This document shows positions 1-61,706 of a stretch of 61,706 bases of DNA, piece after piece. How positions within the stretch are numbered: the first letter of the stretch is position 1; the number at the start of each line of letters is the position of its first letter. The position numbers and the translations under genes are program-made. The DNA comes from Candidatus Amesbacteria bacterium GW2011_GWC2_45_19. GTDB lineage: Bacteria; Patescibacteriota; Microgenomatia; CAZETR01; Amesbacteraceae. The notes under the pieces were generated by a model. It was not told the origin of the DNA, searched no databases, and saw only the letters and a program-made list of their open reading frames with translations. Location of the stretch: the NCBI GenBank assembly GCA_001001555.1, contig LCKS01000001.1:18360-80065 (forward strand), given 5' to 3'.

Positions 1-121
1 TCTCATCTAGCTTTACATAAAACCACTGTCCTGGAACATATTTCATTTCTTGCTCCGGTTGTAACCTGAACGACTTTATATCTTTTGCTTCATCGACAAT
101 CTCTATAATTCTAGCTATCAT
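1..121 (-). CDS. 5' end of an FNR-like FAD-binding oxidoreductase (partial, runs off the window)
   Basis: Reverse-strand ATG at 121. It reads MIARIIEIVDEAKDIKSFRLQPEQEMKYVPGQWFYVKLDE..., which resembles the FAD-binding barrel start (..F.L....PGQ(F/W)..V) of ferredoxin-reductase-type proteins. Only about 40 codons are visible. Confidence 0.3.
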   Translation of the reverse strand, partial: MIARIIEIVDEAKDIKSFRLQPEQEMKYVPGQWFYVKLDE

Positions 122-163
122 GATTATGATTTTACTATGAACTGCGAACGGAGGTGAGCTTTT

Positions 164-328
164 ATGTGTTACAACTGCGGGTGTGAGTTGCCCCATGGCG
201 ATATGGGCCATCCTCAAAATATTACCGATAAAACTTTCGAAGAGGCGGCCAAAGCCATGGATCAAAGCGTGGAAGAAGCCAAAAAGGAAACTCTCAAACT
301 TCTGCAAAAACAATTAGGAGAAAAATAA
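164..328 (+). CDS. small (54 aa) Cys/His-rich protein, absent from the ORF track because it is under 60 aa
   Basis: GGAGGTG Shine-Dalgarno 6 nt upstream of the ATG at 164. Translation: MCYNCGCELPHGDMGHPQNITDKTFEEAAKAMDQSVEEAKKETLKLLQKQLGEK, stop TAA 326-328. It has an N-terminal C-x2-C-x-C-x3-H-x3-G-H cluster followed by an amphipathic helix. Confidence 0.55.
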   Translation: MCYNCGCELPHGDMGHPQNITDKTFEEAAKAMDQSVEEAKKETLKLLQKQLGEK

Positions 329-395
329 CAAACGTTGTGTTAATCCGCTTTTTCCGCGGCCGTGAAGAAATGGGATTAACTGGTAGTGTAAATTG

Positions 396-986
396 TTAAA
401 ATAGGCTGGATTGTTTGGCGGCTGCTGCCTCTTTCGGGTACGAGAAATCTACTTCCACCCGCCGGGCATTGTTCCATTTGTCAGTAAACTTTAGAAACCT
501 ATTTTTAATAGCGAAGTCATAAATATCCCGGGTAATTGCCACATCCGCCTCGCAGTATTTTTGCAAAAGTGCTAAGCTCTCCGGATCGCCTTTTTTAAAA
601 TACATTACCGCATTGGCCCCGGAATCAATTTTTTCCGTACCCAAAGTGTCTCTGGCAATGGCATTCAAAGAAGCTCCCCGTCCGCTATTCACAAGCTTGA
701 TTCTCTCCAAAATATCAAAGTGGGGCAGACTGGCAAAATCTGCTGGGGCGTATGGTTTCATGGCCGGGATATCAAATCCCAACGTATTAAAGCCGATTAT
801 CCGGTCCGCATCCCGGAATAGTTTCCACATTTGATCGAAATCTTTTTCCCAAAAGCTGTGCATCCGGGACTCTTTTTCATTTCTCCAATACACTGACACG
901 ATAGACACTCCCAATTTTCCCGGATCGTTGCCGCTGGTTTCATCAAACCAACTCTTAGTCTCCGCGTCCCAGAACACTTCAAACAT
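396..986 (-). CDS. RNase H-fold 3'-5' exonuclease-like protein (YprB/PolB-exo-like)
   Basis: 196-aa ORF. The pattern of acidic motifs (VSIVSVY.., IIGFNTLGFDIP, YCEADVAITRDIY) is typical of ribonuclease H-like domain exonucleases. Confidence 0.55.
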   Translation of the reverse strand: MFEVFWDAETKSWFDETSGNDPGKLGVSIVSVYWRNEKESRMHSFWEKDFDQMWKLFRDADRIIGFNTLGFDIPAMKPYAPADFASLPHFDILERIKLVNSGRGASLNAIARDTLGTEKIDSGANAVMYFKKGDPESLALLQKYCEADVAITRDIYDFAIKNRFLKFTDKWNNARRVEVDFSYPKEAAAAKQSSLF

Positions 987-1004
987 GACCCAATTGTAAT
1001 ATAA

Positions 1005-1145
1005 TCAAAGTGCTGCGTTGATCTTTCCTTTGTCAAATCCGAGAATGTTCACCGTCGTTCCGTCGTCTTTGACGATATGTGTGCAGGGAGCCAGAAAGGT
1101 GAAGATGCCGGCGATAAAAGCCGGAATAATAAGCGATAAATCCAT
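1005..1145 (-). pseudogene. CcdA N-terminal remnant (46 codons) joined to a thioredoxin-like C-terminal tail
   Basis: Reverse-strand ATG at 1145. MDLSLIIPAFIAGIFTFLAPC matches the first TM helix and active-site Cys of CcdA. It then continues THIVKDDGTTVNILGFDKGKINAAL*, which looks like the end of a TlpA/thioredoxin fold. It lies directly downstream of dsbA-like. Confidence 0.4.
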
Positions 1146-1201
1146 AATCAATTTATAATTTTTTTAACCCGCTCATCGTTTCCGGCATTGAAGATTTTAT
1201 T

Positions 1202-1933
1202 TTAGTAACTTGCGCTAAGGAAGGCATCAATGGCCGTTTTGAATTGATCAAATGGTAACGCTCCCGGGATAAGTTTGGTCTGGCCGGTTTTGGTGTCCAA
1301 CAATATGTTGCCGGGAGTACCGGTCACTCCCGCCTGGCTACCGGCAGCGATATCATCAGCAACATGTTTGGTATATTTTCCACTGTCGAGACAATTCTTG
1401 AAACTGTTTTCGTTTAGCCCGATTTCTTTAGCCAGTGGAACCAATTTATCCAGGGCAAACCCGGTGCCGTTTGAAGTGGTGCGCTCAAAGAGAGCATCGG
1501 CGTATTTCCAAAAGGCATCATTGCCTCCCAATTCATTGGCACATTCAGTCGCTTCCGCCTCTTTTTGGGCATTGGCATGAAAAGAAAGCGGGAAATGCCT
1601 GAATACCCAAGCAACTTGTCCATTGTACGTATCTACTATTTTTTGGGCGGTGGAGTGAAAAGATTTGCAGAACGGGCATTCGAGATCCGAATACTCGATC
1701 AAAAGCACCCGGGCATTTCTGTCTCCCCGCACATGATCCTCTTCCTTTAGCTTTTCCACTCCATCAGCATTTCCAAACCCCTGTGGGGCATTATTGTTAA
1801 CATTGGCGGGTTGAGAAGTTGTTTTTGATACGCCTTTTTCTAAAAACTGAACTTTTGTAAAGAGCGATCCGATAAAGAACGAAGCGATAATGAGAATCAC
1901 TACTAAAACGGCGGTAAGGTTAAATTTAATCAT
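1202..1933 (-). CDS. DsbA-family thiol:disulfide oxidoreductase, membrane-anchored
   Basis: 243 aa. N-terminal TM helix and a thioredoxin fold with a CPFC active site (LIEYSDLECPFCKSFH). Confidence 0.8.
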   Translation of the reverse strand: MIKFNLTAVLVVILIIASFFIGSLFTKVQFLEKGVSKTTSQPANVNNNAPQGFGNADGVEKLKEEDHVRGDRNARVLLIEYSDLECPFCKSFHSTAQKIVDTYNGQVAWVFRHFPLSFHANAQKEAEATECANELGGNDAFWKYADALFERTTSNGTGFALDKLVPLAKEIGLNENSFKNCLDSGKYTKHVADDIAAGSQAGVTGTPGNILLDTKTGQTKLIPGALPFDQFKTAIDAFLSASY

Positions 1934-2010
1934 ATTAAGTAATTACGCAATTGTTAAAAGTATAGTGCCCCCTCTAAATGATTGTCAAGGGAATAGAGGT
2001 GGGATAAAGC

Positions 2011-2040
2011 TTGACGGATCCCCCCATGGGGGACTAACAT
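2011..2040 (+). promoter_or_regulatory. sigma70-type promoter with an embedded CsoR-type C-tract/G-tract dyad
   Basis: TTGACG (2011-2016), 18-nt spacer GATCCCCCCATGGGGGAC, TAACAT (2035-2040). The ATG of the next gene is at 2047, 6 nt after the -10. It is nearly identical to the site at 4846-4875. Confidence 0.6.
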
Positions 2041-2046
2041 AAACTG

Positions 2047-2871
2047 ATGAACCCTTTGATTGGCGCTTCGGTTGTCACCTCTTTTGTTGCCGGTGGCGCG
2101 GCCCTTTTTGCCCCCTGTTGTATCGGAGTCCTTTTGCCCACTTATTTAGGATCGGTATTCCGCCAGAGGACAATGGTGTTTTTTATGACTTTCGTTTATT
2201 TTTTAGGTTTGCTGACGGTGTTTTTACCGATTGGCCTGGGATTCTCGCTGGTGAGTGTAGTTTTGAGTCAATACCATAATCTCCTGTTTTCCATAGGAGC
2301 TGTTTTTATGATTTTGCTGGGTATTTTTCTGCTGGCCGGAAAGCATTTTTCCCTGCCCTCGCCTGTCCATCCGCAAGTATCTAAATACACCATCGCCTCT
2401 ATTTTTGTTTTGGGAATCTTTTCCGCTATTGCTACCACCTGTTGCGCTCCGGTTCTGGCCGGCGTACTGGCTGTTTCCACTCTGGCCGGCTCACTGACTT
2501 TGGGCGGACTATATACTCTAAGTTATGTTTTGGGAATGGTCTTTCCCCTGTTTTTGGTGGCGGCCTTTTTGGATAAGACTAATGTCATTAAAAAGCTGCG
2601 GATATTCCGCCACAGTTCCGGCTTGATTGCCGGACTGACCTTTGTTATTTTTGGCTCATACGTTCTCTACTTAAGCCTGACTAACCAATTACAGATGCGT
2701 TCGGATGCCCAATTCCGGGCTATTCTTTGGCTGGCCGGAGTTAATCGGACGGTGTCGGGTTTAATCAGTCCCGCGACCCAGGTCCTGGGGACAGTGCTGG
2801 TGGTGACGGCTACATTATTGATTATCTTCATTGCTATAAAGCAATTTCGGGAAGGGAGGTGGAAATTATGA
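2047..2871 (+). CDS. CcdA/DsbD-type transmembrane thiol-disulfide electron-transfer protein
   Basis: 274 aa, polytopic. Cys motifs lie in TM segments (LFAPCCIGVLLPTY, ATTCCAPVLAG). Confidence 0.55.
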   Translation: MNPLIGASVVTSFVAGGAALFAPCCIGVLLPTYLGSVFRQRTMVFFMTFVYFLGLLTVFLPIGLGFSLVSVVLSQYHNLLFSIGAVFMILLGIFLLAGKHFSLPSPVHPQVSKYTIASIFVLGIFSAIATTCCAPVLAGVLAVSTLAGSLTLGGLYTLSYVLGMVFPLFLVAAFLDKTNVIKKLRIFRHSSGLIAGLTFVIFGSYVLYLSLTNQLQMRSDAQFRAILWLAGVNRTVSGLISPATQVLGTVLVVTATLLIIFIAIKQFREGRWKL

Positions 2872-3476
2872 AAGCTCAAAATTGGGTACTTATCTTGATA
2901 GCTGGTGGTATTCTCATATCGCTGATTGTTCTTATTACCCGTTCTCCGGCCGCGCCGGTTACACCCGTGGATGACCATCATAAATCTCAACCCACCAATA
3001 ACGCGGTGTTTGAGAACTTGTTGAATAAACCGGCCCCGGATTTTTCTTTGGTGGACTACGATGGCCGGACTGTCAGCCTCAAATCTTTGCTTGGGAAAAA
3101 CGTCTTGCTGTTTTTTAACGAGGGCCTGATGTGCTACCCGGCCTGCTGGGATCAGATTGTGGCCTTTGGCAAAGACGCGAGCCTAAAACAAGCCGGTGTG
3201 ACAGTTCTAAACATTACGGTTGATCCCAAACCCCAGTGGGCAGAAGCAATTGCCAAAATGCCGGAATTGGCCACCGCCACCGTTATATTTGACCAGGACA
3301 AAAAAGTGTCCTCTGCCTACGGAGTCTTGACGCTCACCTCATCCATGCACCGGGGCCAGTTTCCGGGTCATTCATATGTTTTGATTGATAAAACCGGAGT
3401 GGTGAAGTTTGTGTGGGACGATCCGCAAATGGCCATCAGGAATTCCGAGTTATTGGCCAAAATTAACGGTTTGTAA
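2859..3476 (+). CDS. membrane-anchored redoxin (AhpC/TSA-TlpA-like thioredoxin fold)
   Basis: 205 aa. TM anchor, then FSLVDYDGRTVSLKSLLGKNVLLFFNEGLMCYPACWDQ (C-x3-C). It overlaps the upstream gene by 13 nt. Confidence 0.6.
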   Translation: MEIMKAQNWVLILIAGGILISLIVLITRSPAAPVTPVDDHHKSQPTNNAVFENLLNKPAPDFSLVDYDGRTVSLKSLLGKNVLLFFNEGLMCYPACWDQIVAFGKDASLKQAGVTVLNITVDPKPQWAEAIAKMPELATATVIFDQDKKVSSAYGVLTLTSSMHRGQFPGHSYVLIDKTGVVKFVWDDPQMAIRNSELLAKINGL

Positions 3477-3484
3477 AGTAGCGT

Positions 3485-4084
3485 ATGGAATACGGTTATG
3501 GTCAATGGATTTGGGTTGTTGCCATCGCTATTTTATTTCTTTATTTCTTGAAAGAAGTTTTTAAGCCGCAAACCCCAACCGATTGGACCACGTACCGGGG
3601 GATGGGGGCGTTTTTTGTGGCTCTGTTTGCCGAAATGTACGGGTTTCCTCTGACTATTTACATACTTACTTCACTTTTTGGACAGAAACTAGGACTGGAT
3701 TTTTCCCATAACTCTGGGCATATTTTGGAGAGTTTGCTGGGGTCAACCGGAGATCCGCATTTCAGCCTGTTTCACATCGTGGGAAATTTGCTGGTGGGAG
3801 CCGGTTTTATTTTGATCGCCGTTTCTTGGAAAATTTTGTACGCAGCAGTAAAGGCCAAAAAAATTTCCCGCACCGGCCCGTACAAGTATGTCCGACACCC
3901 GCAATACATCGGTTTTTCGTTAATTATTTTGGGATTTTTACTGCAATGGCCGACTATAATTACTTTAATCATGGCTCCTTTCTTGCTCTGGCGCTATGCC
4001 AAGCTAGCTAGAATCGAGGAAGGGGAAATGGTAAAAAAGTTCGGCCAGCAATATTTAGATTACAAATCGCAGACTTACTCATGA
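3485..4084 (+). CDS. isoprenylcysteine carboxyl methyltransferase (ICMT/PEMT) family membrane protein
   Basis: 199 aa. Carries TGPYKYVRHPQYIGFSLIILG and EEGEMVKKFGQQYLDY, the hallmark C-terminal motifs of the ICMT family. Confidence 0.7.
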   Translation: MEYGYGQWIWVVAIAILFLYFLKEVFKPQTPTDWTTYRGMGAFFVALFAEMYGFPLTIYILTSLFGQKLGLDFSHNSGHILESLLGSTGDPHFSLFHIVGNLLVGAGFILIAVSWKILYAAVKAKKISRTGPYKYVRHPQYIGFSLIILGFLLQWPTIITLIMAPFLLWRYAKLARIEEGEMVKKFGQQYLDYKSQTYS

Positions 4085-4782
4085 ATTTTGATTACGCTTA
4101 TCTTATTGCCAGTATTTTTTTACTCCTAATTTGGCTCTTTCTATATTGGCTTTGGCTAAAACCCCAATCCCGTCAGAAAATGCTTCTGGTGAGCTTAGTC
4201 ACCGCTCCGCTTGGGCTGACCGAGCCGTTTTTTGTGCCATCATACTGGTCGCCATTTACTCTTTTTAATTTAGCCGGGAAGACCGGATTTGATCTGGAAA
4301 GTGTTTTATTCTCTTTTGCCGTAGGCGGGGTGGCTGCTGTTTTATACGAAGCAATTTGGGGAGCAACCCGCAGGAAAGTTTCGGTCCACGAGCAGCATCA
4401 AGGCCGCCATCGCATTCACAAATTCGTCCTTATATCGCCGGTTATCTCGTTTTTGCCGCTGTATTTATTTACTCCTCTTAACCCGATTTATTCGTCTATT
4501 TTGGCCATGACAGTGGGAGCAGTGGCCACTTGGTACTGCCGGCCAGATCTTGTCCGGGCCATGCTGGTAGGGAGTGTTTTGTTTCTCGCTCTATATTTCG
4601 TAGTGTTTTTGATAAGTTTTGTCTGGCTATTTCCCGGGTATGTCCCGGCGATTTGGAATTTACCCGCCATATCAGGAATTTTGGTGGCTGGCGTCCCGGT
4701 GGAGGAGTTATTATTTGCGGCCTCCCTGGGCGCGATGTGGAGTAGCGTCTATGAGCATTTCGGGTGGTACCGATTTTCATAA
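4081..4782 (+). CDS. polytopic membrane protein with a lycopene-cyclase-type domain
   Basis: 233 aa. ATGA overlap with the upstream gene. The C-terminal GVPVEELLFAASLG resembles the PxEE(x)2F motif of CrtYc/d lycopene cyclase domains. Confidence 0.4.
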   Translation: MNFDYAYLIASIFLLLIWLFLYWLWLKPQSRQKMLLVSLVTAPLGLTEPFFVPSYWSPFTLFNLAGKTGFDLESVLFSFAVGGVAAVLYEAIWGATRRKVSVHEQHQGRHRIHKFVLISPVISFLPLYLFTPLNPIYSSILAMTVGAVATWYCRPDLVRAMLVGSVLFLALYFVVFLISFVWLFPGYVPAIWNLPAISGILVAGVPVEELLFAASLGAMWSSVYEHFGWYRFS

Positions 4783-4845
4783 ACACTTATGAATAGCGCA
4801 ATTATAAAGGGCATAACGGCCGCACTAATTAAAAAAAATTAAAGC

Positions 4846-4875
4846 TTGACCGATCCCTCCAGGGGGGATTAGAAT
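4846..4875 (+). promoter_or_regulatory. sigma70-type promoter with an embedded CsoR-type dyad (autoregulatory site of csoR)
   Basis: TTGACC (4846-4851), 18-nt spacer GATCCCTCCAGGGGGGAT, TAGAAT (4870-4875). ATG at 4882, 6 nt after the -10. The geometry is the same as at 2011-2040. Confidence 0.65.
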
Positions 4876-4881
4876 GGTCCT

Positions 4882-5130
4882 ATGTATGGGGATACTATTC
4901 ACAGGCTAAAAATTGCCAAAGGACATCTGGACAAAGTTATCCGTATGGTCCAGAATGGTGATTACTGCATAGATATCTTGACGCAGTCCCAGGCCGTTCA
5001 GGCCGCTTTAAAAAAGGTGGACGCCATAATTTTAGAGAATCATCTTAAAACTTGTGTCACCGACGCCGTACGCGGCGATAAAAAAGACCAGGCCATAGCC
5101 GAAGTTATCAAAGTGTTTAAGAAAAAATAA
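4882..5130 (+). CDS. csoR: CsoR/RcnR-family (DUF156) metal-sensing repressor, Cu(I)-type ligand set
   Basis: 82 aa. RLKIAKGHLDKVIRMV...YCIDILTQSQAVQAALKKVDAIILENHLKTCV, with the C...H-x3-C ligand pattern of Cu(I)-sensing CsoR. Confidence 0.85.
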   Translation: MYGDTIHRLKIAKGHLDKVIRMVQNGDYCIDILTQSQAVQAALKKVDAIILENHLKTCVTDAVRGDKKDQAIAEVIKVFKKK

Positions 5131-5624
5131 TGAGTTCCAAAGTTATTATCATCGGAGCAATTGTTACACTTGCCCTGCTCTTCGGTGGGCTATTTTTCCT
5201 GTCCCGTCCCCAGCCTAAAGTTGCGGTCAATCCCCAGGCCACCGGCCAATTGACCGCCGGCGAGTCGTTTTATGATTTCGGTTCAGTTTCCATGGCCAAA
5301 GGCCTGGTCTCCCGCAAGTTTACTCTTACCAACTCTGGCACAGTTTCTGCCACCGTTACTAAAATGTTCACTTCTTGTATGTGTACCACAGCCAAATTAA
5401 CCTTCGCCGGCCAAAGCTGGGGCCCGGTTGGCATGCCCGGCCAAACCGCAATTCCCAATCTCGCAGTTCAGGTTGATCCCGGCCAAGAAGCCGTTGTTGA
5501 AGTTACATTTGATCCGAACGCCCATGGGCCAGCGGGGGTAGGGATCATTGAGCGCCAAGTGACTATTGAACTCAACGGCCAGTCTCCGCTACAGTTATCT
5601 TTTAAGGCCTCTGTCACACCATGA
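5130..5624 (+). CDS. DUF1573-domain exported protein
   Basis: 164 aa. TM/signal anchor, then FYDFGSVSMAKGLVSRKFTLTNSGTVSATVTKMFTSCMCT, the DUF1573 signature. Confidence 0.6.
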   Translation: MSSKVIIIGAIVTLALLFGGLFFLSRPQPKVAVNPQATGQLTAGESFYDFGSVSMAKGLVSRKFTLTNSGTVSATVTKMFTSCMCTTAKLTFAGQSWGPVGMPGQTAIPNLAVQVDPGQEAVVEVTFDPNAHGPAGVGIIERQVTIELNGQSPLQLSFKASVTP

Positions 5625-6403
5625 GCTCTAAACTCAAGACTCTAATTTTCGCCTCCTTGATTTTGCTTCTGGTATTTCTTTTCTTCCGCTTTACTCCTGG
5701 CGGCACTCAACTTCTCTGGACAATCAGCCGCAGCGGCCAGTGGCTCCTGCCGCTGGTTATCATTTCTTCTCTTATAGACAGTATCAATCCCTGCGCTTTT
5801 TCTATTTTGCTTCTGACTATCGCTTTTCTCTTTAGCTTGGGGAGGTCCCGTACCGAAATTTTCAAAATCGGCGGCATATATATCTTGGGAATTTTTGCCG
5901 TCTACATTCTTATTGGCTTAGGCCTGCTTCAGGTCATGCATTTATTCAACACTCCCCATTTTATGGCCAAAGTCGGCGCCTTTTTATTGCTGGGCTGGGG
6001 TGGCCTAAATCTTATCAACCAATTCTTCCCCAAATTCCCTATTAAGCTCAAAATTCCTGCTTTTGCCCATTCTCGCATTGCCGCTCTCATGCACCGGGCC
6101 ACTCTGCCTGCCGCTTTCGCCTTAGGGGTGGTGGTAGGTTTATGCGAGTTCCCTTGCACCGGCGGGCCATACCTCATGGTCTTGGGCCTGCTGCACGACC
6201 GGGGCACTTATACTTCGGGCCTGGGGTACCTTCTGCTCTATAACCTGATCTTTATTTCTCCTTTGGTGATTATTTTGGGTTTGGCTTCCCAGCCCGAACT
6301 GCACTCCGCCGTCAAGTCCTGGCGCCGGGCCAATTCCTCCCGTCTGGAGCTGGTGGGTAATCTCTTGCTAATTGCTCTGGGTTTAGTTATTCTGGCTTTA
6401 TGA
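5621..6403 (+). CDS. CcdA-like (DsbD_2 family) transmembrane thiol-disulfide protein
   Basis: 260 aa. IDSINPCAFSILL and LCEFPCTGGPYL motifs. ATGA overlap with the upstream gene. Confidence 0.6.
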   Translation: MSSKLKTLIFASLILLLVFLFFRFTPGGTQLLWTISRSGQWLLPLVIISSLIDSINPCAFSILLLTIAFLFSLGRSRTEIFKIGGIYILGIFAVYILIGLGLLQVMHLFNTPHFMAKVGAFLLLGWGGLNLINQFFPKFPIKLKIPAFAHSRIAALMHRATLPAAFALGVVVGLCEFPCTGGPYLMVLGLLHDRGTYTSGLGYLLLYNLIFISPLVIILGLASQPELHSAVKSWRRANSSRLELVGNLLLIALGLVILAL

Positions 6404-7302
6404 AAACCTGGTACATTCCCTTACTTCTGATTATCGCTGCCGGGTCATTTGTTATGGGAGCCTCTTATAATTTTGATTTTTCCGTGTCCCGCAAACCCTT
6501 TCTTTCCCGCTTTTTCTCTCTCAAACCGACTCCCGCTCCCGCCACCCCAGTAGTCGACCAAAATCAGGTTCTGCCCGAAGCGGGGGTAGTTCTACCCGTT
6601 GTCTGGAAAGATCTAGGGTTTCAGCTGACTAAACTGGGAGTTATCAACCGGACCAAATTCGACGAGATTTACGCTCAGCGGGGTGGCCTAGGCGCAGACG
6701 CCAAACTTCTGGAATCGGCGGACAACACTTCTATCCGGATTACTCCCCAAAACTCCAACCTGATTCTCAATTTACTGTGGGCTTTTGGTCTGGCAAATAA
6801 AAATTCAGCCCTTGATGCCGGCCCTATGGTGGATAAGCAATACGGCGGAGCGGGCAATTTTGCCTCTACCGGCGGCTGGACACTGGCCAAAGGTGACGCC
6901 ATGGCATATTATTCCAAATACAAGTTGGTTCCACTGACTGCCGAACAAGACGCACTGGTGGCCTCCGTTGCCAAAAATATCTACCGGCCCTGCTGCGACA
7001 ACTCCACTTACTTCCCGGACTGTAATCACGGCATGGCCATGCTGGGTCTGCTGCAGCTTCTGGCCGCCAACAACGTTTCCGAATCGGAGATGTACAAAAT
7101 CGCTCTGCAGGTCAACGCCTACTGGTTTCCGGATACTTACTTAACTCTGGCCAAATATTTCGCTACCCAAAACATTGCCTGGGATAAAGTTGATGCCAAA
7201 GAAGTTTTGGGAGCCGCTTATTCCAGCGCTTCCGGCTACCGTCAGATTCTTTCCCAAGTTCAGCCCGCCTCCGGCTCCGGCGGTGGGGGCTGCGGAGTAT
7301 GA
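6400..7302 (+). CDS. exported/anchored protein of unknown function with a Cys/His cluster
   Basis: 300 aa. N-terminal TM helix. Carries YRPCCDNSTYFPDCNHGMAMLG and a C-terminal SGSGGGGCGV. I do not recognise the family. Confidence 0.5.
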   Translation: MKTWYIPLLLIIAAGSFVMGASYNFDFSVSRKPFLSRFFSLKPTPAPATPVVDQNQVLPEAGVVLPVVWKDLGFQLTKLGVINRTKFDEIYAQRGGLGADAKLLESADNTSIRITPQNSNLILNLLWAFGLANKNSALDAGPMVDKQYGGAGNFASTGGWTLAKGDAMAYYSKYKLVPLTAEQDALVASVAKNIYRPCCDNSTYFPDCNHGMAMLGLLQLLAANNVSESEMYKIALQVNAYWFPDTYLTLAKYFATQNIAWDKVDAKEVLGAAYSSASGYRQILSQVQPASGSGGGGCGV

Positions 7303-7340
7303 CCATATTTGGATGATGAGGAATGGCGGGCTGTTTCCTG

Positions 7341-7370
7341 TTGACATTGAATACTCCCCGGGGGTATTAT
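7341..7370 (+). promoter_or_regulatory. consensus-like promoter with a textbook CsoR box
   Basis: TTGACA (7341-7346), 18-nt spacer containing ATACTCCCCGGGGGTAT (7351-7367), TATTAT (7365-7370). Confidence 0.7.
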
Positions 7371-7373
7371 GTA

Positions 7374-7614
7374 ATGAAAGGTATGAAAAAGAATTTGAAA
7401 AAAAGAGCAATTCACCGTCTAAAAATATTGGGAGGGCAAATCAGGGGCCTCCAGAAGATGATCGAGGAGGAAGAATATTGCGTTGCTATCCTGCAGGGAT
7501 TTAGTTTTGGAGAATCATCTGTCGACGCACGTTATTGAACAGATAAAAGCCGGTAAAGAATCAAAACCGATTGAAGAAATTTTGGCAATTTATAAGTTAG
7601 CCAAGAAGAAATAA
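7374..7614 (+). pseudogene. second CsoR/RcnR-family gene, disrupted by a short internal deletion plus frameshift
   Basis: Frame 0 reads MKGMKKNLKKRAIHRLKILGGQIRGLQKMIEEEEYCVAILQ and then runs into a stop at 7536. A different frame from about 7495 reads [39 protein letters not shown], stop 7612-7614. About 11-12 residues of helix 2 are missing relative to the csoR at 4882. Confidence 0.6.
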
Positions 7615-7624
7615 TCAATTTTTT

Positions 7625-9922
7625 ATGGAACATAAGCCATTTTTAGTTGAGGGAATGCATTGCGCCAGCTGCGCAAAGAATATTGAGAATTTTTCCCGGG
7701 CACTCCCGGGGGTAACATCAGCGGCGGTTAACTTTGCCACGCAAAAAGGCGCCGTCTCTTTCGATGAAAATATTACCGGCATTGAAATTATCGCCAAGGG
7801 CATTACCGATGCGTTGGGATATAAGATCACTCCCATGGCGGAAAGAGATCCGGAAGAAGAAAGCCGTGCGTATCAAAAAGAAATCAGGCAACAGCGAAAT
7901 TATACGATTTTCTCCTGGCTTTTGGCTATTCCGATTATGCTGGGAACATTTCGGGAATATTGGATCATCAGCTCGTTCTCGCCGGCATTTTTGGCAAATA
8001 GTTACGTGATCTGGCTGTTGACAACACCGCTCATGCTCGGGCCCGGCCGGCAATTTTTTATAGGGGCGTATCGCGGGCTAAAGCACGGCTTCACTGACAT
8101 GAACCTTTTAATTGCCACCGGCACCGGCGCCGCATATCTTCTGGGCGTTGTCAACACGCTTTTTCCCAATATCGGATTCGGCGGTAAAGAAGTGGCCTTT
8201 TTTGAAACGGCAGCCCTCCTGACCGCCTTTCTTGTTCTAGGGCGATATCTTGAAATCTTAACCAGAGGCAAGGCATCGGAGGCGATTAAAAAATTGATGG
8301 GGCTGAAAGTGAAGACCGCCAGAGTTATGCGCCGCGGCAGCGAACAGGAAATTTCTATAGAGGAAATTAATGTTGGCGATCTGGTAGTAGTCAAGCCCGG
8401 AGAAAAATTTCCCGTCGACGGTGTTATTCGCAAGGGTTATACAGCGGTTGATGAGTCGATGATTACCGGAGAGAGCCTTCCGGTGGAAAAGAAGCAAAAT
8501 GACGCGGTTATCGGCGCCACCATCAATATAACCGGCTTGATTTGGTTTGAGGCAACGAAAATTGGCAAGGACACGATGCTGGCGCAAATTATTCAATTTA
8601 TTGAAGACGCCCAACTGGCCAAACCGAAAATTCAAAAATTAGCCGATAAAGTTTCCGGCAATTTTATTTTGGTCATTCATATTCTGGCTCTGCTCGTCTT
8701 TCTCTTCTGGTTTTTTGTCGGCTACAGCGCTTTTTTCACGCCCGGCGCCAAGTTTCTGCTTTCCAGCATTGCCTTATCCGCGGTACCGGGGTCGGTTTTT
8801 GCCGTATTATTGAGCATCACCGTATTGATTATTTCCTGTCCCTGCGCGGTGGGGCTGGCCACACCCAGCGCCATTGCCGCCGGCACGGCTAAAGGCGCCC
8901 AATACGGCATTTTAATAAGAGGGGGCGACGCTTTGGAGCGGGCCTCAAAAGTTGATACGGTAGTTTTGGATAAAACCGGCACGTTAACCAAAGGTAAACC
9001 CGCGCTGACAAATATATTAAACGTCGGATCGCTGGACGCGGATCAAATATTGCAAATAGCCGCCTCGGCCGAAAAAGGATCAGAACATCCCTTGGGCGCG
9101 GCCATGGTAAAAGCCGCTCTGAAAAAGAGTTTGGTTTTAGACCCGATTTCTCATCTGCAGGCGATTCCGGGCCACGGCATCGAAGCCGTTTTGGACAGAG
9201 GAAAGAAAATTTACCTGGGTAATAGGCAATTGATGAATGCTCAAAAAATTATATTGAGCGCCTCTGTTGAAAAGAAGATGCAAAAACTGGAAGGAGAAGG
9301 CAAAACAGCCATGATTTTGGCCGTGAACGGAACGGTTGAGGGGTTGATTGCGGTCGCCGATACATTAAAAGAAAATTCGCTGACGGCGGTTTTGGCCTTA
9401 CAAAAGATGGGGTTCAAGTTGTTGATGCTGACCGGTGATAACCAGCGTACCGCTCAGGCCATTGCCGGACAAATAGGTATTCAAAATGTCTTGGCGGAGG
9501 TCTTGCCGGCAAACAAAGCGTTAGAGATAAAAAAACTGCAGCAACAGGGAAGCGTTGTGGCCATGGTCGGCGATGGCATCAATGACGCGCCGGCCCTCAC
9601 CCAAGCGGATGTCGGCATTGCTATCGGCAGCGGTTCCGATATTGCCAAAGAAGCCGGACAAATAATCTTGGTTAAAGAAGATTTGAGAGATATCATTAAT
9701 GCGCTTGATTTGAGCAAAAAAACAATGAGAAAAATAAGAGAGAATCTTTTTTGGGCGTTTATATATAACGCCTTGGGCGTCCCGCTTGCCGCCGGCGTAT
9801 TATTTCCGTGGTTTAAGTTTTTGGTGAGTCCGGAACTGGCGGCTTTATTTATGGCTTTTAGTTCCGTCTCGGTCACCTTAAACACCCTGCTTTTACGACG
9901 GTACAAATTTAGATATTTATGA
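7625..9922 (+). CDS. copA: Cu(I)-exporting P1B-type ATPase
   Basis: 765 aa. N-terminal HMA domain ([12 protein letters not shown]), TM CPC motif ([11 protein letters not shown]), [17 protein letters not shown], and YN...P plus MAFSS in the last TMs. Confidence 0.9.
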
Positions 9923-10098
9923 AAAAAAACTCAAGAAACTTAGTCATTTCTTTAGCAACGGCCGTTCTTTTCAGCTTTTTATTTATTTTTGTGGCCAATA
10001 ACAAACAAGGAGTGGCAACATTTGATATCTCTTTAGGTACGGCATGGGTTTTCCTTTTATCTCTGATCGTCGCCTTATCTTTAGCGCAAAGGAACTAA
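9919..10098 (+). CDS. 59-aa two-TM membrane protein (below the ORF-track cutoff)
   Basis: The ATG at 9919 overlaps the copA stop (ATGA). [59 protein letters not shown], stop 10096-10098. Confidence 0.4.
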
Positions 10099-10100
10099 TT

Positions 10101-10910
10101 ATGATTCAAGTCAAAAAAGCTTCCGGAGATTTGGAACCATTTTCCGAAGAAAAAGTCATTCACTCTCTGCAAAAAGCCGGGATGGATCAGGCGGTGATAA
10201 GCAAGATAGTAACTGATATAAAAAAAGAACTTTATGAGGGGATATCTACCCAGAAAATTTACTCGTGTATTTTTGAGCTTCTCAAAAAGGAACAATCCCT
10301 TTCGTCAGGCAGATATAGTCTCAAAAAAGCGATTATGGACCTGGGCCCCACCGGCTTTCCGTTTGAAAAATTTGTGGGAGAACTTTTAAAACATAACGGG
10401 TATCAAGTAGAAACCGGAGTGCACGTTTCCGGCCGTTGTGTGACGCATGAAATTGACGTTGTAGCCCAAAAAGACACCCAGCGTTTTATGGTGGAGTGTA
10501 AATTCCACAATCAGCCGGGGACACGGTCCGACGTCAAAGTAGCTTTATATATCAAGGCCCGGTTTGACGACATAAAGGCAACTTTCAATCAAGCCTGGCT
10601 GGTGACCAACACCAAGCTCACGTCCGATGCTATCCAATACGGTGCATGCACGGGCATGCAGCTCGTCGGCTGGAGTTATCCGGCCTCCGGTTCACTGCAA
10701 GATCTCATTGAACGTTCAGGGCTGCATCCGGTGACGTGTCTGACATCTTTGTCCCAAAAACAAAAACAAACACTTTTATCTTCGGATATCGTGTTGTGCC
10801 GGGATGTTGCAACTGCCAAGCAGGAAGTTCTTTTGTCGCTTGCCTTATCCGACGAACAAAAAACCAGGTTATTTGCGGAGATTAGAGCAGTCTGTCGTGT
10901 CAATCTATGA
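10101..10910 (+). CDS. ATP-cone domain fused to an Mrr-type restriction-endonuclease-fold domain
   Basis: Start moved to MIQVKK (10101). ATP-cone: IQVKKASGDLEPFSEEKVIHSLQKAG. Nuclease fold: FEKFVGELLKHNGYQV...HEIDVVAQKD...VECKFH (D-(E/Q)xK-like). Confidence 0.65.
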   Translation: MIQVKKASGDLEPFSEEKVIHSLQKAGMDQAVISKIVTDIKKELYEGISTQKIYSCIFELLKKEQSLSSGRYSLKKAIMDLGPTGFPFEKFVGELLKHNGYQVETGVHVSGRCVTHEIDVVAQKDTQRFMVECKFHNQPGTRSDVKVALYIKARFDDIKATFNQAWLVTNTKLTSDAIQYGACTGMQLVGWSYPASGSLQDLIERSGLHPVTCLTSLSQKQKQTLLSSDIVLCRDVATAKQEVLLSLALSDEQKTRLFAEIRAVCRVNL

Positions 10911-13063
10911 TCATGTATACCTGTCCAATGCATAAAGAAGTGATGTCAGATAAACCGGGATCTTGCCCAAAGTGCGGGATGACGTTAGTTCCGGCAGGCC
11001 AACACGGAATGAATTCTTGGGAAAAGTTCAAAATGAGTATGACCATGGCCATGGGCATGGAGCATGGAGGTTTAGCCGGACGGGAAATGGCCAAGCTGAT
11101 GGAAGAAGATATCAGAAATAAATTTTTCTTCGCCCTGATCCTTTCTCTTCCCATCATTGCCTACTCGCCGTTGGGTGTTCAGGTATTAAAACTTAATCTA
11201 CCTTCACCCATCCCCATTCCCTGGCTATTATTTTTGATCACCACTCCGGTTTTCTTTTATTCCGGCTGGATTTTTCTTTACTCCACTTATAAAGCTTTGC
11301 AGGCAAAAACACTGAATATGGCGGTTCTTATTGCTGTGGGAATTACTGCCGCCTATGCGTTTAGTGTTCTACTTACTTTTCTGGGTAATAGTGATTCCTA
11401 TTATGAAGCGGCGGCCCTTTTAATTACATTTGTTCTTTTCGGGCACTGGATGGAGATGAAATCACGCCGGGGCACTACCGATGCGCTGCAAGCACTTTTT
11501 GATCTGGTTCCGCCACAGGCCAGACTATGGAAAGACGGGAAAGAGACATTAGTACCTACATCTGACGTAAAACTTGGTGACATTTTGATTCTCAAACCTG
11601 GCGACAAAGTGCCGGTGGACGGTGAGATTGTTGAAGGCGAAACGGCTATTGATGAATCCCTGGTTACCGGAGAATCCCTCCCCGTTGCCAAAAGTGCCGG
11701 TGACAAGGTGATCGGAGGTTCAATTAACACTTCAGGATCGGTCAAATTTAAGGCTACTAAAATCGGTGAAGATACCGCACTGGCCCAGATTGTAAAGATG
11801 GTCGAGACTGCCCAGAACTCCAAAGCTCCGGGGCAAAAAATCGCTGATCGGTTTGCCAGATATTTAGTCATAGTGGCTGTTGGCGGAGGATTACTCACTT
11901 TTGCAGTTTGGTTTTTCATTTTGGGCCAGCCGCTGCTGTTTGCCCTGACCTTTGCTATCTCCACCATAGTTATTGCCTGTCCGGATGCTCTAGGCTTGGC
12001 TACCCCGACCGCAGTGGCAGTAGGTACCGGCTTAGGAGCTAAGCACAATATTTTGATTAAAGATGCTCCGACACTCGAGCAGGTTTCAAAAATCCAAGCG
12101 GTGGTGATGGACAAGACCGGCACTCTCACCGAGGGCAAACCCAAAATTACTGATGTGGTGGCCGCAAAGGAATTCACCCAGGATCAGATCATCCAGCTGG
12201 CAGCCTCTGTAGAGGTAAAATCTTCCCACCCCTTGAGTAAGGCAGTTTTAGAGAAAGCAGAAGCGGAGAGGCTTGTCCCGGGCGAAGCCGAAGGATTCAA
12301 AAACCTGGCCGGTCACGGCGTTGAAGCGATAGTTGACGGTAAACATGTACTCGTCGGCACTGTGAAACTCATGAACGACTGGAAAGTTAATATTGAACCT
12401 CTGCAAAAAGATATTGACCGGCTTCTATCAGAGGGAAAAACTATTATGATTTTGGCAGTTGATAAAAAGATCGCCGGAGTAGCCGCCGCCTCTGATCCGG
12501 TGAAGGAAAATGCTAAGCACGCTGTTACCAGGATGAAAGAATTGGGACTGGAAATAGCTATGATTACCGGAGATAACAAAAAAACTGCGGAAGTCATTGG
12601 AAAGCAACTCAATATTGACAGAATTTTCTCCGAAGTTCTGCCTGAAGACAAAGCTTCATACGTCAAAAAACTGCAAAACGAAGGCAAATTTACCGCCATG
12701 GTCGGCGATGGAGTGAATGATGCTCCGGCCCTGGCTCAGGCAGATATTGGCATTGCCATTGGTGCAGGGACTGATGTGGCCATCGAAACGGCTAAAGTCG
12801 TTCTGATGAAGTCAGACCCTGCTGATGTGCTGCGGGCTATTAAACTCTCCAAAGCGACCGTGCGCAAAATGAAACAAAACCTTTTCTGGGCTTCGATTTA
12901 TAATTTACTGGCTATTCCGGTAGCCGCAGGCGTTCTCTATCCTGCTTACAACATTTCGCTTCGTCCGGAGATTTCAGCCCTGCTGATGAGTGTTTCCTCA
13001 ATTATCGTGGCCACGAATGCAGTTCTTTTAAATCGGGCTGAAAAGGATTTGATAACCATATGA
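10907..13063 (+). CDS. P1B-type heavy-metal ATPase, CopB-like, with an unusual CPD transmembrane motif
   Basis: 718 aa. N-terminal YTCPMHKEVMSDKPGSCPKCGMTLVP metal-binding motif and a Met/His-rich stretch (MSMTMAMGMEHGG). TM motif IACPDALGLATP (CPD at 11978-11986). DKTGTLT, GDGVNDAPAL. Confidence 0.85.
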   Translation: MIMYTCPMHKEVMSDKPGSCPKCGMTLVPAGQHGMNSWEKFKMSMTMAMGMEHGGLAGREMAKLMEEDIRNKFFFALILSLPIIAYSPLGVQVLKLNLPSPIPIPWLLFLITTPVFFYSGWIFLYSTYKALQAKTLNMAVLIAVGITAAYAFSVLLTFLGNSDSYYEAAALLITFVLFGHWMEMKSRRGTTDALQALFDLVPPQARLWKDGKETLVPTSDVKLGDILILKPGDKVPVDGEIVEGETAIDESLVTGESLPVAKSAGDKVIGGSINTSGSVKFKATKIGEDTALAQIVKMVETAQNSKAPGQKIADRFARYLVIVAVGGGLLTFAVWFFILGQPLLFALTFAISTIVIACPDALGLATPTAVAVGTGLGAKHNILIKDAPTLEQVSKIQAVVMDKTGTLTEGKPKITDVVAAKEFTQDQIIQLAASVEVKSSHPLSKAVLEKAEAERLVPGEAEGFKNLAGHGVEAIVDGKHVLVGTVKLMNDWKVNIEPLQKDIDRLLSEGKTIMILAVDKKIAGVAAASDPVKENAKHAVTRMKELGLEIAMITGDNKKTAEVIGKQLNIDRIFSEVLPEDKASYVKKLQNEGKFTAMVGDGVNDAPALAQADIGIAIGAGTDVAIETAKVVLMKSDPADVLRAIKLSKATVRKMKQNLFWASIYNLLAIPVAAGVLYPAYNISLRPEISALLMSVSSIIVATNAVLLNRAEKDLITI

Positions 13064-13467
13064 ATGGCGTAATTATAAAAGGATTATTGGCGACACTTAT
13101 TCTTCTCGCATTTTATTTCACTATCGTTGTTTTGGTTTCGGGTTGGAGTTTTGCCCAGGATCAGTTTCGCCAATTCTGGTACTACGTTGTTACTTTGGCA
13201 ATAGGATTTGGTGTTCAGGTCGGGCTCTATAGTTATTTTAAGACGTTAGGAAAAGTGCTGGCTGTATCCGGGACGACCTCGACTGCGGCCATGGTTTCCT
13301 GCTGCGCTCATTATTTAGTGAATGTTTTACCAATTTTAGGAGCAGTCGGAATTATTACAGTCATTTCCCAGTACCAGATACAACTATTCTGGATAGGGTT
13401 GGCGTTTAATTTTGCTGGAATTGGATATATGCTGTATCAAGTTAGGAATTTTACCAAAAAGCCATGA
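13060..13467 (+). CDS. 4-TM membrane protein with an intramembrane CC pair
   Basis: 135 aa. ATGA overlap with the ATPase. Carries TSTAAMVSCCAHYLVNVLPILG. Confidence 0.45.
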   Translation: MNGVIIKGLLATLILLAFYFTIVVLVSGWSFAQDQFRQFWYYVVTLAIGFGVQVGLYSYFKTLGKVLAVSGTTSTAAMVSCCAHYLVNVLPILGAVGIITVISQYQIQLFWIGLAFNFAGIGYMLYQVRNFTKKP

Positions 13468-13835
13468 AATATATCGTCCTGGTTTTAATACTTATTGTGG
13501 GGGGACTTTTGCTGTCATCCCGCTTCAAAACGCAAGAAAAAAAAGTTGCCCCGCTAACAGTGGAAGTTTCGCCCCAGGATCCATCATTTTCCAGTCAATT
13601 ATGGAAATTTGGTGTCTCTCTCGATACCCACTCGGGCGACTTGAATCAGGATTTAGTAAAAATTGCTACCCTGAGAGACGATAAAGGTAAAGTTTACCGG
13701 CCCATATCTTGGGAAGGCGATCCGCCTGGGGGACACCATAGAAAGGGCACACTTTCATTTCAATCGGTTAATCCCAAACCCGCCCAAATCATTTTACAAA
13801 TCGAAGAAAGGAAATTTATTTGGGATATTAAATGA
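13464..13835 (+). CDS. small anchored/exported protein, unknown function
   Basis: 123 aa. N-terminal TM helix. His-rich patch PPGGHHRKG. Overlaps the upstream stop. Confidence 0.4.
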   Translation: MKYIVLVLILIVGGLLLSSRFKTQEKKVAPLTVEVSPQDPSFSSQLWKFGVSLDTHSGDLNQDLVKIATLRDDKGKVYRPISWEGDPPGGHHRKGTLSFQSVNPKPAQIILQIEERKFIWDIK

Positions 13836-13853
13836 AAAAGGAGGTGAGAATTA

Positions 13854-14120
13854 ATGAAGCATGAACCAAACGCCACCGCCAATGCAGCAGCCGTAACTGT
13901 TGCAGTGGTTTATATCGTGTGCCGTGTAGCCATTGTTCTTTTCCCGGACCTGGTGATGACTATTGCCCAAGCGTGGTTTCACGGCCTTGAATTAAGCAAA
14001 GTCTCCGGATGGAATCTATCCCTGGGCTCATTTATTTTGGGCCTGGTTACATCTTCCGGAGGAGCCTGGCTGGTTGGCTATCTTTTTGCCAATGCCTATA
14101 ACTACTTTGTCAAAAAGTAA
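13854..14120 (+). CDS. small 2-3 TM membrane protein, unknown function
   Basis: 88 aa. Strong AAAGGAGGTGA Shine-Dalgarno upstream. Confidence 0.45.
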   Translation: MKHEPNATANAAAVTVAVVYIVCRVAIVLFPDLVMTIAQAWFHGLELSKVSGWNLSLGSFILGLVTSSGGAWLVGYLFANAYNYFVKK

Positions 14121-14167
14121 GTCGGGGTCTTGCCTACCTGGCGTGTAAACGGTAAAATATTCTTTGC

Positions 14168-14653
14168 ATGGACGAGGATAAATTCAAACAATTACTGGCT
14201 AAAGTTAAGCAACTTCAAGCCAACGGTGGTTACGACCTGTCTTTGGAAGAGGATTTGAGTATTGCCGTTATGAATCTGATTAGTCTGGAAGAACATTTTT
14301 ATTTTACCTCCCAGAAGACCGGCCAGCCGGATTATTTAGATTTACTGCAGCAAACCCGCGAGGTCAGAAAACAACTTCTGGCCAAGATGATCCCCGTCAA
14401 CGAAGGGGAGACTTGGTGTATTTCTAAACACTTGCTGGCTGCTACCATGCGCCTGATTGAAGTCGGCACCAAATACCGGACAGACGGTAAAAAACAGGAA
14501 GCGAATACATCTTTTACTCAAGCATATAAAATTTACTCACTCTTCTGGGCCGTCCGCTTGAAACTCCTAGATCTCAAAGGCGTCAGAAAATTAAAAAAGC
14601 CGGTTTCGGTCGAGGATTTGGTTAATCAATTGGTAGATTGCTGTCAGGAATGA
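14168..14653 (+). CDS. hypothetical cytoplasmic protein (C-terminal CC pair)
   Basis: 161 aa. No family recognised. Ends ..QLVDCCQE. Confidence 0.4.
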   Translation: MDEDKFKQLLAKVKQLQANGGYDLSLEEDLSIAVMNLISLEEHFYFTSQKTGQPDYLDLLQQTREVRKQLLAKMIPVNEGETWCISKHLLAATMRLIEVGTKYRTDGKKQEANTSFTQAYKIYSLFWAVRLKLLDLKGVRKLKKPVSVEDLVNQLVDCCQE

Positions 14654-14994
14654 AATATTTAATAATTGCCATAGTTCTAATTTCTAGTCTCTATTTTCTA
14701 GTTTCCCGTAAGCCACAGGAAATAAAAAATTATGACCAGTTCGCTCAATGCCTGGCCGAAAAGAAACTCACCATGTACGGAGCTTACTGGTGTTCCCATT
14801 GTCAAAACGAAAAGAAGATTTTTGGAGATTCTTTTAAATACGTGCCTTACGTGGAGTGTACCCAAGAGACCAAGCTTTGTTTGGACAAGGGAGTCAACGG
14901 CTACCCAACTTGGATAGACGCATCCGGTCAAAAATATGAAGGGGAGCAAGGACTTTTAGGTTTATCTAAAATCTCCGGCTGCCCACTGCCATGA
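14650..14994 (+). CDS. membrane-anchored thioredoxin-like protein (VKOR-associated Trx-domain type)
   Basis: Start moved to MKYLII (ATGA overlap). GAYWCSHCQNEKKIFG...YVEC...C...GYPTW matches the thioredoxin-like domain fused to bacterial VKOR homologues. Confidence 0.6.
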   Translation: MKYLIIAIVLISSLYFLVSRKPQEIKNYDQFAQCLAEKKLTMYGAYWCSHCQNEKKIFGDSFKYVPYVECTQETKLCLDKGVNGYPTWIDASGQKYEGEQGLLGLSKISGCPLP

Positions 14995-15665
14995 ATTACA
15001 CTGTTCCGTTGACTAGACCCATGATACTTCTCATTGTGGGTGCCGCGCTGGCCATCGGTGTCATCCGCGTCACCTTTCTATCTATCTCCAAAGCCCAGTC
15101 TTTCGCCGGCTGCCCTGCCGACCTGTCCCAAACTGGCGTTGATCCCACCCAGACAGTGGCCATGTGGAACAATCTCCCAATTCGTCCTCTGACCGCACTG
15201 GCTGAAACCCTCTCCGAATCTCAGAAAAAGGTTCTAGGTAGTTCTGCCGATGAAAAATGGATCGAAGTGGACTTGTCTGATCAGAAACTCATCGCCCATC
15301 AGGGCGACTCTATCTTCTTGGAAAGCTTAATTTCCTCCGGGTTGTGGGGCAAGACCCCGCCGGGAGAGTATGCTATCTGGTATAAAATCCGGGCTACTAA
15401 AATGGAAGGCGGTAATCGGGCCACCAACACCTACTATTATCTACCCAACGTCCCCTATGCCATGTTTTTTAAAGGCGATTTTGGCATCCACGGCACTTAT
15501 TGGCACCAAAATTTTGGTAAACCCATGAGTCATGGTTGCGTCAACGCCCCTACTCCTATCGCTGAAAAGTTATTTTATTGGACGGATCCCGTTCTTCCCG
15601 ATGGCCAGTGGGCCATCCGGGCCACGAACGCCAATCCCGGTACCCGCGTCGTCATCCATGAATAA
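14991..15665 (+). CDS. L,D-transpeptidase (YkuD family)
   Basis: 224 aa. HGTYWHQNFGKPMSHGCVN catalytic His/Cys motif. Confidence 0.8.
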   Translation: MNYTVPLTRPMILLIVGAALAIGVIRVTFLSISKAQSFAGCPADLSQTGVDPTQTVAMWNNLPIRPLTALAETLSESQKKVLGSSADEKWIEVDLSDQKLIAHQGDSIFLESLISSGLWGKTPPGEYAIWYKIRATKMEGGNRATNTYYYLPNVPYAMFFKGDFGIHGTYWHQNFGKPMSHGCVNAPTPIAEKLFYWTDPVLPDGQWAIRATNANPGTRVVIHE

Positions 15666-16116
15666 TTTAATAATCTTTTTTGCGGACTATGCTATCTTTC
15701 TTCTCTTCGCTTTGCTCCCCGTCTTGTGGCTTAAGAAAAAACGGGAAATGGTTCTCCACGCCGTTATTAGCGCTTTTATCGCCTGGCTGATCGGCAAATT
15801 CTTGAAAGATTTTTTTGCCGTTCCCCGTCCTTACTTGGTAAATAGCACCAGCCCTCTGGCGGGCCATTTTTCCAATGGGTCTTTTCCCAGCAATCACACC
15901 ACCGCCGCCTTCGCTATCTCTGTCTCCATTTTTTTGCACCAGCACAGATGGGGGATTCCCCTCATCATTTTTAGCTTGAGCATAGGTATTAGCCGGATTT
16001 TGGGTGGGGTGCATTATCCATTAGATGTCTTGGGTGGCGTAATCATCGGTAGCTTAGTCGCGTGGCTCACTTACCGCTTGCACGTCCACAAACTCCTTGA
16101 CAGGTTATCACTCTAA
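15658..16116 (+). CDS. PAP2-family phosphatase (undecaprenyl-diphosphatase-like)
   Basis: Start moved to MNNLIIFF (15658). The ORF-track start at 15532 lies inside the upstream gene. Carries PSNHTTAAFA and GGVHYPLDVLGG motifs. Confidence 0.75.
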   Translation: MNNLIIFFADYAIFLLFALLPVLWLKKKREMVLHAVISAFIAWLIGKFLKDFFAVPRPYLVNSTSPLAGHFSNGSFPSNHTTAAFAISVSIFLHQHRWGIPLIIFSLSIGISRILGGVHYPLDVLGGVIIGSLVAWLTYRLHVHKLLDRLSL

Positions 16117-16135
16117 ATGCTAGACTGCTAAGAAT

Positions 16136-18523
16136 ATGGACTACCCTGTTATTGCTCTGCGCGAGGGCGTCGTTTTTCCCCACACCGATGCCGTCCTCAC
16201 TTTTGGCCGGCCCAGGAGCAGCGCCGGTATCCAGGCCGCATTTGCGGCTGATAAACGGGCCGTTTTTGTGGCTCAGCGCCAGCCGGTAGCCAACCCCGAA
16301 CCCCAGGATCTGTACGAGGTCGGCACTCTGTGTGTCATTGAACAAGTTGTTTCGTCCGGTAACGAATTATTCGCCGTGGTCCGCGGCATCAGCCGGGTCA
16401 AACTTGGCCCCATTTCCACTCTCGATCCGTTTTTTGTGGCTACTGCCGAGCCCCTCCCTGAACCTCAAATTCCATCTCCCGCCCAAGTTAATCTCTCCAG
16501 ACAAATCATCTCCGAGTTTAAAAAAGCTTTTGATTTAGGCAAATCCATGGATTTTCTGGTTTTTATGCGCCTGATGTCCGGGGTGTCTGCCGCCGAATTG
16601 TCTGATCAAGTTGCCAACTCTCTGGACCTGGCCACCGCCGTCAAGCAGGAACTTTTGCAAACTCTATCCGTCAACGACCGCCTGGAAAAAGTTCTCCAGT
16701 ATTTATCTCACGAGGTCAAAGTTATGGACCTGGAACGTTCCATTGCCACCAAAACCCAGGCTAAATTTGAGCGCAACATGCGCGAGCAGATGCTGCGCGA
16801 ACGCAAACGCACTATCCAGGACGAGCTGAAAAAATTGGGTTCGGATGAGACGGAAGAAGATGAAGACAGCGACCTGGGCGACTTAAAACGCCGCATCAAA
16901 GCCGCTAAGATGCCGGCGGAGACCCGCAAAAAAGCCGAGAAAGAGCTCTCCCGCCTATCCCAAATGAATCCCAACAACCCGGAAAGCAATTACATCCGGA
17001 CTTACTTAGATTGGCTGGCAGACATGCCTTGGGCCAAGCTGTCGCCCAATCATGTGTCTATTTCTTCCGCCGCCAAAGTCTTGGACACCGATCACTATGG
17101 CCTGAAAAAAGTCAAAGAACGGATTGTGGAGTATCTAGCTGTCATGAAACTGCGCCAACGTCAACAACCATCAACTATGAACCAACAACAGTCGCCCACT
17201 ATTTTGTGTTTCGTCGGCCCTCCGGGAGTGGGCAAAACTTCTATCGGTAAATCCATTGCCCGGGCTCTGGGCCGCAAATTTGTCCGCATTTCTCTGGGGG
17301 GCATCCGCGACGAAGCCGAAATTAGAGGCCACCGGCGGACTTACGTCGGGGCTATGCCGGGGCGTATCATTCAGGGCATAAAAAATGCCGGCACCCGCAA
17401 CCCGGTCTTTATGCTGGACGAAATTGATAAATTGGGAAATGATTTCCGCGGCGATCCGTCTTCGGCCCTTCTGGAAGCTCTGGACCCGGAGCAAAACAAC
17501 CAATTTTCCGACCATTATCTGGAAGTCCCCTTCGACCTGTCTCAAGTTATGTTTATTACTACCGCCAACATGCTGGATACCACCCCTCCGGCTCTGCGCG
17601 ACCGTCTGGAAATTATCGCTTTTCCCGGCTACACCCTGGACGAAAAACATCACATCGCCTCCGATTATTTATGGCCCAAGCAAGTTGTCAACGGGGGCCT
17701 CTCTAAAACTTTGAAAATCGAAACCGCGGCCATCAAAGAAATTACCCGCCGCTATACCCGGGAAGCCGGCGTGCGCGACTTGGAAAGAAACCTGGCCAAA
17801 ATTGTCCGCAAATTGGCCCGTCAAGTGGCCGGCCGCAAACGCATATCTCATATCATTTCATCTGCCGATGTGCGCAAATACTTGGGAGCCCACCGTTTCC
17901 CCGAGACTTTGGCCGAAAAACAGGATGAAGTAGGTATGTCCACCGGTCTGGCTTATACCGAAGCCGGCGGAGATATTTTGTTTATCGAAGTAGCTCTCAT
18001 GCCCGGTAAGGGCGAGCTCAAACTCACCGGCCAGCTGGGAGATGTGATGAAAGAATCCGCCCACGCCGCCTATTCCTACATCCGTTCCCGCTGGTCTAAA
18101 TTAGGGCTGAAAGAAGATTTTTACAAAAAGACCGACGTCCATATCCACGTTCCCGAAGGGGCTACTCCCAAAGACGGACCGTCGGCCGGCATTGCCCTGG
18201 CCACCGCCCTCATTTCCGCTTTCACCAAAATCCCCATCCGTAGGGATACGGCTATGACTGGAGAAATTACCTTGCGCGGCCGGGTGCTGGAAATTGGCGG
18301 AGTCAAGGAAAAAGTTATTGCCGCCCACCGCGCCGGCATCACCCGGGTCATTCTGCCTAAGGAAAACAGGAAAGATTTATTGGAAGATGTGCCGGCTACG
18401 GTCAGAAACGAAATGGAGTTTTTCTTCGTTTCCCATCTGGACGACGTGCTTAAATTAGCTCTGCGTCTGTCCTCTGCCAAATCCGCTCCTTCCACCCGCC
18501 CCTATCTCACCGCCATCGCCTAG
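16136..18523 (+). CDS. lon: ATP-dependent Lon protease
   Basis: 795 aa. LON N-domain, Walker [10 protein letters not shown], and protease Ser motif KDGPSAGIA. Confidence 0.95.
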
Positions 18524-18548
18524 TCTCCACAAGACAATTTACATTTTT

Positions 18549-18562
18549 AATGCGGTCGCATT
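18549..18562. repeat. AATGCGGTCGCATT dyad, copy 1 of 3
   Basis: The same 14-mer (one central-position variant) recurs at 46946-46959 and 47572-47585. Each copy lies just after a plus-strand stop codon and is flanked by A/T runs. Confidence 0.6.
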
Positions 18563-18657
18563 ATTTTTGTAAAATCCCTGTGAACGTTTTTGAACAAATT
18601 CGAACGTATTTCAAAGAATCGTGTTAGCTCGCCTCGCTCCGCTCGGCTCGCAATGTT

Positions 18658-18695
18658 GCGCGGCGCCCCCACCCGCCGCGCTTCCGTTATTTTTT
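18658..18695 (+). terminator. GC-rich hairpin plus T-run, candidate lon terminator
   Basis: GCGCGGCG-cccccacc-CGCCGCGC (8-bp stem, 18658-18681) followed by ttccgTTATTTTTT. Confidence 0.5.
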
Positions 18696-18729
18696 GCGCG
18701 CGCGATTTTATGCTTGTTTCGCAAACAAT

Positions 18730-19131
18730 TTACCTAAGCAATCTAGTGTCAATAGGAGCTTCTTTTTTACCACGGTATTGTTCAGAGAGTTTGCGGGCCA
18801 TAGCTGAAATATCTTGCGGAGAAAAACCAGTCGCTTTTGAAAAAAGAGCTTCTGCCTTAAGAATTGCTTTACCAGCTTTTTTTATAGTTCCAGATCGATT
18901 GCCGGGTAAGTTAAAAATACGCATCTGTTCACGCCAGGCAACATAATAATGTCCAGCTTGTCCGTCACCCAAGCCGAAAAAAGTTTCATTAACAGTTACA
19001 TGTGATATTCCTGTGTCTGTGTCGCCAAATGCAGTAAACCACTCCATTGGTGGTTCACGTCTGAAGTCTCCAAGTTCTACTAACCCCATATTATTGCAGT
19101 ATATCATAATACACGAAAATCGAAAAAGCAA
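18730..19131 (-). CDS. orphan hypothetical protein (start uncertain; MGLVELG at 19089 is possible)
   Basis: 133-aa ORF in an A+T-rich gap between lon and tRNA-Glu. I recognise no motif. Confidence 0.3.
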   Translation of the reverse strand: MLFRFSCIMIYCNNMGLVELGDFRREPPMEWFTAFGDTDTGISHVTVNETFFGLGDGQAGHYYVAWREQMRIFNLPGNRSGTIKKAGKAILKAEALFSKATGFSPQDISAMARKLSEQYRGKKEAPIDTRLLR

Positions 19132-19195
19132 ATCTTAAATAACACTTGTTTTTATACTTTGTTTTTTGGTATATTGTAAATGGAACCAACCTGTG

Positions 19196-19269
19196 AGAAT
19201 TGTCTTTTTTAATGGCGCAATCGGACAATAGGAAGACAATTCTTGTTGATTCCACCGGGTTGCGCCATT
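19196..19269. other. interleaved inverted repeats (pseudoknot-type order A-B-A'-B'), candidate structured RNA
   Basis: A agaattgtctt (19196-19206) pairs with A' aagacaattct (19233-19243). B aatggcgcaa (19211-19220) pairs with B' ttgcgccatt (19260-19269). An extended -10-like TGGTATATT sits at 19167-19175. Confidence 0.3.
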
Positions 19270-19355
19270 TAAGTTATAAAAGTTCTTTAAAATTTTTGCG
19301 TTTTTCTTCATTCTTTTTATACGGCGACTCTCAGCGAATTTGAATTATGCCTTTG

Positions 19356-19391
19356 CAGCGCTGTCTGCGGAGGGGGGCGCAGCCAGCGCTG
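19356..19391. other. 13-bp GC-rich hairpin next to the tRNA-Glu 3' end
   Basis: CAGCGCTG-t-CTGCG / loop gagggggg / CGCAG-c-CAGCGCTG. No adjoining T-run on either strand. Confidence 0.5.
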
Positions 19392-19421
19392 AACCCAATC
19401 CGCTTTCGATTTCCAAAATAG

Positions 19422-19494
19422 TGACTCCACCCGGATTTGAACCGGGGTTACCAGGATGAGAACCTGGTGTCCTAGGCCTCTAGACGATGGAGCC
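19422..19494 (-). tRNA. tRNA-Glu (anticodon CUC), CCA not encoded
   Basis: The reverse complement GGCTCCATCGTCTAGAGGCCTAGGACACCAGGTTCTCATCCTGGTAACCCCGGTTCAAATCCGGGTGGAGTCA folds as a cloverleaf. It has a 7-bp acceptor stem, a GTCT/GGAC D-stem, a CCAGG/CCTGG anticodon stem with loop TTCTCAT, a 4-nt variable loop and a CCCGG/CCGGG T-stem with TTCAAAT. Confidence 0.9.
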
Positions 19495-19508
19495 GGACGA
19501 CGGGGCCA

Positions 19509-19537
19509 TTGACAAGTAATTTATACCAAGGTATTAT
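19509..19537 (+). promoter_or_regulatory. near-consensus sigma70 promoter for greA
   Basis: TTGACA (19509-19514), 17 nt, TATTAT (19532-19537). Confidence 0.65.
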
Positions 19538-19567
19538 ACCGCAGTACCAGCAATTTACACCCCAGTT

Positions 19568-19594
19568 GCCGAGCCAAAACTCGGTTCTTTTTTT
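19568..19594 (+). terminator. terminator-like hairpin plus U-run inside the greA leader
   Basis: GCCGAG-ccaaaa-CTCGGT followed by TCTTTTTTT, ending 7 nt before the greA ATG. Confidence 0.35.
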
Positions 19595-19601
19595 CAAAAA
19601 C

Positions 19602-20060
19602 ATGAATAGCAAAATGCTCATTACCCAAGCCGGTCTGGATCAGCTCAAAGCCGAACTGAATCAGCTTGCAACCACCCGCCGGCCGGCCTTGGTCGAGCGG
19701 CTGACTCTAGCCCGGTCTATGGGAGATTTGTCGGAGAATTCAGATTATCAATCAGCTCATGAGGACCTGACCTTTGTGGATGGGCGCATGGCCGAGCTGG
19801 AAGACCTGATTAAATCCGCCCAAATCGCCAAACCAGCGAGCAACGACGCTATAGATATTGGCCACTCCGTTACTGTCAAGATCAATTCTCGCAACGCCAC
19901 CTTTCACATCGTCGGTGAATGGGAAGCCGATCCCAAACAGGCTAAAATCTCCCATTCTTCTCCATTAGGCCTGGCCCTGATGGGCAAAAAGGTTGGGGAT
20001 AAAGTGGAAGTGGCCGCCCCGGCTGGTAAGTTGGTTTACAGCATCGTTGCCATCAGTTAA
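19602..20060 (+). CDS. greA: transcription elongation factor GreA
   Basis: Start moved to MNSKMLITQAGLDQLKAEL. Coiled-coil N-domain with the RSMGDLSENSDY acidic tip, and a C-terminal FKBP-like domain. Confidence 0.9.
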   Translation: MNSKMLITQAGLDQLKAELNQLATTRRPALVERLTLARSMGDLSENSDYQSAHEDLTFVDGRMAELEDLIKSAQIAKPASNDAIDIGHSVTVKINSRNATFHIVGEWEADPKQAKISHSSPLGLALMGKKVGDKVEVAAPAGKLVYSIVAIS

Positions 20061-20069
20061 ACTTGGGGC

Positions 20070-21524
20070 ATGAGCAATTCCCGTCTGGAAGAAATCCACA
20101 GAATCCGGCTGGATAAACTGGCTAAATTACGCGATCGGGGTATCGATCCATATCCTCCCAAATCCTCGTTTTCTTTAATCTCTATTGCCGCAGTTCGCGA
20201 TGCCCAAGGGAAAACTCTGGCCGTAGCTGGCCGCATCTGGCGCTGGCGGGAACATGGCAATGTTATCTTTGCCGATTTGCGCGATTCTTCAGGTCAAATC
20301 CAGCTGCTTTTTCAGAAGAGGAATCTAGAAAAAAATTTTGATCTCTTAAAACTGTTCGACGTAGGTGATTTTCTGGCGGTTCAGGGTGAAGTCATCAAAA
20401 CTTCGGCCGGCGAAATCACGGTTGATGTAGCCAAATTCGAGCTCCTCTCCAAATCTCTCCGCCCTCTTCCCGACGACTGGCACGGTCTTAAAAATGTCGA
20501 GGAACGCTATCGTAAAAGATACCTGGATCTGCTCCTCAACCCGGATACCCGGCATAGATTTAACGTGCGCACCGTCGTTTTCAAAGAAACCAGGCACTAT
20601 TTAGACAAACTGGGGTTTAAGGAAGTGGAAACTCCCGTTTTTCACCCCCTTTACGGCGGCGCCAATGCCCGGCCTTTCACTACCCACATGCAAGCCCTGG
20701 ACACCGATTTTTATTTGCGCATCGCTTTTGAACTGTATCTCAAACGCCTGGTAGCCGGCGGCTATGATAAGGTTTACGAAATAGGACGGGATTTTCGCAA
20801 CGAAGGCATTGACCACTCCCACAATCCGGAATTTACCATGATCGAATGGTACGAAGCCTATGCTGATTATCACCGGGTCATGGATGTCACCGAAGGCCTG
20901 TTTAAGCATTTAGCCGCAAAAATCTTTGATAAGACCCAAATTCAAGTCGGGGATAAAACAGTCGAAATCGGCCACGCCTGGCCTCGCATCGCCATGTCCG
21001 ATCTTCTAGCCCAAAAACTAGATTTAGACGTCGAGAAACTCGACGCCCAAGCCTTAACCGAATTTTGCCGGACGCATAAATTAGAACTGGTGTGGGGAGA
21101 AACCAAAGGCCAGTTAATCTTTGAAATATTTGACAAACTCATCTCCAAAGATTTGATCGAGCCTACTTGGGTCATTGACTATCCGGCCGATGTCAGCCCA
21201 TTATCCAAACCTCACCGCACTAAGTCCGGCTGGACAGAGAGATTCGAAGGCTACATCGGCGGCCGGGAAATCTGCGACGGCTGGTCCGAGCTGACTGATC
21301 CTCAAGTTCAACGCCAGCGCTTTGAAATTGACACCAAAATTGCCCGCAAAGACAAATCGGAGGCCCAGCAAGTGGACGAAGATTTTCTGGAAGCCATGGA
21401 ATATGGTATGCCTCCCATGGGCGGCATCGGCATCGGCATGGATCGGTTGGTCATGTTTTTCACCAATACCTGGAGCCTAAAAGAAGTTATTCTCTTCCCC
21501 ACATTAAGACCAGAAAACAAGTGA
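20070..21524 (+). CDS. lysS: lysine--tRNA ligase, class II
   Basis: 484 aa. OB anticodon-binding domain plus class II motifs (FRNEG, GMPPMGGIGIGMDRL). Confidence 0.95.
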   Translation: MSNSRLEEIHRIRLDKLAKLRDRGIDPYPPKSSFSLISIAAVRDAQGKTLAVAGRIWRWREHGNVIFADLRDSSGQIQLLFQKRNLEKNFDLLKLFDVGDFLAVQGEVIKTSAGEITVDVAKFELLSKSLRPLPDDWHGLKNVEERYRKRYLDLLLNPDTRHRFNVRTVVFKETRHYLDKLGFKEVETPVFHPLYGGANARPFTTHMQALDTDFYLRIAFELYLKRLVAGGYDKVYEIGRDFRNEGIDHSHNPEFTMIEWYEAYADYHRVMDVTEGLFKHLAAKIFDKTQIQVGDKTVEIGHAWPRIAMSDLLAQKLDLDVEKLDAQALTEFCRTHKLELVWGETKGQLIFEIFDKLISKDLIEPTWVIDYPADVSPLSKPHRTKSGWTERFEGYIGGREICDGWSELTDPQVQRQRFEIDTKIARKDKSEAQQVDEDFLEAMEYGMPPMGGIGIGMDRLVMFFTNTWSLKEVILFPTLRPENK

Positions 21525-22072
21525 ACACTCAGCCTTATAAAAAACTTTTTACATATTGGTACTCCTTAATAATCTACGACCTGGAGATTGAGTTTACTAA
21601 AAAATATATTTCCAGCTGGAAATTGCATGAACAAATGGATGGCGCCGCCCGTTCGGGAAAGCAAAATATAGTTGAGGGATCAGATTCGCTGAAAACTAGC
21701 CTGAAAACCGGAATAAAGCTCACAAACGTAGCCAAAGCTTCGATAGAGGAGCTGATAGGAGACCTAGAAGACTTTTTGCGGCAAAGAAAGCTTCAGATGT
21801 GGGATAAGAACGACCCCCGGGTCCTAATTATTAGAGAAAAATACTCAACAATCGTAAGTAACTTAAGTAACTTAGGAAATATCGAAAATGAAAAATGGGA
21901 ACTTCCCGATGATCCAGAAGAAGCCGCTAATTTACTCTTGACCCTAAGTCACATTGCTACATATCTTTTAAACAATCAAGTCGATGCACTGGAAAGAAAA
22001 CATATTACTGAGGGTGGTTATACAGAGAAACTCTATGAACAAAGACAGAATTATCGTAATTTACATAAGTAA
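21521..22072 (+). CDS. four-helix-bundle protein (23S rRNA IVS-protein family) with a C-terminal extension
   Basis: 183 aa. QMDGAARSGKQNIVEGS core motif of the family. Confidence 0.5.
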   Translation: MNTQPYKKLFTYWYSLIIYDLEIEFTKKYISSWKLHEQMDGAARSGKQNIVEGSDSLKTSLKTGIKLTNVAKASIEELIGDLEDFLRQRKLQMWDKNDPRVLIIREKYSTIVSNLSNLGNIENEKWELPDDPEEAANLLLTLSHIATYLLNNQVDALERKHITEGGYTEKLYEQRQNYRNLHK

Positions 22073-22084
22073 CTTAAGTATCTT

Positions 22085-22611
22085 ATGAACTTAAATCGTG
22101 ACCAGGCTTGGAAGCTTCTCACTGAGAAAATGCAGAACCAGAATCTGCGCCGGCACTGCTTGGAGGAGATGAAGAGAAATGGGGCATAGTCGGCCTGCTC
22201 CACGACGGCGATTATGAGTTTACTAAGGAAGACCCTGGAAATCACGCCAAACTTATGGCCAATTGGGTGCGGCAACTGGGCGAAACGGACGCCGAATTAT
22301 TAGAGGGTATCGAGTCCCACGGCTGGTTTCATCAGGGAAAACAGGCCCAAACCCAAATGCAGTGGGCGCTATATTGCTGTGATGAACTCACCGGCCTAAT
22401 CGTTGCTAGCGCCCTCGTTCTTCCCTCCAAACACCTATCCGACCTATCCGTCCAATCTGTCCTAAAGAAATTTCCCCAGAAATCCTTCGCCGCCGGGGTC
22501 AAGCGCGAAGACATCCAGATGTGTGAAGAAAAGTTAGGTATAAATCTGAAAGATTTTGTGGGTATCGCCCTCTCTGCCATGCAGCAAATTGCTTCTGAAG
22601 TTGGACTATAA
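22085..22611 (+). pseudogene. HD-domain phosphohydrolase gene with an internal deletion plus frameshift
   Basis: The ATG at 22085 reads MNLNRDQAWKLLTEKMQNQNLRRHCLEEMKRNGA* (stop 22187-22189). The other frame, open from 22126, continues ..GGDEEKWGIVGLLHDGDYEFTKEDPGNHAKLMANWV.. to 22611. About 13 residues between the first His and the HD dyad are missing. Confidence 0.55.
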
Positions 22612-22619
22612 TCAAGCTC

Positions 22620-23237
22620 ATGGATACAGAATTTGAAGCGAAGTTTTATCCCGTAGATAAAGAAAAGTACCGACAGAAATTGAAACTTATCGGAGCTCAC
22701 TTAGTCATTCCCGAAAGAAAAATGCGCCGGTCACTAATCGATCGCAGGTTTCACCCAGAATTTAAATGCGACTATATCAGAGTCAGAGACGAAGGAAACA
22801 GTATTAGATTAAGCGCCAAAATACACGCCCAAGTGAAAGGCAAAATGAGTGACCAAAAAGAAGTCGATGTTCAAGTTAGTGATTACGACAAAACCCTTGA
22901 GATTTTTAAAGCCATGGGGTACCAGCCCGAACTATATCAGGAAAGTCTACGCGAAACCTGGGAGTATGGGAACGCAGAGATTGTTATCGATATTCGACCT
23001 GGATTAGATCCGTATTCGGAAATCGAAGCCCAATCCGAAGAAGAGGTTAAAGACATCGCCCAAAAACTTGGGCTTGATTGGAACAAAAAAATTATTACTA
23101 CAGTGGTTGAAATATATGCCGAAGTTTATCGCTTGAGTATAAGTAAAACTCTCAAAATGCTTTCAAACATCACTTTTGAAAACAACCCATTCGAAAAATT
23201 GACAAAACATTCTATAACCAACTCACAAAGTACTTAA
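22620..23237 (+). CDS. CYTH-domain protein (triphosphate tunnel metalloenzyme / class IV adenylate cyclase-like)
   Basis: 205 aa. N-terminal EFEAKF (ExExK) motif and alternating charged beta-strand pattern. Confidence 0.6.
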   Translation: MDTEFEAKFYPVDKEKYRQKLKLIGAHLVIPERKMRRSLIDRRFHPEFKCDYIRVRDEGNSIRLSAKIHAQVKGKMSDQKEVDVQVSDYDKTLEIFKAMGYQPELYQESLRETWEYGNAEIVIDIRPGLDPYSEIEAQSEEEVKDIAQKLGLDWNKKIITTVVEIYAEVYRLSISKTLKMLSNITFENNPFEKLTKHSITNSQST

Positions 23238-23335
23238 TTTTGTCCAAATCGCTCTCTCCGTCATGCGATCTGTTACACTCGAAATCGGGCTTTAGGACAT
23301 GACACAACCGACCATACTCGCATATTTACATTTCT

Positions 23336-23351
23336 GTACGCTATAGCGTAC
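23336..23351. repeat. perfect 16-nt palindrome GTACGCTATAGCGTAC within a 38-nt imperfect dyad
   Basis: TTTACAtttctGTACGCTATAGCGTACatttgTGTAAA (23325-23362), inside the 366-nt non-coding gap upstream of serS. Confidence 0.6.
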
Positions 23352-23603
23352 ATTTGTGTAAAAACTTGTTTTGCTACACAAATAAGCTTATGACAATATC
23401 TTCTGCAACGTGAGAACACCTGTGATATACTATTGACATCTCTATGGACGACACTTATTGAAACGTAAAAGGCGCTTGAGGAGTAATTCCATACTCCGAT
23501 GCTGATCAGGGTAGCAACTGGTCCGGGTGGTTTTCGTAAAAAACCTAAATCGAGCACTTAACTTCAGCTGGCACCTCTCAGGGCGGAAGTATACAATAAT
23601 CAT

Positions 23604-24842
23604 ATGTTAGATATTAAACTCATTCGCGAGCAGCCTGACTTGGTGCGCCAGGGAATACTGGACAAGGGTTACGACCCGGTAGTTTTAGACGAGGTCATTA
23701 AATTAGACAAACAACATAGACAGATGTTGGTAGAAACGGAGAATCTGCGGGCCACCAGAAACAAGCTGACCAAAGACCAAATTGGAGAGGGGAAAAAACT
23801 TAAACAACAACTCAAAGATCTGGAGCCGAAATTAAAAGACGTTGAAGAAAAGTTAATTGAGAAATTAAACCTTATTCCCAATCCGCCGTTGCTTTCGGCT
23901 CCCAAAGGTAAAAACGAGAAAGACAATGTGGAGGTGCGCACATGGGGTCAGCCCCGTAAATTCGATTTTACCCCCAAAGACCATCTGGAGCTGGGAACTT
24001 ACTTGGGAATTTTAGATTTTGCCACCGGAGCCAAAGTTTCCGGGTCCCAGTTTTACTTTTGGTACGGCGATGGGGCTCTCCTTGAGTTAGCGCTTGTCCA
24101 CTTTGCGTTCGATTTACTTAGCAAAGAAGGATTTATCCCTGTTATCACTCCCGACTTAGCTAAAGCTCGTTACTATCTGGGAACAGGTTATATGCCCAAA
24201 GGCAACGAAGCCCAGACTTACAAAATTGAAAATGAAGATCTTGGTTTGATCGCTACGGCGGAAGTAACTTTAGCCGGAAAACACGCCGACGAAGTCATTC
24301 CAGAAAACCAACTGCCTCTAAAATATATCGGATATTCCCACTGTTTCCGCCAGGAGCAGGGAGCCTATGGCAAATACTCCAAGGGCTTGTACAGAGTGCA
24401 TCAATTTACCAAAGCCGAAATGTTTGTTTATTGCCTACCCGAAGATTCGGATAAATACCACCAGCATATTCTGGCTATGGAGGAAAAAATTTATCAACAA
24501 CTGGGTTTGCCGTATCGCGTCTTAGAAATGTGCACCGGAGACCTGGGTGCTATGGCCGCCAGAAAATTTGACATTGAGGCTTGGATGCCCACCCGCGGTG
24601 AATACGGCGAAGTGACCTCTACTTCCAACTGCACTGATTATCAAGCTAGAAACCTCAACATCCGCTTCAAACGCAAAAATGGCGAAACAGATTACATTCA
24701 CATGCTTAACGGTACGGCCATTGCCACCTCCCGCACGCCCTTGGCCATTTTGGAAAACTATCAAAACCCCGACGGCTCGGTTACCATTCCCGAAGCTCTC
24801 CGCCCCTATATGGGCAAAGACAAAATAGTTCCCAAGAAGTAG
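23604..24842 (+). CDS. serS: serine--tRNA ligase
   Basis: 412 aa. N-terminal coiled-coil arm plus a class II core (HCFRQE, TSNCTDYQARNL, NGTAIATSR). Confidence 0.95.
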   Translation: MLDIKLIREQPDLVRQGILDKGYDPVVLDEVIKLDKQHRQMLVETENLRATRNKLTKDQIGEGKKLKQQLKDLEPKLKDVEEKLIEKLNLIPNPPLLSAPKGKNEKDNVEVRTWGQPRKFDFTPKDHLELGTYLGILDFATGAKVSGSQFYFWYGDGALLELALVHFAFDLLSKEGFIPVITPDLAKARYYLGTGYMPKGNEAQTYKIENEDLGLIATAEVTLAGKHADEVIPENQLPLKYIGYSHCFRQEQGAYGKYSKGLYRVHQFTKAEMFVYCLPEDSDKYHQHILAMEEKIYQQLGLPYRVLEMCTGDLGAMAARKFDIEAWMPTRGEYGEVTSTSNCTDYQARNLNIRFKRKNGETDYIHMLNGTAIATSRTPLAILENYQNPDGSVTIPEALRPYMGKDKIVPKK

Positions 24843-24851
24843 AATCAACTC

Positions 24852-26648
24852 ATGCCTTCCTCCTGGAAACGGTTTTTCTATACCTATAAACAGATTATTG
24901 CTCTGGCTTACCGGGTCAGTCCCTCTTTGCTCATTTTGGTCACGTTATTAAACTCCTTCTGGGGTCTAACCAATCTACCGGTTCTATACATTAACAAGAT
25001 ATTAATCGATGTCGTCATTTCCAGTCTGGGTAAGCCTGACTGGTTAGTTTATTTAAAGCCTCTAATTCTGCTTATCGCTTTGAGATCGGTTATTGAGCTC
25101 ATTAGATCGGTTATGTCCAGATACAGTTACCGGCTGGGAAATAATCTGACCAAGCGCATTTCCGCCAACATGGACATAGTATTGGGAGAAAAACTTAACT
25201 CCCTCGACATTTCCACTCTAGAATCCTCAGATTTTCAAGACAAGTATAAAAAAGTTGAACGGGAGGCCAACCAAAGAGTTTGGGGCATGATAGATTCTCT
25301 CTCAGAAGTACCTAACGCCTTCTTTACCATAATTTCAGCCATTATTCCCATAATCTCATTCAATCCTCTTATTGGTTTGGCGGTAGTATTGGTTCGTATT
25401 CCTGAAGCGGTTGTCAACGCTAAGCTGGCAAAAAAAGAGTATCAAGATCTGGATAAATTGAATTTCAAATATCGATTATGGGGATGGATAAACTATCACT
25501 TAACCAATTCCAAACACTATTACGAAAACAAAATATTGGGAAACACTTTGCACCTGACACATAAAATGCAAGACCTTCAGCAAGAAGTGCTCGACCAAGA
25601 CTACCGGCTAGGCATGACCAGAGCCACTCATCGAAGTTTAGCCGATATTCCCAACTTTCTCCTTTCCTCTGGCCTAAATCTATATTTCTTCATCTTGGCC
25701 ATTATGGGCAAGATAACTTTAGGCCTGGCTCAAATGCTGTACTATGCGTCGGCCACTTTGGGCGCCGGTTTTGGCCAGCTCTTTAACAATGTCTCCACGG
25801 TTTATGAAAATTATTTGTTCGTTTCAGACTTCACCTGGTTTTTAGGCCTCAAACCGGCAAATCCATCAGGTCACCTGACTCCAGACAAAAAGTATAAAGA
25901 GGGAATCGAATTTCAGAATGTATGGTTTAAATATCCCAACTCCCCCGATTGGACACTTAAGGGGCTTAGTCTCACCATCAATCCCCAAGAAAACATTGCC
26001 CTAGTGGGTGAAAACGGGGCCGGTAAAACCACCACCATTAAACTCTTGTGCGGTTTTTACCCTCCCAGCAAAGGAAAGATTTTGGTAAATGGTCACGAAA
26101 TTTCCAAATACTCCGCCGACAAATACACTCAAACCTTGGGAGTACTTTTCCAGGACTTTAGTGAATATCCTTTTACCGCCCGTGAAAGTATTGGCTATGG
26201 AAACATTGCCCACCTCGATAATCTAAAAGGCATAAAACAAGCCGCAAAACAAACCGACGTCCACGATTTTATAGAAAACCTGCCGCTTAAGTACAACAAT
26301 CCTCTGACTAAGGAGTTTGACAAAGGCATAGAGCCTTCCAAAGGCCAATGGCAGCGCATTGCCTTGGCCCGAACCTTGTTTCGAAAATCCCAAGTGGTTA
26401 TCCTTGACGAACCCACCAGCAATGTAGATCCCAAAGCCGAAGAGGAGATTTTTGACAAGATCATCAAACTTACTCAAAAGCAGATTTTGATGTTAATTTC
26501 TCATCGTTTCAGTACCGTCCGCCGGGCGGACAGAATTCTGCTTCTCGAAGGCGGGAAAATCACCGAACAGGGAACCCATGACCAGTTAATGAAACTAGAT
26601 CAAAAATATGCTCGGCTTTTCCACCTTCAGGCCAAAAGTTATCAGTAA
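24852..26648 (+). CDS. ABC exporter, fused permease/ATPase (MsbA-like type)
   Basis: 598 aa. Six-TM N-domain, Walker A GENGAGKTT, signature-like SKGQWQR, Walker B VILDEPTS. Confidence 0.85.
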   Translation: MPSSWKRFFYTYKQIIALAYRVSPSLLILVTLLNSFWGLTNLPVLYINKILIDVVISSLGKPDWLVYLKPLILLIALRSVIELIRSVMSRYSYRLGNNLTKRISANMDIVLGEKLNSLDISTLESSDFQDKYKKVEREANQRVWGMIDSLSEVPNAFFTIISAIIPIISFNPLIGLAVVLVRIPEAVVNAKLAKKEYQDLDKLNFKYRLWGWINYHLTNSKHYYENKILGNTLHLTHKMQDLQQEVLDQDYRLGMTRATHRSLADIPNFLLSSGLNLYFFILAIMGKITLGLAQMLYYASATLGAGFGQLFNNVSTVYENYLFVSDFTWFLGLKPANPSGHLTPDKKYKEGIEFQNVWFKYPNSPDWTLKGLSLTINPQENIALVGENGAGKTTTIKLLCGFYPPSKGKILVNGHEISKYSADKYTQTLGVLFQDFSEYPFTARESIGYGNIAHLDNLKGIKQAAKQTDVHDFIENLPLKYNNPLTKEFDKGIEPSKGQWQRIALARTLFRKSQVVILDEPTSNVDPKAEEEIFDKIIKLTQKQILMLISHRFSTVRRADRILLLEGGKITEQGTHDQLMKLDQKYARLFHLQAKSYQ

Positions 26649-27219
26649 ATTTAAATCCAGATACAGCGGGGATATCGAAGTTCGCCAGGGGTGGGGATAT
26701 AAATATGTGGCCACGGGCAATTTGACTCAAAGCGGGGGAATTGTGGCCGATGTCTGGCGCCCTATTCTTAAAAAGGTTAGTCCTTTTGAGGCTAAGTGGC
26801 TAATTTTGGGGCTAGGGGCTGGCACCGTGGCCAAACTTATTCCCCAACCCGCCCGCATCACCGGCGTAGAAATCGACCCAGTCATGATCAGCATCGGCAG
26901 CCAATATTTCGACCTTGACAAAATTCCCAATCTCAAAATCGTTCGTCGGGATGCTATGAACTATATACCCAAAACTCAAGAAATCTTTGATTTCGTTCTG
27001 GTAGATTTATATCTCGGTGATAAATGCCCTGAATTTTTATACACTCCAAGGTTTCTAAACAAGCTAAGTAAAGTGGGGAAAATAGTAATTTTCAATCATC
27101 TTTTTTACGACGACGTCAAGCGCCACAAAGCCGAAGAGTTGGTAAATAAACTCAAAGCTATTTTTCCAGATATTCACTTGCATAGAGTATTAACCAATCT
27201 GATGATTATCTGTTCGTAA
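26608..27219 (+). CDS. spermidine-synthase-like SAM-dependent methyltransferase-fold protein
   Basis: 203 aa. ILGLGAGTVAKLI...GVEIDP...VDLY pattern. The start is uncertain because it overlaps the ABC gene by 41 nt. Confidence 0.5.
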   Translation: MLGFSTFRPKVISKFKSRYSGDIEVRQGWGYKYVATGNLTQSGGIVADVWRPILKKVSPFEAKWLILGLGAGTVAKLIPQPARITGVEIDPVMISIGSQYFDLDKIPNLKIVRRDAMNYIPKTQEIFDFVLVDLYLGDKCPEFLYTPRFLNKLSKVGKIVIFNHLFYDDVKRHKAEELVNKLKAIFPDIHLHRVLTNLMIICS

Positions 27220-27252
27220 ACAGGTATAATCTTGGAACTAACTCCTGACATT

Positions 27253-27277
27253 CCCCTCTCTTAGATTAAGAGAGGGG
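27253..27277 (+). promoter_or_regulatory. perfect 11-bp hairpin immediately upstream of the secA ribosome-binding region
   Basis: CCCCTCTCTTA-gat-TAAGAGAGGGG, followed by taGGGGTGAgttatt ATG (27293). Confidence 0.5.
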
Positions 27278-27292
27278 TAGGGGTGAGTTATT

Positions 27293-30200
27293 ATGTTTGG
27301 ATTTTTGAATAAATTCCTCGATCTCAACCAAAAAGAAATCGACCGTCTCAATTCCAGAGTTGATCAGGTAAATTCTTTTACCGCCAAATTCAAAAAGCTC
27401 AAGAAAGACGAAGATTTTGCCGCCGAAACCGCTAAATTCAAAAACCGTCTGGCTGACGGCGCTACTCTGGACGAATTACTGCCCGAAGCATTTGCGGTAG
27501 CCAGAGAAGCTTCCGACCGGGCTATCGGCCTGCGTCCATTTGATGTCCAGCTCATGGCTGCCGCTGCTTTCCATCAAGGCCAGATCGCCGAGCAAAAAAC
27601 CGGCGAAGGTAAAACTCTCTCCGCTGTCCCCGCTCTTTATCTCAATTCTCTATCCGGTAAAGGCGCTCACCTGGTTACCGTCAACGATTATCTGGCCCGC
27701 CGCGACGCCGGTTGGAACGGCCCCACTTTTTATTTGCTGGGCCTGTCTGTAGGCATCATTGTTCACGAACAATCTTTTATCTATGATCCTAAATATTCCG
27801 ACCCCACTCATGGGGACGACCGGCTGGCTCACCTGCGCCCCGTCACCCGCCAGGAGGCTTACCGGGCGGATATTACTTACGGTACTAACAATGAATTTGG
27901 TTTCGACTACCTGCGTGACAATATGGTTGGGACGTTGCCGGATATGGTTCAGCGCGGTCATCATTTTGCCATCGTCGATGAGGTGGACTCAATTCTTATT
28001 GACGAAGCCCGCACCCCGCTGATTATTTCTGCCCCCGATACCGAGCCTACCCAGAAATATTATGAATTCGCTAAGCTGGTAGACCGGCTTTCTGCCGATA
28101 CGGATTATGTGATTGATGAAAAACACCGCACGGCGAACCTTAATGAAGCCGGCCTGAGCAAAGTCGAAGGCCTGCTAGGAATTACAAATTTATATGAAAA
28201 AGATTTTGAGACAGTGCATCATCTGGAAAACGCCCTCAAGGCCCGGACCCTATTTTTGCGCGACCGCCATTACGTAGTCCGCGAAAACCAAGTAGTTATC
28301 GTCGATGAATTTACCGGCCGCCTCATGCCCGGCCGCCGCTGGTCGGAGGGCATCCATCAGGCAGTGGAGGCCAAAGAAAATGTCGTTATTCAGCAGGAGT
28401 CCAAGACTCTGGCCACCATTTCTTTCCAGAATTACTTCCGGCTCTACGCCAAATTAGCCGGCATGACCGGTACGGCCGCCACCGAAGCCGAAGAATTCAG
28501 AAAAATTTATAAGCTGGATGTGATTGTCATTCCCACCAACCGCCCCATGATCAGGGCAGACCACGCGGATATTGTTTACAAAACCACCCGGGCCAAATAT
28601 TCGGCTCTGGCCGAGGAAATCGGCCGCCTGCACGCCACCGGCCAGCCGGTATTGGTGGGTACCACTTCTATTGAGAAAAACGAAATCGTGGCCGAGCTTC
28701 TTAAGAAAAAAGGGGTGCCCCACGAAATTCTCAATGCCAAAAATCATGAGCGGGAAGCCCAAATCATTGCTGAAGCCGGTCGTAAAGAGGCCGTGGTTAT
28801 CGCCACCAATATTGCCGGCCGCGGAGTAGATATTATCTTAGGCGGCAGACCGCCGGAATCTCAAAATAAAAAAGCTCTGGCTAAATGGCAAAAAGATCAC
28901 GATGAAGTAGTCAAGTTAGGGGGCCTGCACGTCATTGGCACCGAGCGCCATGAATCCCGGCGTATCGATAACCAATTGCGCGGCCGTTCCGGCCGCCAGG
29001 GCGACCCCGGCTCCACCCGTTTCTATCTGGCTTTGGATGATGACATCATGCGTATTTTTGGCGGCGAACAGGTGGCCAAAGTTATGACTATGCTCAAAAT
29101 TCCCGAGGATGAACCTATTGAGCACGGTATGGTCAGCCGCTCCATTGAACAGGCCCAAATTAAGGTCGAAGGCTTCAATTTTGATGCCAGAAAGCACGTG
29201 GTGGAATACGACGACGTCATGAACAAACAGCGCGAGATCGTCTATGGCCTGCGCAAGCGCGTTCTTTCCGGAGCCATCTCGGAATCTGAAATTATTTCTA
29301 ATATCCAATCTTTATTATCTAATATCGTCAAGTCTTACGCTCCCCGCGGTATCGTCGAGTCAGAAGTCCTGCCCATTGTTTCTGCCTTAGTTGAAATTGT
29401 CCCCTTTGACGATGATTCTCAAAAGGCCATCTCTCAACAGTTTAAACAGTCGGTGGTAGCAGAAGAAATCATCACTTCAATTAATCAAATTATTGCCGAC
29501 GCCGTCACCCAGCGTAAATCCCAAGTGGGCGAAGAAGTCTGGAAGGAAATTATTAAGTACGCCTATCTCTCGTCCATCGATAATTTGTGGATTGATCATT
29601 TAGATGCGGTTGACGATATGCGCGAAGGCATAGGGCTTCGCGGCTACGGCCAGCGCGATCCACTGGTAGAGTACAAAGGTGAGGCTTTTTCTATGTTCGA
29701 GCGCCTCATGGCCCAAATCGACTCCGAATTTGCCAAGCGCCTCTTCAGAATTCAGGTTGGAACTCAACCGGCCTCTACCCCTATCCCCACTACCAATCTC
29801 ACTACCCACCACCCACAACCATCAACCCCGTCTTCAGACAACAATGACTTTCTCACCGCCATGCAATCTTTGCAGAAAACCAGTGCTGAAAACGAGCACA
29901 AAAAGCTCGGCCGCAACGATCCCTGTTGGTGCAAAAGCGGCAAAAAATATAAGATTTCTAGCCTGGCAATTGCGAAAGGGGAGAGGATTCCCGCCAAGTA
30001 CACTTGTGACGGGGACAACGTCAATCCGCCCCTGGAAATTTCCGGCGTACCTGCCACGGCCCAAAGCCTGGTTTTGACCGTTGACGATCCCGACGCCCCC
30101 GCCGGTATCTGGAACCACTGGCTGATGTGGAACATTGATTCTCAAACTACTCACATCGCCGAAGATTCAGTTCCCGGCGGGGCTGTGGTGGGAGTCAATG

Positions 30201-30391
30201 ATTTTGGAACTAATAACTACGGCGGTCCCTGCCCGCCCTCCGGAACCCACCGCTACTTCTTCAAAATTTTCGCCCTGGACACGATACTTAATCTGCCCTC
30301 TTCCTGTAAACGCGGCGATCTAGACGCCGCTCTTTCTGGCCATATAATTGACAAAAGTGAGTTGATGGGTAAATATTCTCGCAGTGACTGA
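27293..30391 (+). CDS. secA: preprotein translocase ATPase SecA with a C-terminal PEBP/YbhB-family domain fused in frame
   Basis: 1032 aa. DEAD motor (MAAAAFHQGQIAEQKTGEGKT, DEVDSILIDEARTPLIIS), and HWD/HSD domains. The C-terminal Zn-finger start GRNDPCWCKSGKKYK then reads straight into ISSLAIAKGERIPAKYTCDGDNVNPPL...DDPDAP...GTHRYFFK. Confidence 0.9.
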   Translation: MFGFLNKFLDLNQKEIDRLNSRVDQVNSFTAKFKKLKKDEDFAAETAKFKNRLADGATLDELLPEAFAVAREASDRAIGLRPFDVQLMAAAAFHQGQIAEQKTGEGKTLSAVPALYLNSLSGKGAHLVTVNDYLARRDAGWNGPTFYLLGLSVGIIVHEQSFIYDPKYSDPTHGDDRLAHLRPVTRQEAYRADITYGTNNEFGFDYLRDNMVGTLPDMVQRGHHFAIVDEVDSILIDEARTPLIISAPDTEPTQKYYEFAKLVDRLSADTDYVIDEKHRTANLNEAGLSKVEGLLGITNLYEKDFETVHHLENALKARTLFLRDRHYVVRENQVVIVDEFTGRLMPGRRWSEGIHQAVEAKENVVIQQESKTLATISFQNYFRLYAKLAGMTGTAATEAEEFRKIYKLDVIVIPTNRPMIRADHADIVYKTTRAKYSALAEEIGRLHATGQPVLVGTTSIEKNEIVAELLKKKGVPHEILNAKNHEREAQIIAEAGRKEAVVIATNIAGRGVDIILGGRPPESQNKKALAKWQKDHDEVVKLGGLHVIGTERHESRRIDNQLRGRSGRQGDPGSTRFYLALDDDIMRIFGGEQVAKVMTMLKIPEDEPIEHGMVSRSIEQAQIKVEGFNFDARKHVVEYDDVMNKQREIVYGLRKRVLSGAISESEIISNIQSLLSNIVKSYAPRGIVESEVLPIVSALVEIVPFDDDSQKAISQQFKQSVVAEEIITSINQIIADAVTQRKSQVGEEVWKEIIKYAYLSSIDNLWIDHLDAVDDMREGIGLRGYGQRDPLVEYKGEAFSMFERLMAQIDSEFAKRLFRIQVGTQPASTPIPTTNLTTHHPQPSTPSSDNNDFLTAMQSLQKTSAENEHKKLGRNDPCWCKSGKKYKISSLAIAKGERIPAKYTCDGDNVNPPLEISGVPATAQSLVLTVDDPDAPAGIWNHWLMWNIDSQTTHIAEDSVPGGAVVGVNDFGTNNYGGPCPPSGTHRYFFKIFALDTILNLPSSCKRGDLDAALSGHIIDKSELMGKYSRSD
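29953..30391 (+). other. PEBP (YbhB/YbcL, Raf-kinase-inhibitor-like) domain portion of the SecA ORF
   Basis: IPAKYTCDGDNVNPPL, LTVDDPDAPAG, WNHWLMWNI and PPSGTHRYFFKIFAL are the conserved PEBP motifs. The domain is nearly full length. Confidence 0.75.
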
Positions 30392-31505
30392 ACCACTGGC
30401 CTCCCGTATCCGTCCCAAAACTTTGGCTGAATTTATCGGCCAGCCGCATTTAGTTGGCTCTGATAAACCTCTGCGCGTGGCTATCGAAAATCAGCACCGC
30501 TTCAGTTTTATTCTCTGGGGTCCGCCTGGCTGCGGAAAAACCACTCTGGCCCGTATTTACGCCGCCGCTCTCAACGCTCCACTGGTAGAAATTTCCGCCG
30601 TCTCGGCCGGCAAAGACGATATGCGCCGGGCTGTAGCTCACCCCGGCACGGTTCTTCTCATTGATGAAATCCACCGCTTCAACAAAGCCCAGCAGGATTA
30701 CTTATTGCCATACGTAGAAGATGGGACAATTTTACTCGTCGGCGCCACCACCGAAAATCCCAGTTTTGAAATCATCTCCCCCCTATTGTCTCGTTGTAGA
30801 GTTTTTGTACTCAATGAATTGTCCGAAATAGAAATGAGTAAAATTATTGATCGAACTAAAATAAAGATCGATAAAGAAGCCAAAGATTGGTTAATAGCAA
30901 TGGCCAATGGCGACGCCCGCCAAGCCCTAACCATGATCGAAAACACTCAAGGATTGTATAAAAAAATTACCGTCACCAATCTCAAAAACGCTCTTCAATC
31001 CAAACACCTGCGTTACGATAAGCTTGGCGAAGAGCACTACAATATTATTTCGGCCTTTATCAAAAGCATGCGGGCCGGCAACCCCGACGCCGCACTATAT
31101 TATTTGGCCCGCATGGTAGATTCCGGAGAGGATCCATTATTTATTGCCCGGCGGATGGTAGTTTTTGCGTCGGAAGACGTAGCCTCGCCCACGGCTCTGG
31201 TAGTGGCCAACGCCGTCTTCCGGGCTTGCGAGACCGTGGGCTATCCGGAGTGCCAGGAAAATCTAGCCGCCGGAGCCGTTTACTTAAGCCAAGCCAAAAA
31301 AGACCGCTCCGCTTACACCGCCTACATGGCTGCCCTGGCCGATGTCAAGCAATACGGTAATCTCCCCATTCCTCTCAAGCTCCGCAACGCCCCGACAAAA
31401 TTAATGAAAGACTTAAATTATGGAAAAGATTATCAGATGTACAAAGATCCTGATCTCCTGCCAGAAGAATTAAAAGGCAAAAAATATTATGAAACTAAAT
31501 CTTGA
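30384..31505 (+). CDS. rarA: replication-associated recombination protein A (AAA+ ATPase)
   Basis: 373 aa. GTG start overlapping the secA stop. LRPKTLAEFIGQPHL, GPPGCGKTT, DEIHRFNKAQQD, and the MgsA C-terminal domain. Confidence 0.85.
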   Translation: MTEPLASRIRPKTLAEFIGQPHLVGSDKPLRVAIENQHRFSFILWGPPGCGKTTLARIYAAALNAPLVEISAVSAGKDDMRRAVAHPGTVLLIDEIHRFNKAQQDYLLPYVEDGTILLVGATTENPSFEIISPLLSRCRVFVLNELSEIEMSKIIDRTKIKIDKEAKDWLIAMANGDARQALTMIENTQGLYKKITVTNLKNALQSKHLRYDKLGEEHYNIISAFIKSMRAGNPDAALYYLARMVDSGEDPLFIARRMVVFASEDVASPTALVVANAVFRACETVGYPECQENLAAGAVYLSQAKKDRSAYTAYMAALADVKQYGNLPIPLKLRNAPTKLMKDLNYGKDYQMYKDPDLLPEELKGKKYYETKS

Positions 31506-31511
31506 CAAAAA

Positions 31512-31528
31512 TTAACAAACATTGTTAA
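31512..31528. promoter_or_regulatory. candidate toxin-antitoxin operator palindrome
   Basis: TTAACAA-aca-TTGTTAA lies between TTGACA (31502-31507) and the antitoxin ATG (31540). Confidence 0.45.
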
Positions 31529-31539
31529 ATATTCACAAT

Positions 31540-31809
31540 ATGGCTACTTTAACCATCTCCTTACCGTCTCAATTCATCACTCGAATTGACGCCGAGATTA
31601 AAAGTCAGGGCGCTACCCGCTCGGAATTTTTTCGCGCCTTGCTAAGAAAGTATTTTTCCAATGAAATTAAATTTGAGCCTTTTACACCGAGACCGTTGGA
31701 TGAAATGAAGGTTGGGATGTTGAAAACTGGTAAGTACAATAAAAAATTCGTAGATAGTGTGATTAAGGGTCTATCAAGATCCTCCTTTTATGCGAATAAA
31801 TCCGCTTGA
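31540..31809 (+). CDS. ribbon-helix-helix (CopG-family) antitoxin
   Basis: Start moved to MATLTISLPSQFITRIDAEIKSQGATRSEFFRALLRKY, the RHH signature. Confidence 0.7.
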   Translation: MATLTISLPSQFITRIDAEIKSQGATRSEFFRALLRKYFSNEIKFEPFTPRPLDEMKVGMLKTGKYNKKFVDSVIKGLSRSSFYANKSA

Positions 31810-32038
31810 TCCTGAATTTAATAAGTATTTATCGAAACACAATCTTTCAAAGAAGTTTAATAAACAACTCAATTTGTTTTTAAACAATCCCAACCATCCT
31901 TCTTTGAATACAGAAAGGCTAGAACCAAAACAATATAAGCTTTATTCTTTTCGTATAGACCGTAAATACCGAGTTGTGTTTTTATTTTCCGAACCAGATT
32001 TGATTGAAGTAGTCGAAATCAACGATCACTACCGATGA
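31790..32038 (+). CDS. RelE/ParE-superfamily type II toxin
   Basis: 82 aa. Overlaps the antitoxin by 20 nt. Carries ..HPSLNTERLEP..YKLYSFRIDRKYRVVFLFSEPDLIEVVEINDHY. Confidence 0.65.
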   Translation: MRINPLDPEFNKYLSKHNLSKKFNKQLNLFLNNPNHPSLNTERLEPKQYKLYSFRIDRKYRVVFLFSEPDLIEVVEINDHYR

Positions 32039-32161
32039 CGTCAGAAGAATTGATTGGTACAATTGTGTCACGATCGTGGATTTGTTAAAAATTTAATTCT
32101 TGAAACTTGAAATCGGAGATAACTCAAAATATACTAGGGACATGTTAGGAAGTGATAAATA

Positions 32162-32650
32162 ATGAAGTTAACTAAAATCGATTTTTCTAAGTTTAGTTAT
32201 CCTCTAAAAGTCCTGCTCGAAGGGAATACTGACACCTGGTATTCTCTGCTATCGGTTATCGAGGATCTGACGCCGCAACAGCTCGTTTATAAACATCCCA
32301 ACTACGCACAACGCTGTATTGCGGAGATGATTAACCACGCCCTGGATACTCAGTACGGCTTTTATACCCAAAACTTAGTGCTGGGGCAATCTTATCAGCC
32401 ACTATACGCGGATTTGCCCGGGACAGTAACTGAGGCCCAGAAACGAATTGCCGAAACGTTTGCCAAGACTGTCGAGGTGTGGAAGAGTTTGCAACCCAAG
32501 GACTTCATCAAAGAAATCAAAACCGAGTGGGGTCAAACTTTAGCCGGCGAGCTGGCTTTGTTTCAGTCGATTACCCACACCCACTATCATGTGAGTGAAG
32601 TTTGTTTTCTAAGAGGCTTGGGGGGTTTCCCAACCAAAGTAATGGGCTGA
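32162..32650 (+). CDS. DinB-family (DinB_2) four-helix-bundle metalloprotein
   Basis: 162 aa. INHALDT and HTHYHVSE His triad pattern. Confidence 0.55.
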   Translation: MKLTKIDFSKFSYPLKVLLEGNTDTWYSLLSVIEDLTPQQLVYKHPNYAQRCIAEMINHALDTQYGFYTQNLVLGQSYQPLYADLPGTVTEAQKRIAETFAKTVEVWKSLQPKDFIKEIKTEWGQTLAGELALFQSITHTHYHVSEVCFLRGLGGFPTKVMG

Positions 32651-32655
32651 CACTT

Positions 32656-33636
32656 ATGACTAACGCAAAGCGTTTGCATCGGGTAATAAGGGAAAAAATT
32701 GTTCCCACCACCCCATTTAACTTTGACGCCACTTTTCATAAACCGGCGCATTTTTCTTCGGGGGACAATTTTTGGGAACCTGGTATTAGGTGGCAGACCT
32801 TTCGTTGGGCCAAACAAGATTTGGGGGTCATTTTTAAAAGTATCGGGACGGTAAAACAACCCAAAATAGCCATCAGAATTTATAGTCAGGAAAAACTAAC
32901 CGCGGATTTTGTTAATAATTTTGTTAAAGAGATAGTCTATCGTTACCATCTGGATTTAGATTTAACCCCATTCTACAAAGAGTTTTCCGAAGATAAAGTC
33001 TTAGGTCCAGTGATTAGAAAAATGAATGGAATGCGGCCGGGTCACCAAGACTCGCTTTATGAATATTTAATTATCGGTATTGTTCTTCAAAACTGTACTG
33101 TTCGCCGATCAATCCAAATGATGCAGGTTTTATTTGAGAAATGTGGCACGCTTTTGGAGTTTGCTGGTCAAAAACTGTGGTGTTTTTGGGAACCGGGAAG
33201 ACTAAAGACTGTCACGGAAGAAGAACTAAGAGCTCTAAAAGTTGGCTATCGGGCTAAGTTTATCAAGAAAATCGACGAGCAATTTGCCAATGGACTTATC
33301 GACGAATTCGAGTTGAGGAAAAAAGATTTACAAACTCAAAGAAGTGAACTTCTAAAACTTTATGGGATCGGTCCGGCCACGGTTTGGTATTTATTATTTG
33401 ACGTCTTTCACCATTGGGACTTTTTTGATCATGTCTCTCCTTGGGAGCAAAAGATTTATTCTAAAGTTTTCTTTGATAAAGATCCGGAGAATCCCGTCCC
33501 GGTAGAAAAACTACTCAAACACTTTGAAAAGTTTGGCAAATACAAACAACTGGCCGTGCACTATATTTGGGAAGACTTATGGTGGAAACGAAAAAATGAA
33601 AATATCCCTTGGTTAGAAAAACTAATCAGGGTATAA
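32656..33636 (+). CDS. HhH-GPD-superfamily DNA glycosylase-like protein (AlkA/Ogg-like)
   Basis: Start moved to MTNAKRLH. Helix-hairpin-helix LKLYGIGPATVWYLLFDVF. Confidence 0.5.
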   Translation: MTNAKRLHRVIREKIVPTTPFNFDATFHKPAHFSSGDNFWEPGIRWQTFRWAKQDLGVIFKSIGTVKQPKIAIRIYSQEKLTADFVNNFVKEIVYRYHLDLDLTPFYKEFSEDKVLGPVIRKMNGMRPGHQDSLYEYLIIGIVLQNCTVRRSIQMMQVLFEKCGTLLEFAGQKLWCFWEPGRLKTVTEEELRALKVGYRAKFIKKIDEQFANGLIDEFELRKKDLQTQRSELLKLYGIGPATVWYLLFDVFHHWDFFDHVSPWEQKIYSKVFFDKDPENPVPVEKLLKHFEKFGKYKQLAVHYIWEDLWWKRKNENIPWLEKLIRV

Positions 33637-33637
33637 T

Positions 33638-34111
33638 TTGAATATGGATCTAAATAAATTAAAGGAATTTGTAGATAAAGCGGCAGCAGCAACATACGCT
33701 GGAGGCGGGAAAGAAGAAGAAAATCCCCCAAGACCGGGATTTAAAGAGTTAGTATACATAGATGGAGACTGGAATTACCGAGACAGTTATATCGGTTTTA
33801 CGCGTTCGCGCGGAATGGAAGTGGTGCGGTACAAGGGGACACCAGTTTGGTCCACATCCTATGGCGGCGGCATGATCAAAGACAAAGAAAATTTAGCCAA
33901 ACAAACGTTTGATTTTTTGAAAAAGGCTATGCAGGCCAAAGACCCAAATATTTTTTCAGCCCGTGGTCAATCAGATTTTAGAGAAGATAAATATGAATAT
34001 AAATATTCCCAGGATGGGAATATAGAAGAATTTAATGGATATGAAGAAATTTATTATCAAGGCGAATTGGTCTTTTTCCACAGAATTATTGGCGGAGTCA
34101 TAAATTATTAA
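33638..34111 (+). CDS. DUF5680-like protein
   Basis: 157 aa. AATYAGGG...YIDGDWNYRDSYIG...PVWSTSYGGG matches my recollection of DUF5680. The true start may be the ATG at 33644. Confidence 0.4.
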   Translation: MNMDLNKLKEFVDKAAAATYAGGGKEEENPPRPGFKELVYIDGDWNYRDSYIGFTRSRGMEVVRYKGTPVWSTSYGGGMIKDKENLAKQTFDFLKKAMQAKDPNIFSARGQSDFREDKYEYKYSQDGNIEEFNGYEEIYYQGELVFFHRIIGGVINY

Positions 34112-34113
34112 TT

Positions 34114-34593
34114 ATGGATAAAAAGCTGCGGCAGGCGACAATATGTTTACTAAGAAAAAATGACGAAGTTTTATTAGCTATGAAAAAGCGGGGATTTGGA
34201 GTAGGGAAATGGAATGGAGTGGGTGGAAAAGTTAAAGAAGGGGAAACCGTTGAGCAAGCCGCTATTCGTGAAACTCAAGAGGAAATTGGAGTGACCCCGG
34301 TTGCAATAGAACAAGTAGCGGTGTTAGATTTTCGTTTTCCAGATGTTCCGGCTGAAAAAAACTGGGATCAGCAAGTCGTAGTGTTTATATGTAACGAATG
34401 GACAGGCGAATTTGCGGAATCTGAAGAAATGTTACCCAAGTGGTTCAAAATATCAGAAATTCCGTATGACCAAATGTGGTCCGATGATGTTTTCTGGATG
34501 CCCAAAGTTTTTTCCGGCCAAAAAGTTAAAGCCGAATTTATTTTTTCTGGGGAGGGGAAGTTGAAGGAGCATAAATTTAAGGAGCTTGTTTAA
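34114..34593 (+). CDS. NUDIX hydrolase (MutT-like)
   Basis: 159 aa. Nudix box GGKVKEGETVEQAAIRETQEEIGV. Confidence 0.85.
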   Translation: MDKKLRQATICLLRKNDEVLLAMKKRGFGVGKWNGVGGKVKEGETVEQAAIRETQEEIGVTPVAIEQVAVLDFRFPDVPAEKNWDQQVVVFICNEWTGEFAESEEMLPKWFKISEIPYDQMWSDDVFWMPKVFSGQKVKAEFIFSGEGKLKEHKFKELV

Positions 34594-34618
34594 AATAGTT
34601 AAAAGTGGTAAAAAATAG

Positions 34619-35050
34619 ATGATGGATCAGAGAGTTTTGGATTTATTAGCTAAAGAGAGAGTCAGCCTGCTGGCGGTTTGCCTGCCGGATGGAACTTGTC
34701 ACTCCGCTGCCATGCACTTCTCCCATATTTCCGATCCGCCGACAATTTATATCCAGACCGAAAATACCAGCAAAAAAATGCAGGGACTAAAAAACGGCCA
34801 GCCAATAGCCGCGTCTGTCGTCGTCGGTTTTAATGAACAGGAGATGAAAACCTTGCAAATGGATGGTCAAATTCAGCTTGTTACTGACGTCTCTAAACTG
34901 CCCGCTATCCACCAAATTCACTATGCTAAGCACCCCCACGCCGAGAAATACAAAAATGACCCCGGCACTGTCTTTTTAGCTTTCACTCCCACCTGGTACC
35001 GCTACACCGACTACAAAACTGATCCCGCAACGTATGTTTACTCTTCCTGA
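34619..35050 (+). CDS. pyridoxamine 5'-phosphate oxidase-family (split-barrel FMN-binding) protein
   Basis: 143 aa. Its size and pattern are typical of the PNPOx-like general stress protein fold. Confidence 0.45.
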
Positions 35051-35603
35051 TTTGCCATATCCTACCAATGCCTTGGAGCCGTTTATCGACACCCAAACCA
35101 TGGAAATTCATCATGGCAAGCACCATGCCGCCTATGCCAAAAACTTAAATGACGCCCTCCCGGACAAAACTGAAGTTGATCTAGAACAAATTCTCCGCAC
35201 TACCGATAATCCTAAAGTCAGAAATAATGGGGGAGGGCATTACAACCACTCCCTTTTTTGGCAAATCATGTGTCCTGCGACCAAATCCGGCCAGCCGGAA
35301 GGCAAATTAATAGAATTACTAAATTCAACTTTTAGCGATCTGCCTACTTTCAAAGAGAAATTCGGCAGCATCGCTCTCGGCCGTTTTGGCAGCGGTTGGG
35401 CGTGGTTGACCGTTAAGGGGGGTCAACTGACTCTCGAAGATACGCCCAACCAAGATTTACCGTCAGGCACACCCATTTTGGGCCTGGACGTTTGGGAGCA
35501 TGCTTATTACCTCAAATATCAGAACCGCCGCGCCGATTACATCGCCGCCTGGTGGAATGTGGTCAATTGGCCAGAAGTTTCGCGCCGTCTAGCTTCAAAC
35601 TGA
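35034..35603 (+). CDS. Fe/Mn-family superoxide dismutase
   Basis: 189 aa. [22 protein letters not shown], and DVWEHAYYL. Confidence 0.9.
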
Positions 35604-35660
35604 TAGTATCTTATCGTTTTGTGTCTTTTCTTATCGGATATTATCGTATATTATCATTTT

Positions 35661-36629
35661 ATGGACTTGAGCCAGTATAAGTGGGAGATAACCCCAGACA
35701 TCCAAAACAAGCTGCAAGAGGTAGAAGTTTTTAAGAAAGTATTTGAAAAACTACCCATACTTGAGTCTACAGCCAAAATAATCCGCCGCAGATCAATCTT
35801 AAACAGCGCAGTCTCCTCCGCTCAAATTGAAAGTATCCCCTCCACAATCCAATCTCCGCGGAAAGAAGGCAAAAATCTTCAAATGGCCTACGAGTGGATA
35901 TATTCTGGTCGGGACCTACCAGATTTATCCGTAAACATCATCAAGGATTTGCACGCCAGAGTAATGCGTGATTTATTCGGATCAGCAGGACAGCTACGTA
36001 TAGAACCTTGGGCGGTTTTTAACGAGGCTGGCATGGTTATTCATCTAGCCCCTCTTCACACCCGTCTTCCTAAGCTTATGCAAGAATACATAAGCTTTAT
36101 TAATAAGCTCTCAGACAACGCTTGCGTACAAGCAGCAGTCTCTCAGTTTATTTTTGAAAAAATTCATCCATTTGCAGATGGCAACGGCAGGACAGGCAGA
36201 CTGATATCTGCTTATGTACTACACCAGTTGGGCTTCAGCCTGAGCGGCCTGGTTCCGATAGAGAAGTATATAAACCAGCACCGCAGTTGGTATTATCGGA
36301 CACTGGAACCGAGTCATAATTGTACTGAATTCACCGTTTTTTTTATCGAGGCCATAATCACCCAAGCCAACCAAACCCTGGAAGAAATAAAGAACCCAGA
36401 TCTGGAAACGCCAGAGGGTAAATTATTACCCAGACGAAGGGAAGTATTTGAAACGATTAAGGATCACCCAGAAAGCACTTTTGATTTTTTACACCGGCGC
36501 TTTATTGGCTTAAATTCTCTGGTCCTTCATCGTGATTTACAGCATTTACAAAAAATCGGTCTTATCAAAAAACTGGGATCTACCCGTGGGGCTGTTTACG
36601 TTGCTGTCTCACCCGATCCAAGTGCGTAA
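35661..36629 (+). CDS. Fic-family protein (AMPylase-type)
   Basis: Start moved to MDLSQYKW. Canonical HPFADGNGRTGR motif and a C-terminal wHTH-like tail. Confidence 0.85.
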   Translation: MDLSQYKWEITPDIQNKLQEVEVFKKVFEKLPILESTAKIIRRRSILNSAVSSAQIESIPSTIQSPRKEGKNLQMAYEWIYSGRDLPDLSVNIIKDLHARVMRDLFGSAGQLRIEPWAVFNEAGMVIHLAPLHTRLPKLMQEYISFINKLSDNACVQAAVSQFIFEKIHPFADGNGRTGRLISAYVLHQLGFSLSGLVPIEKYINQHRSWYYRTLEPSHNCTEFTVFFIEAIITQANQTLEEIKNPDLETPEGKLLPRRREVFETIKDHPESTFDFLHRRFIGLNSLVLHRDLQHLQKIGLIKKLGSTRGAVYVAVSPDPSA

Positions 36630-38385
36630 GCAATTTTTTGCGCAGACGCAGGGAGTGCGGAGTAATTTCTAAAAGTTCATCGTCTTCAATAAAATCTAAA
36701 GCCTGCTCAATACTCATCACCAGTGGAGGAGTTAGTCCGACTTTAATCTCCTTTACCGACTGGCGCATATTGGTCAGGTTCTTTTCCTTCGTTACTGAGA
36801 TTTCCATATCATTCTCTCGGCTGTTTAATCCCACAACCATGCCCTCGTACACTTCGGTTCCCGGGCCCACAAACAATATGCCCCTCTCCCAGGCGTTTTC
36901 CAGGGAGTAGTTGGACGCTTTTCCCCGGTCAAATGAAACTAGCACTCCGTTACGTAGTTTTTCCAGCGCTTCTCCCGCTGCCTTATACCCCAAGCTCAAA
37001 GTATTAAATAGTACCGTGCCTTTGGTTTGAGTCAGGAGGATATTTCTAGCCCCCATCAAATTTCTCTGGGAAATTTCATACACCATGCGGGTATTTCCTT
37101 GCCCCTCGGCTGTCATGTCCACCAGCATGGCCCGCCGGCGTCCCATTTCTGTAGTCACCGCCCCCACACGTTCATCTGGTACATCAATGGTCACTTCTTC
37201 ATAAGGTTCTGTTTTATCTTTCAAAATTACTTCCGGTTTAGAAACTTGTATTTCGTACCCTTCCCGGCGCATGGTTTCCAGGAGTATTGCCAAATGCAAC
37301 TCTCCCCGTCCCACCACTTCGAAACTTCCTCCGCCAATCTCCCTGATGCGCAGTCCCAGATTCTTCTCCTTTTCCAGTTCCAATCTCTCTCCTAACTGCC
37401 GGCTGGTGACAAACTTGCCGTCTTTTCCGGCAAACGGGGAAGTATTGGCCCCCAGCGTTATTCTCAAAGTGGGTTCGTCTATTTTCATTTGCGGCAGGGC
37501 CTCCGGGTTGGCCGGATCAGCTATAGTTTGGCCAATTTCAATATTTGGTGCTCCGGCAATTCCCACGATGTCTCCTGCTACTGCTTCTTCTACTGGCACC
37601 CGTTTGATTCCCTGGCTAACGAACAATTTTTCTACTCGAAATGTCCCCAGTTTTTTCTCTGGTGTCAATTGAACAACATTTTTACCCGTAGCTAACTTTC
37701 CCCGCCTGATTCTCCCAATGCCGATTTTTCCCAAATGCGGATCGTAATCCAGTGTGGACACCAGCATTTGCCCTGGTTCTTCCAGGTTCTGTACGGCATT
37801 CGGGACTTCCGCGAGAATCAAATCAAACAACGCGCTCAGGTCGGTCCCTACGCGATTAAGGTCGGACCCTGAACGCCCCTCCCGGCCTATCGCGTATATC
37901 ACCGGAAAGTCTAAATGTTTGTGGTGAGTGGCTAACTTCAAAAATAATTCCTCAGTTTGCGCCAGCACCTCTTTGGGTCTGGCGTCTTTGCGGTCGATCT
38001 TGTTAATCACCACAATAATTTTTAATCCGGCTTCCAGGGCCTTTTTAAGCACAAATCTGGTTTGAGGCAAAGGTCCTTCGGCCGCGTCCACAATTAACAG
38101 GGCCGCGTCCGCCATGTTTAACACCCGTTCCACTTCGCCGCCAAAATCTGCGTGCCCCGGAGTATCGATGATGTTTATTTTTACTCCTTTATAAGAAACT
38201 GCCGTGTTTTTAGCCAAAATCGTGATGCCCTTTTCTCGTTCCAGGGGATTAGTATCCAAAATGGTCGTTTGGCTCATTTCCGCTTCATTGGCCCGGAAAG
38301 TATGGGTCTGCTTCAGCATCCCATCCACCAGAGTTGTCTTTCCGTGATCCACGTGGGCTATAATAGCGATATTACGTATGTCCAT
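36580..38385 (-). CDS. typA: translational GTPase TypA/BipA
   Basis: 601 aa. [22 protein letters not shown], and EF-G-like domains. Confidence 0.95.
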
Positions 38386-38878
38386 AAACGCGGATTATAG
38401 CTCAAAAATCCTGCACTTTCTTCTCAAAAGAAGCGGTGGAGACTACGAAGCCGCCCGCGAGGCCGTGCAGGAAACTTGGGTAGCCGCTCTCAAGTCATAT
38501 CGTACTTTCCGCCATAAAAGCAGCTATTTTACTTGGCTGTGCAAAATCGCCCTTAATAAACTGGCCGATTATTACCGCGGCCAAGTCCGTCACCAATCCC
38601 ATTTTGTAGTTCCGGCGGTAGAAAAGTTTAACTCCATTTTTGATCCTTCCCTCTCTCCAGATGAAAAAGTTGCCTTAGACGAATTGCGGGCCAAGGTTAA
38701 CGCTTGCCTTAATCTTCTCCCATCCGAATATCGCCAACTCCTGCAACTCCGTTACTATGAGCAACTGACAAATCGGGAAATTTGTCTCCGGCTCAAGCTT
38801 TCGGCTAGATCTCTCGAAGGCAAGCTTTACCGGGCCCGCAAAGCTTTCAGCCTATATTTCACAATCGCCAAGGCCTGA
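38378..38878 (+). CDS. ECF-type sigma-70 family factor (short N-terminus; start uncertain)
   Basis: 166 aa. Region 2 (ETWVAALKSYRTFRHKSSYFTWLCKIALNKLADYYR) and region 4 (LPSEYRQLLQLRYYEQLTNREICLRL). The ATG overlaps the typA start head-to-head. Confidence 0.6.
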   Translation: MSINADYSSKILHFLLKRSGGDYEAAREAVQETWVAALKSYRTFRHKSSYFTWLCKIALNKLADYYRGQVRHQSHFVVPAVEKFNSIFDPSLSPDEKVALDELRAKVNACLNLLPSEYRQLLQLRYYEQLTNREICLRLKLSARSLEGKLYRARKAFSLYFTIAKA

Positions 38879-40356
38879 TTCAAAATCTCATTTGCCGGTA
38901 ACTTTTTCAACGCCTCAATTAAAAATTTTTCCGTCTCCTCGTCTTTGTCTAACTTCAGTTTAACCACGGCCAAGTTCTCATAAGCCAGATAATAATCCGC
39001 TCTTTCCAAACCTTGCTCATACAAAGATTTAGCGGTTTGTAAATCTCCTCCCCGCTGGTAAATCGCCCCCAAATTGTTATAAGCAAACCACCACCTGGGC
39101 TGCAGTTTTATAGACTTTTCAAAATGTCCTCTGGCCTCGTCTAATTTTCCGATTCTAAACAGTTCTACGCCATAATTATTTTCCAATTCATAACTAGGCG
39201 GAGAATCTTTTATGGCCCTGCCGTACAAAATCAAACCATTCTTCCAATCTCGATTTCGGGCCATAGTTCTGATTCCTAAACCCAGGACGATGATTATCAG
39301 TCCGTACACACAATATTTACCCAGTTTTGTTATTGGATACAAAATTAAACCAATCACTCCAATCATAGGGAAATACAGCCATGTTTCGTCAATAGTTCCG
39401 TCCAACGGATAAATATTTAATACCGCCCCCAAAGACAACCCCATCCACATCACCCCAAACCAATATTTTTTAGATCTATATTTAAGGCCCAGCCACAGCA
39501 GACTTCCGGTCAGGCCTATCATTATCAATCCCCATCCCCAAAATCTGGGGTCTTGCCAATTCTCGACCACCCAATGCTGGGAGATTGTCAATTTGGCCGG
39601 CCAGAATACCAGTCTCAGGTAGTTCCCCAGTTCCGCAGGGACCGTCATCAGTCTTTGGGCCAAAGTAGCCTGGGTAATCGGGGCCAAGTCCAGTTTGGGA
39701 ATGCTAATTCCTGCTGCCAGCCGCAGTATTAAATACGCTCCAACCGCTATCAAAACGGCCGTTGCTCCAACCCCTCTCTGGTTCTTTTTACCAAACCACC
39801 ATCCATAGATTAAAACAATTGGCACGGCGGCGATAGCCGACTCCTTGCTAAGCAGCGCCAACCACACACTAATTCCCACTGTCCAATTCCTTCCCCACGC
39901 CCACAGCGAGACAAGGATAAATAAGGTGTACAGAGCGTCTCCGGCGCTGGCTGCATACACTACGGTTTTAGATATTCCTGGGTGCACCGCAAACAGCAGT
40001 CCTCCCCAACCGGCCCACTTTTCTTCCATCCATCTGGCCAGCAATTTATATATCAATACCGCGCTCATCAGGTGGATCGCTATTTGAGCCAAGTGGTATC
40101 CCCAGGCATGCAGTTTAAATACCGAGTACACCAGCATGTAATAGACAGTTACTACCGGCCGGTAAAACCCCTTAGCCAATCCGGCCCCGCCGGAATAAAA
40201 AGTTCCGGCTCCAAACGCCTGCCCGATATTGCCCACTGATCTGATGATGGGATTATTTACTATTTGCTCTTCGTCGTCCCACACAAACCCATTAAACAAG
40301 CTGTTAAAATAAACTATCATCCCCGCTGCCAAAATAATTAAAATCCATTTGCTCAT
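38827..40356 (-). CDS. polytopic GT-C-like (PMT_2/ArnT-type) membrane protein with C-terminal TPR repeats
   Basis: Start moved to MSKWILIIL. About 11 TM helices, then TPR motifs (AYNNLGAIYQRGGDLQTAKSLYEQGLE..). Confidence 0.6.
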   Translation of the reverse strand: MSKWILIILAAGMIVYFNSLFNGFVWDDEEQIVNNPIIRSVGNIGQAFGAGTFYSGGAGLAKGFYRPVVTVYYMLVYSVFKLHAWGYHLAQIAIHLMSAVLIYKLLARWMEEKWAGWGGLLFAVHPGISKTVVYAASAGDALYTLFILVSLWAWGRNWTVGISVWLALLSKESAIAAVPIVLIYGWWFGKKNQRGVGATAVLIAVGAYLILRLAAGISIPKLDLAPITQATLAQRLMTVPAELGNYLRLVFWPAKLTISQHWVVENWQDPRFWGWGLIMIGLTGSLLWLGLKYRSKKYWFGVMWMGLSLGAVLNIYPLDGTIDETWLYFPMIGVIGLILYPITKLGKYCVYGLIIIVLGLGIRTMARNRDWKNGLILYGRAIKDSPPSYELENNYGVELFRIGKLDEARGHFEKSIKLQPRWWFAYNNLGAIYQRGGDLQTAKSLYEQGLERADYYLAYENLAVVKLKLDKDEETEKFLIEALKKLPANEILNQALAIVKYRLKALRAR

Positions 40357-40965
40357 ATGAAACATCTTACCGCATCCATAGCCCATCTTAAAAAAGACCC
40401 GGTTTTAAAAGCCCTAATTGATCAGTTTGGCCCCATAAACTATAAACCTCCCTCGGACCGCTTTACTAACTTAGTCAGTGAAATCATAGGCCAGCAACTT
40501 TCAAGCAAAGCCGCGGATACCATTTACAGCCGATTTTTGACTCTTTTCCCAAACAAAAAATTCACCCCCAAACTTATCTTGGACCTACCCTTGGAAAAAT
40601 TACGTGGTATCGGTACTTCTTGGGCTAAGGCCAGATCTTTACATGATCTTTCTCAAAAAATTCTGGACAAAACCATTCAACTGGACAAATTGGATTCGTT
40701 ATCTGATGAAGAAGTAATTACGCATCTTACCCAAGTCAAAGGCATTGGCCGCTGGACTGCCGAAATGAAACTGATGTTTACTCTACAGCGCCCCGATATT
40801 CTTCCCCTAGACGACGTGGGTATCCAAAACGCCTTTGTTAAACACTACGGCCTCAACCGCAAACATAAAAATTTGCAAAAAAAAATGCTCAAAATAGGGG
40901 AATCTTGGCATCCCTATCGCACAGTAGCTTGTTGGTATTTGTGGAAAAGCCTGGATAATAAGTAG
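40357..40965 (+). CDS. DNA-3-methyladenine glycosylase II-like (HhH-GPD)
   Basis: 202 aa. IIGQQLSSKAA, LTQVKGIGRWTAEM, PLDDVG. Confidence 0.75.
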   Translation: MKHLTASIAHLKKDPVLKALIDQFGPINYKPPSDRFTNLVSEIIGQQLSSKAADTIYSRFLTLFPNKKFTPKLILDLPLEKLRGIGTSWAKARSLHDLSQKILDKTIQLDKLDSLSDEEVITHLTQVKGIGRWTAEMKLMFTLQRPDILPLDDVGIQNAFVKHYGLNRKHKNLQKKMLKIGESWHPYRTVACWYLWKSLDNK

Positions 40966-40978
40966 TAAAACCATCCCC

Positions 40979-42001
40979 ATGTCAGATAAAGTTAAACAAT
41001 TAGCCCCTATTATCTGGTCCGAAATTCAAAAAGCGAAACATATCTTATTTCACTGCCATCCCGGCCCAGATGGGGATAGTATAGGAGGAGCATTGGGAAT
41101 GATGCATACACTTCGGAACATTGGAAAAGAGGTCACTGTCATTATGGGAGATTCAGAACCCCCACCCACGCTTGCTTATTTACCAGGATTTGATCAGATA
41201 GTTATTAATAATTGGTCTGAATTAGATTTATCCAAATATGATCTTTTTATTAGTCAAGACTCTTCTGATTTAAGCCAAATCACCAAAAAGATGGAGGTCA
41301 AATTCCCAAATCATATGCGAGTAGCGGTCATAGACCACCATGACACAAATAGGGGATATGGACACGTGAATTTAATTGAACCTCTGTATCCATCTGTCTG
41401 TCAAATCGATTATGAACTGTGTAAAGAATGGGATATTGAAATACCCCTCGATGGAGCTGCGTGCTTTTTTGTAGGTATATATACAGATACGGGGGGGTTT
41501 AAATACCCAGCCACTTCCCCTGGTACATTTGAGGCAGCAGCAGATTTAGTATCCATATATCCTGATTTTCATAAACTTATTTTCATGCTAGAGAACAACC
41601 ATGAACCCGAACAAATTAAGTTTATTGGTTTGGCCTTGTCGAAGATCGAACTTTATTTTGAAGGAAAGGTAGCCATTTCAGCCGTACCTTATGAAGAGCT
41701 TAAAAAGCAGGGTATACAGGAAGTTCATACAGAAAAAGCTCAAGTTTCAGAAATGCTCAAATCGGTTAAGGGTTGGGAAATAGGGGTGAGATTTACAGAA
41801 GCCGAGCCAGGGGTTGTCACTATAAGTATTCGTACTAGAGATGCAAATAAATACGACGTAAGTAAAATTGCAGTGGCAACAGGATTTGGAGGAGGACACA
41901 TGTATGCCGCCGGAGCTACTTTTAAAATGCCATTTAACCAAGCAAAAAAACACCTTTTGCAAACCATTCAAAAAGTCTACCCCGACCTTGGCCAACCGTG
42001 A
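40979..42001 (+). CDS. nrnA: DHH/DHHA1 phosphoesterase (NrnA-type oligoribonuclease/pAp phosphatase)
   Basis: 340 aa. HCHPGPDGDSIG, VIDHHDTN, GFGGGHMYAAG. Confidence 0.75.
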   Translation: MSDKVKQLAPIIWSEIQKAKHILFHCHPGPDGDSIGGALGMMHTLRNIGKEVTVIMGDSEPPPTLAYLPGFDQIVINNWSELDLSKYDLFISQDSSDLSQITKKMEVKFPNHMRVAVIDHHDTNRGYGHVNLIEPLYPSVCQIDYELCKEWDIEIPLDGAACFFVGIYTDTGGFKYPATSPGTFEAAADLVSIYPDFHKLIFMLENNHEPEQIKFIGLALSKIELYFEGKVAISAVPYEELKKQGIQEVHTEKAQVSEMLKSVKGWEIGVRFTEAEPGVVTISIRTRDANKYDVSKIAVATGFGGGHMYAAGATFKMPFNQAKKHLLQTIQKVYPDLGQP

Positions 42002-42037
42002 TAGTACAGGAGTTGATATAGGGTATATAATTAACGT

Positions 42038-42307
42038 ATGACAAAGAAAATCGTACAAAAAGTTTTAAGGTACAACGCCGTATTTGAGCCTTGCGAAGAG
42101 GGAGGTTTTACTGTGACTGTTCCCAAGCTCCCCGGTGTGGTTACCGAAGGAGATACTTTTGAACAGGCGGCGGCGAATGTAAAAGATGCTATCGAAGGAT
42201 ATCTCTTAGTTCTTCAAGAAGACGGAGAAAATGTTCCTGAGCCGGATGCCGAGAGTTTCACTGCCCCCATTGACATCGACCTCTCAAAATTAAGGTTTGC
42301 CGTCTAA
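42038..42307 (+). CDS. hicB: HicB-family antitoxin
   Basis: 89 aa. YNAVFEPCEEGGFTVTVPKLPGVVTEGDTFEQAAANVKDAIEGYL. Confidence 0.75.
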   Translation: MTKKIVQKVLRYNAVFEPCEEGGFTVTVPKLPGVVTEGDTFEQAAANVKDAIEGYLLVLQEDGENVPEPDAESFTAPIDIDLSKLRFAV

Positions 42308-42310
42308 AAC

Positions 42311-42514
42311 ATGTCCCGACTGCCCAGTCTCAAGCCCAGGGAAGTGCTGAAAATTTTACGTCAGAATGGTTTTGTAGAGAAAAGACAGGTTGGGAGCCAC
42401 AGGCAGCTTTTTCACCCAGCAAGTAAATTACGCGTAACCGTACCAATTCATAACCGGGATTTGAAACGCAAGACGTTAATTAGTATCCTTAGACAGGCAA
42501 AGGTAGATATATAA
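42311..42514 (+). CDS. hicA: HicA-family toxin
   Basis: 67 aa. LKPREVLKILRQNGFVEKRQVGSHRQLFHP. Confidence 0.75.
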   Translation: MSRLPSLKPREVLKILRQNGFVEKRQVGSHRQLFHPASKLRVTVPIHNRDLKRKTLISILRQAKVDI

Positions 42515-42518
42515 GCAT

Positions 42519-42863
42519 ATGTTTGGATTTTTATTTAAGGTGGCTTTTGTTGCCGTGCTGGTGGTCGGGGTGTATGGATATGTTTCTATGAAGAGGGGAT
42601 CGATGCCCAAAATCCCCACTTCTCTGTCCGAAATCAAATCTCAAATTAAGATTCCGGCTATTCCTGCCATTAACCCATCTCAGGCTGGCAAAGTGATTAG
42701 CGATACCCTGGACGCTTTCGTTACCCACCCCGGCCGGAACTTAGGCCCGGTAGTTTTGGGCGTCAGGGTGACCAACGAAAGTTTGGGAGTCATTACTGAC
42801 ACTCTTCTGAAGCTCAAACCCGACCAGCTTCAGCAAATCAGAAACGTCGTCTGTCAACCATGA
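42519..42863 (+). CDS. hypothetical membrane-anchored protein
   Basis: 114 aa. One N-terminal TM helix. ATGA overlap with prfB. Confidence 0.4.
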
Positions 42864-43894
42864 CCGATATTGAATCTCAACTGGACGACCTTTCGGCCCG
42901 CCTGGAAAAAATTAAAATTAAACTGGATCCTGATCAGCGCGCCGAGCAAATCCGCGAGTTGGAAGCCAAATCGTCCCAACCGGATTTCTGGTCTGATCAA
43001 CTAGCCGCTCAAGCGGCCATGAAGCGTTTGTCTGCATTGCAAAAAGAAGAAGATGAAATAAACCAGCTGGCCGGGGAGATTGCCCGGGGCAGTGACCTGC
43101 AGAAAATTTCCCAAAAATTGGCCAAGCTGGAAATTAAGACTTTCTTAAATGGCCCTTATGATAATCACAACGCTATTTTGTCTATTCACGCTGGTCAAGG
43201 GGGCACCGAAGCTATGGACTGGGCCTCTATGCTTCTGCGCATGTATTTGAGATTCTGCCAAAATCGGGGTTGGGATGTAGAAATAGTGGACCAAGCCCCG
43301 GGAGAAGAAGCCGGATTAAAGTCTGTAACCGTAACTGTAACCGGTTCATATGCCTACGGCTATCTGATTGGGGAGCGGGGGACACACAGGCTGGTCCGTC
43401 AATCGCCCTTCAACGCCGACGCTCTGCGCCAGACCTCCTTTGCCCTGGTAGAAATTTTGCCGGAGTTGGAAGAGTCGGACGCCGGCGACATCGTATTAAA
43501 GTCCGACGACGTCCAGTTTGAAGCCTACCGGGCCACCGGTCACGGCGGCCAGAATGTGAACAAAGTTTCTACTGCCGTCAGGCTGACTCACAAACCCACC
43601 GGCATTTCAGTAGCCTGCCAAACTCAGCGCTTTCAGGAGCAAAATAGAAAAATTGCTTTGTCTCTTCTCAAAGCCAAGTTGTGGCAGCTGGAACAGGAAA
43701 AGAAAACCGCCGAGACCAAAAAACTAAAAGGCGTATACAAAACCGCTTCTTGGAGTAATCAAATCCGCTCCTATGTTCTCCATCCCTATAAGTTGGTCAA
43801 GGACTTGCGTACTGGAGTGGAAACTTCCCGGGCAGAAGCTGTGTTGAACGGGGACCTGGACGAATTCATCGACGCCGAGGTTATGCTATACTAA
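42860..43894 (+). CDS. prfB: peptide chain release factor 2 (single uninterrupted frame)
   Basis: 344 aa. SPF (RQSPFNA) and GGQ (GHGGQNVNK) motifs. Confidence 0.95.
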
Positions 43895-43898
43895 GGCC

Positions 43899-44294
43899 AT
43901 GTCCCTTTCCCCTAAAGTTTGGCTGTCTGTACTTATTGTTCTCATCGTACTTTTGGGTATAGGAGCCGGTTATTTACTCTTCCGCGCTTCTCCTCCCCAG
44001 ATCGCGGGCACCACCACTGGAGCCATGATCAAAACCGCTACCGAAGTCGGTTCCACCGATACCAAAACTTTTCGCGATTCCGCAGCCGGTATTCTCAAGA
44101 AAGACGGGTTGAATGGAGAGGGTACGCATCATCTAGTGCTGGACAGCAACCCCAAAAATTCTGCGTATCTCATTTCTTCAGTCGTCGACCTGGACGAATT
44201 TGTGGATAAGCACGTCGAAATTTGGGGAGAGACATTCAAAGGTTCTAAAGCTCCTTGGCTCATGGATGTGGGCCGCGTCAAAATTATCGAGTAA
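43899..44294 (+). CDS. hypothetical membrane-anchored protein
   Basis: 131 aa. An N-terminal TM helix followed by a soluble domain. Confidence 0.4.
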   Translation: MSLSPKVWLSVLIVLIVLLGIGAGYLLFRASPPQIAGTTTGAMIKTATEVGSTDTKTFRDSAAGILKKDGLNGEGTHHLVLDSNPKNSAYLISSVVDLDEFVDKHVEIWGETFKGSKAPWLMDVGRVKIIE

Positions 44295-44299
44295 AGCAC

Positions 44300-44956
44300 A
44301 TGATTTCTGCCCAAAAACTCACCAAAAAATTCGGTAATATCCTGGCTTTGGACGCCGTTAGTTTTGATATTGCCCCGGGGGAATTCGTTTTTCTTACTGG
44401 CCCGTCCGGCTCCGGTAAAACCACCGTTTTGCGCTTAATCATGCGCGATCTCAAACCGGACGCCGGTAAACTGGTGCTTTTTGGCCCGGCCAAAATTCAC
44501 GAGTACCGCCGCACTATTGGTACCGTTTTTCAGGATTTTAAACTTCTTTTGGACAGAAATGTTTATGAAAATACCGCTCTCCCTCTGGAAATTATGGGCG
44601 CCGCCGCGGTGGATATTGACAAAGCGGTCAAAAAAGCCCTTGAGCTAATGGGTCTTACTGCCCGGACTGACCTTTTCCCGGCTCAGCTTTCCGGCGGGGA
44701 GCTGCAGCGGGCCGCTTTGGCCCGGGCCATTGTCGCCCGCCCCAAACTTATTCTGGCCGATGAGCCCACCGGTAATTTAGACCCCAAGACCGCCCGGGCC
44801 ATCGTCAACCTCCTCACTACTCTCCACTCACAACTCCAGACCACAATTATCATGGCCACTCACAACGCAGATATTGTTAACCACCTGGACCGGCGGGTTA
44901 TTTCTCTGGACGCCGGTAAAGTTATTAAAGACACCCCCAAAGGCAAATATGATTAA
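44300..44956 (+). CDS. ftsE: cell-division ABC ATPase FtsE
   Basis: Start moved to [40 protein letters not shown]. Confidence 0.9.
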
Positions 44957-45827
44957 ACATCTCCCGCTGGCTTGGCAGCGCATCCGCCGCTCACCGTATC
45001 AAGCTTTGGCTGCCGTTTCTATTATGACCATGTCCCTCTTTTTGGGCAGTGTATTTTTTTTGCTGGCCGCCGGTTCCCAAGCCGTTCTGACTTATTTTGA
45101 GACCCGTCCTCAAGTCAACGCTTTTTTCAAATCTGACCTGGTTCCTACTCCCCAAGCCGTAGATCTCATTAAGACCAACCTACAAGCGACTAACCTGGTT
45201 GCAGATGTGAAATATATTTCTAAAGAAGAAGCCCTCAAACTTTACAAAGAACTCAACAAATCAGATCCGCTGCTTCTGGAGGCCGTCACCGCCAACATGC
45301 TCCCGGCTTCCATTGAGGTCTCAGCCAAAAACCCGGCCGACCTCAAGCCCATCGCCGAACTGCTTAAAGTCCAACCGGATATTGATGACGTCCGTTTTGC
45401 CGAAGACATCGTTTCCCAGCTGGCTAAATGGACCAGTTCCGTCCGCCTCATCGGCTTCTCTTTGGTCGGTTCTCATCTGATCATCACTTTCATCATTATC
45501 CTTCTCATAATTAGCATCAAAGTGGCCAACCGCCGGGACGAAATTGTTCTTCACGAACTGCTGGGGGCCACTTCGGGTTACATCAGCACCCCTTTCGTTT
45601 GGGAAGGAATTATTTATGGAGTTACCGGCGCTTTTATCGCTTGGGGCGTCTCCTATCTAATTTTGCTGTACAGCACCCCCTTTTTAGCGGGCTTCTTAGC
45701 CGGTATTCCCATTTTGCCCGTCTCTCTTTGGTTCATGTTCTCCCTCTTGGGTGGGGAATTGCTTTTGGGCGCCGTCATAGGTGCAGTTGGAGGATTTCTG
45801 GCTGTCCGGCGGTTCCTAAAAGTATGA
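44949..45827 (+). CDS. ftsX: cell-division permease-like protein FtsX
   Basis: Start moved to [14 protein letters not shown], overlapping the ftsE stop. Four TM helices plus an extracytoplasmic loop domain. Confidence 0.85.
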   Translation: MIKHLPLAWQRIRRSPYQALAAVSIMTMSLFLGSVFFLLAAGSQAVLTYFETRPQVNAFFKSDLVPTPQAVDLIKTNLQATNLVADVKYISKEEALKLYKELNKSDPLLLEAVTANMLPASIEVSAKNPADLKPIAELLKVQPDIDDVRFAEDIVSQLAKWTSSVRLIGFSLVGSHLIITFIIILLIISIKVANRRDEIVLHELLGATSGYISTPFVWEGIIYGVTGAFIAWGVSYLILLYSTPFLAGFLAGIPILPVSLWFMFSLLGGELLLGAVIGAVGGFLAVRRFLKV

Positions 45828-46927
45828 GAAAACTAATTTTCCTTCTCACTTTTGCTCTCTTGCTCTTCCACTCTCCGGCTTTTGTTTTTGCTGACGCTTG
45901 TATTTCCTTACCACTCGGTCAGGAAAGAGAAGACTGTTACCAAAAAATCTTAGATACCCTTGGCTCACAAGCTAATACGTTAGCTGGTCAAATTGCATTT
46001 TATGACACCCAGATAAAACTGGTTTTATCAAAAATAACTCAAACAGAAGGTCAAATAACATCCATCTCCTCCAAAATAGAATCATTGGAACAAAAGCTCC
46101 AAGACCGGTCACAGCTTTTAGAAAAACAAATTGTTCAAACATACAAAAAGGGCGGATTAGACCCTTTTGAAATCTTTTTTTCAGTCAATAACTTTTCAGA
46201 TTTGCTGTCCCAGGTTAAATATTTGCAAACTATCCAAGCCAGTAATCGTAAATTTCTCTATGACACCCAGACTGTTCAGACAAGTTACGCCCAGCAAAAA
46301 AAGTTGATAGAAGAATCTCGCAAACGTCTCCAGACCCAAAAAACTACCCTGGCCAATTTACGGGCCGATCGGGACAATCTTCTGCGCCAGACTAAGAATT
46401 CTGAAGCCATTTACCAAAAACTACTCGAACAAGCCCGGCTTGAATATGAGGTTATTCAAAAAGCGCTTATTGCTGGAAAAAAAGAGGGTCCAGTTAAAAA
46501 GGGTGATCCAATCGCAATTGTTGGTAATTCAGGATATTGGGCGCCTGATCCACGACTGGGTTGTTCTACGGGTAAACATTTACATTTTGAAGTCCGGGTG
46601 AACGACGATTGGGTCAACACCGAAACATATCTCAAAAACACGACCGACAAATGGGGGCTGAATATTGGCTCCGGCAATTGGGATTGGCCCATTAAGGGCA
46701 CAATTGGGATTACTCAACGCTACGGCAAAACCGATTACTCTTACGTGTATAAGTATAGCGGGGGGATTCATACCGGTATAGATATGGTTTCCAATCAAGA
46801 CGTAGTCTATGCTGTAGCCGACGGAACTCTATATTCTTATACCGGCAAATGCGGTCCGGCCGATCTGAACATCAAATATATCGACCACGGCTCCGGTCTC
46901 AAAACTCTCTACCTGCACGTCCAATAA
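45824..46927 (+). CDS. M23-family peptidase with an N-terminal coiled coil (EnvC/PcsB-like partner of FtsEX)
   Basis: Start moved to MRKLIFLLTF (ATGA overlap). Long coiled coil, then HLHFEV and GIHTGIDM..DHG..LYLHV LytM motifs. Confidence 0.8.
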   Translation: MRKLIFLLTFALLLFHSPAFVFADACISLPLGQEREDCYQKILDTLGSQANTLAGQIAFYDTQIKLVLSKITQTEGQITSISSKIESLEQKLQDRSQLLEKQIVQTYKKGGLDPFEIFFSVNNFSDLLSQVKYLQTIQASNRKFLYDTQTVQTSYAQQKKLIEESRKRLQTQKTTLANLRADRDNLLRQTKNSEAIYQKLLEQARLEYEVIQKALIAGKKEGPVKKGDPIAIVGNSGYWAPDPRLGCSTGKHLHFEVRVNDDWVNTETYLKNTTDKWGLNIGSGNWDWPIKGTIGITQRYGKTDYSYVYKYSGGIHTGIDMVSNQDVVYAVADGTLYSYTGKCGPADLNIKYIDHGSGLKTLYLHVQ

Positions 46928-46930
46928 TCT

Positions 46931-46959
46931 ATCATTAGCAAATAAAATGCGATCGCATT
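46931..46959. repeat. 29-nt repeat ending in the AATGCGATCGCATT dyad (copy 2)
   Basis: atcattagcaaataaaatgcgatcgcatt compared with 47557-47585 atctttagcaaataaaatgcggtcgcatt: 27 of 29 positions are identical. Confidence 0.65.
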
Positions 46960-46980
46960 AAATATGCTAAACTTTATTCA

Positions 46981-47550
46981 GTGAATGCAAAAAAAGTTCG
47001 GGCCGGGATTAAAGCTCTTTTATCAGCCCTGAATACAAATTTTGACTGGATGTTGATTCCTTCAAGATCAGGAACGGTCAGGCGCATGCACACGATTCAT
47101 TACACCAGCTTCGAAGCAGAATTCAGCAAATTCTATCCTAGCAGCGTTTACGGGGGAATGAACACTTTGCGCCGTAGCGGCCTGGTTGAATTTCGGGAAA
47201 CTCCCCAGGGAACCGAAGTCCGGATTACCGACGCGGGCCGGACGCAAGTTCTTAAATATCAGTTAAGTAACTTACAAATCGAGCCGCAGAAAAAATGGGA
47301 TAAAAAATGGCGGTTAATATTTTTTGATGTGGAGGAAATGAATAGATCCAAACGGAACCGTTTTCGGGAACTGCTTTTGGGATTAGGACTCAAGCCCCTG
47401 CAGCGCAGTGTTTTTGTTTACCCATATCCTTGTTACAATGAAATGAAGTTCATCCGTGAAGTTATAGGAGTTCCGCACGGAGTTAAATTAGTAACGGCCG
47501 AAGAAATAGAAAACGATGAGGAATTAAGGGTCATCTTTAAACTCGATTAA
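46981..47550 (+). CDS. PaaX-like / wHTH transcriptional regulator with a Cas2-fold-like C-terminal domain
   Basis: 189 aa, GTG start. LRRSGLVEFRETPQGTEVRITDAG (wHTH), and KKWRLIFFDVEEMNRSKRNRFRELLLGLGLKPLQRSVFVYP. Confidence 0.45.
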   Translation: MNAKKVRAGIKALLSALNTNFDWMLIPSRSGTVRRMHTIHYTSFEAEFSKFYPSSVYGGMNTLRRSGLVEFRETPQGTEVRITDAGRTQVLKYQLSNLQIEPQKKWDKKWRLIFFDVEEMNRSKRNRFRELLLGLGLKPLQRSVFVYPYPCYNEMKFIREVIGVPHGVKLVTAEEIENDEELRVIFKLD

Positions 47551-47556
47551 CCATTT

Positions 47557-47585
47557 ATCTTTAGCAAATAAAATGCGGTCGCATT
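47557..47585. repeat. 29-nt repeat ending in the AATGCGGTCGCATT dyad (copy 3)
   Basis: See 46931-46959. The two copies bracket the regulator gene at 46981-47550. Confidence 0.65.
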
Positions 47586-47617
47586 TTAATTGTCAATATT
47601 GTTATTAAACTAAAGGA

Positions 47618-48865
47618 ATGATAAAGTTTTACCAAATGAAGTGGTGGGGAATTGCATTACTGCCTTTCTTTTTTTGTCCACTTAAAATTTATGCCTCGAT
47701 TGGAATAAATGAGTTTCAGGTCGAACCCTCGGGATCAAGTCAATGGATTGAACTTTATAACTCTGGACCTGATTCACAAGATATATCAGGTTGGTTTATT
47801 GACGATGATGGAGGTACAACAAAGTTCACAATTCCCACAAATACAGTATTAACCCCCAATGCTTGTATGTCGTTTCAAAGTGGCAGCTTTTTTTGGAATA
47901 CTGCTTCGGGCGACAAAGCTAGGTTGTTGTCTGGTGACACTATAATTGATGAATACCAATATTCTAGTAGTCCTGGAAATAATGTATCGTTTGGTAGATT
48001 ACCTGACGGAACTGGTGGCTGGACCACTTTCAGTAATCCAAGTAGAGACAAATTAAATAATACTAACACCTCTTGTTTATCTTTACCTACACCCTCACCA
48101 TCTTCAACTCCATTATCAACTCCCTTGCAAACACCAGCTGTTTCCCCGACTCCAACACCCAATGATTACTCAAATTTATCCATTTCAGAATATCTGCCAT
48201 ATCCAGATAGTGGAAATGAATGGGTAGAAATCTATAATGGGAATGATTCTGAAGTGAATTTGTATGGTTGGTTTGTCGATGATGTTGCTGATGGTGGTAG
48301 TGCACCGATAGGCATTTCTGGAACAATCAGCGCCAAAACTTATAAGCAATTTTATTTGTCCGACTCATTTCTTAATAATAGTGGAGACGATGTTCGATTG
48401 TTGAATGGTAGTAAAATTGAAAAAAACAAAACATCATTTTCTGCATCAACTAAAGCGAAATCCTGGTCAAAAGATAGTTCAGGCAACTGGTGTCAAATTG
48501 ATCCAACACCCAATTCCTCCAATCCTAGTTGCCCAACACTCACATCTGCCCCTTCGCCTTCGGCTTCGACAGGCACAAACACCCCCAAACCCAGCCCTAC
48601 TCCAAAATCTAGCTCGACCCCCACCTCTACTCCAACAGCCAAACCCTCTCCCACGCCAAGCATATCACCCCCTACCCTCCCCCCTCTTACTTTAAGAGGG
48701 GGGACCGAGGAGAGTGATATTAAGGAGACTCCGACCGTTCTCTCTTCTTCCACCCAACGCAACATCAATTTCCCAGCCATCGCCCTGATCGCCGTCGGCG
48801 GGATTGTCTTTATCGCCTCCGTAGGCCTTATAATCAGAGGGTATGTCCATCCGCCGCCGGATTAA
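47618..48865 (+). CDS. surface protein with two lamin-tail domains, Pro/Ser/Thr linkers and a C-terminal TM anchor
   Basis: 415 aa. INEFQVEPSGSSQWIELYNSG..ISGWFIDDDGG and ISEYLPYPDSGNEWVEIYNGN..LYGWFVDDVADGG (LTD signature). PTPSPSSTP-type linkers. C-terminal hydrophobic helix. Confidence 0.7.
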   Translation: MIKFYQMKWWGIALLPFFFCPLKIYASIGINEFQVEPSGSSQWIELYNSGPDSQDISGWFIDDDGGTTKFTIPTNTVLTPNACMSFQSGSFFWNTASGDKARLLSGDTIIDEYQYSSSPGNNVSFGRLPDGTGGWTTFSNPSRDKLNNTNTSCLSLPTPSPSSTPLSTPLQTPAVSPTPTPNDYSNLSISEYLPYPDSGNEWVEIYNGNDSEVNLYGWFVDDVADGGSAPIGISGTISAKTYKQFYLSDSFLNNSGDDVRLLNGSKIEKNKTSFSASTKAKSWSKDSSGNWCQIDPTPNSSNPSCPTLTSAPSPSASTGTNTPKPSPTPKSSSTPTSTPTAKPSPTPSISPPTLPPLTLRGGTEESDIKETPTVLSSSTQRNINFPAIALIAVGGIVFIASVGLIIRGYVHPPPD

Positions 48866-49223
48866 ACATTGGCTACCCACTCTGGCCTGGGCAATTCTCA
48901 TTTTCTCCTTTTCCTCTCAACCCACGCTCACCGCCAACCAAGTTTACTGGCAGGACTTCGTTATCAAAAAATCTGCCCACCTCTTCGTTTACGCTGTCCT
49001 GGCGATACTAATTTACCGCTCGCTCAAACTTACCTCCCGCTTTTCCAAATTATACTTATTCCTTTTCACTTTAATTCTAGTAGTCTTATACGCCGTTTCT
49101 GATGAATTCCATCAAACTTTCAGTCTCGGTCGCACTCCCACCCTGCGCGATGTCTTCATTGACATCGCCGGGGGTTTGACAGGACTTATAGTAAAGACTA
49201 AAATCGGCTCCAGTGCCCCTTAA
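48843..49223 (+). CDS. VanZ-family membrane protein
   Basis: 126 aa. Four TM helices and an SDEFHQ motif. Confidence 0.7.
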   Translation: MSIRRRIKHWLPTLAWAILIFSFSSQPTLTANQVYWQDFVIKKSAHLFVYAVLAILIYRSLKLTSRFSKLYLFLFTLILVVLYAVSDEFHQTFSLGRTPTLRDVFIDIAGGLTGLIVKTKIGSSAP

Positions 49224-52200
49224 GAAGCTTTTCAGCTTCCTGCTCTCCTTCCTCCTTCTTTTCCAAGGCAATGCTTCCTATCTGGTAGCTTTTGCCCAAG
49301 AAGCCACCGAATCTGCTACCCAAACCGTTGTTGAACCAACTCCAACCCCCACCCCTTCGTCCACCCCTGCCCCCGAGCCGACTTTGGACCCCAATCTTAT
49401 TCCGATTCCTGTCCCCACCCCTATCCCTGAATGGCAGACAATTGATGGCGTGGACATCACTACTAGCCCGATCACTGAAGGTCACGCATATCGATTCCGG
49501 GACACAGCAGTCACGGTGACTTTTACCAAAGTCACTCAGTCCGCCCCTCTCAGAATAAAAGAAGTCCAAGTTGGTGACGCCACGGGCTACGACATTACTT
49601 CAGACATGCCCGACGGGAGTTTTATATACGACTTGACACTTCCTAACCCTAATCCAAACCAAGAAGCCAAGGTCCAGTATTCTGAAGACGGCCAAACTTA
49701 TCAAGAATTGCCAGCGGAAGAACAAAACAACATTTTTGTTATCAAGAATCTGGACCATTTCACTATTTTTATAGTCCGCCCAGATACTCCAACAGATGAT
49801 GGTTCGTCTACTACTAATGATTCTTCCGGAGGAACGGTCTGTGTGGTAGGTTCCGGCTCAAACAATTGTTACCAAACTATCCAAGCTGCTGTAGACGCTG
49901 CGTCCGCTGGTGACCAGATTAAAGTAGCGGATGGAACATATTCGGATCCAGTCTCCATCGATAAACCTGGACTGACCATTTCTTGTTCCGGTACCGGCGC
50001 GGAAATCAATACTAATGGAGACATAGGCCTTTCTCTTCTGCCTGGCGCGGACAACACTACCATTGAAAACTGTTTAATTACCGGAAATGGTGACGGCATC
50101 AATTTAAACGGCGTGACCGGAACCACTATCCGCAATAATTCCATTACCGACAATTCCTACGTTACTAGTGGCATTTACATCATCGACTCTTCAAGTGTCA
50201 CCATTTCCAACAACACCATTTCCAACAACCAGATGGGGATAGACATTACTGAAACAGAAGAGGGAAATTCGTCAGATATTGTCATCAGCGGCAATATTTT
50301 TGATTCCAACAGTGATTACAATATTTTTAACAACTCTGTCAGTGAGGTAACAGCTACCGGCAATGACTGGATGACTACTGACGGCTCAATTGTCAAAGAA
50401 TATATTTACGATTACCTAGACGACGAATTTCTGGGCTTAGTTTCCTACGACACTACCGACCCAGTTGCCAACGCGGGACCTGACGTAGTAACTGGTTTGG
50501 AATTTGTCCAAGACGGATCGGGAAGCAGTGACGAGTACAAAATCGACACTTACTCCTGGTCCCAAACCTCCGGTCCCGGGACTGTCATTTTCGGATCGCC
50601 CGACTCCGATTCCACAACAATCTCAGCGGATATTGACGGTGATTACACCATTGAGTTAATAGTCACCGATTATCAGGGTAATTCCAACACTGATGAGTTT
50701 TTGCTAACATGGGACACAACCGCTCCGGTTTTAGCTGAAGTAACCCCTGTTTCTACGCCTACTAATAACCCCACCCCCGGCTATACGTTCAATTCCGATG
50801 AAAGCGGAAGTATTTCATATGGGGGATCCTGTTCCAGCGTTACAAGCTCTGCGGCCGCGGTAGATAATACGATAACATTCAACTTCCTGCCAGACGGGAC
50901 ATATTCAGACTGTACGATAACAGTTACTGATTCGGCTGGAAATCCAAGTGATCCTTTAAGCGTGAGTACTTTCACTGTTGATACTCAAGATCCTGTTTCT
51001 TCATTTAGTTCTCCTGCCGATGGCAGTTTTTGGAACGAGCCAATTGAAATTTCCGGAAGTTCGACTGATGTCCCAGATACAACTGTTGATTACGTTACTT
51101 TATCTTATTCCATCTCAGGAGAAGATGATTGGTATGAGATAACTGAAATCACAAACGACTCTTTAGACGAGCCTTTTAACTGGAATTATAATTGGGAGCC
51201 GGAAGATGGTGAGGACATCTACGATATCATGGCTGAGGCTACCGATACGGCGGGAAATACTGAATCAAGTCCAGTTGTGGAGGAAGTGACCTATGACGTT
51301 ACGGGGCCTTCCGTAACCGATATATCAATTTCTCCTGATCCTACCAATCATGCTCCATCAATCCTGGCATTGGCAGAAGATTTTTTGAGTATAATCGCTT
51401 CGGCGATTTTCCAAGTCGACGATTCGGACTTTAGCGATCCGTTGCCGCTCTCTGCCTTCGACGGTGACTTTGATTCTCTCTCTGAATATTTTTTTGCCGA
51501 CGAATATAACGGCATGCCTTATCCTGGTGAAGGACTTCATACCTTATATGTTGGAGCATATGATTTTGCGGGAAATTTCGGTTTTAACTTTGCCTCTTTT
51601 ACAGTAGACACATTCTCTCCGGAATCTTCTTTTAGTTCACCTGCAGAAGGAAGTATTTGGAGCTCATCAATCGATATATCAGGCTCATCCAACGATGAGA
51701 CAGAGGATACTGTTGATTATGTTCAACTTTTCTATAGAGAATCAGTAGGAGAGGATGAAGAAGAAAATGAATGGACAGAAATTGATACCGATTTCGAGAA
51801 TGGAGGTACGCAGCCCTTACAAAATACAGGAGGCGGCAATCCTTTTGAATGGAACTTTGATTGGACTCCTTCAAGCGATGGAACTTTTGACATAAAAGCT
51901 GAAGCGACTGATACGGCAGGCAACACCGAAACGAGTCCGGTGGTAGAAAACATAACGTATGATACTACCGCACCTACAACGCCAGTCGCCGACCCAGCGG
52001 CAGGTGATTATATGAGTGACCAATCGGTGACTTTGGCTAGTTCCGACAGCTTGAGCGGTGTGGATAAGATTTACTACACGACGGACGGCTCCACGCCGGA
52101 CAAGACTAAAACGGAATACACCGGTACCCCAATCACGGTAGACAAAGACATGACAATTAAAGCCATTGCCTACGACAAGGCCGGTAACGCTAGCGATGTT

Positions 52201-53082
52201 TTGGAAGCAGTTTATGGAATTGCGCCAAAAATATCAGCAGAAGCTTCCTCAGAGGTAACGTCAACATCTACAACCATCACTTGGACCACAGATGATCCTT
52301 CGACGTCTCGCGTGATTTATGATATGGTATCACACGGAGAACTTGGAGCCGCACCAAATTATGGTTACGCAAATTCGACAGTAGAGGATTCAACGAAAGT
52401 TACGGCCCACAGCGTAGATATAACCGGGCTGACAGCGGGGACCACTTATTATTACAGAACCATTTCCCACGGATCGCCGGAAGCGGTTAGTGAAGAAAAG
52501 AGCGTTACAACTACCTCCTCTTCCTCTTCTTCCAGTTCCAGCAGTAGTGGAGGAAGCGGAACGTCAGCAGCCAGCGCTCCTTCCTGCAACGATACCAAGC
52601 CTGGTAGCGCTCCGGTTCTTCTGTCTGCTGTCTCTGCAGGAGCCAATAGCGTCACCTTAACTTGGTCCAAGGCAACCAGCCCGGTGACCTATTATTTAAT
52701 AGCTTACGGCTTGGGAACGGGTCAGCAACAGTACGGAAATCCGAATGCGGGTGATTCTAATACCACGTCTTATACAGTTTCCGGCTTATCCGGAGGAACA
52801 ACGTATTACTTTAAAGTCAGGGCCGGTAATGGTTGCGCTCCTGGAGAATTCTCAAATGAGCTGTCGGTCAGACCTACCGGCGGTGTAGTTACCGCCGTTC
52901 CAGAGGGCTTTGCGGTAGGGGTTTTGGGAGAAAGTATTGAAGAAGTAAAAACCGTTGAACCTACCCCCTCTCCGGGAATCAAAGGGATTAGCACCCCCAA
53001 CTTCAATTGGTGGCTGATCATCATCCCCACCGCACTTTTGGGTCTCCTTATCTCTGGACTTCTGCTCCGACGTCGCACATAA
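49213..53082 (+). CDS. giant (1289 aa) surface protein: signal peptide, right-handed beta-helix, PKD/Ig-like modules, FN3 modules, poly-Ser linker, C-terminal TM plus RRRT tail
   Basis: Parallel beta-helix repeats (NTTIENCLITGNGDGINLNG..IRNNSITDN..ISNNTISNNQMGIDI). Two tandem Ig-like modules ending ..EATDTAGNTE(S/T)SPVVE. FN3 modules (TTYYYRT.., TTYYFKVRAGNGCAPGEFSNE). Tail WWLIIIPTALLGLLISGLLLRRRT. Confidence 0.75.
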   Translation: MPLKKLFSFLLSFLLLFQGNASYLVAFAQEATESATQTVVEPTPTPTPSSTPAPEPTLDPNLIPIPVPTPIPEWQTIDGVDITTSPITEGHAYRFRDTAVTVTFTKVTQSAPLRIKEVQVGDATGYDITSDMPDGSFIYDLTLPNPNPNQEAKVQYSEDGQTYQELPAEEQNNIFVIKNLDHFTIFIVRPDTPTDDGSSTTNDSSGGTVCVVGSGSNNCYQTIQAAVDAASAGDQIKVADGTYSDPVSIDKPGLTISCSGTGAEINTNGDIGLSLLPGADNTTIENCLITGNGDGINLNGVTGTTIRNNSITDNSYVTSGIYIIDSSSVTISNNTISNNQMGIDITETEEGNSSDIVISGNIFDSNSDYNIFNNSVSEVTATGNDWMTTDGSIVKEYIYDYLDDEFLGLVSYDTTDPVANAGPDVVTGLEFVQDGSGSSDEYKIDTYSWSQTSGPGTVIFGSPDSDSTTISADIDGDYTIELIVTDYQGNSNTDEFLLTWDTTAPVLAEVTPVSTPTNNPTPGYTFNSDESGSISYGGSCSSVTSSAAAVDNTITFNFLPDGTYSDCTITVTDSAGNPSDPLSVSTFTVDTQDPVSSFSSPADGSFWNEPIEISGSSTDVPDTTVDYVTLSYSISGEDDWYEITEITNDSLDEPFNWNYNWEPEDGEDIYDIMAEATDTAGNTESSPVVEEVTYDVTGPSVTDISISPDPTNHAPSILALAEDFLSIIASAIFQVDDSDFSDPLPLSAFDGDFDSLSEYFFADEYNGMPYPGEGLHTLYVGAYDFAGNFGFNFASFTVDTFSPESSFSSPAEGSIWSSSIDISGSSNDETEDTVDYVQLFYRESVGEDEEENEWTEIDTDFENGGTQPLQNTGGGNPFEWNFDWTPSSDGTFDIKAEATDTAGNTETSPVVENITYDTTAPTTPVADPAAGDYMSDQSVTLASSDSLSGVDKIYYTTDGSTPDKTKTEYTGTPITVDKDMTIKAIAYDKAGNASDVLEAVYGIAPKISAEASSEVTSTSTTITWTTDDPSTSRVIYDMVSHGELGAAPNYGYANSTVEDSTKVTAHSVDITGLTAGTTYYYRTISHGSPEAVSEEKSVTTTSSSSSSSSSSSGGSGTSAASAPSCNDTKPGSAPVLLSAVSAGANSVTLTWSKATSPVTYYLIAYGLGTGQQQYGNPNAGDSNTTSYTVSGLSGGTTYYFKVRAGNGCAPGEFSNELSVRPTGGVVTAVPEGFAVGVLGESIEEVKTVEPTPSPGIKGISTPNFNWWLIIIPTALLGLLISGLLLRRRT

Positions 53083-53091
53083 TAATCCTTG

Positions 53092-53271
53092 ATGTGGAAA
53101 TTCCTGCGCCATCTGTTTTTTCCTCACGAATCCAATAATCAGCGGGCCAAAATCTTGCATCCCTCCGGCCTGGCTTTAATAATCGGTATCTTCGTCGTCT
53201 TCCAACTAACCATTTTCTGTCCGGGTTCAGGGCAGATAAGGGGCAGCTTCACTTTTGGTAGGGTAATGTAG
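53092..53271 (+). pseudogene. displaced 5' fragment of a CAP-domain gene (paralogous to the start of 60644-61495)
   Basis: MWKFLRHLFFPHESNNQRAKILHPSGLALIIGIFVVFQLTI compares with MLKFLRHLFFPHDSNNQRAKFLHPSSLVVTIGLFIVFQVTINQLTI. It then diverges and stops. Confidence 0.7.
53098..53213 (+). repeat. left copy of a diverged direct repeat bracketing the island
   Basis: aaattcctgcgccatctgttttttcctcacgaatccaataatcagcgggccaa...tcttccaactaaccat aligns with 60650-60780. I count roughly four-fifths identity by eye. The right copy carries a 12-nt internal duplication. Confidence 0.75.
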
Positions 53272-53289
53272 TATAATCCCATAGTTAAT

Positions 53290-53313
53290 TAGCCCAAGAT
53301 GGGCTAGTTTTTT
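53290..53313 (+). promoter_or_regulatory. leader hairpin plus U-run directly before the ATG at 53317
   Basis: TATAAT at 53272-53277, then TAGCCCA-aga-TGGGCTA (53290-53306), GTTTTTT, act, ATG. No Shine-Dalgarno. Confidence 0.45.
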
Positions 53314-53316
53314 ACT

Positions 53317-54132
53317 ATGGGCAGAAAATTTTTTATTACATTTGTATTATTGCTTTTATCCTTTTTCCTCGCTCCACGACCGATATATGCTGTTAGCACT
53401 GAAACTTGTGAAGACAACAGTCCCACAGGCAAGCCGGTGCTCACTTCAGCCGTACCAGGAAAAGATAGTGTCACACTAACCTGGACAGAAGCTCAAGATC
53501 CAGTAACCCATTATCTTATTGCTTATGGTAGATCAGAAACAGAAATAGAGTATGGTAATCCGAATGTAGGAGGAAGAAGAACCACTACCTATACAGTTGG
53601 CGAGCTCACAAAAGGAGTGAAATATTATTTTAAGGTACGTCCTATAAACGGTTGTAGACCAGGTGATTTTTCAAATAAACTTCCTGCAACTCCCGGTGTT
53701 ATTGTTAAATCTGGTGTTACTAGGGGAAGAGTTGCAAATATACCCAATTTATCAATTTATAAACCAGTACTTGGAGCAAGTGTATCAGCAACATCTTCAG
53801 CAAAGGTGGAGGTAAAAACACTAGCTCCTTCAGCTATAACCGTCGCCAAATGTACAATGTGTATAAGTTGGCAATTATTAATTACAGAAGCAATACTTTT
53901 GATCTTGTTTTTCTATCTTGCAGAGAAAAATACTTTCTTAAAGCCAATTTTTTCCATAGCGATTCCAACCGTAATATATATTTTGTTTTGGGAGATTAAC
54001 CAAGCATGTCCGCAAAATGGATTTGCCTGTAAATATTTCCTTCCACTTGAAGTAATCATCTTTATAGTTATTGAAATTGCTTACAAAAACATAAGCTATA
54101 AAACAAAGGAAAGAAAGAATAACTTATGTTGA
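53317..54132 (+). CDS. signal-peptide FN3-module protein with a multi-TM C-terminal region
   Basis: 271 aa. The FN3 module CEDNSPTGKPVL..VTLTW..HYLIAYG..YYFKVRPINGCRPGDFSN is paralogous to modules at about 52576-52880 and about 59676-59960. The C-terminal half has 2-3 TM helices. It overlaps the synthase start. Confidence 0.65.
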   Translation: MGRKFFITFVLLLLSFFLAPRPIYAVSTETCEDNSPTGKPVLTSAVPGKDSVTLTWTEAQDPVTHYLIAYGRSETEIEYGNPNVGGRRTTTYTVGELTKGVKYYFKVRPINGCRPGDFSNKLPATPGVIVKSGVTRGRVANIPNLSIYKPVLGASVSATSSAKVEVKTLAPSAITVAKCTMCISWQLLITEAILLILFFYLAEKNTFLKPIFSIAIPTVIYILFWEINQACPQNGFACKYFLPLEVIIFIVIEIAYKNISYKTKERKNNLC

Positions 54133-57038
54133 ATACAATAATCAATAATGTTGGGTTTATCTTTAACAGTGCCGCCTTTTATTCTCAGCAATATTTTGAT
54201 AGATACTCATTTTTAGTTCCTCTTGGAGTAATCGGAATATGGCGATGGTCTGTCTGGATGATAAAAGAGGTTATTGGGCTTCATTACCGTCCTAAAACAA
54301 AGGAATATAATGCAAAAGTCTCCTTGGTGATTCCTGTCTATAATGAGAATCCGCAAGTATTTACACAAGCTCTTAACTCGTGGAAGAAAAATAATCCATC
54401 AGAGATAATTGCGGTAATTGACTATACGGATTTGACGTGCATTGAAATTTTTAAGAAATTTAAAGAGACCTTTTCGGGTGCTAAACTTATTATTACTAAA
54501 ACTCCCGGGAAACGGCCGGCTTTAGCAGATGGGATTAAAGTTGCAAAAAGTGAAATTGTAGCCTTGGTTGACAGTGATACAATTTGGGATGATAATGTTT
54601 CAAGAAATGGTCTTCCCCCTTTTGTTGATCCTAAAGTGGCAGGGGTTGCTACATACCAAAGCGTTTTGCAGCCTAAAACTTTTGCACAAAAAGTTTTTGA
54701 TATACAGCTTGATTTGAGATATAGACATGAGTATCCATTCTTAGCCGCTTCGGGAGATGCTCTTGTTTGCCTCTCTGGGAGAACGGCATTTTACAGGCGT
54801 GAAGTTATTACTCCCATGCTTTCTGATTTAGTAAATGAGAAGTTCATGGGAGTACCGGTTATTAGCGGTGATGATAAAAGATTGACATACCTTGTGCTCG
54901 CAGCAGGATGGAAGGTTGCTTATCAAAGTACATCTCACGTTTATACGCCTGGGATGGCAGAACTGGGTGCATACCTTAAACAAAGACTGCGTTGGACAAG
55001 AAACAGTCTTCGTGCTGATTTGTCAGCAATCTTTAACGGATGGCCTATTCGGCATCCCGCTCTTCTCTTTTTTCAAATTGATAAGTTCCTTCAGGGCTTT
55101 GTGGTAATTTTAAGCCCCATTTATTTCTTTGTATCGATCTATCTTCATCTATGGATAGCTGCGTTCGCAATTTTTTGTTGGTGGTTTATCAGTAGAACTA
55201 TAAAGTTGTATTATCCCCACCTTTCTTATAAGCCCAAAAATATTGTTATTTTACCCGGATATGTGCTCTATACATTTCTTGCCGGGATACTTAAAATTTA
55301 TGCACTTTTTACACTCAATACTCAAGGCTGGATAACACGCTGGGATAAATCAAGGTTACCTCAGTTTAGATTACTTCTAGCGGCCCCTTCCTATCTTGCT
55401 ACTTTATCAGTTGTCTTGTTTCTTACATATGGAGTTTATATTTATAAAGAACACACATATTTAATTCCAAAATCACAAAGAGAACAATTGCTGGCAAGTG
55501 CTTTGCCCAGTATTCAAGCAGATGTTATTGCAAGTAGCGCAGTTTTAGGAGAATCAACATTAGCCCAAAAGGAGTTGTTTACTAATCGCTATGAAGCAAA
55601 AGGAAACGAAAATTTTATCGAGATATCCAATAAATTCGGAGTTGATGTAAACCAATTATATTATGCAAATATGGCCAAAGCACCAAATAGAAATATTACA
55701 CCAGGGACAATTTTATCAATCCCAGGAAAAGATATTCAACTACAACCAAATACTTCTCTTACCAAACTAACATATTCGACTAACCCTATAACCGTCCAAC
55801 ATGATAAAAAAACAAATACTCTTCTGGTTACAGGAAGGGGTAGGCAGATAACTCTAAAAGATATTGTGAGCAATGGAGGGAAGAGTTATTTAGAAGAAAT
55901 TTCATCAAAAATCTGGCTTGCAAAAGCTACAATTTTTCTTTCGGACGGTATTACTTTGAGGCTTGACAAAAACGAAGTAGAATGGCTTAAACTCGAGAGT
56001 AATAAAAAAGGATTTGTAATGCTTCGTTCTCTAAATAGCGACATTATTATTAACGGAGTAAAAATAACTTCTTGGGATACCGAAAACAATGATTACGATA
56101 AAGAACTCAAGGATGGAAGAAGTTTTATTATGGTAAAGGATAATTCAAGAATGGATATTTATTCATCCGAGCTTTCTTATTTAGGTTATCCAACTTCGTC
56201 AGATATTGCCGCATCTCCTTACGGTGTTTCTTGGAAGCTAAGTAACCTCAAGTTAAAAAAAGAACTTCTTACTGGAGAAGTTATCAACAGTAAATTCCAC
56301 CATAATTATTTTGGTGCTTACACTTATGGGGCAACTGGTATGCTGTGGAAGGGAAATGAATTTTATGAAAATGTAAGGTATGGGCTTGACCCCCATGATG
56401 ATTCCAATGGTTTTTTGGTGGAAGATAACATTGCCAGAGATAATGGTTCGCATGGTATTATTTTTTCGAAACGCAGCATGTACAATACGGTTCGTAATAA
56501 TATCTCCTACAATAATAAATTGCACGGGATAATGCTTCATGAAAAATCTGACTTTAATATAATTGAAAATAACACCGTAACCGGCAATACAAGCGGAATT
56601 GCCCTCTATCGTTCAAGTAACAACATTGTTCGCAACAACACCATAGCAAACAATAGACATGGAGTAAGGGCAAATGCAGGTTCAGAGGGTAACATTGTGC
56701 AGAATAACAGCATAACGGGAAGTGGATTATATGGAATTTATTTCTATGATAAGGCGAATAACAATTCTGTTTCAAATAATACATTTGAATATAACGACGT
56801 AGGAATTTATATTAAATCAGACTCAAATAATATTAGTAAGAATTCTTTAATAAATAATGCTGTTGGAGTTTACTTCCAAGATCAAGCTTCGAACAATGTC
56901 TTAGCTGACAATCAAATTAAGCAAAGCGGTATTTATGGAATTTATACAAAAGTTGCCAACGAAGTGAGCAATATTCTTGGGGTCAACGATTTATATAGAA
57001 ATCGTAAAGATGTGGCAGGGATGAACGAAGCAGATTAA
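54126..57038 (+). CDS. processive GT2 polysaccharide synthase (Alg8/HasA/NodC-like) fused to LysM and a right-handed beta-helix, C5-epimerase-like (AlgG-like) domain
   Basis: 970 aa. LVIPVYNE, VDSDT, SGDDKRLT, QRLRW (54981-54995). Several TM helices. LysM module (IEISNKFGVDVNQLYYAN...GTILSIPG). Beta-helix repeats (NNISYNNKLHGIMLH..IENNTVTGNTSGIAL..VRNNTIANNRHGV..) with a DPHD motif (56388-56399). Confidence 0.7.
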   Translation: MLNTIINNVGFIFNSAAFYSQQYFDRYSFLVPLGVIGIWRWSVWMIKEVIGLHYRPKTKEYNAKVSLVIPVYNENPQVFTQALNSWKKNNPSEIIAVIDYTDLTCIEIFKKFKETFSGAKLIITKTPGKRPALADGIKVAKSEIVALVDSDTIWDDNVSRNGLPPFVDPKVAGVATYQSVLQPKTFAQKVFDIQLDLRYRHEYPFLAASGDALVCLSGRTAFYRREVITPMLSDLVNEKFMGVPVISGDDKRLTYLVLAAGWKVAYQSTSHVYTPGMAELGAYLKQRLRWTRNSLRADLSAIFNGWPIRHPALLFFQIDKFLQGFVVILSPIYFFVSIYLHLWIAAFAIFCWWFISRTIKLYYPHLSYKPKNIVILPGYVLYTFLAGILKIYALFTLNTQGWITRWDKSRLPQFRLLLAAPSYLATLSVVLFLTYGVYIYKEHTYLIPKSQREQLLASALPSIQADVIASSAVLGESTLAQKELFTNRYEAKGNENFIEISNKFGVDVNQLYYANMAKAPNRNITPGTILSIPGKDIQLQPNTSLTKLTYSTNPITVQHDKKTNTLLVTGRGRQITLKDIVSNGGKSYLEEISSKIWLAKATIFLSDGITLRLDKNEVEWLKLESNKKGFVMLRSLNSDIIINGVKITSWDTENNDYDKELKDGRSFIMVKDNSRMDIYSSELSYLGYPTSSDIAASPYGVSWKLSNLKLKKELLTGEVINSKFHHNYFGAYTYGATGMLWKGNEFYENVRYGLDPHDDSNGFLVEDNIARDNGSHGIIFSKRSMYNTVRNNISYNNKLHGIMLHEKSDFNIIENNTVTGNTSGIALYRSSNNIVRNNTIANNRHGVRANAGSEGNIVQNNSITGSGLYGIYFYDKANNNSVSNNTFEYNDVGIYIKSDSNNISKNSLINNAVGVYFQDQASNNVLADNQIKQSGIYGIYTKVANEVSNILGVNDLYRNRKDVAGMNEAD

Positions 57039-57130
57039 ATGATACTTGCACCTTTTTTAAAAAAGTGTAACATACCATAACATACATCTTCATCTAGCTG
57101 CCCCAGGGTGAATTTCTAAGAGGAAATAAT

Positions 57131-58042
57131 ATGATAAAACCATCAATTTGTATTGTAGGTCCTGGAATTGTTGGGCAAGCAACGGGGAAAGTTTTGGTAG
57201 AAAAGGGAGTAAGGGTGGGTTTTTTGGGAATTGTAAAAGAACAAATTGAAAAATTAAAAAAAGAGAGTTACAACGCATTTACAAAGGATGAGATTCTTAA
57301 CGGGAGTTATGATTTTGACATAACAATGTTTACTGTCCCGACTTTCACAGTGAATGGAAGAATTGACCTAAGTATCCTTGAACAAGCATCGGTGGATTTG
57401 GGAAAGCGCCTTAAACACTTCAGGAAATATCATTTAGTTGTAGTTAAAAGCACTGTTCTCCCGGGCACAACAGAAGATCTTGTTATTCCTACAATAGAGA
57501 AATACTCAGGTAAAAAGGTCGGAAAAGACTTCGGTGCGTGCATGAACCCCGAATACCTTCGACAAGAAACTTCTTATAACGATACCCTAAATCCCTGGAT
57601 AATTTTAATTGGAGAATACGATAGGAAATCCGGTGACAGGCTTGAATTGATATATAAAAATAAATTCGATTGTCCATTGTTCAGGTGCGAAATTAAAGAG
57701 GCCGAAATGCAAAAATATATCCACAATATTTTTAATGCAACAAAAATTACCTACTTCAACGAAATGCGTCAAATTGCAAATAACCTGTGTATCAATGCCG
57801 ATAAAATCTTCAAATATTCCGCGATAAGTTGTGAAGGAATGTGGAACCCAAACTATGGAATAAAGAACAAGGGACCATTTGACGGGAGCTGTCTTCCGAA
57901 AGACATACAGGCGTTTTGTTTTTGGGCACAAACCAGTGGGTTTAACGCGTCTTTATTAAAAACAGTTATTGATGTAAACAATAAACTTGCTAGCAAGCTA
58001 GGTCTTCACGAATTCAGCTTCAAAAGCAGAGATATCTTATAA
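57131..58042 (+). CDS. UDP-glucose/GDP-mannose 6-dehydrogenase-family enzyme, short form (303 aa)
   Basis: ICIVGPGIVGQATG Rossmann motif, VVKSTVLPGTT, MNPEYLRQE, and catalytic-Cys motif DGSCLPKD. It ends before the usual C-terminal nucleotide-sugar-binding domain. Confidence 0.7.
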   Translation: MIKPSICIVGPGIVGQATGKVLVEKGVRVGFLGIVKEQIEKLKKESYNAFTKDEILNGSYDFDITMFTVPTFTVNGRIDLSILEQASVDLGKRLKHFRKYHLVVVKSTVLPGTTEDLVIPTIEKYSGKKVGKDFGACMNPEYLRQETSYNDTLNPWIILIGEYDRKSGDRLELIYKNKFDCPLFRCEIKEAEMQKYIHNIFNATKITYFNEMRQIANNLCINADKIFKYSAISCEGMWNPNYGIKNKGPFDGSCLPKDIQAFCFWAQTSGFNASLLKTVIDVNNKLASKLGLHEFSFKSRDIL

Positions 58043-58069
58043 AGGTATAATTTGCTTATCTAGCCCGCA

Positions 58070-58963
58070 ATGCGTTATAAAATTAAGGTAATGAATACTG
58101 AGCAACCCCCGGACAATTTATTGAAAGGGCATAAAATTCCTTTGTGGCTCATGGCATCTATTTTGCTGATTTTTATAGCCATAATTATTCGTTTTATTTC
58201 CCCAAAAGTATATTTGGAGACTAATACAAATGTGGTCGATACAAATTCTACCAAGAAACCAGCGCCCTCATTACTACCTACTGAAGTTATCTACCCCTCA
58301 CAAGTACTCAATCTCACTAATTGGAAAATAACAATCCCAACTATTACTTCCGGAGATGCAATAGAAATAAAACAGCCGCGATTGGCAACTTACAACCTTA
58401 ATCCTTGGTTTACAGTTTTGCCAGAAGAAAACGCAGTACGTTTTAGGGCTGCGGTGAATGGTGCAACGACAAGCGGTTCAGGTTATCCCCGCTCAGAGCT
58501 TAGAGAAATGGTCGACAATGGCAAGACAAATGCGAGCTGGCCCTCGAATGAAGGAACACATACTATGTTTTTAGACCAAGCAATCACTGCTGTACCAAAA
58601 ACCAAACAAGATGTAGTAGCGGGGCAAATTCACGATAACAACAAAGACATTATTGTGGTGCGACTTAATTATCCCACTCTTCACGTCAGGATTGATAGAA
58701 CAAACGTCTATACATTAGATTCTAACTATACGCTTGGAAAAAGATTTACTGTTAAGTTTGTAGTTAGCGATGGTTTGACCAAAGTCTATTACAACAACGG
58801 TATTGATCCTGTATATACTCTTAACAAAAGATATTCAGACGCTTATTTCAAAACAGGTGTTTACACTCAGTCAAATTGTAGTAAGGAAGGTTCTCCCTCT
58901 CTCTGTAATGACAACAACTATGGTGAAGTCATTGTTTATCAAGCAGCGGTCACGCATCAGTAA
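58070..58963 (+). CDS. membrane-anchored polysaccharide lyase family 7 (alginate/polyuronate lyase)
   Basis: 297 aa. N-terminal TM helix. The three PL7 signature blocks are present: YPRSELRE, AGQIHD, AYFKTGVYTQS. Confidence 0.75.
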   Translation: MRYKIKVMNTEQPPDNLLKGHKIPLWLMASILLIFIAIIIRFISPKVYLETNTNVVDTNSTKKPAPSLLPTEVIYPSQVLNLTNWKITIPTITSGDAIEIKQPRLATYNLNPWFTVLPEENAVRFRAAVNGATTSGSGYPRSELREMVDNGKTNASWPSNEGTHTMFLDQAITAVPKTKQDVVAGQIHDNNKDIIVVRLNYPTLHVRIDRTNVYTLDSNYTLGKRFTVKFVVSDGLTKVYYNNGIDPVYTLNKRYSDAYFKTGVYTQSNCSKEGSPSLCNDNNYGEVIVYQAAVTHQ

Positions 58964-58984
58964 TTACCAATAACAACGAAACAA

Positions 58985-59013
58985 TTGACAAATTAAAAAC
59001 CGTACAATATAAT
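58985..59013 (+). promoter_or_regulatory. consensus sigma70 promoter
   Basis: TTGACA (58985-58990), exactly 17 nt, TATAAT (59008-59013). Confidence 0.7.
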
Positions 59014-59018
59014 GCCTC

Positions 59019-59052
59019 AATTAACTGCCCTAAGGGCAGTTAATTGTTTTTA
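59019..59052 (+). promoter_or_regulatory. 12-bp perfect leader hairpin plus U-run directly before the ATG at 59056
   Basis: AATTAACTGCCC-taa-GGGCAGTTAATT (59019-59045), then GTTTTTA, tac, ATG. It starts about 6 nt after the -10, so it would be 5'-terminal on the mRNA. No Shine-Dalgarno. Confidence 0.5.
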
Positions 59053-59055
59053 TAC

Positions 59056-60096
59056 ATGAAAAAATTATTGACGGCTTTATTCTTAATAGTTTTTGCGGCA
59101 GGTTTACTCTTTATAAAACTCTCCCCTACTCTTGTAAAAGCAGATACAGGAGCGCCCGTAACAATAACAGCTACATACAATTCAAGTACAGGACAATTAA
59201 ATGCTTCAGGCTCCTATGCTTGGGAGGAATGTGAACCCGGCGAAGAGACAAACATTCTAGGATTTGCCCTTTTTATAAATGGCGGAACTCCTGCCATTAA
59301 TGATAGTAATGCTTTAGATGGATCCTCAATGCACCTTGCAAATAGTGGAAATCCTTGCACAACAACACCCGATAATTGGGTAGACAATAATCATGTTTTA
59401 TCTTCTGCCCCCGCAAATGTTTGTGTTGTTGTTTATGATGTAAGAGTTGACGATTCGGCGGATCCAGGAGGTATTCATTCTTTAATCGGAGCAGGCGGGG
59501 ATTATAATACAGATAATTCTTGGAATTTCAATGGCAGCTCTTATCTGGAAGGGTCTTGTACTGCTCCAGAAGTTATAACACCGACAGAAACACCCACGCC
59601 TGCTCCTACTCCAACACCCACGCCGACACTCTCATTGAGTAATGGTCCAATTGGTGGCTCTAATGGAGGCGGATCAACTCAATGTACCGATGCTAAACCG
59701 GGAATACCGGGATTACTTTCTGTAAACAAGAATAGCTCCTCTACTGCCGTTTTGGCTTGGTCACTAGTTTCGTCTGCCACAGATTACTCTATCCTATATG
59801 GTCTATCTTCTGGAAACTATATCTACGGAGTGCCAAGGACAGGGAATACTGATCACTACACTGTTGGCAGTTTGAATCCTGGTGTCAATTACTACTTTGC
59901 CGTAAAGGCTGTAAATGGGTGCACTCCCGGAGATCCTTCAAATGAGAGATCCACAGGATCAGATAGAGGCCAAGTGTTGGGAGCTTCAACTATGGCTGCC
60001 ACTGGAATTGCAGATCAGCTGGTAATGGTAACGGTGTTAGTAATGGGAGTATTGATAACAGTAAGATCGGGGTATGCGTACGCGAAGGCAAAGTAG
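59056..60096 (+). CDS. secreted protein: unknown Cys-containing N-domain, PT linker, FN3 module, C-terminal TM plus basic tail
   Basis: Start moved to MKKLLTALFLIVF. TPTETPTPAPTPTPTPT linker. FN3 module CTDAKPG..VLAW..YSILYG..YYFAVKAVNGCTPGDPSN. Tail VLGASTMAATGIADQLVMVTVLVMGVLITVRSGYAYAKAK. Confidence 0.65.
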   Translation: MKKLLTALFLIVFAAGLLFIKLSPTLVKADTGAPVTITATYNSSTGQLNASGSYAWEECEPGEETNILGFALFINGGTPAINDSNALDGSSMHLANSGNPCTTTPDNWVDNNHVLSSAPANVCVVVYDVRVDDSADPGGIHSLIGAGGDYNTDNSWNFNGSSYLEGSCTAPEVITPTETPTPAPTPTPTPTLSLSNGPIGGSNGGGSTQCTDAKPGIPGLLSVNKNSSSTAVLAWSLVSSATDYSILYGLSSGNYIYGVPRTGNTDHYTVGSLNPGVNYYFAVKAVNGCTPGDPSNERSTGSDRGQVLGASTMAATGIADQLVMVTVLVMGVLITVRSGYAYAKAK

Positions 60097-60634
60097 GCAC
60101 CTGGTAAGAATGGCAGTGGGGATAGTAATTGTGGTGTTTTCGATTTGGTATCTAGGTTACAGCCAGGGAGTTTTATCATTTAAAACTACACCTCGGGAAA
60201 CTGTAAAAACAGTAAGGTCAAGTCCGCCAGCAGAATTAAAAATACCTAATGCTAAAATAGATTTAAGACTAGACGGAGGTATAATTGAGAACGGAATTTG
60301 GCAAATTTCAGCTAAGGGTGGGTCGTATCTGGTCACAGGGGCTTATCCGGGTGAGGGGGGGAACATAATAATTTATGGACATAACAAATGGAATATTTTG
60401 GGTAGACTAAAGACTGTCACAAAAGGCCAGGCGATAATATTGGTAACTCAGGAGGGAAAAGAGCATAAATATCAAGTAGAAAATGTAATGGTGGTGAGTC
60501 CAAATGAAATAGAAGTAGTTGAACCAAGAAATAATGAGATATTAACAATCTATACGTGTACGGGGTTTTTGGACAGGTTGCGATTTGTGGTAGTAGCCAC
60601 CCCCATTGACTCTGAAATACAAAAGCCGCAATAA
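60074..60634 (+). CDS. sortase-family transpeptidase
   Basis: 186 aa. TM anchor. Catalytic His (NIIIYGHN), Cys (LTIYTCTG) and Arg (RLRFVVVA) in canonical order. Confidence 0.8.
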   Translation: MRTRRQSRHLVRMAVGIVIVVFSIWYLGYSQGVLSFKTTPRETVKTVRSSPPAELKIPNAKIDLRLDGGIIENGIWQISAKGGSYLVTGAYPGEGGNIIIYGHNKWNILGRLKTVTKGQAIILVTQEGKEHKYQVENVMVVSPNEIEVVEPRNNEILTIYTCTGFLDRLRFVVVATPIDSEIQKPQ

Positions 60635-60643
60635 TGGGTAGTA

Positions 60644-61495
60644 ATGCTCAAATTCCTGCGCCACCTGTTTTTTCCTCACGACTCCAATAATCAGCGGGCC
60701 AAGTTTCTTCATCCTTCATCCCTGGTTGTGACCATCGGTCTTTTTATCGTCTTCCAAGTAACCATCAACCAACTAACCATCAACTACCCGCAAATATTAG
60801 GTTACGCTTCCCAGATATCCCCCGAAGAAATAATTCGCTTGACCAATATTCAACGCACATCCTCTGGCCTATCTGAAGTCGAACTGAATTCTCAACTTTC
60901 CGCCGCCGCCGCCCAAAAAGCCGCAGATATGATTGCCCGTGATTATTGGGCTCATGTCTCGCCCGTAGGCACCCAGCCCTGGAACTTTATTACCCAGGCC
61001 GGCTACTCTTACCGCTATGCCGGTGAAAACCTGGCCCGGGATTTTTCCGACGCCAAATCCGTCGTCGACGCTTGGGTAGCTTCTCCTTCGCACCGGGAAA
61101 ATCTGCTCAATTCCCGGTATCAGGACATTGGAATAGCTGTTATCGATGGCCAACTTGAAGGCCGGGAGACCACTCTGGTGGTGCAATTTTTTGGCGCTAA
61201 ATTATCTGCCGCCCCCAGCGTGAGTTCAGTTTCTACTTCCATTGTCAAACCGGTCTCCGCCGCCACCTCTCCGTCTACTATGAACTATGAACCAAGAACT
61301 ATTTCTCCCTTTGATGTGACGAAGGCCGTTTCTCTGACACTGCTCATCATTTTTGTGACCGTTTTAGTTATCGACCTGGTAGCTGTGTATCAAAAGAAGA
61401 TCACCCGCTGGACCAGTAAAAGTTTTGCTCATCTGTTATTTATGTTAGCCTTATTAATAGCCGCCTTTATTATTTCCAAAGGCCAAATACTATGA
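60644..61495 (+). CDS. CAP/SCP/PR-1-like (YkwD-type) domain protein with N- and C-terminal TM helices
   Basis: 283 aa. LSAAAAQKAADMIARDYWAH...YAGENLA...VDAWVASPSHRENLL...IGIAV. Confidence 0.75.
   Translation: MLKFLRHLFFPHDSNNQRAKFLHPSSLVVTIGLFIVFQVTINQLTINYPQILGYASQISPEEIIRLTNIQRTSSGLSEVELNSQLSAAAAQKAADMIARDYWAHVSPVGTQPWNFITQAGYSYRYAGENLARDFSDAKSVVDAWVASPSHRENLLNSRYQDIGIAVIDGQLEGRETTLVVQFFGAKLSAAPSVSSVSTSIVKPVSAATSPSTMNYEPRTISPFDVTKAVSLTLLIIFVTVLVIDLVAVYQKKITRWTSKSFAHLLFMLALLIAAFIISKGQIL
60650..60780 (+). repeat. right copy of the direct repeat bracketing the island
   Basis: See 53098-53213. Confidence 0.75.
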
Positions 61496-61706
61496 CCTTC
61501 GAACGTGATTTCGCCCATCACCCGCTCCACTATTTCGTTCTGTTGTGTATTCTTCTGGTTGGCTTATGGGGCATTTTCTGGTTCGACTATCACCGCTTTC
61601 TCCAGCTGGGGATACTGGTCAGCATGGCCGTCTCTTACGTAGTTTGGGGGGTGGTTCACCACGCCCATCATCGGGACTTGCATATCAAAATTGTCTTTGA
61701 ATATTT
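61492..61706 (+). CDS. His-rich membrane protein (partial, runs off the window)
   Basis: ATGA overlap with the CAP gene. MTFERDFAHHPLHYFVLLCILLVGLWGIFWFDYHRFLQLGILVSMAVSYVVWGVVHHAHHRDLHIKIVFEY.. Confidence 0.45.
   Translation, partial: MTFERDFAHHPLHYFVLLCILLVGLWGIFWFDYHRFLQLGILVSMAVSYVVWGVVHHAHHRDLHIKIVFEY

Follow-up and report, generated by a model that had tools for sequence, protein, structure and literature searches.

Genetic composition of the locus

We analyzed a stretch of 61.7 kb (hereafter the window) from the genome of a small uncultured groundwater bacterium of the Microgenomates group. All genes and features discussed here are located on the plus strand. A single sortase gene and a single tail of the [LMYF]AxTG type were found within the window. 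Since 61.7 kb of the genome are visible, further sortases or substrates may lie elsewhere in it.

The sortase gene (60074-60634) encodes a protein of 186 aa. Directly upstream, and overlapping it as described in the first-pass annotation (here by 23 nt, 60074 versus 60096), lies the gene of the predicted cognate substrate (59056-60096; 346 aa). The sortase gene is followed by a gene for a CAP/YkwD-like protein (60644-61495; Pfam CAP) with two C-terminal transmembrane (TM) segments. The 5' end of this CAP gene is duplicated in truncated form at 53098-53213, which repeats 60650-60765 in direct orientation (116 nt, 82% identity). The product of the ORF at 53089-53271 is similar to the N-terminus of the 60644 protein. 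A polysaccharide cassette of low GC content (54126-58963; GC3 0.30-0.36) is composed of a GT2 + LysM + AlgG-like beta-helix fusion, a short NDP-sugar dehydrogenase and an alginate-lyase-2 protein. A homologous cassette (49% and 55% identity) was found in a related locus (L034) beside its own substrate-sortase pair.

The sortase had been proposed to be island-borne. The low-GC3 block from 53317 to 60634, flanked by the duplicated CAP 5' end, is compatible with this. However, the gene order substrate-sortase-CAP is a conserved synteny in relatives, the CAP gene following the sortase gene directly in at least 5 loci and lying nearby in at least 10. Thus, the sortase is not just cargo of foreign origin.

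Three proteins of the window share an Fn3 module (Pfam fn3 matches at residues 1132-1219 of a giant protein of 1289 aa, 48-122 of the 53317 protein and 222-302 of the 59056 protein). Pairwise identities among the modules were 46% and 39%. The motifs C...D..P, W, Y.I.YG, YYF.V and NGC.PG..SN, among others, were invariant in the alignment. This bears out the earlier observation that the three proteins have in common an Fn3 module, with its conserved Cys pair, and VLG(A/E)S after it.

The C-terminal part of the giant protein (52576-53082) consists of the Fn3 module with its Cys pair (52585-52860), the sequence EGFAVGVLGES (52903-52935; VLGES 52921-52935), a linker, a TM segment (53008-53067; WWLIII...LLL) and a terminal RRRT, with the tail peptide EGFAVGVLGESIEE. 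In the 53317 protein (53317-54132; 271 aa) a signal peptide and the Fn3 module are followed by VLGAS (53767-53781) and then by three hydrophobic segments in which Cys residues are conserved. The fourth protein considered is a lamin-tail-domain (LTD) protein (47618-48865; 415 aa; Pfam LTD 7e-28), in which TVLSSS (48734-48751) precedes a TM segment (FPAIAL...LII) and RGYVHPPPD.

Identity and class of the sortase

The 60074 protein matched Pfam PF04203 with 70.9 bits (cut-off 26.6). Its N-terminal TM helix comprises residues 10-29 (helix 3-32 in the AlphaFold2 (AF2) model). The catalytic residues His103 (YGHN), Cys162 (YTCTG) and Arg170 were invariant in 33 homologs. The AF2 model (pLDDT 90.4) displays the beta-barrel sortase fold with an N-terminal membrane anchor. 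A Foldseek search with this model yielded 104 PDB matches at E ≤ 0.001; the top 50 listed were all sortases, and solved sortases were matched at E about 1e-9. Domain, catalytic residues and fold with anchor place the protein in the sortase superfamily (Pfam PF04203, peptidase C60).

No class cut-off of the NCBIfam models was reached. The best scores were obtained for class D (NF033746 and NF058671, 41.9 and 42.9 bits versus cut-offs of 165 and 140); class C (NF033745) gave 35.1 bits versus 160 and class E (NF033747) 33.3 bits versus 160. When the family profile was compared with PDB sequences, the best matches were again of class D (4d70, Clostridium perfringens SrtD, 63 bits; 2kw8, Bacillus anthracis SrtD, 56 bits). 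Judged by these sequence scores, the closest relatives of the enzyme are class D sortases. A conserved 'S-Y/H-L' is found 18 residues before the catalytic His of the family. In class E sortases a conserved Tyr of the beta3/beta4 loop belongs to the S3 subsite (PMC5148588). In an HMM alignment to C. perfringens SrtD the Leu is opposite F92 and the Tyr adjacent, which leaves the position of the class E Tyr ambiguous.

Many class C sortases were among the top Foldseek matches and the substrate carries Ig-like (Fn3) domains as pilins do, so that the enzyme might be a pilus-type (class C-like) polymerase that builds a fibre from units of the 59056 protein and does not anchor them to the wall. We regard this as highly improbable. 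Class A and class E structures scored equally in Foldseek, the best PDB sequence matches and the NCBIfam scores speak against class C as given above, and by sequence inspection a DP-aromatic lid segment is absent between the TM helix and the first strand. In related loci, moreover, the sortase is usually accompanied by a single adjacent substrate and no pilin gene set.

Homologs were found in Woesebacteria, Levybacteria, Roizmanbacteria, Curtissbacteria, Gottesmanbacteria and Beckwithbacteria. In the explanation that we consider best, the 60074 product is a membrane-anchored sortase of a Microgenomates-specific clade.

The predicted sorting signal of the 59056 protein

The 59056 protein starts with a signal peptide (MKKLLTALFLIVFAAGLLFIKL). 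Its tail contains QVLGAST (59971-59991; here named VLG box), which abuts on its upstream side the pentapeptide MAATG (59992-60006), the predicted LAxTG-type recognition and cleavage site. After four residues a hydrophobic stretch of 15 residues follows, and the protein ends with RSGYAYAKAK; the hydrophobic segment LVMVTVLVMGVLITV and the basic tail together span 60019-60093. The tail peptide around the predicted cleavage after Thr is QVLGASTMAATGIADQ. The protein thus combines a signal peptide with the tripartite layout of a TG-ending pentapeptide, a hydrophobic segment within about 10 residues and a basic tail. As noted before, LPXTG is absent from the proteins of the locus. NCBIfam sorting-domain models gave no family for the 59056 tail at E ≤ 10.

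The tails encoded beside homologous sortases were surveyed in 80 Microgenomates genome loci. A neighbour was defined as a gene on the same strand ending -150 to +300 nt from the sortase start, and was present in 72 of the 80 loci. With a strict algorithm ([LMFYIV][AG]x[TA]G, 1-9 residues before a C-terminal TM segment with basic tail) the complete tail was found in 65 of 72 neighbours and by inspection in about 70; these counts were obtained from related genomes and lack phylogenetic independence. Among the other genes of the same loci it was found in 13 of 1055. Eleven of these 13 were genuine further tails of the same kind, including LPATG and LPGTG variants that likewise have VLG upstream.

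Frequencies in the 64 unique tails were L.69, M.12, Y.09 and F.05 at position 1 of the pentapeptide, A.91 and G.09 at position 2, and T.92 and A.08 at position 4, with G invariable (1.0) at position 5. The sequence [LMYF][AG]x[TA]G is thus a near-universal element beside these sortases, 1-9 residues before the TM segment. MAATG, which had been pointed out as the closest match to the class E motif LAXTG, sits exactly where the neighbours carry this pentapeptide; the signal is therefore LAxTG-like. On the basis of these tail comparisons MAATG is most likely the cutting site of the 59056 protein.

Among homologs of the 59056 protein in a set of 5.8 billion proteins nearly all end with QVLGAST, 0-3 aa, [LMF]AxTG, TM segment and basic tail, and this ending was also present in homologs lacking the Fn3 module. 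The sequence QVLGASTMAATG was identical in L010, P0171, P0172 and P0174.

Distribution and possible role of the VLG box

VLG occurs beyond chance. The background rate of [VI]LG[AESTV] in genes of the related loci was 0.47 per 1000 residues. Within the 60 residues before the TM segment the box was enriched 20-fold in signal-bearing proteins (p = 1e-30), which bears out its description as a non-random, conserved element of the signal region, and it was enriched 4-fold before the TM segment of anchored proteins without the pentapeptide (odds ratio 4, p = 8e-5). Of the 64 unique tails, 40 have the box no more than 12 residues ahead of the pentapeptide and 24 lack it there; two or more copies were found in 21. 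Synonymous variation of the VLG codons shows that selection is on the protein sequence.

The first-pass annotation had taken VLG(A/E)S itself as the sorting signal, in which case the 60074 sortase would act on the giant, the 53317 and the 59056 protein and possibly on the LTD protein as well. The presence of VLG in all three Fn3 proteins and its enrichment before anchors even without a pentapeptide are in line with this. So are some neighbours in related loci: giant-like proteins with VLG and no pentapeptide adjoin substrate-sortase pairs in L017 (tail SNVLGASINKNRY before the TM segment) and L032, and in L003 the protein beside the sortase combines two VLG boxes with a multi-TM domain and lacks the pentapeptide. 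Nevertheless, the element shared by about 70 of 72 neighbours is xAxTG with its invariant G and not VLG, which 24 of the 64 unique tails lack within 12 residues. Furthermore, we know of no sortase that cuts a motif without a scissile pair of the T/A-G/A/N type. We consider it very unlikely that VLG(A/E)S is the recognition motif. What can be retained from the proposal is a sortase and substrate pair with a non-LPXTG tripartite signal.

In homologs of the Fn3 module the VLG motif has a fixed position, and the giant family provides a structural explanation for it. Of the 28 giant-module homologs that have GVLG, 23 carry it 25-27 residues downstream of NGCxPG. In the AF2 model of the giant protein the pLDDT was above 96 up to module residue 110 and 83 over GFAVGVLG, where a beta-bridge is formed; the linker (pLDDT 59-68) and a TM helix follow. 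In this family VLG is located 30-45 residues from the TM segment and precedes four different types of anchor, including non-TM amphipathic ends. Model and alignment accordingly place the VLG of the giant family within the C-terminal extension of the Fn3 module, whichever anchor comes after. This distance, the fixed spacing from the Fn3 core and the modelled position inside the fold all argue against a sorting signal.

The tail of the 53317 protein is not of the tripartite sortase type. A TM helix with basic tail, previously ascribed to three of the four proteins as the layout of sortase substrates, was found in the giant, 59056 and LTD proteins; the 53317 protein ends in its three hydrophobic segments. 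The multi-TM Cys-rich domain is kept in the orthologs P0147, P0149, P0151 and P0153. Three of these four replace VLG at that position (RTEDVS or RDEDVS in P0147, P0151 and P0153), and ILGAT is present only in P0149; P0153 carries VLGTST further downstream. TVLSSS of the LTD protein is present as reported, and its equivalence to the VLG box is based on one ortholog (L010), which has DVLGST at a similar place.

A pentapeptide of the cognate type was absent within about 10 residues of the C-terminal TM segment in the giant, 53317 and LTD proteins, and from all 48 homologs of the module of the giant protein. The idea that all three or four proteins are sortase substrates could thus not be upheld. 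Most likely, the giant, 53317 and LTD proteins are simply anchored in the membrane and are not sortase substrates.

Alternatively, the VLG box could be an independent junction or processing motif at the border between the ectodomain and exchangeable anchor modules of Microgenomates surface proteins, in substrates and non-substrates alike. It might serve a different protease as its site, act as a mark for glycosylation or for a chaperone, or be an exosite of the sortase. The same box is indeed found before LAxTG signals, single TM segments, amphipathic C-termini and multi-TM Cys-rich domains and, in proteins that lack Fn3, also behind low-complexity linkers. The tandem copies, the spacing of 0-3 residues to the pentapeptide in 59056 homologs and the selection at the protein level fit as well. 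However, no candidate enzyme was identified, the Fn3 family offers the structural explanation given above, and the recurrence may in part reflect common ancestry of the tails. We think such a role unlikely. For the 59056 protein itself, QVLGAST is probably a conserved accessory box that extends the recognition surface.

Proposed mechanism and comparison with known systems

Taken together, we think it likely that the 60074 sortase processes the 59056 protein at MAATG with the VLG box as an accessory element, and that the giant, 53317 and LTD proteins stay anchored in the membrane. The signal peptide would export the 59056 protein, and its C-terminal helix and basic tail would hold it in the membrane. 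By analogy to the general sortase mechanism, Cys162 would most likely attack the T-G bond of MAATG, and the protein would then be passed to a cell-wall amine as the presumed acceptor. The Fn3 module and/or VLG box of the giant, 53317 and LTD proteins would reflect common descent; these proteins are predicted to be retained in the membrane by a single TM segment or three TM segments, without sortase processing.

Class D sortases are closest by sequence, with NCBIfam scores far below the cut-offs. Class D signals are LPxTA- or LPQTGS-like, whereas the tails found here have Ala at position 2 and an invariant last Gly. With the canonical LPXTG systems of Gram-positive bacteria the locus shares the signal peptide, the TG-ending pentapeptide, the hydrophobic stretch, the basic tail and the vicinity of substrate and sortase genes. 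It differs in the lack of Pro, the extra upstream box and the lack of an NCBIfam sorting-domain match.

The class E enzymes SrtE1 and SrtE2 of Streptomyces coelicolor act on LAXTG substrates, the chaplins (Kattke et al. 2016, PMC5148588). Common features are the tripartite signal with Ala instead of Pro at position 2 (here 91% A and 9% G), a substrate motif of the LAXTG kind in the neighbour tails and as MAATG in the window, and a single membrane-anchored sortase of the housekeeping type. SrtE of T. fusca was among the best structural matches (24% identity, rmsd about 3 Å). In contrast to class E, the NCBIfam class E score is low, the host belongs to the Patescibacteria/Microgenomates and not to the Actinobacteria, M, Y and F are tolerated at position 1, and a VLGA(S/T)T box precedes the pentapeptide.

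A sortase family, fam000526, was described as 'near ubiquitous in Microgenomates' in the sortase passages of Meheust et al. (2019, PMC6744442). It probably represents the same enzyme clade as the 60074 sortase. These passages give presence and distribution, and no sorting signal or substrates.

Implications for Microgenomates surface proteins

We found no published description of the sorting signal or the substrates of a Microgenomates sortase. The neighbour tails provide a usable definition of such a signal: [V-L-G-A-S/T-T]-[L/M/Y/F]-A-x-T-G followed by a TM segment and a basic tail. The view of the locus is corrected as well, as most likely not every Fn3 or VLG protein in it is a substrate. 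The compact sortase of 186 residues, with Ala at position 2 of its motif and a possibly extended recognition sequence, could be of interest for protein-ligation work.

There is some chance, if a small one, that VLGA(S/T)T is a short linear motif in its own right, marking the junction of ectodomain and anchor in Microgenomates surface proteins. If so, it would be read either as a sortase exosite, resulting in a bipartite signal of 12 residues, or by another processing enzyme. Proteins with VLG only, such as the giant protein, would then also be processed or sorted in a manner undescribed for any sortase system. With the signal definition given above, the wall-anchored surface proteins of these ultra-small and probably episymbiotic bacteria could be listed, and with them candidates for host attachment.

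Genetic composition of the sortase locus

The genes described here were located on the plus strand. The genes for FtsE, FtsX and an M23 peptidase (44255-46927) are followed by those for a lamin-tail-domain (LTD) protein (47618-48865) and a small VanZ-like membrane protein (48843-49223). This order (44255-49223), upstream of a substrate-sortase pair, recurs in three loci with homologous sortases (L008, L010 and L066), so that the sortase locus adjoins a cell-division/wall-hydrolase module. The next gene (49213-53082) encodes a giant protein of 1289 aa with beta-helix, PKD/Big, CHB_HEX_C and two Fn3-like domains. Downstream of an ORF of 60 codons left over from the 5' end of a CAP gene (53089-53271) lies an Fn3 protein of 271 aa (53317-54132; here named 53317 protein). 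A second Fn3 protein of 346 aa (59056-60096; 59056 protein) precedes the sortase (60074-60634) and a CAP/YkwD-like protein (60644-61495).

Between the two Fn3 genes an alginate-like polysaccharide cassette (54126-58963) was found. It consists of a 970-aa fusion of GT2 synthase, LysM and AlgG-like C5-epimerase beta-helix (54126-57038), a short NDP-sugar dehydrogenase (57131-58042) of 303 aa without a C-terminal domain match and an alginate-lyase-2 protein (58070-58963). In locus L034 a GT2-epimerase fusion (49% identity) and a dehydrogenase (312 aa, 55% identity) are present beside its own substrate-sortase pair. The CAP/YkwD-like secreted domain protein, which has two C-terminal TM segments, is conserved downstream of the sortase in L003, L007, L010, L026, L042, L064 and others.

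The first-pass annotation had described the sortase as island-borne. A 116-nt direct repeat of the CAP gene 5' end with 82% identity (53098-53213 and 60650-60765) brackets positions 53214-60649, a block of 7.5 kb. The truncated copy lies 7 nt past the stop codon of the giant gene, and the block ends at the full CAP gene. All six genes between the two repeat copies had a GC3 of 0.25-0.36 (substrate 0.31, sortase 0.35), compared to values of 0.44 (giant gene) and 0.51 (full CAP gene) outside. This pattern fits an integration by recombination at a CAP gene. However, the synteny of substrate, sortase and CAP gene is conserved in relatives (e.g. L007, L010, L042, L064), as is the wider arrangement from FtsEX onward (L008, L010, L066). 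A reading of the sortase as simple core synteny was not clear-cut either, since the GC3 of substrate and sortase matches the low-GC cassette and not the flanks. No island-free variant was found among 8 contigs with an identical sortase, which all showed the same gene order. Weighing repeat and GC3 against the conserved synteny, we consider an island origin plausible.

Affiliation of the sortase

The sortase matched Pfam PF04203 with 70.9 bits, and its catalytic residues His103, Cys162 and Arg170 were invariant among 33 homologs. The AlphaFold model (pLDDT 90.4) placed a beta-barrel after an N-terminal helix. An assignment to a class based on the fold was rejected, because the model matched solved class A, C, D and E sortases about equally in Foldseek (E about 1e-9). 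By sequence (family profile) the class D enzymes SrtD of C. perfringens (63 bits) and B. anthracis (56 bits) were nearest. All NCBIfam class models remained far under their cut-offs, the best with 42-43 bits versus 140-165 and class E with 33 versus 160, which argues for an unclassified, CPR-typical clade as judged from the sequence. The credibly labelled homologs all came from Woesebacteria, Levybacteria, Roizmanbacteria, Curtissbacteria, Gottesmanbacteria, Beckwithbacteria and similar groups. The window itself is part of a Patescibacteria genome of the Microgenomates type.

The predicted pentapeptide signal

At 80 genome loci encoding sortase homologs we inspected the same-strand gene immediately upstream. 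Such a neighbour was present for 72 sortase genes, typically with an overlap of 16-60 nt; the overlap already noticed between the 59056 gene and the sortase start amounts to 23 nt. A strict algorithm, searching for [LMFYIV][AG]x[TA]G with its end no more than about 10 residues ahead of a hydrophobic segment at the C-terminus that carries a short tail, was positive for 65 of the 72 neighbours versus 13 of 1055 other genes of the same loci. Five further neighbours were positive by inspection. MAGTG or MAGAG was seen in this way next to the sortases of L037b, L038, L043b and L047, and the L033 neighbour (8841-9911) contained a complete VLGASTLASTG-TM-KKR inside an ORF continuing for ~80 residues more, suggesting that the frame was shifted, the assembly is wrong or a stop codon has been lost. 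The L020 neighbour carried a degenerate TASAG, and only that of L003 truly lacked a pentapeptide.

Among 64 unique tails, position 1 was occupied by L (.69), M (.12), Y (.09) or F (.05), position 2 by A (.91) or G (.09), position 3 by any residue, position 4 by T (.92) or A (.08) and position 5 always by G (1.00). Of the 13 other positive genes, eleven encoded extra tails of the same kind, two of these being large proteins with LPATG and LPGTG. Close to sortases, L038 (3430-8100, 1556 aa) encodes QVLGAST-ELPGTG and L031 (76-1938, 620 aa) QVLGIST-VLPATG, so that loci of the same clade also hold Pro-containing pentapeptides after the VLG box described below.

As the first-pass annotation had pointed out, LPXTG is absent, and the 59056 protein carries MAATG (59992-60006; wild-type signal region QVLGASTMAATGIADQ). 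This motif sits exactly at the pentapeptide position of the neighbour tails. The extended string QVLGASTMAATG was identical in L010 and in the homologous proteins P0171, P0172 and P0174. In a collection of 5.8 billion proteins nearly all homologs of the 59056 protein end with QVLGAST-(0-3 residues)-[LMF]AxTG-TM-basic, including Fn3-less homologs that resemble it in the N-terminal domain alone. With phmmer, the 52-residue tail, a query too short, gave 0 matches at E <= 0.001 against 1.84 billion representatives. The window contains one sortase and one tail of this type. Together with the neighbour-tail consensus and the position of MAATG, this points to a cognate signal that is LAxTG-like, as in class E systems, and the 59056 protein is the predicted sortase substrate.

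The VLG box as part of the signal region

The Fn3 modules of the giant, 53317 and 59056 proteins are indeed paralogous, with 46% and 39% identity to the copy of the giant protein. The invariants of their alignment include Cys...Asp..Pro, Trp, Tyr-x-Ile-x-Tyr-Gly, Tyr-Tyr-Phe and Asn-Gly-Cys-x-Pro-Gly. Each module is followed by VLG(A/E)S (VLGES 52921-52935, VLGAS 53767-53781, QVLGAST 59971-59991), which had been proposed as a non-canonical sorting signal.

In 40 of the 64 unique tails a VLG box was located at most 12 residues upstream of the pentapeptide, and 21 of the 64 had at least two copies. In signal-bearing proteins, [VI]LG[AESTV] was 20-fold enriched over the stretch of 60 residues ahead of the TM (9.3 vs 0.47 per 1000 residues, p = 1e-30). 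The ectodomains ahead of the box were unrelated, and low-complexity linkers occurred as well. In other subclades its place was taken by similar strings, among them VAGIS(A/T) and IVQSA. At 105 VLG sites the Leu and Gly codons varied synonymously, close to background usage, indicating that the constraint acts on the peptide. A nucleotide-level cause, with TTA-GGA-GC as AGGAG-like Shine-Dalgarno sequence before the ATG of MAATG, was rejected for this reason and also because most tails carry Leu rather than Met. VLGA(S/T)T thus proved, by sequence comparison, to belong genuinely to the signal region, but the cognate signal itself appears to be the LAxTG-like pentapeptide. A VLGA(S/T)T box upstream of the pentapeptide, often duplicated, is not known to have a counterpart in other sortase systems.

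VLG motifs without pentapeptide

The giant, 59056 and LTD proteins end with the hydrophobic helix and basic tail described before; the 53317 protein (peptide YKPVLGASVSATS) has three hydrophobic segments instead. The pentapeptide is absent from the giant, 53317 and LTD proteins. Nor did any of the 48 homologs nearest to the module of the giant protein (mostly 200-290 aa) contain it. [VI]LG after the Fn3 core was found in 28 of them, 25-27 residues past NGCxPG in 23 of these 28 (consensus GF-x-x-GVLG). In the model of the giant C-terminus (tail peptide EGFAVGVLGESIEEVK) the VLG stretch is still modelled with confidence; the pLDDT falls from 97 to 83 over it, with a beta-bridge Ala113-Val114, and is ~60 in the linker beyond. 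A sub-threshold PGF-CTERM match (E = 0.054), the only one of its TM to NCBIfam sorting-domain models, was regarded as noise.

What follows VLG in the module homologs is a single TM with a basic tail, the amphipathic C-terminus FFxxLxxFFxxLFxR or, as in the 53317 protein, a Cys-rich multi-TM domain. The conserved amphipathic end, which stands in place of a TM helix in many short Fn3-module homologs (P0113, P0122, P0127, P0129, P0131, P0133, P0135-P0139, P0141, P0144, P0150), may represent a distinct and hitherto undescribed tail for association with the membrane or surface. A conserved three-helix membrane domain after Fn3/VLG was found at 53860-54084, in P0147, P0149, P0151, P0153, P0128 and P0148, and in L003 (8848-9996), where such a protein is encoded just ahead of the sortase, in the place normally taken by the LAxTG substrate. 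Its cysteines are paired, with C-x2-C ahead of the first helix and C-x6-C between helices.

VLG was still 4-fold enriched in anchored proteins without pentapeptide (p = 8e-5), and in L003 the protein next to the sortase carries two VLG boxes ahead of the multi-TM domain. Three of four named 53317-type orthologs (P0147, P0151, P0153) lacked VLG at its position after the Fn3 module. VLG might be an independent junction or processing motif, which we consider unlikely. That VLG alone is the signal is, beside the nearly constant pentapeptide of the sortase neighbours, less probable still. We rather favor, with good but not full confidence, that the 59056 protein is cut at MAATG and that the giant, 53317 and LTD proteins are non-cleaved membrane-anchored surface proteins having modules in common with sortase substrates.

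Proposed mechanism and relation to known systems

The 59056 protein would be exported by Sec and retained by its TM and basic tail. Cys162 would then attack the Thr-Gly bond of MAATG, with QVLGAST supporting recognition, and the protein would be transferred to a peptidoglycan amine.

Class E sortase systems use LAXTG signals (PMC5148588). Read from its sequence, the enzyme would similarly work as a housekeeping sortase with LAXTG substrates; a pilus-polymerising enzyme is very improbable. It differs from class E and class D in that it misses the sequence thresholds of both and belongs to a different phylum.

Curated sorting-domain models (NCBIfam), run on three tails, do not match the 59056 tail or detect its signal, and in the literature on sortase/LAXTG in CPR, Patescibacteria and Microgenomates we found no description of the signal of these sortases. 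The presence of sortases in Microgenomates is already known from an earlier publication (PMC6744442).

Follow-up and report, generated by a model that had tools for sequence, protein, structure and literature searches.

The window analysed here is a 61,706-nt stretch of the genome of Candidatus Amesbacteria bacterium GW2011_GWC2_45_19 (GCA_001001555.1, LCKS01000001.1:18360-80065). The locus of interest lies close to its 3' end, in a variable "surface-gene slot" between VanZ and a conserved CAP-domain gene for a secreted protein on the chromosome of this uncultivated member of the Microgenomates (CPR). The giant surface protein encoded there has beta-helix, PKD/Big and fn3 domains and a C-terminal membrane anchor, as identified with Pfam. 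Nine nt past the stop of its gene, the 5' end of the CAP gene appears for the first time, in an ORF at 53089/53092-53271 that reads MWKFLRHLFFPHESNNQRAKILHPSGLALIIGIFVVFQLTI and then continues through 18 unrelated codons to a stop; an island of 7.4 kb follows, and then the intact CAP gene (Table 1).

Table 1. Features of the island and its flanks, with positions counted from the first letter of the window.
Feature	Position	Strand	Size and basis
Giant surface-protein gene	49213..53082	+	1289 aa; ORF and Pfam
Orphan CAP 5' end, codons 1-41, putative ancestral position	53092..53213	+	116-nt repeat, homology to relatives
Putative novel (illegitimate) junction and ~34 nt of unassigned filler	53214..53247		between CAP fragment and operon leader
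Operon leader	53248..53316	+	promoter-like TTCACT-18-TATAAT, 53248-53277; hairpin with U tract, 53287-53309
fn3-domain membrane protein, operon gene 1	53317..54132	+	271 aa; Pfam fn3
GT2 synthase-LysM-AlgG-like C5-epimerase fusion	54126..57038	+	970 aa; Pfam Glyco_tranf_2_3, LysM, Beta_helix, NosD
AlgD-like nucleotide-sugar 6-dehydrogenase	57131..58042	+	303 aa; Pfam UDPG_MGDP_dh_N and central domain only
PL7 polyuronate lyase, predicted secreted/anchored	58070..58963	+	Pfam Alginate_lyase2, E 1.7e-38
Second leader	58985..59046	+	perfect TTGACA-17-TATAAT promoter match, then 13-bp hairpin and U tract
Surface protein	59044..60096	+	350 aa; Pfam fn3
Sortase, last gene of inserted segment	60074..60634	+	Pfam Sortase
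Intact CAP-domain gene	60644..61495	+	283 aa; Pfam CAP, E 3e-17; 5' repeat copy 60650-60765

On self-alignment the two CAP 5' ends form a direct repeat of 116 nt (53098-53213 and 60650-60765), 82% identical, with a spacing of 7552 and 7,430 nt bracketed. It is the longest direct repeat within 47-61.7 kb, and a repeat search of that interval found no other terminal repeats at the island. An earlier note on this DNA had described both the doubled CAP start around an A+T-rich block and a left copy that runs into nonsense; both descriptions hold, though the right copy, present from 60650 as stated there, had been drawn about 15 nt too long, ending at 60765 rather than 60780. The longest identical run between the copies, 20 nt, falls in the universally conserved NNQRAK codons. 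Their 21 mismatches are unevenly placed: the conserved motif has 3 in 54 nt and the variable membrane segment has 18 in 62 nt (Fisher p = 0.0013). They are distributed 7, 3 and 11 over codon positions 1, 2 and 3; this is a pattern of purifying selection, and the two 5' ends appear to have diverged as working genes. An assembly duplication is ruled out by the mismatches at 21 of 116 positions and by the same arrangement on 24 of 24 contigs, these being the contigs read with this exact CAP protein in JGI, ENA, Logan and NCBI samples.

Six envelope genes account for all ORFs of at least 40 aa in 53-60.7 kb, and there are no long ORFs on the minus strand. The hairpin of the first leader is predicted to be stable (-23.2 kcal/mol, z = -5.3), with an outer stem that covers the AUG of the fn3 gene; the TATAAT and hairpin are kept in a related operon, L101, and the hairpin core in L097 and L100. 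The first gene product has homologs (57-67% identical) encoded immediately 5' of the synthase in L097, L101, L102, L108, L110-L112 and L125. The synthase part of the large fusion protein is a membrane GT2 of processive type, with the motifs DSD, GDDKRLT and QRLRW read from the translation; its closest matches among solved structures are hyaluronan synthases (E 3e-14, PDB). Residues 574-881 match AlgG (E 7e-36, PDB), a right-handed beta-helix, and include YGLDPHDD with the DPHD motif. The dehydrogenase has its best PDB match in GDP-mannose 6-dehydrogenase (1mfz, E 1.5e-39, versus 5e-29 for the best UDP-glucose dehydrogenase); it has the catalytic Cys motif GSCLPKD and no C-terminal domain, and is likewise 303 aa long in L101 and L102. 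The lyase, best matched by polyguluronate lyase 1uai (E 6.6e-60), contains RSELR, QIH and YFKTGVYTQ (YFKxGxYxQ). The second leader overlaps the TTG start of the surface protein at 59044, with an in-frame ATG at 59056. That protein consists of an N-domain, a Pro/Thr linker, an fn3 domain and a sorting-type tail (GQVLGAST...TM...KAK); its N-domain travels with the operon, being 64-82% identical to operon-linked proteins in L101, L111, L112, L125 and L176, while its C-terminus is about 80% identical to a protein encoded 5' of the sortase in L105. The nearest relative of the window's sortase, 62% identical, is also that of L105, where CAP lies directly 3'.

As judged from these matches, the "self-contained set of envelope functions" of the earlier note can be described more exactly as a compact, putatively alginate-like polyuronate synthesis and lyase module, accompanied by a sortase and its substrate. 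The AlgD-like dehydrogenase would supply the activated uronic acid, the fused synthase and AlgG-like epimerase would polymerise, export and epimerise the polymer, and the guluronate-type PL7 lyase would trim it. The epimerase, GT2 polymerase and lyase of an alginate-type cluster thus all have likely counterparts here. None of the six genes encodes Alg44, the export components AlgK/AlgE/AlgX or the acetylation components AlgI/AlgJ/AlgF, as judged by Pfam, and the island is for that reason not filed as a canonical alg operon; the missing outer-membrane export and acetylation components fit a cell without an outer membrane.

The A+T-rich break noted earlier was borne out by windowed GC and k-mer analysis. 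GC is 37.0% over 53214-59500, 42.9% over 59501-60643 and 46.1% elsewhere in the window. At third codon positions it is 0.25-0.36 in the island genes versus 0.40-0.59 in their neighbours, and tetranucleotide usage at 54-58 kb departs from the window average with z reaching 4.2-5.8. The island is compositionally foreign, but the break is not uniform. The last 1.1 kb, comprising the fn3 domain and the sortase, deviates only weakly, and the L105 sortase likewise has low third-position GC within a high-GC context; synteny rather than composition therefore sets where the foreign DNA ends on the right.

The empty site that the earlier note had proposed looking for, with the giant gene directly before an intact CAP, is present in at least 10 relatives whose CAP orthologues, all in Amesbacteria, are 71-86% identical (loci L008, L092, L093/L094, L096, L012, L013, L014, L106 and L107). 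In these, the ORF before CAP is large, encodes a surface protein that ends in the same anchor as the window's giant protein, and stops 9-10 nt short of CAP. The single CAP 5' end of L008 (9999-10122) aligns by blastn to both copies in the window. The 3' end of the giant gene (FNWW...ISGLLLRRRT and stop) and the spacer TAATAATCCTT are orthologous to the sequence immediately 5' of CAP in the relatives, and the homology continues unbroken into the orphan CAP start until it ends abruptly at 53213/53214 (CCAACTAACCAT joined to TTTCTG). The next 34 nt or so match neither the CAP orthologues nor the L101 leader; clear homology to L101 begins near 53245-53267. On the right side, homology to the relatives resumes at 60642-60650 and runs into the conserved CAP with no detectable break. 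By this comparison the 7.4 kb are inserted with respect to all close relatives examined, and the intact CAP now begins with a 5' end other than the one left beside the giant gene; the giant gene appears as the native left flank of the site, and the orphan CAP start as occupying the ancestral position. Over nt 1-60, and in some loci over nt 61-123, the relatives resemble the left copy more closely, but these segments are short; neither copy is decisively "recipient" or "donor", and both lie within the allelic range of the clade.

The search of other lineages, also suggested in the earlier note, found the operon core conserved at dozens of Microgenomates loci, including L097-L104 and L108-L125, with DNA about 76% identical to that of the window in L101, L102 and L097. 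Its neighbours elsewhere are PGK/GlmS, gyrA or VanZ. Operon GC equals host GC in genomes of about 33-40% GC; in a few hosts of higher GC (the window, L101, L112 and L132) it lies below host GC and the operon has a foreign look. In L113 (33% GC) the operon occupies the same slot after VanZ, in the order FtsE-FtsX-M23-LTD-VanZ-GalE-fn3-synthase, with the contig breaking inside the operon, and in L143 the synthase is followed by two genes and then CAP. Surface-protein tail, sortase and CAP follow one another in L105, and a sortase is also found immediately 5' of CAP in L023, L026, L033, L035, L037, L042, L050, L059, L062 and L087; the order sortase-then-CAP thus appears to be a natural chromosomal adjacency in other Microgenomates. 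Together with the operon in the same slot in L113 and L143, this adjacency lends plausibility to a donor in which CAP came directly after the operon, though the complete donor order (operon, surface protein, sortase, CAP, no orphan) was not found as a single contig and even the closest sortase is only 62% identical.

The reading preferred here, to which a probability of roughly 60% is given, is that 53214-60643 was acquired horizontally from a related donor chromosome, by recombination that was homologous on one side and illegitimate on the other. Both this route, homology-facilitated illegitimate recombination (HFIR) after DNA uptake, and the direction of transfer are put forward as the best explanation of the footprint. 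The donor would most likely have been a related Microgenomates chromosome with the operon already directly 5' of its own CAP. The highly conserved CAP would have been the homologous anchor on the right side, where incoming linear DNA paired with the recipient, while the non-homologous left end was joined illegitimately inside the recipient CAP, after codon 41. The recipient CAP start would thereby have been stranded beside the giant gene as a 41-codon orphan, with the sortase now preceding the intact gene; that it was not replaced would follow from the illegitimate joint lying downstream of where the homology begins.

A structure identical to the final one would also result if a donor fragment carrying leader, operon, sortase and CAP codons 1-41 had been circularised and had entered CAP by a single, Campbell-type homologous crossover somewhere in the ~55 conserved nt at its start, making each copy a donor/recipient hybrid, and this is given an outside chance. 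Over the first 53 nt of the repeat the copies agree at 96%, including unbroken matches of 14-20 nt in which a crossover could have taken place, and the left copy is compatible with a hybrid, being 97% identical to the L008 CAP over nt 1-60 and most like other alleles (L096, L107) over nt 61-123. However, this mosaic signal is weak because mosaic alleles are usual in the clade, a RecA-dependent single crossover would have had very little homology to work with, and diverged homology at that, and the extra circularisation would have to have ended, by chance, at codon 41. The transfer may also have run the other way, into a recipient already carrying operon, surface protein, sortase and CAP, with a VanZ-giant-CAP(1-41) segment of a relative entering through an anchor on the left and an illegitimate joint at 53213/53214. 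The outcome is structurally equivalent, the sortase-CAP adjacency is old in Microgenomates and the operon holds the slot in L113, and the giant genes in the slot differ greatly among relatives (1289, 1911 and 2331 aa). Such a reversal is nonetheless unlikely: the giant-CAP arrangement of the at least 10 sampled relatives, down to 71% CAP identity, is in every case without a sortase, the compositionally foreign part is the operon and not the giant gene, and both flanks are equally distant from the relatives (77.6% identical to L008 on either side).

Site-specific integrative elements classically leave an A+T-rich block flanked by direct repeats of a gene end, and the earlier note had accordingly proposed an element that integrated into CAP while carrying a replacement 5' end. 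A prophage, ICE or IME remnant that attached at the CAP 5' end and then lost its integrase would, as in integrase-mediated islands and prophages generally, leave an intact target and an accessory block between target-gene-end repeats, and L101 also has a direct repeat of a gene end (225 nt, 78% identical) around the same operon. The insertion, its foreign character and the new CAP start stand; the discrete integrating element is not supported, and is considered improbable. An ORF scan of both strands found no integrase, excisionase or transposase, whole or as a remnant, in the island, and a tRNA search found none there or within 33 kb, in agreement with the earlier note. (In L001 a Y1 transposase is encoded some 9 kb downstream, outside the island.) An identical att core was not found at the two ends, where instead the mismatches track codon constraint as if shaped by selection. 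The repeated gene is not the same at the two insertions, being the 5' end of CAP in the window and the 3' end of a surface-protein gene in L101; five other operon loci that were checked lack flanking repeats, and at the loci examined at other sites neither repeats nor recombinases were seen. The island gave only generic GT2 matches (at most 29% identity), and no close relative, among IMG/VR viral contigs and no match in a plasmid collection. Its cargo consists of envelope genes only, a chromosomal operon beside housekeeping genes in low-GC lineages. The element-side junction is the normal chromosomal gene order of other lineages, and this natural sortase-CAP adjacency, with the lack of an identical core, speaks against the replacement 5' end having been attachment machinery of an element's own. 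Least probable of all is that the island is ancestral, with a local duplication of the CAP start and later deletion in the relatives by recombination between the repeats (which would restore a clean giant-CAP site), or that the left copy arose by tandem duplication and is decaying, for third-position GC shows no amelioration, the island is absent from all sampled relatives, and the decay of a dead copy would have spread the mismatches evenly.

The 7.4-kb island is well documented and its probable mechanism is ordinary: the scar is one to be expected from recombination with the chromosome of a related donor rather than from a novel type of mobile element. Recombination that is homologous at one end and illegitimate at the other, with orphaned gene parts as its outcome, has also been suggested at other loci in bacteria (PMC5361080; PMC3240628). 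HFIR has been put forward, for example, to explain orphan immunity-gene arrays in the T6SS clusters of Vibrio cholerae and orphan Rhs/CDI toxin tips (PMC5361080). As in those HFIR products, a conserved gene segment on the incoming DNA would have acted as the anchor while the other end joined without homology, cargo would have been gained with the displaced part of the resident gene kept as an adjacent orphan, and neither integrase nor transposase would have been involved, a likeness drawn from one footprint. The window differs from the V. cholerae and Rhs/CDI cases in that its orphan comes from the 5' part of a gene instead of being a 3' tip or an immunity gene, its cargo is a 7.4-kb polysaccharide and sortase operon, and its host is a CPR bacterium.

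The putative alginate-like module in CPR bacteria is a more interesting by-product than the insertion mechanism. Like the alg cluster of Pseudomonas and Azotobacter, it brings together in one operon a putative AlgD-type dehydrogenase, a GT2 polymerase, an AlgG-type epimerase with the DPHD motif and a predicted alginate lyase. Unlike that cluster, it has the synthase and epimerase fused in one protein with a LysM domain, a GT2 part closer to hyaluronan synthases than to other solved structures, a dehydrogenase lacking the C-terminal domain, and a lyase that belongs to PL7 rather than being a PL5 AlgL.

The first codons of the CAP-domain gene are present twice, as the earlier note had claimed, and the block between the copies is indeed A+T-rich. 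Pairwise alignment gives a 116-nt direct repeat, 82% identical and with a spacing of 7552 nt, the longest direct repeat within 47-61.7 kb. A six-frame regular-expression search of the window for the N-terminal motif FFPHxSNNQRAK found the two CAP copies only, so the CAP start is not a common paralogue motif, and that trivial explanation of the repeat was ruled out. The differences between the copies affect 3 of 54 nt in the codons for the conserved FLRHLFFPHxSNNQRAK and 18 of 62 in the variable membrane segment (Fisher p = 0.0013), with 7, 3 and 11 at the successive codon positions. Both copies lie within the allelic range of the clade, which includes ILHPSGL-type and FLHPSSL-type starts. Judged by this pattern of differences, the two diverged as functional gene starts in different genomes. 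The halves of each copy, compared for identity with 12 relatives, are too short, and the alleles of the clade too mosaic, to tell donor from recipient. CAP genes of the clade also carry a tandem 15-nt duplication (window 60755-60784 and orthologues; CAA(G/C)TAACCATCAAC twice, encoding Q(V/L)TINQLTIN), and the homology of the left copy stops inside one such unit (CCAACTAACCAT), so the break could be in either.

The interval between the copies (53214-60643; 7,430 nt) is unevenly A+T-rich, with 37.0% GC over 53214-59500 and 42.9% over 59501-60643, against 46.1% in the rest of the window. Windowed composition, as the earlier note had proposed computing it, deviates also in third-codon-position GC (0.25-0.36 in island genes versus 0.40-0.59 in their neighbors) and in tetranucleotides (z = 4.2-5.8 from the window average at 54-58 kb). 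The low third-position GC of the sortase gene was discarded as a sign of foreignness, a related sortase gene in contig L105 being equally low within a high-GC context. An assembly duplication is excluded, since the same arrangement was found in 24/24 contigs read with the identical CAP protein (JGI, ENA, Logan and NCBI samples); no island-free variant of the strain was among them. The strain occurs in roughly 20 samples.

Features of the island and its borders (window positions)
Feature	Position	Characteristics
Giant surface-protein gene, 1289 aa	49213-53082	stop codon 9 nt before left CAP copy
Left copy of CAP 5' end (repeat)	53098-53213	encodes MWKFLRHLFFPHESNNQRAKILHPSGLALIIGIFVVFQLTI, then 18 unrelated codons and a stop
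fn3 membrane protein	53317-54132	
Fusion protein, 970 aa	54126-57038	membrane GT2 synthase, LysM domain, right-handed beta-helix
Dehydrogenase, 303 aa	57131-58042	best solved relative GDP-mannose 6-dehydrogenase AlgD
PL7 lyase	58070-58963	best match polyguluronate lyase 1uai, E 6.6e-60; motifs RSELR, QIH, YFKxGxYxQ
Surface protein, 350 aa	59044-60096	fn3 domain; GQVLGAST...TM...KAK tail
Sortase	60074-60634	
Right copy of CAP 5' end (repeat)	60650-60765	
Intact CAP-domain gene, 283 aa	60644-61495	headed by right repeat copy; Pfam CAP, E 3e-17

By the homologues of its CAP protein, the window belongs to Candidatus Amesbacteria (Microgenomates, CPR). The empty site that had been suggested as a check, with the giant gene directly before an intact CAP gene, is found in every close relative with readable upstream DNA (genome or metagenome loci L008, L092, L093/L094, L096, L012, L013, L014, L106 and L107, with CAP 71-86% identical to that of the window). 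The order there is a large surface-protein ORF with a common membrane anchor (FNWW...ISGLLLRRRP, then stop), a spacer of 9-10 nt such as TAATAATCCTT, and CAP; farther upstream, L092 and L008 have in common M23 peptidase, LTD protein and VanZ, with a PaaX-like gene in L092. In blastn comparisons with these relatives, homology covers the end of the giant gene, breaks off at 53213/53214 and resumes at 60642-60650; both flanks are 77.6% identical to L008, whose single CAP 5' end (9999-10122) aligns to both window copies. These breakpoints, together with the single CAP start of the relatives, put the left copy in the ancestral position and make 7.43 kb extra relative to all sampled relatives. We regard the island as a horizontally acquired insertion, with a probability of about 0.9.

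Among close relatives, the VanZ-CAP slot is hypervariable (window 47618-53082; L008 544-9991; L092 1591-9990). Its giant surface proteins, of 1289, 1911 and 2331 aa, have differing domain sets and are conserved just over the last ~170 residues (fn3 domain and anchor, 74-75% identical); L008 has an extra S8 peptidase there, and the contigs of several relatives break within the giant genes. Downstream of CAP, between LigT and TrmD, L008 has an rmlABCD-like set (11689-15350) and L096 an NTP-transferase (1669-2400), differing sugar-nucleotide inserts which indicate that the right flank too is a site of glycan-gene turnover. In L001, the same strain as the window, a Y1 (IS200/IS605-type) transposase gene (19551-20243) is found beyond the window, ~9 kb on the downstream side of CAP and amid glycosyltransferase and PMT genes; it does not flank the island, and there is no sign of linkage.

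Searching for the island in other lineages, also an earlier suggestion, found the operon in other Microgenomates. Hundreds of homologues of the synthase/epimerase fusion are present there, including in Roizman-, Levy- and Daviesbacteria, and the conserved operon of fn3 protein, synthase, dehydrogenase and lyase is ~76% identical in DNA to that of the window in L101, L102 and L097; a metagenome scan gave 79 further loci. In most loci the GC content of the operon equals that of its flanks (0.33-0.40), and in L097 and L102, where it lies beside PGK, GlmS and MurA, third-position GC is ~0.28 throughout, while in the window, L101, L112 and L132 its GC is clearly below that of the host. The operon thus belongs in low-GC Microgenomates and is an incomer in a few with higher GC. 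It is linked to the VanZ-CAP slot by two loci: L113, which is contig 313 of the Hainich H41 sample ERZ1292625 (33% GC, synthase 78% identical), reads FtsE-FtsX-M23-LTD-VanZ-GalE-fn3-synthase up to the contig end, and in L143 the synthase is followed by two genes and then CAP. In L101 the operon is joined by the surface-protein N-domain and a sortase, ordered as in the window; in L111, L112, L125 and L176 these two lie divergently upstream of it. In some Microgenomates two paralogous fusion genes stand in tandem with a dehydrogenase gene between them (L119 1367-8147, L120 8838-15618, L122 10001-17331, L124 5395-12280), a hint that the polymer system has diversified.

Closest to the window sortase, at 62% identity, is one on the 1.1-kb contig L105, in the order surface-protein tail (~80% identical to that of the window), sortase, CAP; a search meant to trace the donor through a more similar sortase gave nothing above 62%. 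Sortase genes immediately precede CAP in ~10 more distant genome loci as well. Since this order is natural in other lineages, no element is needed to create the right junction, and DNA coming from such a chromosome would bring its own CAP start.

The left junction is abrupt (CCAACTAACCAT followed by TTTCTG at 53213/53214). The next ~34 nt match neither CAP nor the operon leader, and after them come a promoter-like site and a hairpin, both conserved in L101; on the right, the island passes into CAP with no break detected. The route that we favor, at somewhat better than even odds, is homology-facilitated illegitimate recombination (HFIR): incoming DNA would have recombined homologously on one side, with CAP as the anchor, and the other end would have been joined illegitimately 41 codons into the recipient's CAP, so stranding the CAP fragment. 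HFIR is the simplest process that gives the structure of the island; there are experimental descriptions of it from transformable bacteria, and it has been put forward to explain orphan gene parts at T6SS and Rhs loci (PMC5361080; PMC3240628). The interpretation in the earlier note is borne out in part: the insertion and replaced 5' end are real, and the mobilisation mechanism, taken to be unknown or lost, was most likely no more than ordinary recombination with the chromosome of a related donor.

A Campbell-type single crossover of a circularised fragment seems unlikely. We give still less weight to the reverse direction, in which the giant segment would be the incoming DNA. A degraded site-specific element is a little less probable again: the differences between the CAP copies are not those of an att core, which was rejected for that reason, and the reported lack of integrase, transposase and tRNA in the island is borne out by ORF and tRNA searches (no recombinase-sized ORF on either strand; one tRNA only in an Rfam scan of the window, far from the island). 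There are no terminal repeats of the island besides the CAP fragment, and no close relative of the operon was found in IMG/VR viral contigs and plasmids. Ancestral presence with loss in the relatives, or duplication in situ, is very improbable, the pattern of differences not fitting a dead duplicate that decays in place.

In L101 the same six-gene block adjoins gyrA in a higher-GC host and has on either side a copy of a direct repeat of 225 nt with 78% identity (566-790 and 7373-7597). Each copy is the 3' end of a gene, in one case that of the surface-protein gene upstream (a sorting tail), in the other that of the surface-protein gene belonging to the operon. The repeat could be another recombination scar like that of the window, or it could simply be a matter of paralogous sorting tails; no flanking direct repeats were found at five other operon loci. 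One quite tentative possibility is that the operon is a recombinase-free cassette spreading in Microgenomates by short "homology arms" from conserved envelope genes (CAP 5' end or surface-protein sorting tails), each insertion into a higher-GC host leaving the end of a host gene behind as a diverged direct repeat, as has been seen around the operon twice, in the window and in L101. If true, CPR bacteria would have a regular, homology-guided way of transferring surface-polysaccharide modules, and these episymbionts would gain an alginate-like capsule.

The island genes were assigned by Pfam and PDB comparisons. The GT2 part of the fusion has motifs DSD, GDDKRLT and QRLRW and matches hyaluronan synthase structures at E 3e-14, and its beta-helix, which carries YGLDPHDD, matches the alginate C5-epimerase AlgG at E 7e-36. 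The dehydrogenase matches AlgD at E 1.5e-39, versus 5e-29 for the best UDP-glucose dehydrogenase; it has the catalytic GSCLPKD motif and is without the C-terminal nucleotide-sugar-binding domain (PF03720), solved members of the family having 390-490 aa. The length of 303 aa is the same in L101 (4781-5692) and L102 (3963-4874), and because it is conserved across lineages this is probably a functional short form. By homology, the genes would together form a compact system for an alginate-like polyuronate. Its nucleotide-uronic acid would come from the dehydrogenase; polymerisation, export and epimerisation would fall to the fused synthase/epimerase, and trimming of the polymer to the lyase. A surface protein predicted to be sortase-anchored travels with them.

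Leaders at window 53248-53316 and 58985-59046 and at L101 860-935 have the same unusual layout before both island fn3-type genes: a sigma-70-like promoter (TTCACT-18-TATAAT, and a perfect TTGACA-17-TATAAT), then directly a strong AATTA..GCCC-loop-GGGC..TAATT hairpin and U tract that reaches up to the start codon or over it. In the first of the hairpins (free energy -23 kcal/mol, z = -5.3), which is conserved in L101, the AUG is sequestered, and the structure could be an attenuator or translational control element; the hairpins have no Rfam match. A (Q/P)VLGA(S/A)(T/V) motif also recurs in the proteins beside the sortases, with a hydrophobic segment some tens of residues after it (C-terminal parts of window 53317-54132, 59044-60096 and 49213-53082, the giant protein having VGVLGES; L101 566-790 and 7373-7597; L105 3-299); in the sortase-adjacent surface proteins a short basic tail comes next. 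The motif may serve these CPR sortases as sorting signal, replacing LPXTG.

With its empty sites, plausible source-type lineages and scar, the island is a clean natural example of the gain of a multi-gene surface trait by an ultra-small CPR genome in which mobile-element machinery is not visible, the likely route being recombination by way of conserved genes at the flanks. The VanZ-to-CAP slot comes out as a hot spot where Microgenomates exchange surface genes. The cargo is arguably of more interest than the scar -- a minimal fused alginate-like synthase/epimerase with its own lyase, widespread in Microgenomates. The literature searched gave nothing relevant on alginate or C5-epimerase in CPR/Patescibacteria and no description of such a fused system in CPR bacteria. 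If the product really is a polyuronate, it would bear on host attachment by these episymbionts or on the building of biofilm matrix in groundwater.

The island is not a canonical alg operon: it is without the Alg44, AlgK, AlgE, AlgX, AlgI, AlgJ and AlgF functions, its lyase is of type PL7 rather than PL5, and its dehydrogenase is truncated. Like a genomic island, it is absent in relatives, deviant in composition and present elsewhere, but it has neither mobility genes nor a tRNA target; every defining test applied for an integrase-mediated element was negative, and its structure fits that of an HFIR product.

Follow-up and report, generated by a model that had tools for sequence, protein, structure and literature searches.

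Four adjacent genes in a stretch of DNA from Candidatus Amesbacteria (the window, 61,706 nucleotides in all) raise the question of which polymer they serve and how so small a set of genes might make it. The classical alginate machine consists of roughly 12 proteins and spans the envelope. A sequence-only reading had proposed that the four genes form a polyuronate module. We favor the view that they form a minimal system of the synthase-dependent kind, which would produce an acidic polyuronate resembling alginate in a cell without an outer membrane, and we assign this a probability of roughly 0.55. The genes are as follows.

53317-54132, + strand: FN3-TM partner, 271 aa, with an N-terminal signal or anchor, one extracytoplasmic FN3 domain (Pfam fn3, 2e-10) and three C-terminal hydrophobic helices
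54126-57038, + strand: fusion of a synthase and a putative epimerase, 970 aa (Pfam, NCBIfam and PDB matches, AF2, Foldseek)
57131-58042, + strand: short NDP-sugar-dehydrogenase-like protein, 303 aa, with NAD-binding and central catalytic/dimerization domains (PF03721 and PF00984)
58070-58963, + strand: membrane-anchored PL7 lyase, 297 aa, with a TM helix (residues 25-43) ahead of a catalytic domain (about 75-297; Alginate_lyase2)

These positions, as given by the sequence-only reading, agree exactly with the list of open reading frames, and every motif that it quoted was located in the translations of the synthase and the lyase. The FN3 and synthase genes, which it had called translationally coupled, overlap by 7 nt at the stop and start (ATGTTGA). 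Its four family assignments were also borne out by Pfam, with the corrections described below; the families matched were fn3, Glyco_tranf_2_3, Beta_helix, UDPG_MGDP_dh_N with the central domain, and Alginate_lyase2.

The synthase is the largest product of the block, and the following parts may be distinguished in it.

54207-54281, + strand: N-terminal TM helix
54303-55034, + strand: predicted cytoplasmic GT-A domain
55056-55502, + strand: HAS-like membrane channel helices
55584-55721, + strand: LysM
55791-57026, + strand: AlgG-like right-handed beta-helix
56379-56399, + strand: AlgG-type catalytic motif YGLDPHD (aa 752-758), which lines up with YGIDPHD in AlgG from P. syringae

Pfam matched Glyco_tranf_2_3 (9e-28), Beta_helix (9e-53) and LysM in this protein, in which the motifs VIPVYNE (68-74), DSDT (149-152), GDDKRLT (248-254) and QRLRW (286-290) precede the YGLDPHD motif. 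Among 40 homologues the GT2 residues PVYNE 70-74, D99, DSD 149-151, GxDK (GDDK 248-251) and Q286/R289/W290 are invariant, and QxxRW and G[DE]DK were found in 78 of 78 related GT2 ORFs. The AF2 model (pLDDT 87.8) places helices after the GT domain at 280-303, 311-339, 343-366, 370-395 and 415-459. In the PDB the synthase matched HAS at 1e-15, and Foldseek likewise aligned it with HAS (7sp7/8smp, TMt ~0.6), with BcsA and Chs weaker. Judged from these motifs and folds, the protein is a processive membrane GT2 with a HAS-like channel.

The sequence-only reading had stressed a signature common to Alg8, HasA, NodC and BcsA. The motifs are indeed there; the likeness to Alg8 did not hold. A GT2 family profile scored the Alg8 sequences, which were taken from algD-alg8 metagenome loci fetched by a degenerate DNA pattern, at only 56-73 bits, compared with 122 for NodC, 134.5 for HasA and 208-233 for actinobacterial GT2s. 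Identity is 22-23% to Alg8, about 25-27% to NodC and 27.6% to the HasA of B. cereus. In a neighbor-joining tree, the comparison that the earlier reading had suggested, Alg8 is the most distant branch and the synthase GT2 forms a branch of its own near HasA and NodC. The motifs differ as well, GDDKRLT and QRLRW here corresponding to GDDKSSW and FRWYGN in Alg8, and at E<=10 the NCBIfam collection returned no Alg8 or cellulose-synthase model for the synthase. Orthology with Alg8 was rejected on these grounds. A cellulose or chitin synthase was rejected as well, since BcsA scored 22 bits and Chs was matched by fold only and at lower rank. Nor is the enzyme a class I HAS: its collar reads SGR rather than SGP, its cytosolic loop GWITRW rather than GWGTR, its identity to HasA is low, and no HAS-specific family model in Pfam or NCBIfam matched it.

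The collar deserves closer attention. The acceptor-site segment reads CLSGR219T here and TLTGRM in Alg8, whereas HasA and NodC have SGP, with Pro after the Gly. In CvHAS the C267/G270 segment touches the acceptor GlcNAc (PMC11750622). The Arg is present in 69 of the 78 GT2 ORFs. Arg219 might bind a carboxylate, and the Arg-for-Pro switch may provide a marker for uronate-polymerizing GT2 synthases. As to topology, the loops at 47-62, 355-372 and 395-416 are rich in K and R and are therefore taken to be cytoplasmic. Helix 370-395 is followed by the HAS-like GWITRW loop on the cytosolic side, then by one TM helix (415-459), and then by LysM and the beta-helix. Guided by the positive-inside rule and by the homology with HAS rather than by model coordinates, we infer that these last two domains lie outside the membrane.

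The LysM domain scores 20.0 bits in Pfam, marginally under the cutoff of 20.9. A profile search, which returned Ecp6, LytE and SafA, confirmed it, as did the AF2 model, in which residues 487-532 adopt a beta-alpha-alpha-beta fold. The beta-helix is clearer. It matched AlgG (4ozz) at 7e-36 over residues 574-881 with 29% identity; AlgG was its top relative by sequence, with 127 bits from the single sequence and 157 bits from a 40-sequence profile, and also ranked first in Foldseek (TMt 0.73). The same profile gave AlgE4/6 41 bits and NosD 29 bits, and matches to PL6 and PL1 were absent, so that NosD, pectate-lyase and PL6-like identities could be set aside and the earlier assignment to AlgG stands. 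Y752, D755, H757, D758, K782 and R783 are invariant in 40 homologues, and YG[LIFV]DPHD occurs in 71 of 79 beta-helix ORFs of related loci. Y752 and D755-D758 align to Y314 and D317-D320 of AlgG, in which Tyr314 positions a proton-donor water and the DPHD His abstracts H5 (PMC4444821). The Arg345 of AlgG, which neutralizes the carboxylate, aligns with Lys782, next to Arg783. The NCBIfam equivalog model for AlgG (NF038177) was matched over positions 121-426 of 519 with 137.3 bits, against a cutoff of 700. AlgG-type sites may also act as lyases, as in AlgE7 (PMC4444821). From the conserved residues, the domain is a putative mannuronan C5-epimerase, with epimerization rather than lysis as the expected outcome.

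The dehydrogenase presents the greatest puzzle. The earlier reading had placed it in the UDP-glucose/GDP-mannose 6-dehydrogenase family, as an analogue of AlgD or HasB; the family is correct, with AlgD closer than UGDH, and the third domain of such enzymes is absent. The C-terminal nucleotide-sugar-binding domain (PF03720) gave no match in the protein, which ends about 20 aa past the central domain and covers positions 2-296 of the 413 in TIGR03026 (179.3 bits, cutoff 189.8). Its best PDB match was GDP-mannose dehydrogenase 1mfz (1.5e-39), and its profile scored the GDP-mannose dehydrogenases of alg operons at 203-220 bits, the hasB UGDH at 173 and others lower. Its AF2 model has a pLDDT of 82.9. 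No solved relative is shorter than 377 aa. In contrast, the 120 relatives listed, of 1307, measure 228-349 aa and all lack PF03720, and the dehydrogenases adjoining the synthase in 60 related loci measure 223-344 aa. In 31 short dehydrogenases from CPR and Chloroflexota, the GxGxxG residues (G10/G12/G15), ST108, NPE141xLR, K195, N199 and C254-LPKD258 are invariant. A pseudogene or an assembly artefact was rejected on the basis of the equal shortness of the listed relatives, their position beside the synthase in both CPR and Chloroflexota, and the invariance of the catalytic residues. Five C-terminal domain queries found no stand-alone version of the missing domain in the six-frame window or in 85 related loci, and the search for a split gene gave only one unrelated full-length UGDH (locus L057). 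DH-GT2 fusion proteins were likewise absent; the eight over-length GT2 representatives show TIG or beta-helix extensions in Pfam.

Relatives are encoded in 298 GTDB species genomes, belonging to CPR groups and to the non-CPR Chloroflexota. Seventy-six species loci were surveyed, 57 of them with flanks usable for scoring the adjacency of the dehydrogenase. In 48 of these 57 the short dehydrogenase lies less than 700 bp from the synthase, and a manual check with a 1.5-kb window raised this to about 52. In some Parcubacteria the GT2 and the beta-helix are separate, adjacent genes. Finding the same neighbors in dozens of independent genomes, as the earlier reading had proposed to look for, shows that the gene arrangement is not due to chance. 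The idea of a four-gene module was thus upheld as regards functional linkage; the conserved unit, however, consists of only two genes, those for the short dehydrogenase and the synthase-epimerase.

PL7 and the FN3-TM protein are accessory and limited to certain lineages. The lyase exceeds the Alginate_lyase2 (PF08787) cutoff of 29.7 by a wide margin (133 bits, 1.7e-38), contains the three expected signature blocks (RSELR 141-145, QIH 186-188 and YFKTGVYTQ 259-267) and is closest to G-specific alginate lyases: it matched polyguluronate lyase 1uai at 6.6e-60, with 49% identity over 217 aa, and AlgAT5 at 2.5e-57. About one third of the 76 loci (23) have a PL7 homologue, and 49 have PL7, an anchored beta-helix protein of ~400 aa or a BNR propeller. 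The FN3-TM protein has hydrophobic segments at 5-23, 181-199, 206-224 and 236-254. A full-length homologue ends less than 60 bp from the synthase start in 21 of the 76 loci, and looser clustering yields family members in 27. All of these loci are of the Microgenomates type, with synthases about 49% or more identical to that of the window, and the protein is confined to Microgenomates.

The PilZ co-polymerase Alg44, the export proteins AlgK and AlgE, the acetylation proteins AlgX and AlgI/J/F, and AlgA were encountered neither among the scanned ORFs of the window nor among the recurrent neighbor clusters of the 76 loci, in a general family scan rather than with Alg-specific queries; at that level the statement that the module does without Alg44, AlgK, AlgE and AlgX holds. 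Genes of the GDP-mannose and UDP-glucose pathways were not seen among the scanned window ORFs. Acyl_transf_3 genes occur occasionally near related loci.

The module had also been described as lying on an island, and the features that bear on this claim are listed here.

53098-53213, + strand: upstream member of a pair of 116-nt direct repeats, in a truncated 5' fragment of a CAP-domain gene, at the left edge of a low-GC3 block
53287-53309, + strand: terminator-like hairpin, 10-bp stem and T-run, just upstream of the module's first gene
59018-59046, + strand: strong terminator-like hairpin, 13-bp stem and T-run, 55 nt past the PL7 stop
59044-60634, + strand: two passenger genes that share the low-GC3 block, 59044-60096 for an FN3 surface protein anchored at its C-terminus and 60074-60634 for a sortase
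60650-60765, + strand: downstream copy of the repeat, in the 5' end of an intact CAP-domain gene, at the right edge of the block

The repeat copies are 82% identical and spaced 7552 nt apart; the ORF at 53089-53271 mirrors the N-terminus of the product of 60644-61495, the intact CAP-domain gene (Pfam CAP, 3e-17). The passengers matched fn3 (4e-9) and Sortase (1e-19), with GC3 values of 0.31 and 0.35. Low GC3 and the flanking repeat make an insertion of the block plausible in this genome. The passengers are often near related loci (the sortase in 14 of 76) and lie outside the conserved core. The hairpin at 59018-59046 is likely to be the 3' end of a four-gene transcription unit, and a perfect TTGACA-17-TATAAT occurs at 58985-59013. 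Promoter and terminator scan counts in the region did not exceed those of shuffled sequences, and the hairpins are therefore used as positional support only.

These observations may be combined into the following model, in which the cytoplasmic GT-A domain would polymerize a uronate and the HAS-type channel of the same protein would thread the chain out. Since LysM and the beta-helix would lie outside, immediately beyond the final TM helix, the chain could undergo C5-epimerization (mannuronate to guluronate) at the Tyr752/His757 site while it emerges, and LysM would probably tether the beta-helix to peptidoglycan. The adjoining short dehydrogenase would supply the C6 oxidation, and the anchored, G-preferring PL7 would trim or release the polymer, in parallel with AlgL in Pseudomonas. 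The FN3-TM protein would be a lineage-specific accessory, possibly a membrane partner resembling BcsB or Alg44. The assignment of the sugars as manno/gulo is drawn from the affinities of the proteins and is best regarded as provisional. Several points count against the model. The nearest characterized GT2 relatives make GlcNAc-containing polymers, the short dehydrogenase lacks the GDP/UDP-binding domain that is present in every solved relative, and PL7 is missing from about two thirds of the loci. The same holds for the low equivalog score of the beta-helix, for the alignment of its Lys782 with the Arg345 of AlgG (although Arg783 adjoins it), for the capacity of AlgG-type sites for lysis, and for the lack of GDP-mannose and UDP-glucose pathway genes among the scanned window ORFs.

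Could the same architecture make a different polyuronate, such as a beta-1,4-glucuronan or a mixed polymer, with UDP-glucuronate as the precursor and the beta-helix turning GlcA into IdoA or modifying some other uronate? HasA and NodC use UDP-sugars, the dehydrogenase fold fits UGDHs too (3vtf, a UGDH, ranked first in Foldseek, and the best NCBIfam equivalog match was the archaeal UGDH AglM), and some PL7 members are glucuronan lyases. We nevertheless consider this unlikely: the dehydrogenase is nearer in sequence and profile to the GMDs of alg operons than to UGDHs, the lyase carries QIH and is nearly half identical to a G-specific enzyme, the sister operon of Curtobacterium includes a GH26 (mannanase family) enzyme, and the characterized AlgG-type beta-helix epimerases all act on mannuronan (PMC4444821).

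We give still less credence to an analogue of the has operon, with the parts of HasA and HasB, in which a hyaluronan- or chitin-like polymer containing GlcNAc would be bound by LysM and processed by the beta-helix as a lyase or hydrolase. The C-x-S-G-P collar that touches GlcNAc in HAS is altered to G-R, as in Alg8; the beta-helix keeps the catalytic set of a uronate epimerase, the affinities of PL7 and the dehydrogenase favor alginate, and neighbor clustering of the 76 loci revealed neither GlcNAc-pathway genes nor galU. These features outweigh the standing of HasA and NodC as nearest characterized GT2s and of HAS as nearest structure, the adjacency of synthase and dehydrogenase that mirrors hasA-hasB, the binding of GlcNAc glycans by LysM domains (as in the Ecp6 and LytE matches) and the name "hyaluronan synthase" borne by some database homologues (two among cluster members of distant representatives). 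A degradative role seems just as improbable. On that account the beta-helix and PL7 would cleave alginate-like polymers of a host or of the environment, for attachment or feeding, the GT2 polymer would be unrelated, and the dehydrogenase would be a subunit without catalysis or with another specificity. In favor of this, CPR bacteria often live as episymbionts, lysis by AlgG/AlgE-type sites has a precedent in AlgE7, depolymerase-like neighbors vary among loci (PL7, the ~400-aa beta-helix protein with its faint PL6 signal, the BNR propeller), and the truncated dehydrogenase perhaps cannot bind a nucleotide sugar. However, in most lineages the beta-helix is joined covalently to a processive synthase, on its exit side, and in others the two are split into adjacent genes, which argues for action on the synthase's own product. 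In addition, the dehydrogenase keeps its catalytic residues in CPR and Chloroflexota, and alginate biosynthesis clusters normally include a lyase.

In the favored alginate-like system, the two-domain dehydrogenase would oxidize the sugar donor without a nucleotide-sugar-binding domain, and how an enzyme of the UGDH/GMD family works in this way is a sharp question of enzymology. One tentative and rather doubtful answer is that the C-terminal domain was lost because the dehydrogenase works docked on the synthase; the GT-A domain would hold GDP-mannose or UDP-glucose, and the dehydrogenase would oxidize C6 in place or hand its product over. If docking occurs, the dehydrogenase and the synthase-epimerase would suffice to turn a neutral sugar nucleotide into an epimerized alginate-like polymer. 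Precursor oxidation would then be coupled to polymerization in a new way, and the pathway would be the first of the alginate type to lie outside Proteobacteria and brown algae. More generally, the alginate-like reading, if true, would extend polyuronate matrices to lineages without the classical outer-membrane export components. It would also suggest a candidate capsule or adhesive for ultra-small, probably host-attached groundwater bacteria, and offer a single-polypeptide synthase-epimerase as a minimal tool for engineering tailored alginates.

Among bacteria, Pseudomonas and Azotobacter are the known producers of alginate (PMC4444821). In a 2020 survey most alginate operons belonged to Pseudomonas, and environmental bacteria contributed some of atypical form (PMC7112194). 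The literature searched on alginate or hyaluronan synthases in CPR, Patescibacteria, Microgenomates and Chloroflexi yielded nothing relevant, in keeping with the earlier claim that no stripped-down version had been described; the 298 species genomes show that the present one is not a one-off. Like the alginate systems of Pseudomonas and Azotobacter, this module includes a dehydrogenase, a processive membrane GT2, an AlgG-type C5-epimerase predicted to act on the polymer, and an in-cluster lyase. It also shares with them the Tyr/Asp-Pro-His-Asp set of the epimerase, a dehydrogenase nearest AlgD, and the G-R acceptor motif of Alg8. It departs from them in having a GT2 that is no orthologue of Alg8, a fusion of epimerase and synthase, a lyase of PL7 rather than PL5, a dehydrogenase without the GDP-sugar-binding domain, and hosts among CPR and Chloroflexota.

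With class I HAS operons (hasA-hasB-hasC, and hasA-galU-ugd of B. cereus/anthracis pXO1) and NodC it has in common GDDxxLT, QxxRW, a WGTR-like loop and the nearest solved fold, and with the operons the pairing of a synthase with a nucleotide-sugar dehydrogenase. It differs from the HAS operons in its SGR collar, in the single C-terminal TM helix leading into a large extracellular LysM and beta-helix, in lacking galU/hasC, in its truncated, GMD-like dehydrogenase, and in the presence of an epimerase and a lyase. The pneumococcal type 3 cps3D-cps3S genes are a comparable GT2 and dehydrogenase pair. Secreted AlgE-type epimerases of Azotobacter and brown-algal MC5Es share the right-handed beta-helix and the YG(F/I)DPH(D/E) motif; these are much remoter relatives (41 bits), depend on Ca, carry R-modules and are freely secreted. 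The closest stand-alone GT2s (178-233 bits) belong to GT2-dehydrogenase pairs of actinobacteria and lactic acid bacteria, such as GT2-GH26-DH on Curtobacterium pTCL and DH-GT on Lactococcus/Enterococcus plasmids; among the sister GT2s is also that of hasA-galU-DH in B. cereus. The actinobacterial and lactic-acid-bacterial pairs, themselves uncharacterized, have full-length dehydrogenases and neither a fused beta-helix or LysM nor PL7. As in the module described here, their GT2 is genetically linked with a dehydrogenase; the one of Curtobacterium is linked with a polymer-cleaving enzyme as well.

Gene calling reproduced exactly the four open reading frames of the sequence-only reading. All the motifs that it had quoted were found in their products, and Pfam agreed with its assignment of the families (GT2, beta-helix, dehydrogenase and PL7).

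53317-54132, plus strand: FN3-TM partner, 271 aa (Pfam fn3)
54126-57038, plus strand: synthase-epimerase, 970 aa (Glyco_tranf_2_3, LysM and Beta_helix)
57131-58042, plus strand: short dehydrogenase of the UDPG/GDP-mannose 6-dehydrogenase family, 303 aa (UDPG_MGDP_dh_N and central domain)
58070-58963, plus strand: PL7 lyase, 297 aa (Alginate_lyase2)

The first two frames share 7 nt (ATGTTGA). The LysM of the 970-aa protein lies slightly below the Pfam cutoff in this sequence; it was recovered by the family profile, which matches Ecp6, LytE and SafA, and is seen at residues 487-532 of the AF2 model as a beta-alpha-alpha-beta unit. The window has the ordinary chromosomal content of a small-genome bacterium, with genes for SecA, Lon, LysRS, SerRS, RF, FtsX and BipA. 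Several metagenomes, as well as a groundwater MAG of 2015 (GCA_001000075.1), contain the locus with identical sequence. SecA (27293-30391, 1032 aa) is an unusual fusion, with a PEBP/PBP domain (PF01161) at residues 898-1028, after the SEC-C motif. Elsewhere in the window, 10044-10910 encodes a protein with an ATP-cone, a restriction-endonuclease-like Mrr_cat domain and an AF1548-like C-terminal domain, flanked by heavy-metal P-type ATPase genes (7625-9922 and 10907-13063).

The AF2 model of the 970-aa protein, with 40 homologues in the input, is confident (pLDDT 87.8). An N-terminal TM helix is followed by a GT-A domain (residues 60-300), an interface helix bearing QRLRW, helices at 311-339, 343-366, 370-395 and 415-459, the LysM and, C-terminal to it, a long right-handed beta-helix (556-967). 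For this model the top Foldseek rank went to AlgG (TMt 0.73), followed by hyaluronan synthases (HAS, about 0.6) and, below them, BcsA and chitin synthases. Loops 47-62, 355-372 and 395-416 are rich in K/R, and helix 370-395 comes before a GWITRW loop, whose aligned counterpart in HAS is the cytosolic WGT(R/S) loop. From HAS homology and the positive-inside rule we infer that the single helix 415-459 takes the chain outward, which would make the LysM and beta-helix extracytoplasmic.

The earlier suggestion that the beta-helix resembles AlgG rather than NosD is borne out by both sequence and fold. The domain matches P. syringae AlgG at 7e-36, with 29% identity across 302 aa, and the family profile gives AlgG 157 bits, versus 41 for AlgE4/6 and 29 for NosD. 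In the alignment Y752-G-L-D755-P-H757-D758 corresponds to Y314-G-I-D317-P-H319-D320 of AlgG, in which the His abstracts a proton and Tyr314 positions water (review PMC4444821). The catalytic set Y752/D755/H757/D758 shows no variation in the 40 homologues. The counterpart of AlgG Arg345 is Lys782, followed by Arg783, and both are invariant.

For the synthase domain, the best NCBIfam model is NodC (98 bits, far under the cutoff of that model) and the closest solved structures are HAS. As comparators we used HasA, NodC, unannotated plasmid relatives, and Alg8 proteins from metagenomic algD-alg8 loci, which were located through a degenerate pattern that matches the active site of AlgD.

Scores of comparator glycosyltransferases against the family profile
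Streptomyces GT2: 233 bits
Curtobacterium GT2: 208 bits
Lactococcus plasmid GT: 178 bits
B. cereus HasA: 134.5 bits
NodC: 122 bits
CvHAS: 85 bits
Alg8: 56-73 bits
BcsA: 22 bits

In a neighbor-joining tree of GT2 domains the CPR and Chloroflexota sequences form a clade of their own and Alg8 is the farthest branch. The low profile score of Alg8 and its place in the tree therefore rule out that the synthase is an Alg8 orthologue; among the families that the sequence-only reading had grouped by signature, the domain lies near HasA and NodC. Alg8-like chemistry is nonetheless suggested by one local feature, in the segment that touches the acceptor GlcNAc in CvHAS (C267-x-x-G270; PMC11750622). The equivalent residues are C-S-G-P in HasA, NodC and the LAB GT, C-L-S-G-R219 in the CPR/Chloroflexota clade, C-L-P-G-R in the actinobacterial relatives and T-L-T-G-R in Alg8, and the Arg is present in 69 of 78 related ORFs. 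We infer that this Arg219-type residue would bind an acidic acceptor.

Of all the elements, the dehydrogenase, which lacks the C-terminal nucleotide-sugar-binding domain, is the most puzzling one and could prove the most novel. Its match to the family model spans positions 2-296 of 413, and it stops about 20 residues past the central domain, while each of its solved relatives has at least 377 aa. Among the 120 matches listed of 1307, its short relatives measure 228-349 aa and contain PF03721 and PF00984 only, and the copy beside the synthase in 60 related loci has 223-344 aa; the truncation is thus not a defect of this genome. A stand-alone C-terminal domain is encoded neither in the window nor in 85 loci. 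The NAD motif, ST108, NPE141xLR, K195, N199 and C254-LPKD are invariant from Microgenomates to Chloroflexota, and the AF2 model matches the first two domains of the solved relatives (TMq about 0.8). By sequence the closest relative is GDP-mannose dehydrogenase (GMD): 1mfz scored 139 bits versus 105 for the best UDP-glucose dehydrogenase (UGDH), and the profile of the short family gave 203-220 bits for GMDs of alg operons versus 173 for hasB.

The lyase has the N-terminal TM anchor and the three signature blocks (R, QIH and Y) that had been proposed for it. Its catalytic domain (about residues 75-297) is followed by no further domain in the 297-aa protein; identity to the polyguluronate lyase 1uai is 49%, and AlgAT5 is also similar. 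QIH goes with a preference for G.

When each GTDB species was represented by one genome, 298 genomes proved to encode a relative of the fusion. A complete genome with the module is that of WWE3 RIFOXYC1_FULL_40_10 (MEWB01000001.1). The carriers include Levy-, Woese-, Curtiss-, Roizman-, Davies-, Moran-, Falkow-, Nomura-, Staskawicz- and Taylorbacteria, WWE3 and, outside the CPR, Chloroflexota (Ardenticatenaceae and Caldilineaceae). The titles of many MAG records that contain this CPR-type locus read "uncultured Gammaproteobacteria" or "Bdellovibrionales" (L013-L015, L019-L021, L056, L063 and others, our numbers for retrieved loci); these titles look like mislabelled taxonomy. Locus anatomy was based on 76 retrieved loci, 57 of them with flanks. 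In 48 of these 57 the short dehydrogenase lies no more than 700 bp from the synthase (in about 52 by manual check with a limit of 1.5 kb), and in L023, L052 and L079 it is carried at another locus of the same MAG. PL7 occurs in 23 of the 76, an anchored beta-helix protein (about 400 aa; faint PL6/Chondroitinase_B signal) in 22, and a BNR propeller in 12; at least one of the three is found in 49. In 21 loci the gap between a full-length FN3-TM partner and the start of the synthase is at most 60 bp, and clustering places family members in 27; all these loci are of the Microgenomates type. Thus the conserved core is the short dehydrogenase and the synthase-epimerase, accompanied by an exchangeable depolymerase and lineage-specific parts. 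Several Parcubacteria encode the GT2 and the beta-helix in two neighboring genes (L060-L062, L072, L073, L078, L083 and L085); in L060-L062 a fused beta-helix without DPHD is followed by a second beta-helix gene. Some genomes carry tandem duplicates. The 400-aa protein lies directly downstream of the synthase or dehydrogenase (L013, L059, L033 and 19 further loci), and it or the propeller often replaces or joins the PL7 lyase. A few loci have an Acyl_transf_3-type membrane acyltransferase near the synthase (L009 11273-12253; L028 16693-17724), which could O-acetylate the polymer.

The description of the module as an island is plausible for this genome, in which its copy looks laterally acquired. 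GC3 of the module genes is 0.25-0.36, versus 0.52-0.59 for housekeeping genes, and the low-GC3 block (53.3-60.6 kb) also includes a sortase and a surface protein with FN3. The block lies between the two copies of a direct repeat of 116 nt (82% identity, 7552 nt apart), which resembles an insertion scar. The repeat is the segment shared by the 5' end of the CAP-domain gene downstream of the block (60644-60765) and a 60-codon ORF before the module (53089-53271), which is a truncated copy of that 5' end. Strong hairpin-plus-T-run sites lie just before the first module gene and 55 nt past PL7. The closest relatives are 81% identical and are labelled Levybacteria, Woesebacteria or generic Patescibacteria. 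In most other genomes module GC matches flank GC, so the family counts as resident in these phyla. Three neighboring surface proteins (49213-53082, 53317-54132 and 59044-60096) contain almost the same FN3 module, YYFKVRxxNGCxPGxFSN, and after it a linker and one or more hydrophobic C-terminal anchors; the sortase adjoins. The 1289-aa one of the three has, in addition, domains of the beta-helix, PKD, Big and CHB_HEX_C types. The protein of 47618-48865, also of low GC3 (0.35), contains a pair of lamin-tail domains (LTD) and long linkers of Pro/Ser/Thr, and is anchored by a C-terminal TM segment.

For the epimerase, lyase and dehydrogenase, three of the four enzymes, the nearest characterized relatives belong to alginate metabolism; the remaining one, the synthase, is of the HAS/NodC type and has an Alg8-like Arg at its acceptor site. 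An epimerase fused on the exit side of the synthase would suit a cell without an outer-membrane-bounded periplasm. Together these points favor a minimal alginate-like system making an epimerized polyuronate, to which we give a probability of about 0.55; that the polymer is ManA/GulA is held somewhat less firmly. The rival that the product is a GlcNAc-containing, hyaluronan-like polymer draws on the affinities of the synthase and is opposed by the acceptor Arg. Another uronate polymer is a further rival, against which stands the dehydrogenase sequence, nearer to GMD than to UGDH; the enzyme had been called an AlgD/HasB analogue, an analogy that fails at the missing domain. It may also be that the outer domains are mainly degradative, a reading with which the anchored lyase and the other depolymerase candidates are consistent; the fusion of the beta-helix to the exit side of the synthase speaks against it.

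A description of this system was not found in the searched literature. A systematic survey of synthase-dependent EPS operons recognized five systems, with alginate mostly in Pseudomonas (PMC7112194). The sister GT2s outside the clade are also coupled to dehydrogenases, as in B. cereus (hasA, galU and dehydrogenase). The closest stand-alone relatives are held by small, uncharacterized plasmid operons: L207, from plasmid pTCL of Curtobacterium sp. TC1 (5917-10488), has a GT2, a GH26 and a full-length GMD-like dehydrogenase, and L210, from a Lactococcus plasmid (1105-3522), has a dehydrogenase and GT pair of the kind found on dairy Lactococcus and Enterococcus plasmids. The GH26 of the Curtobacterium operon belongs to a mannanase family.
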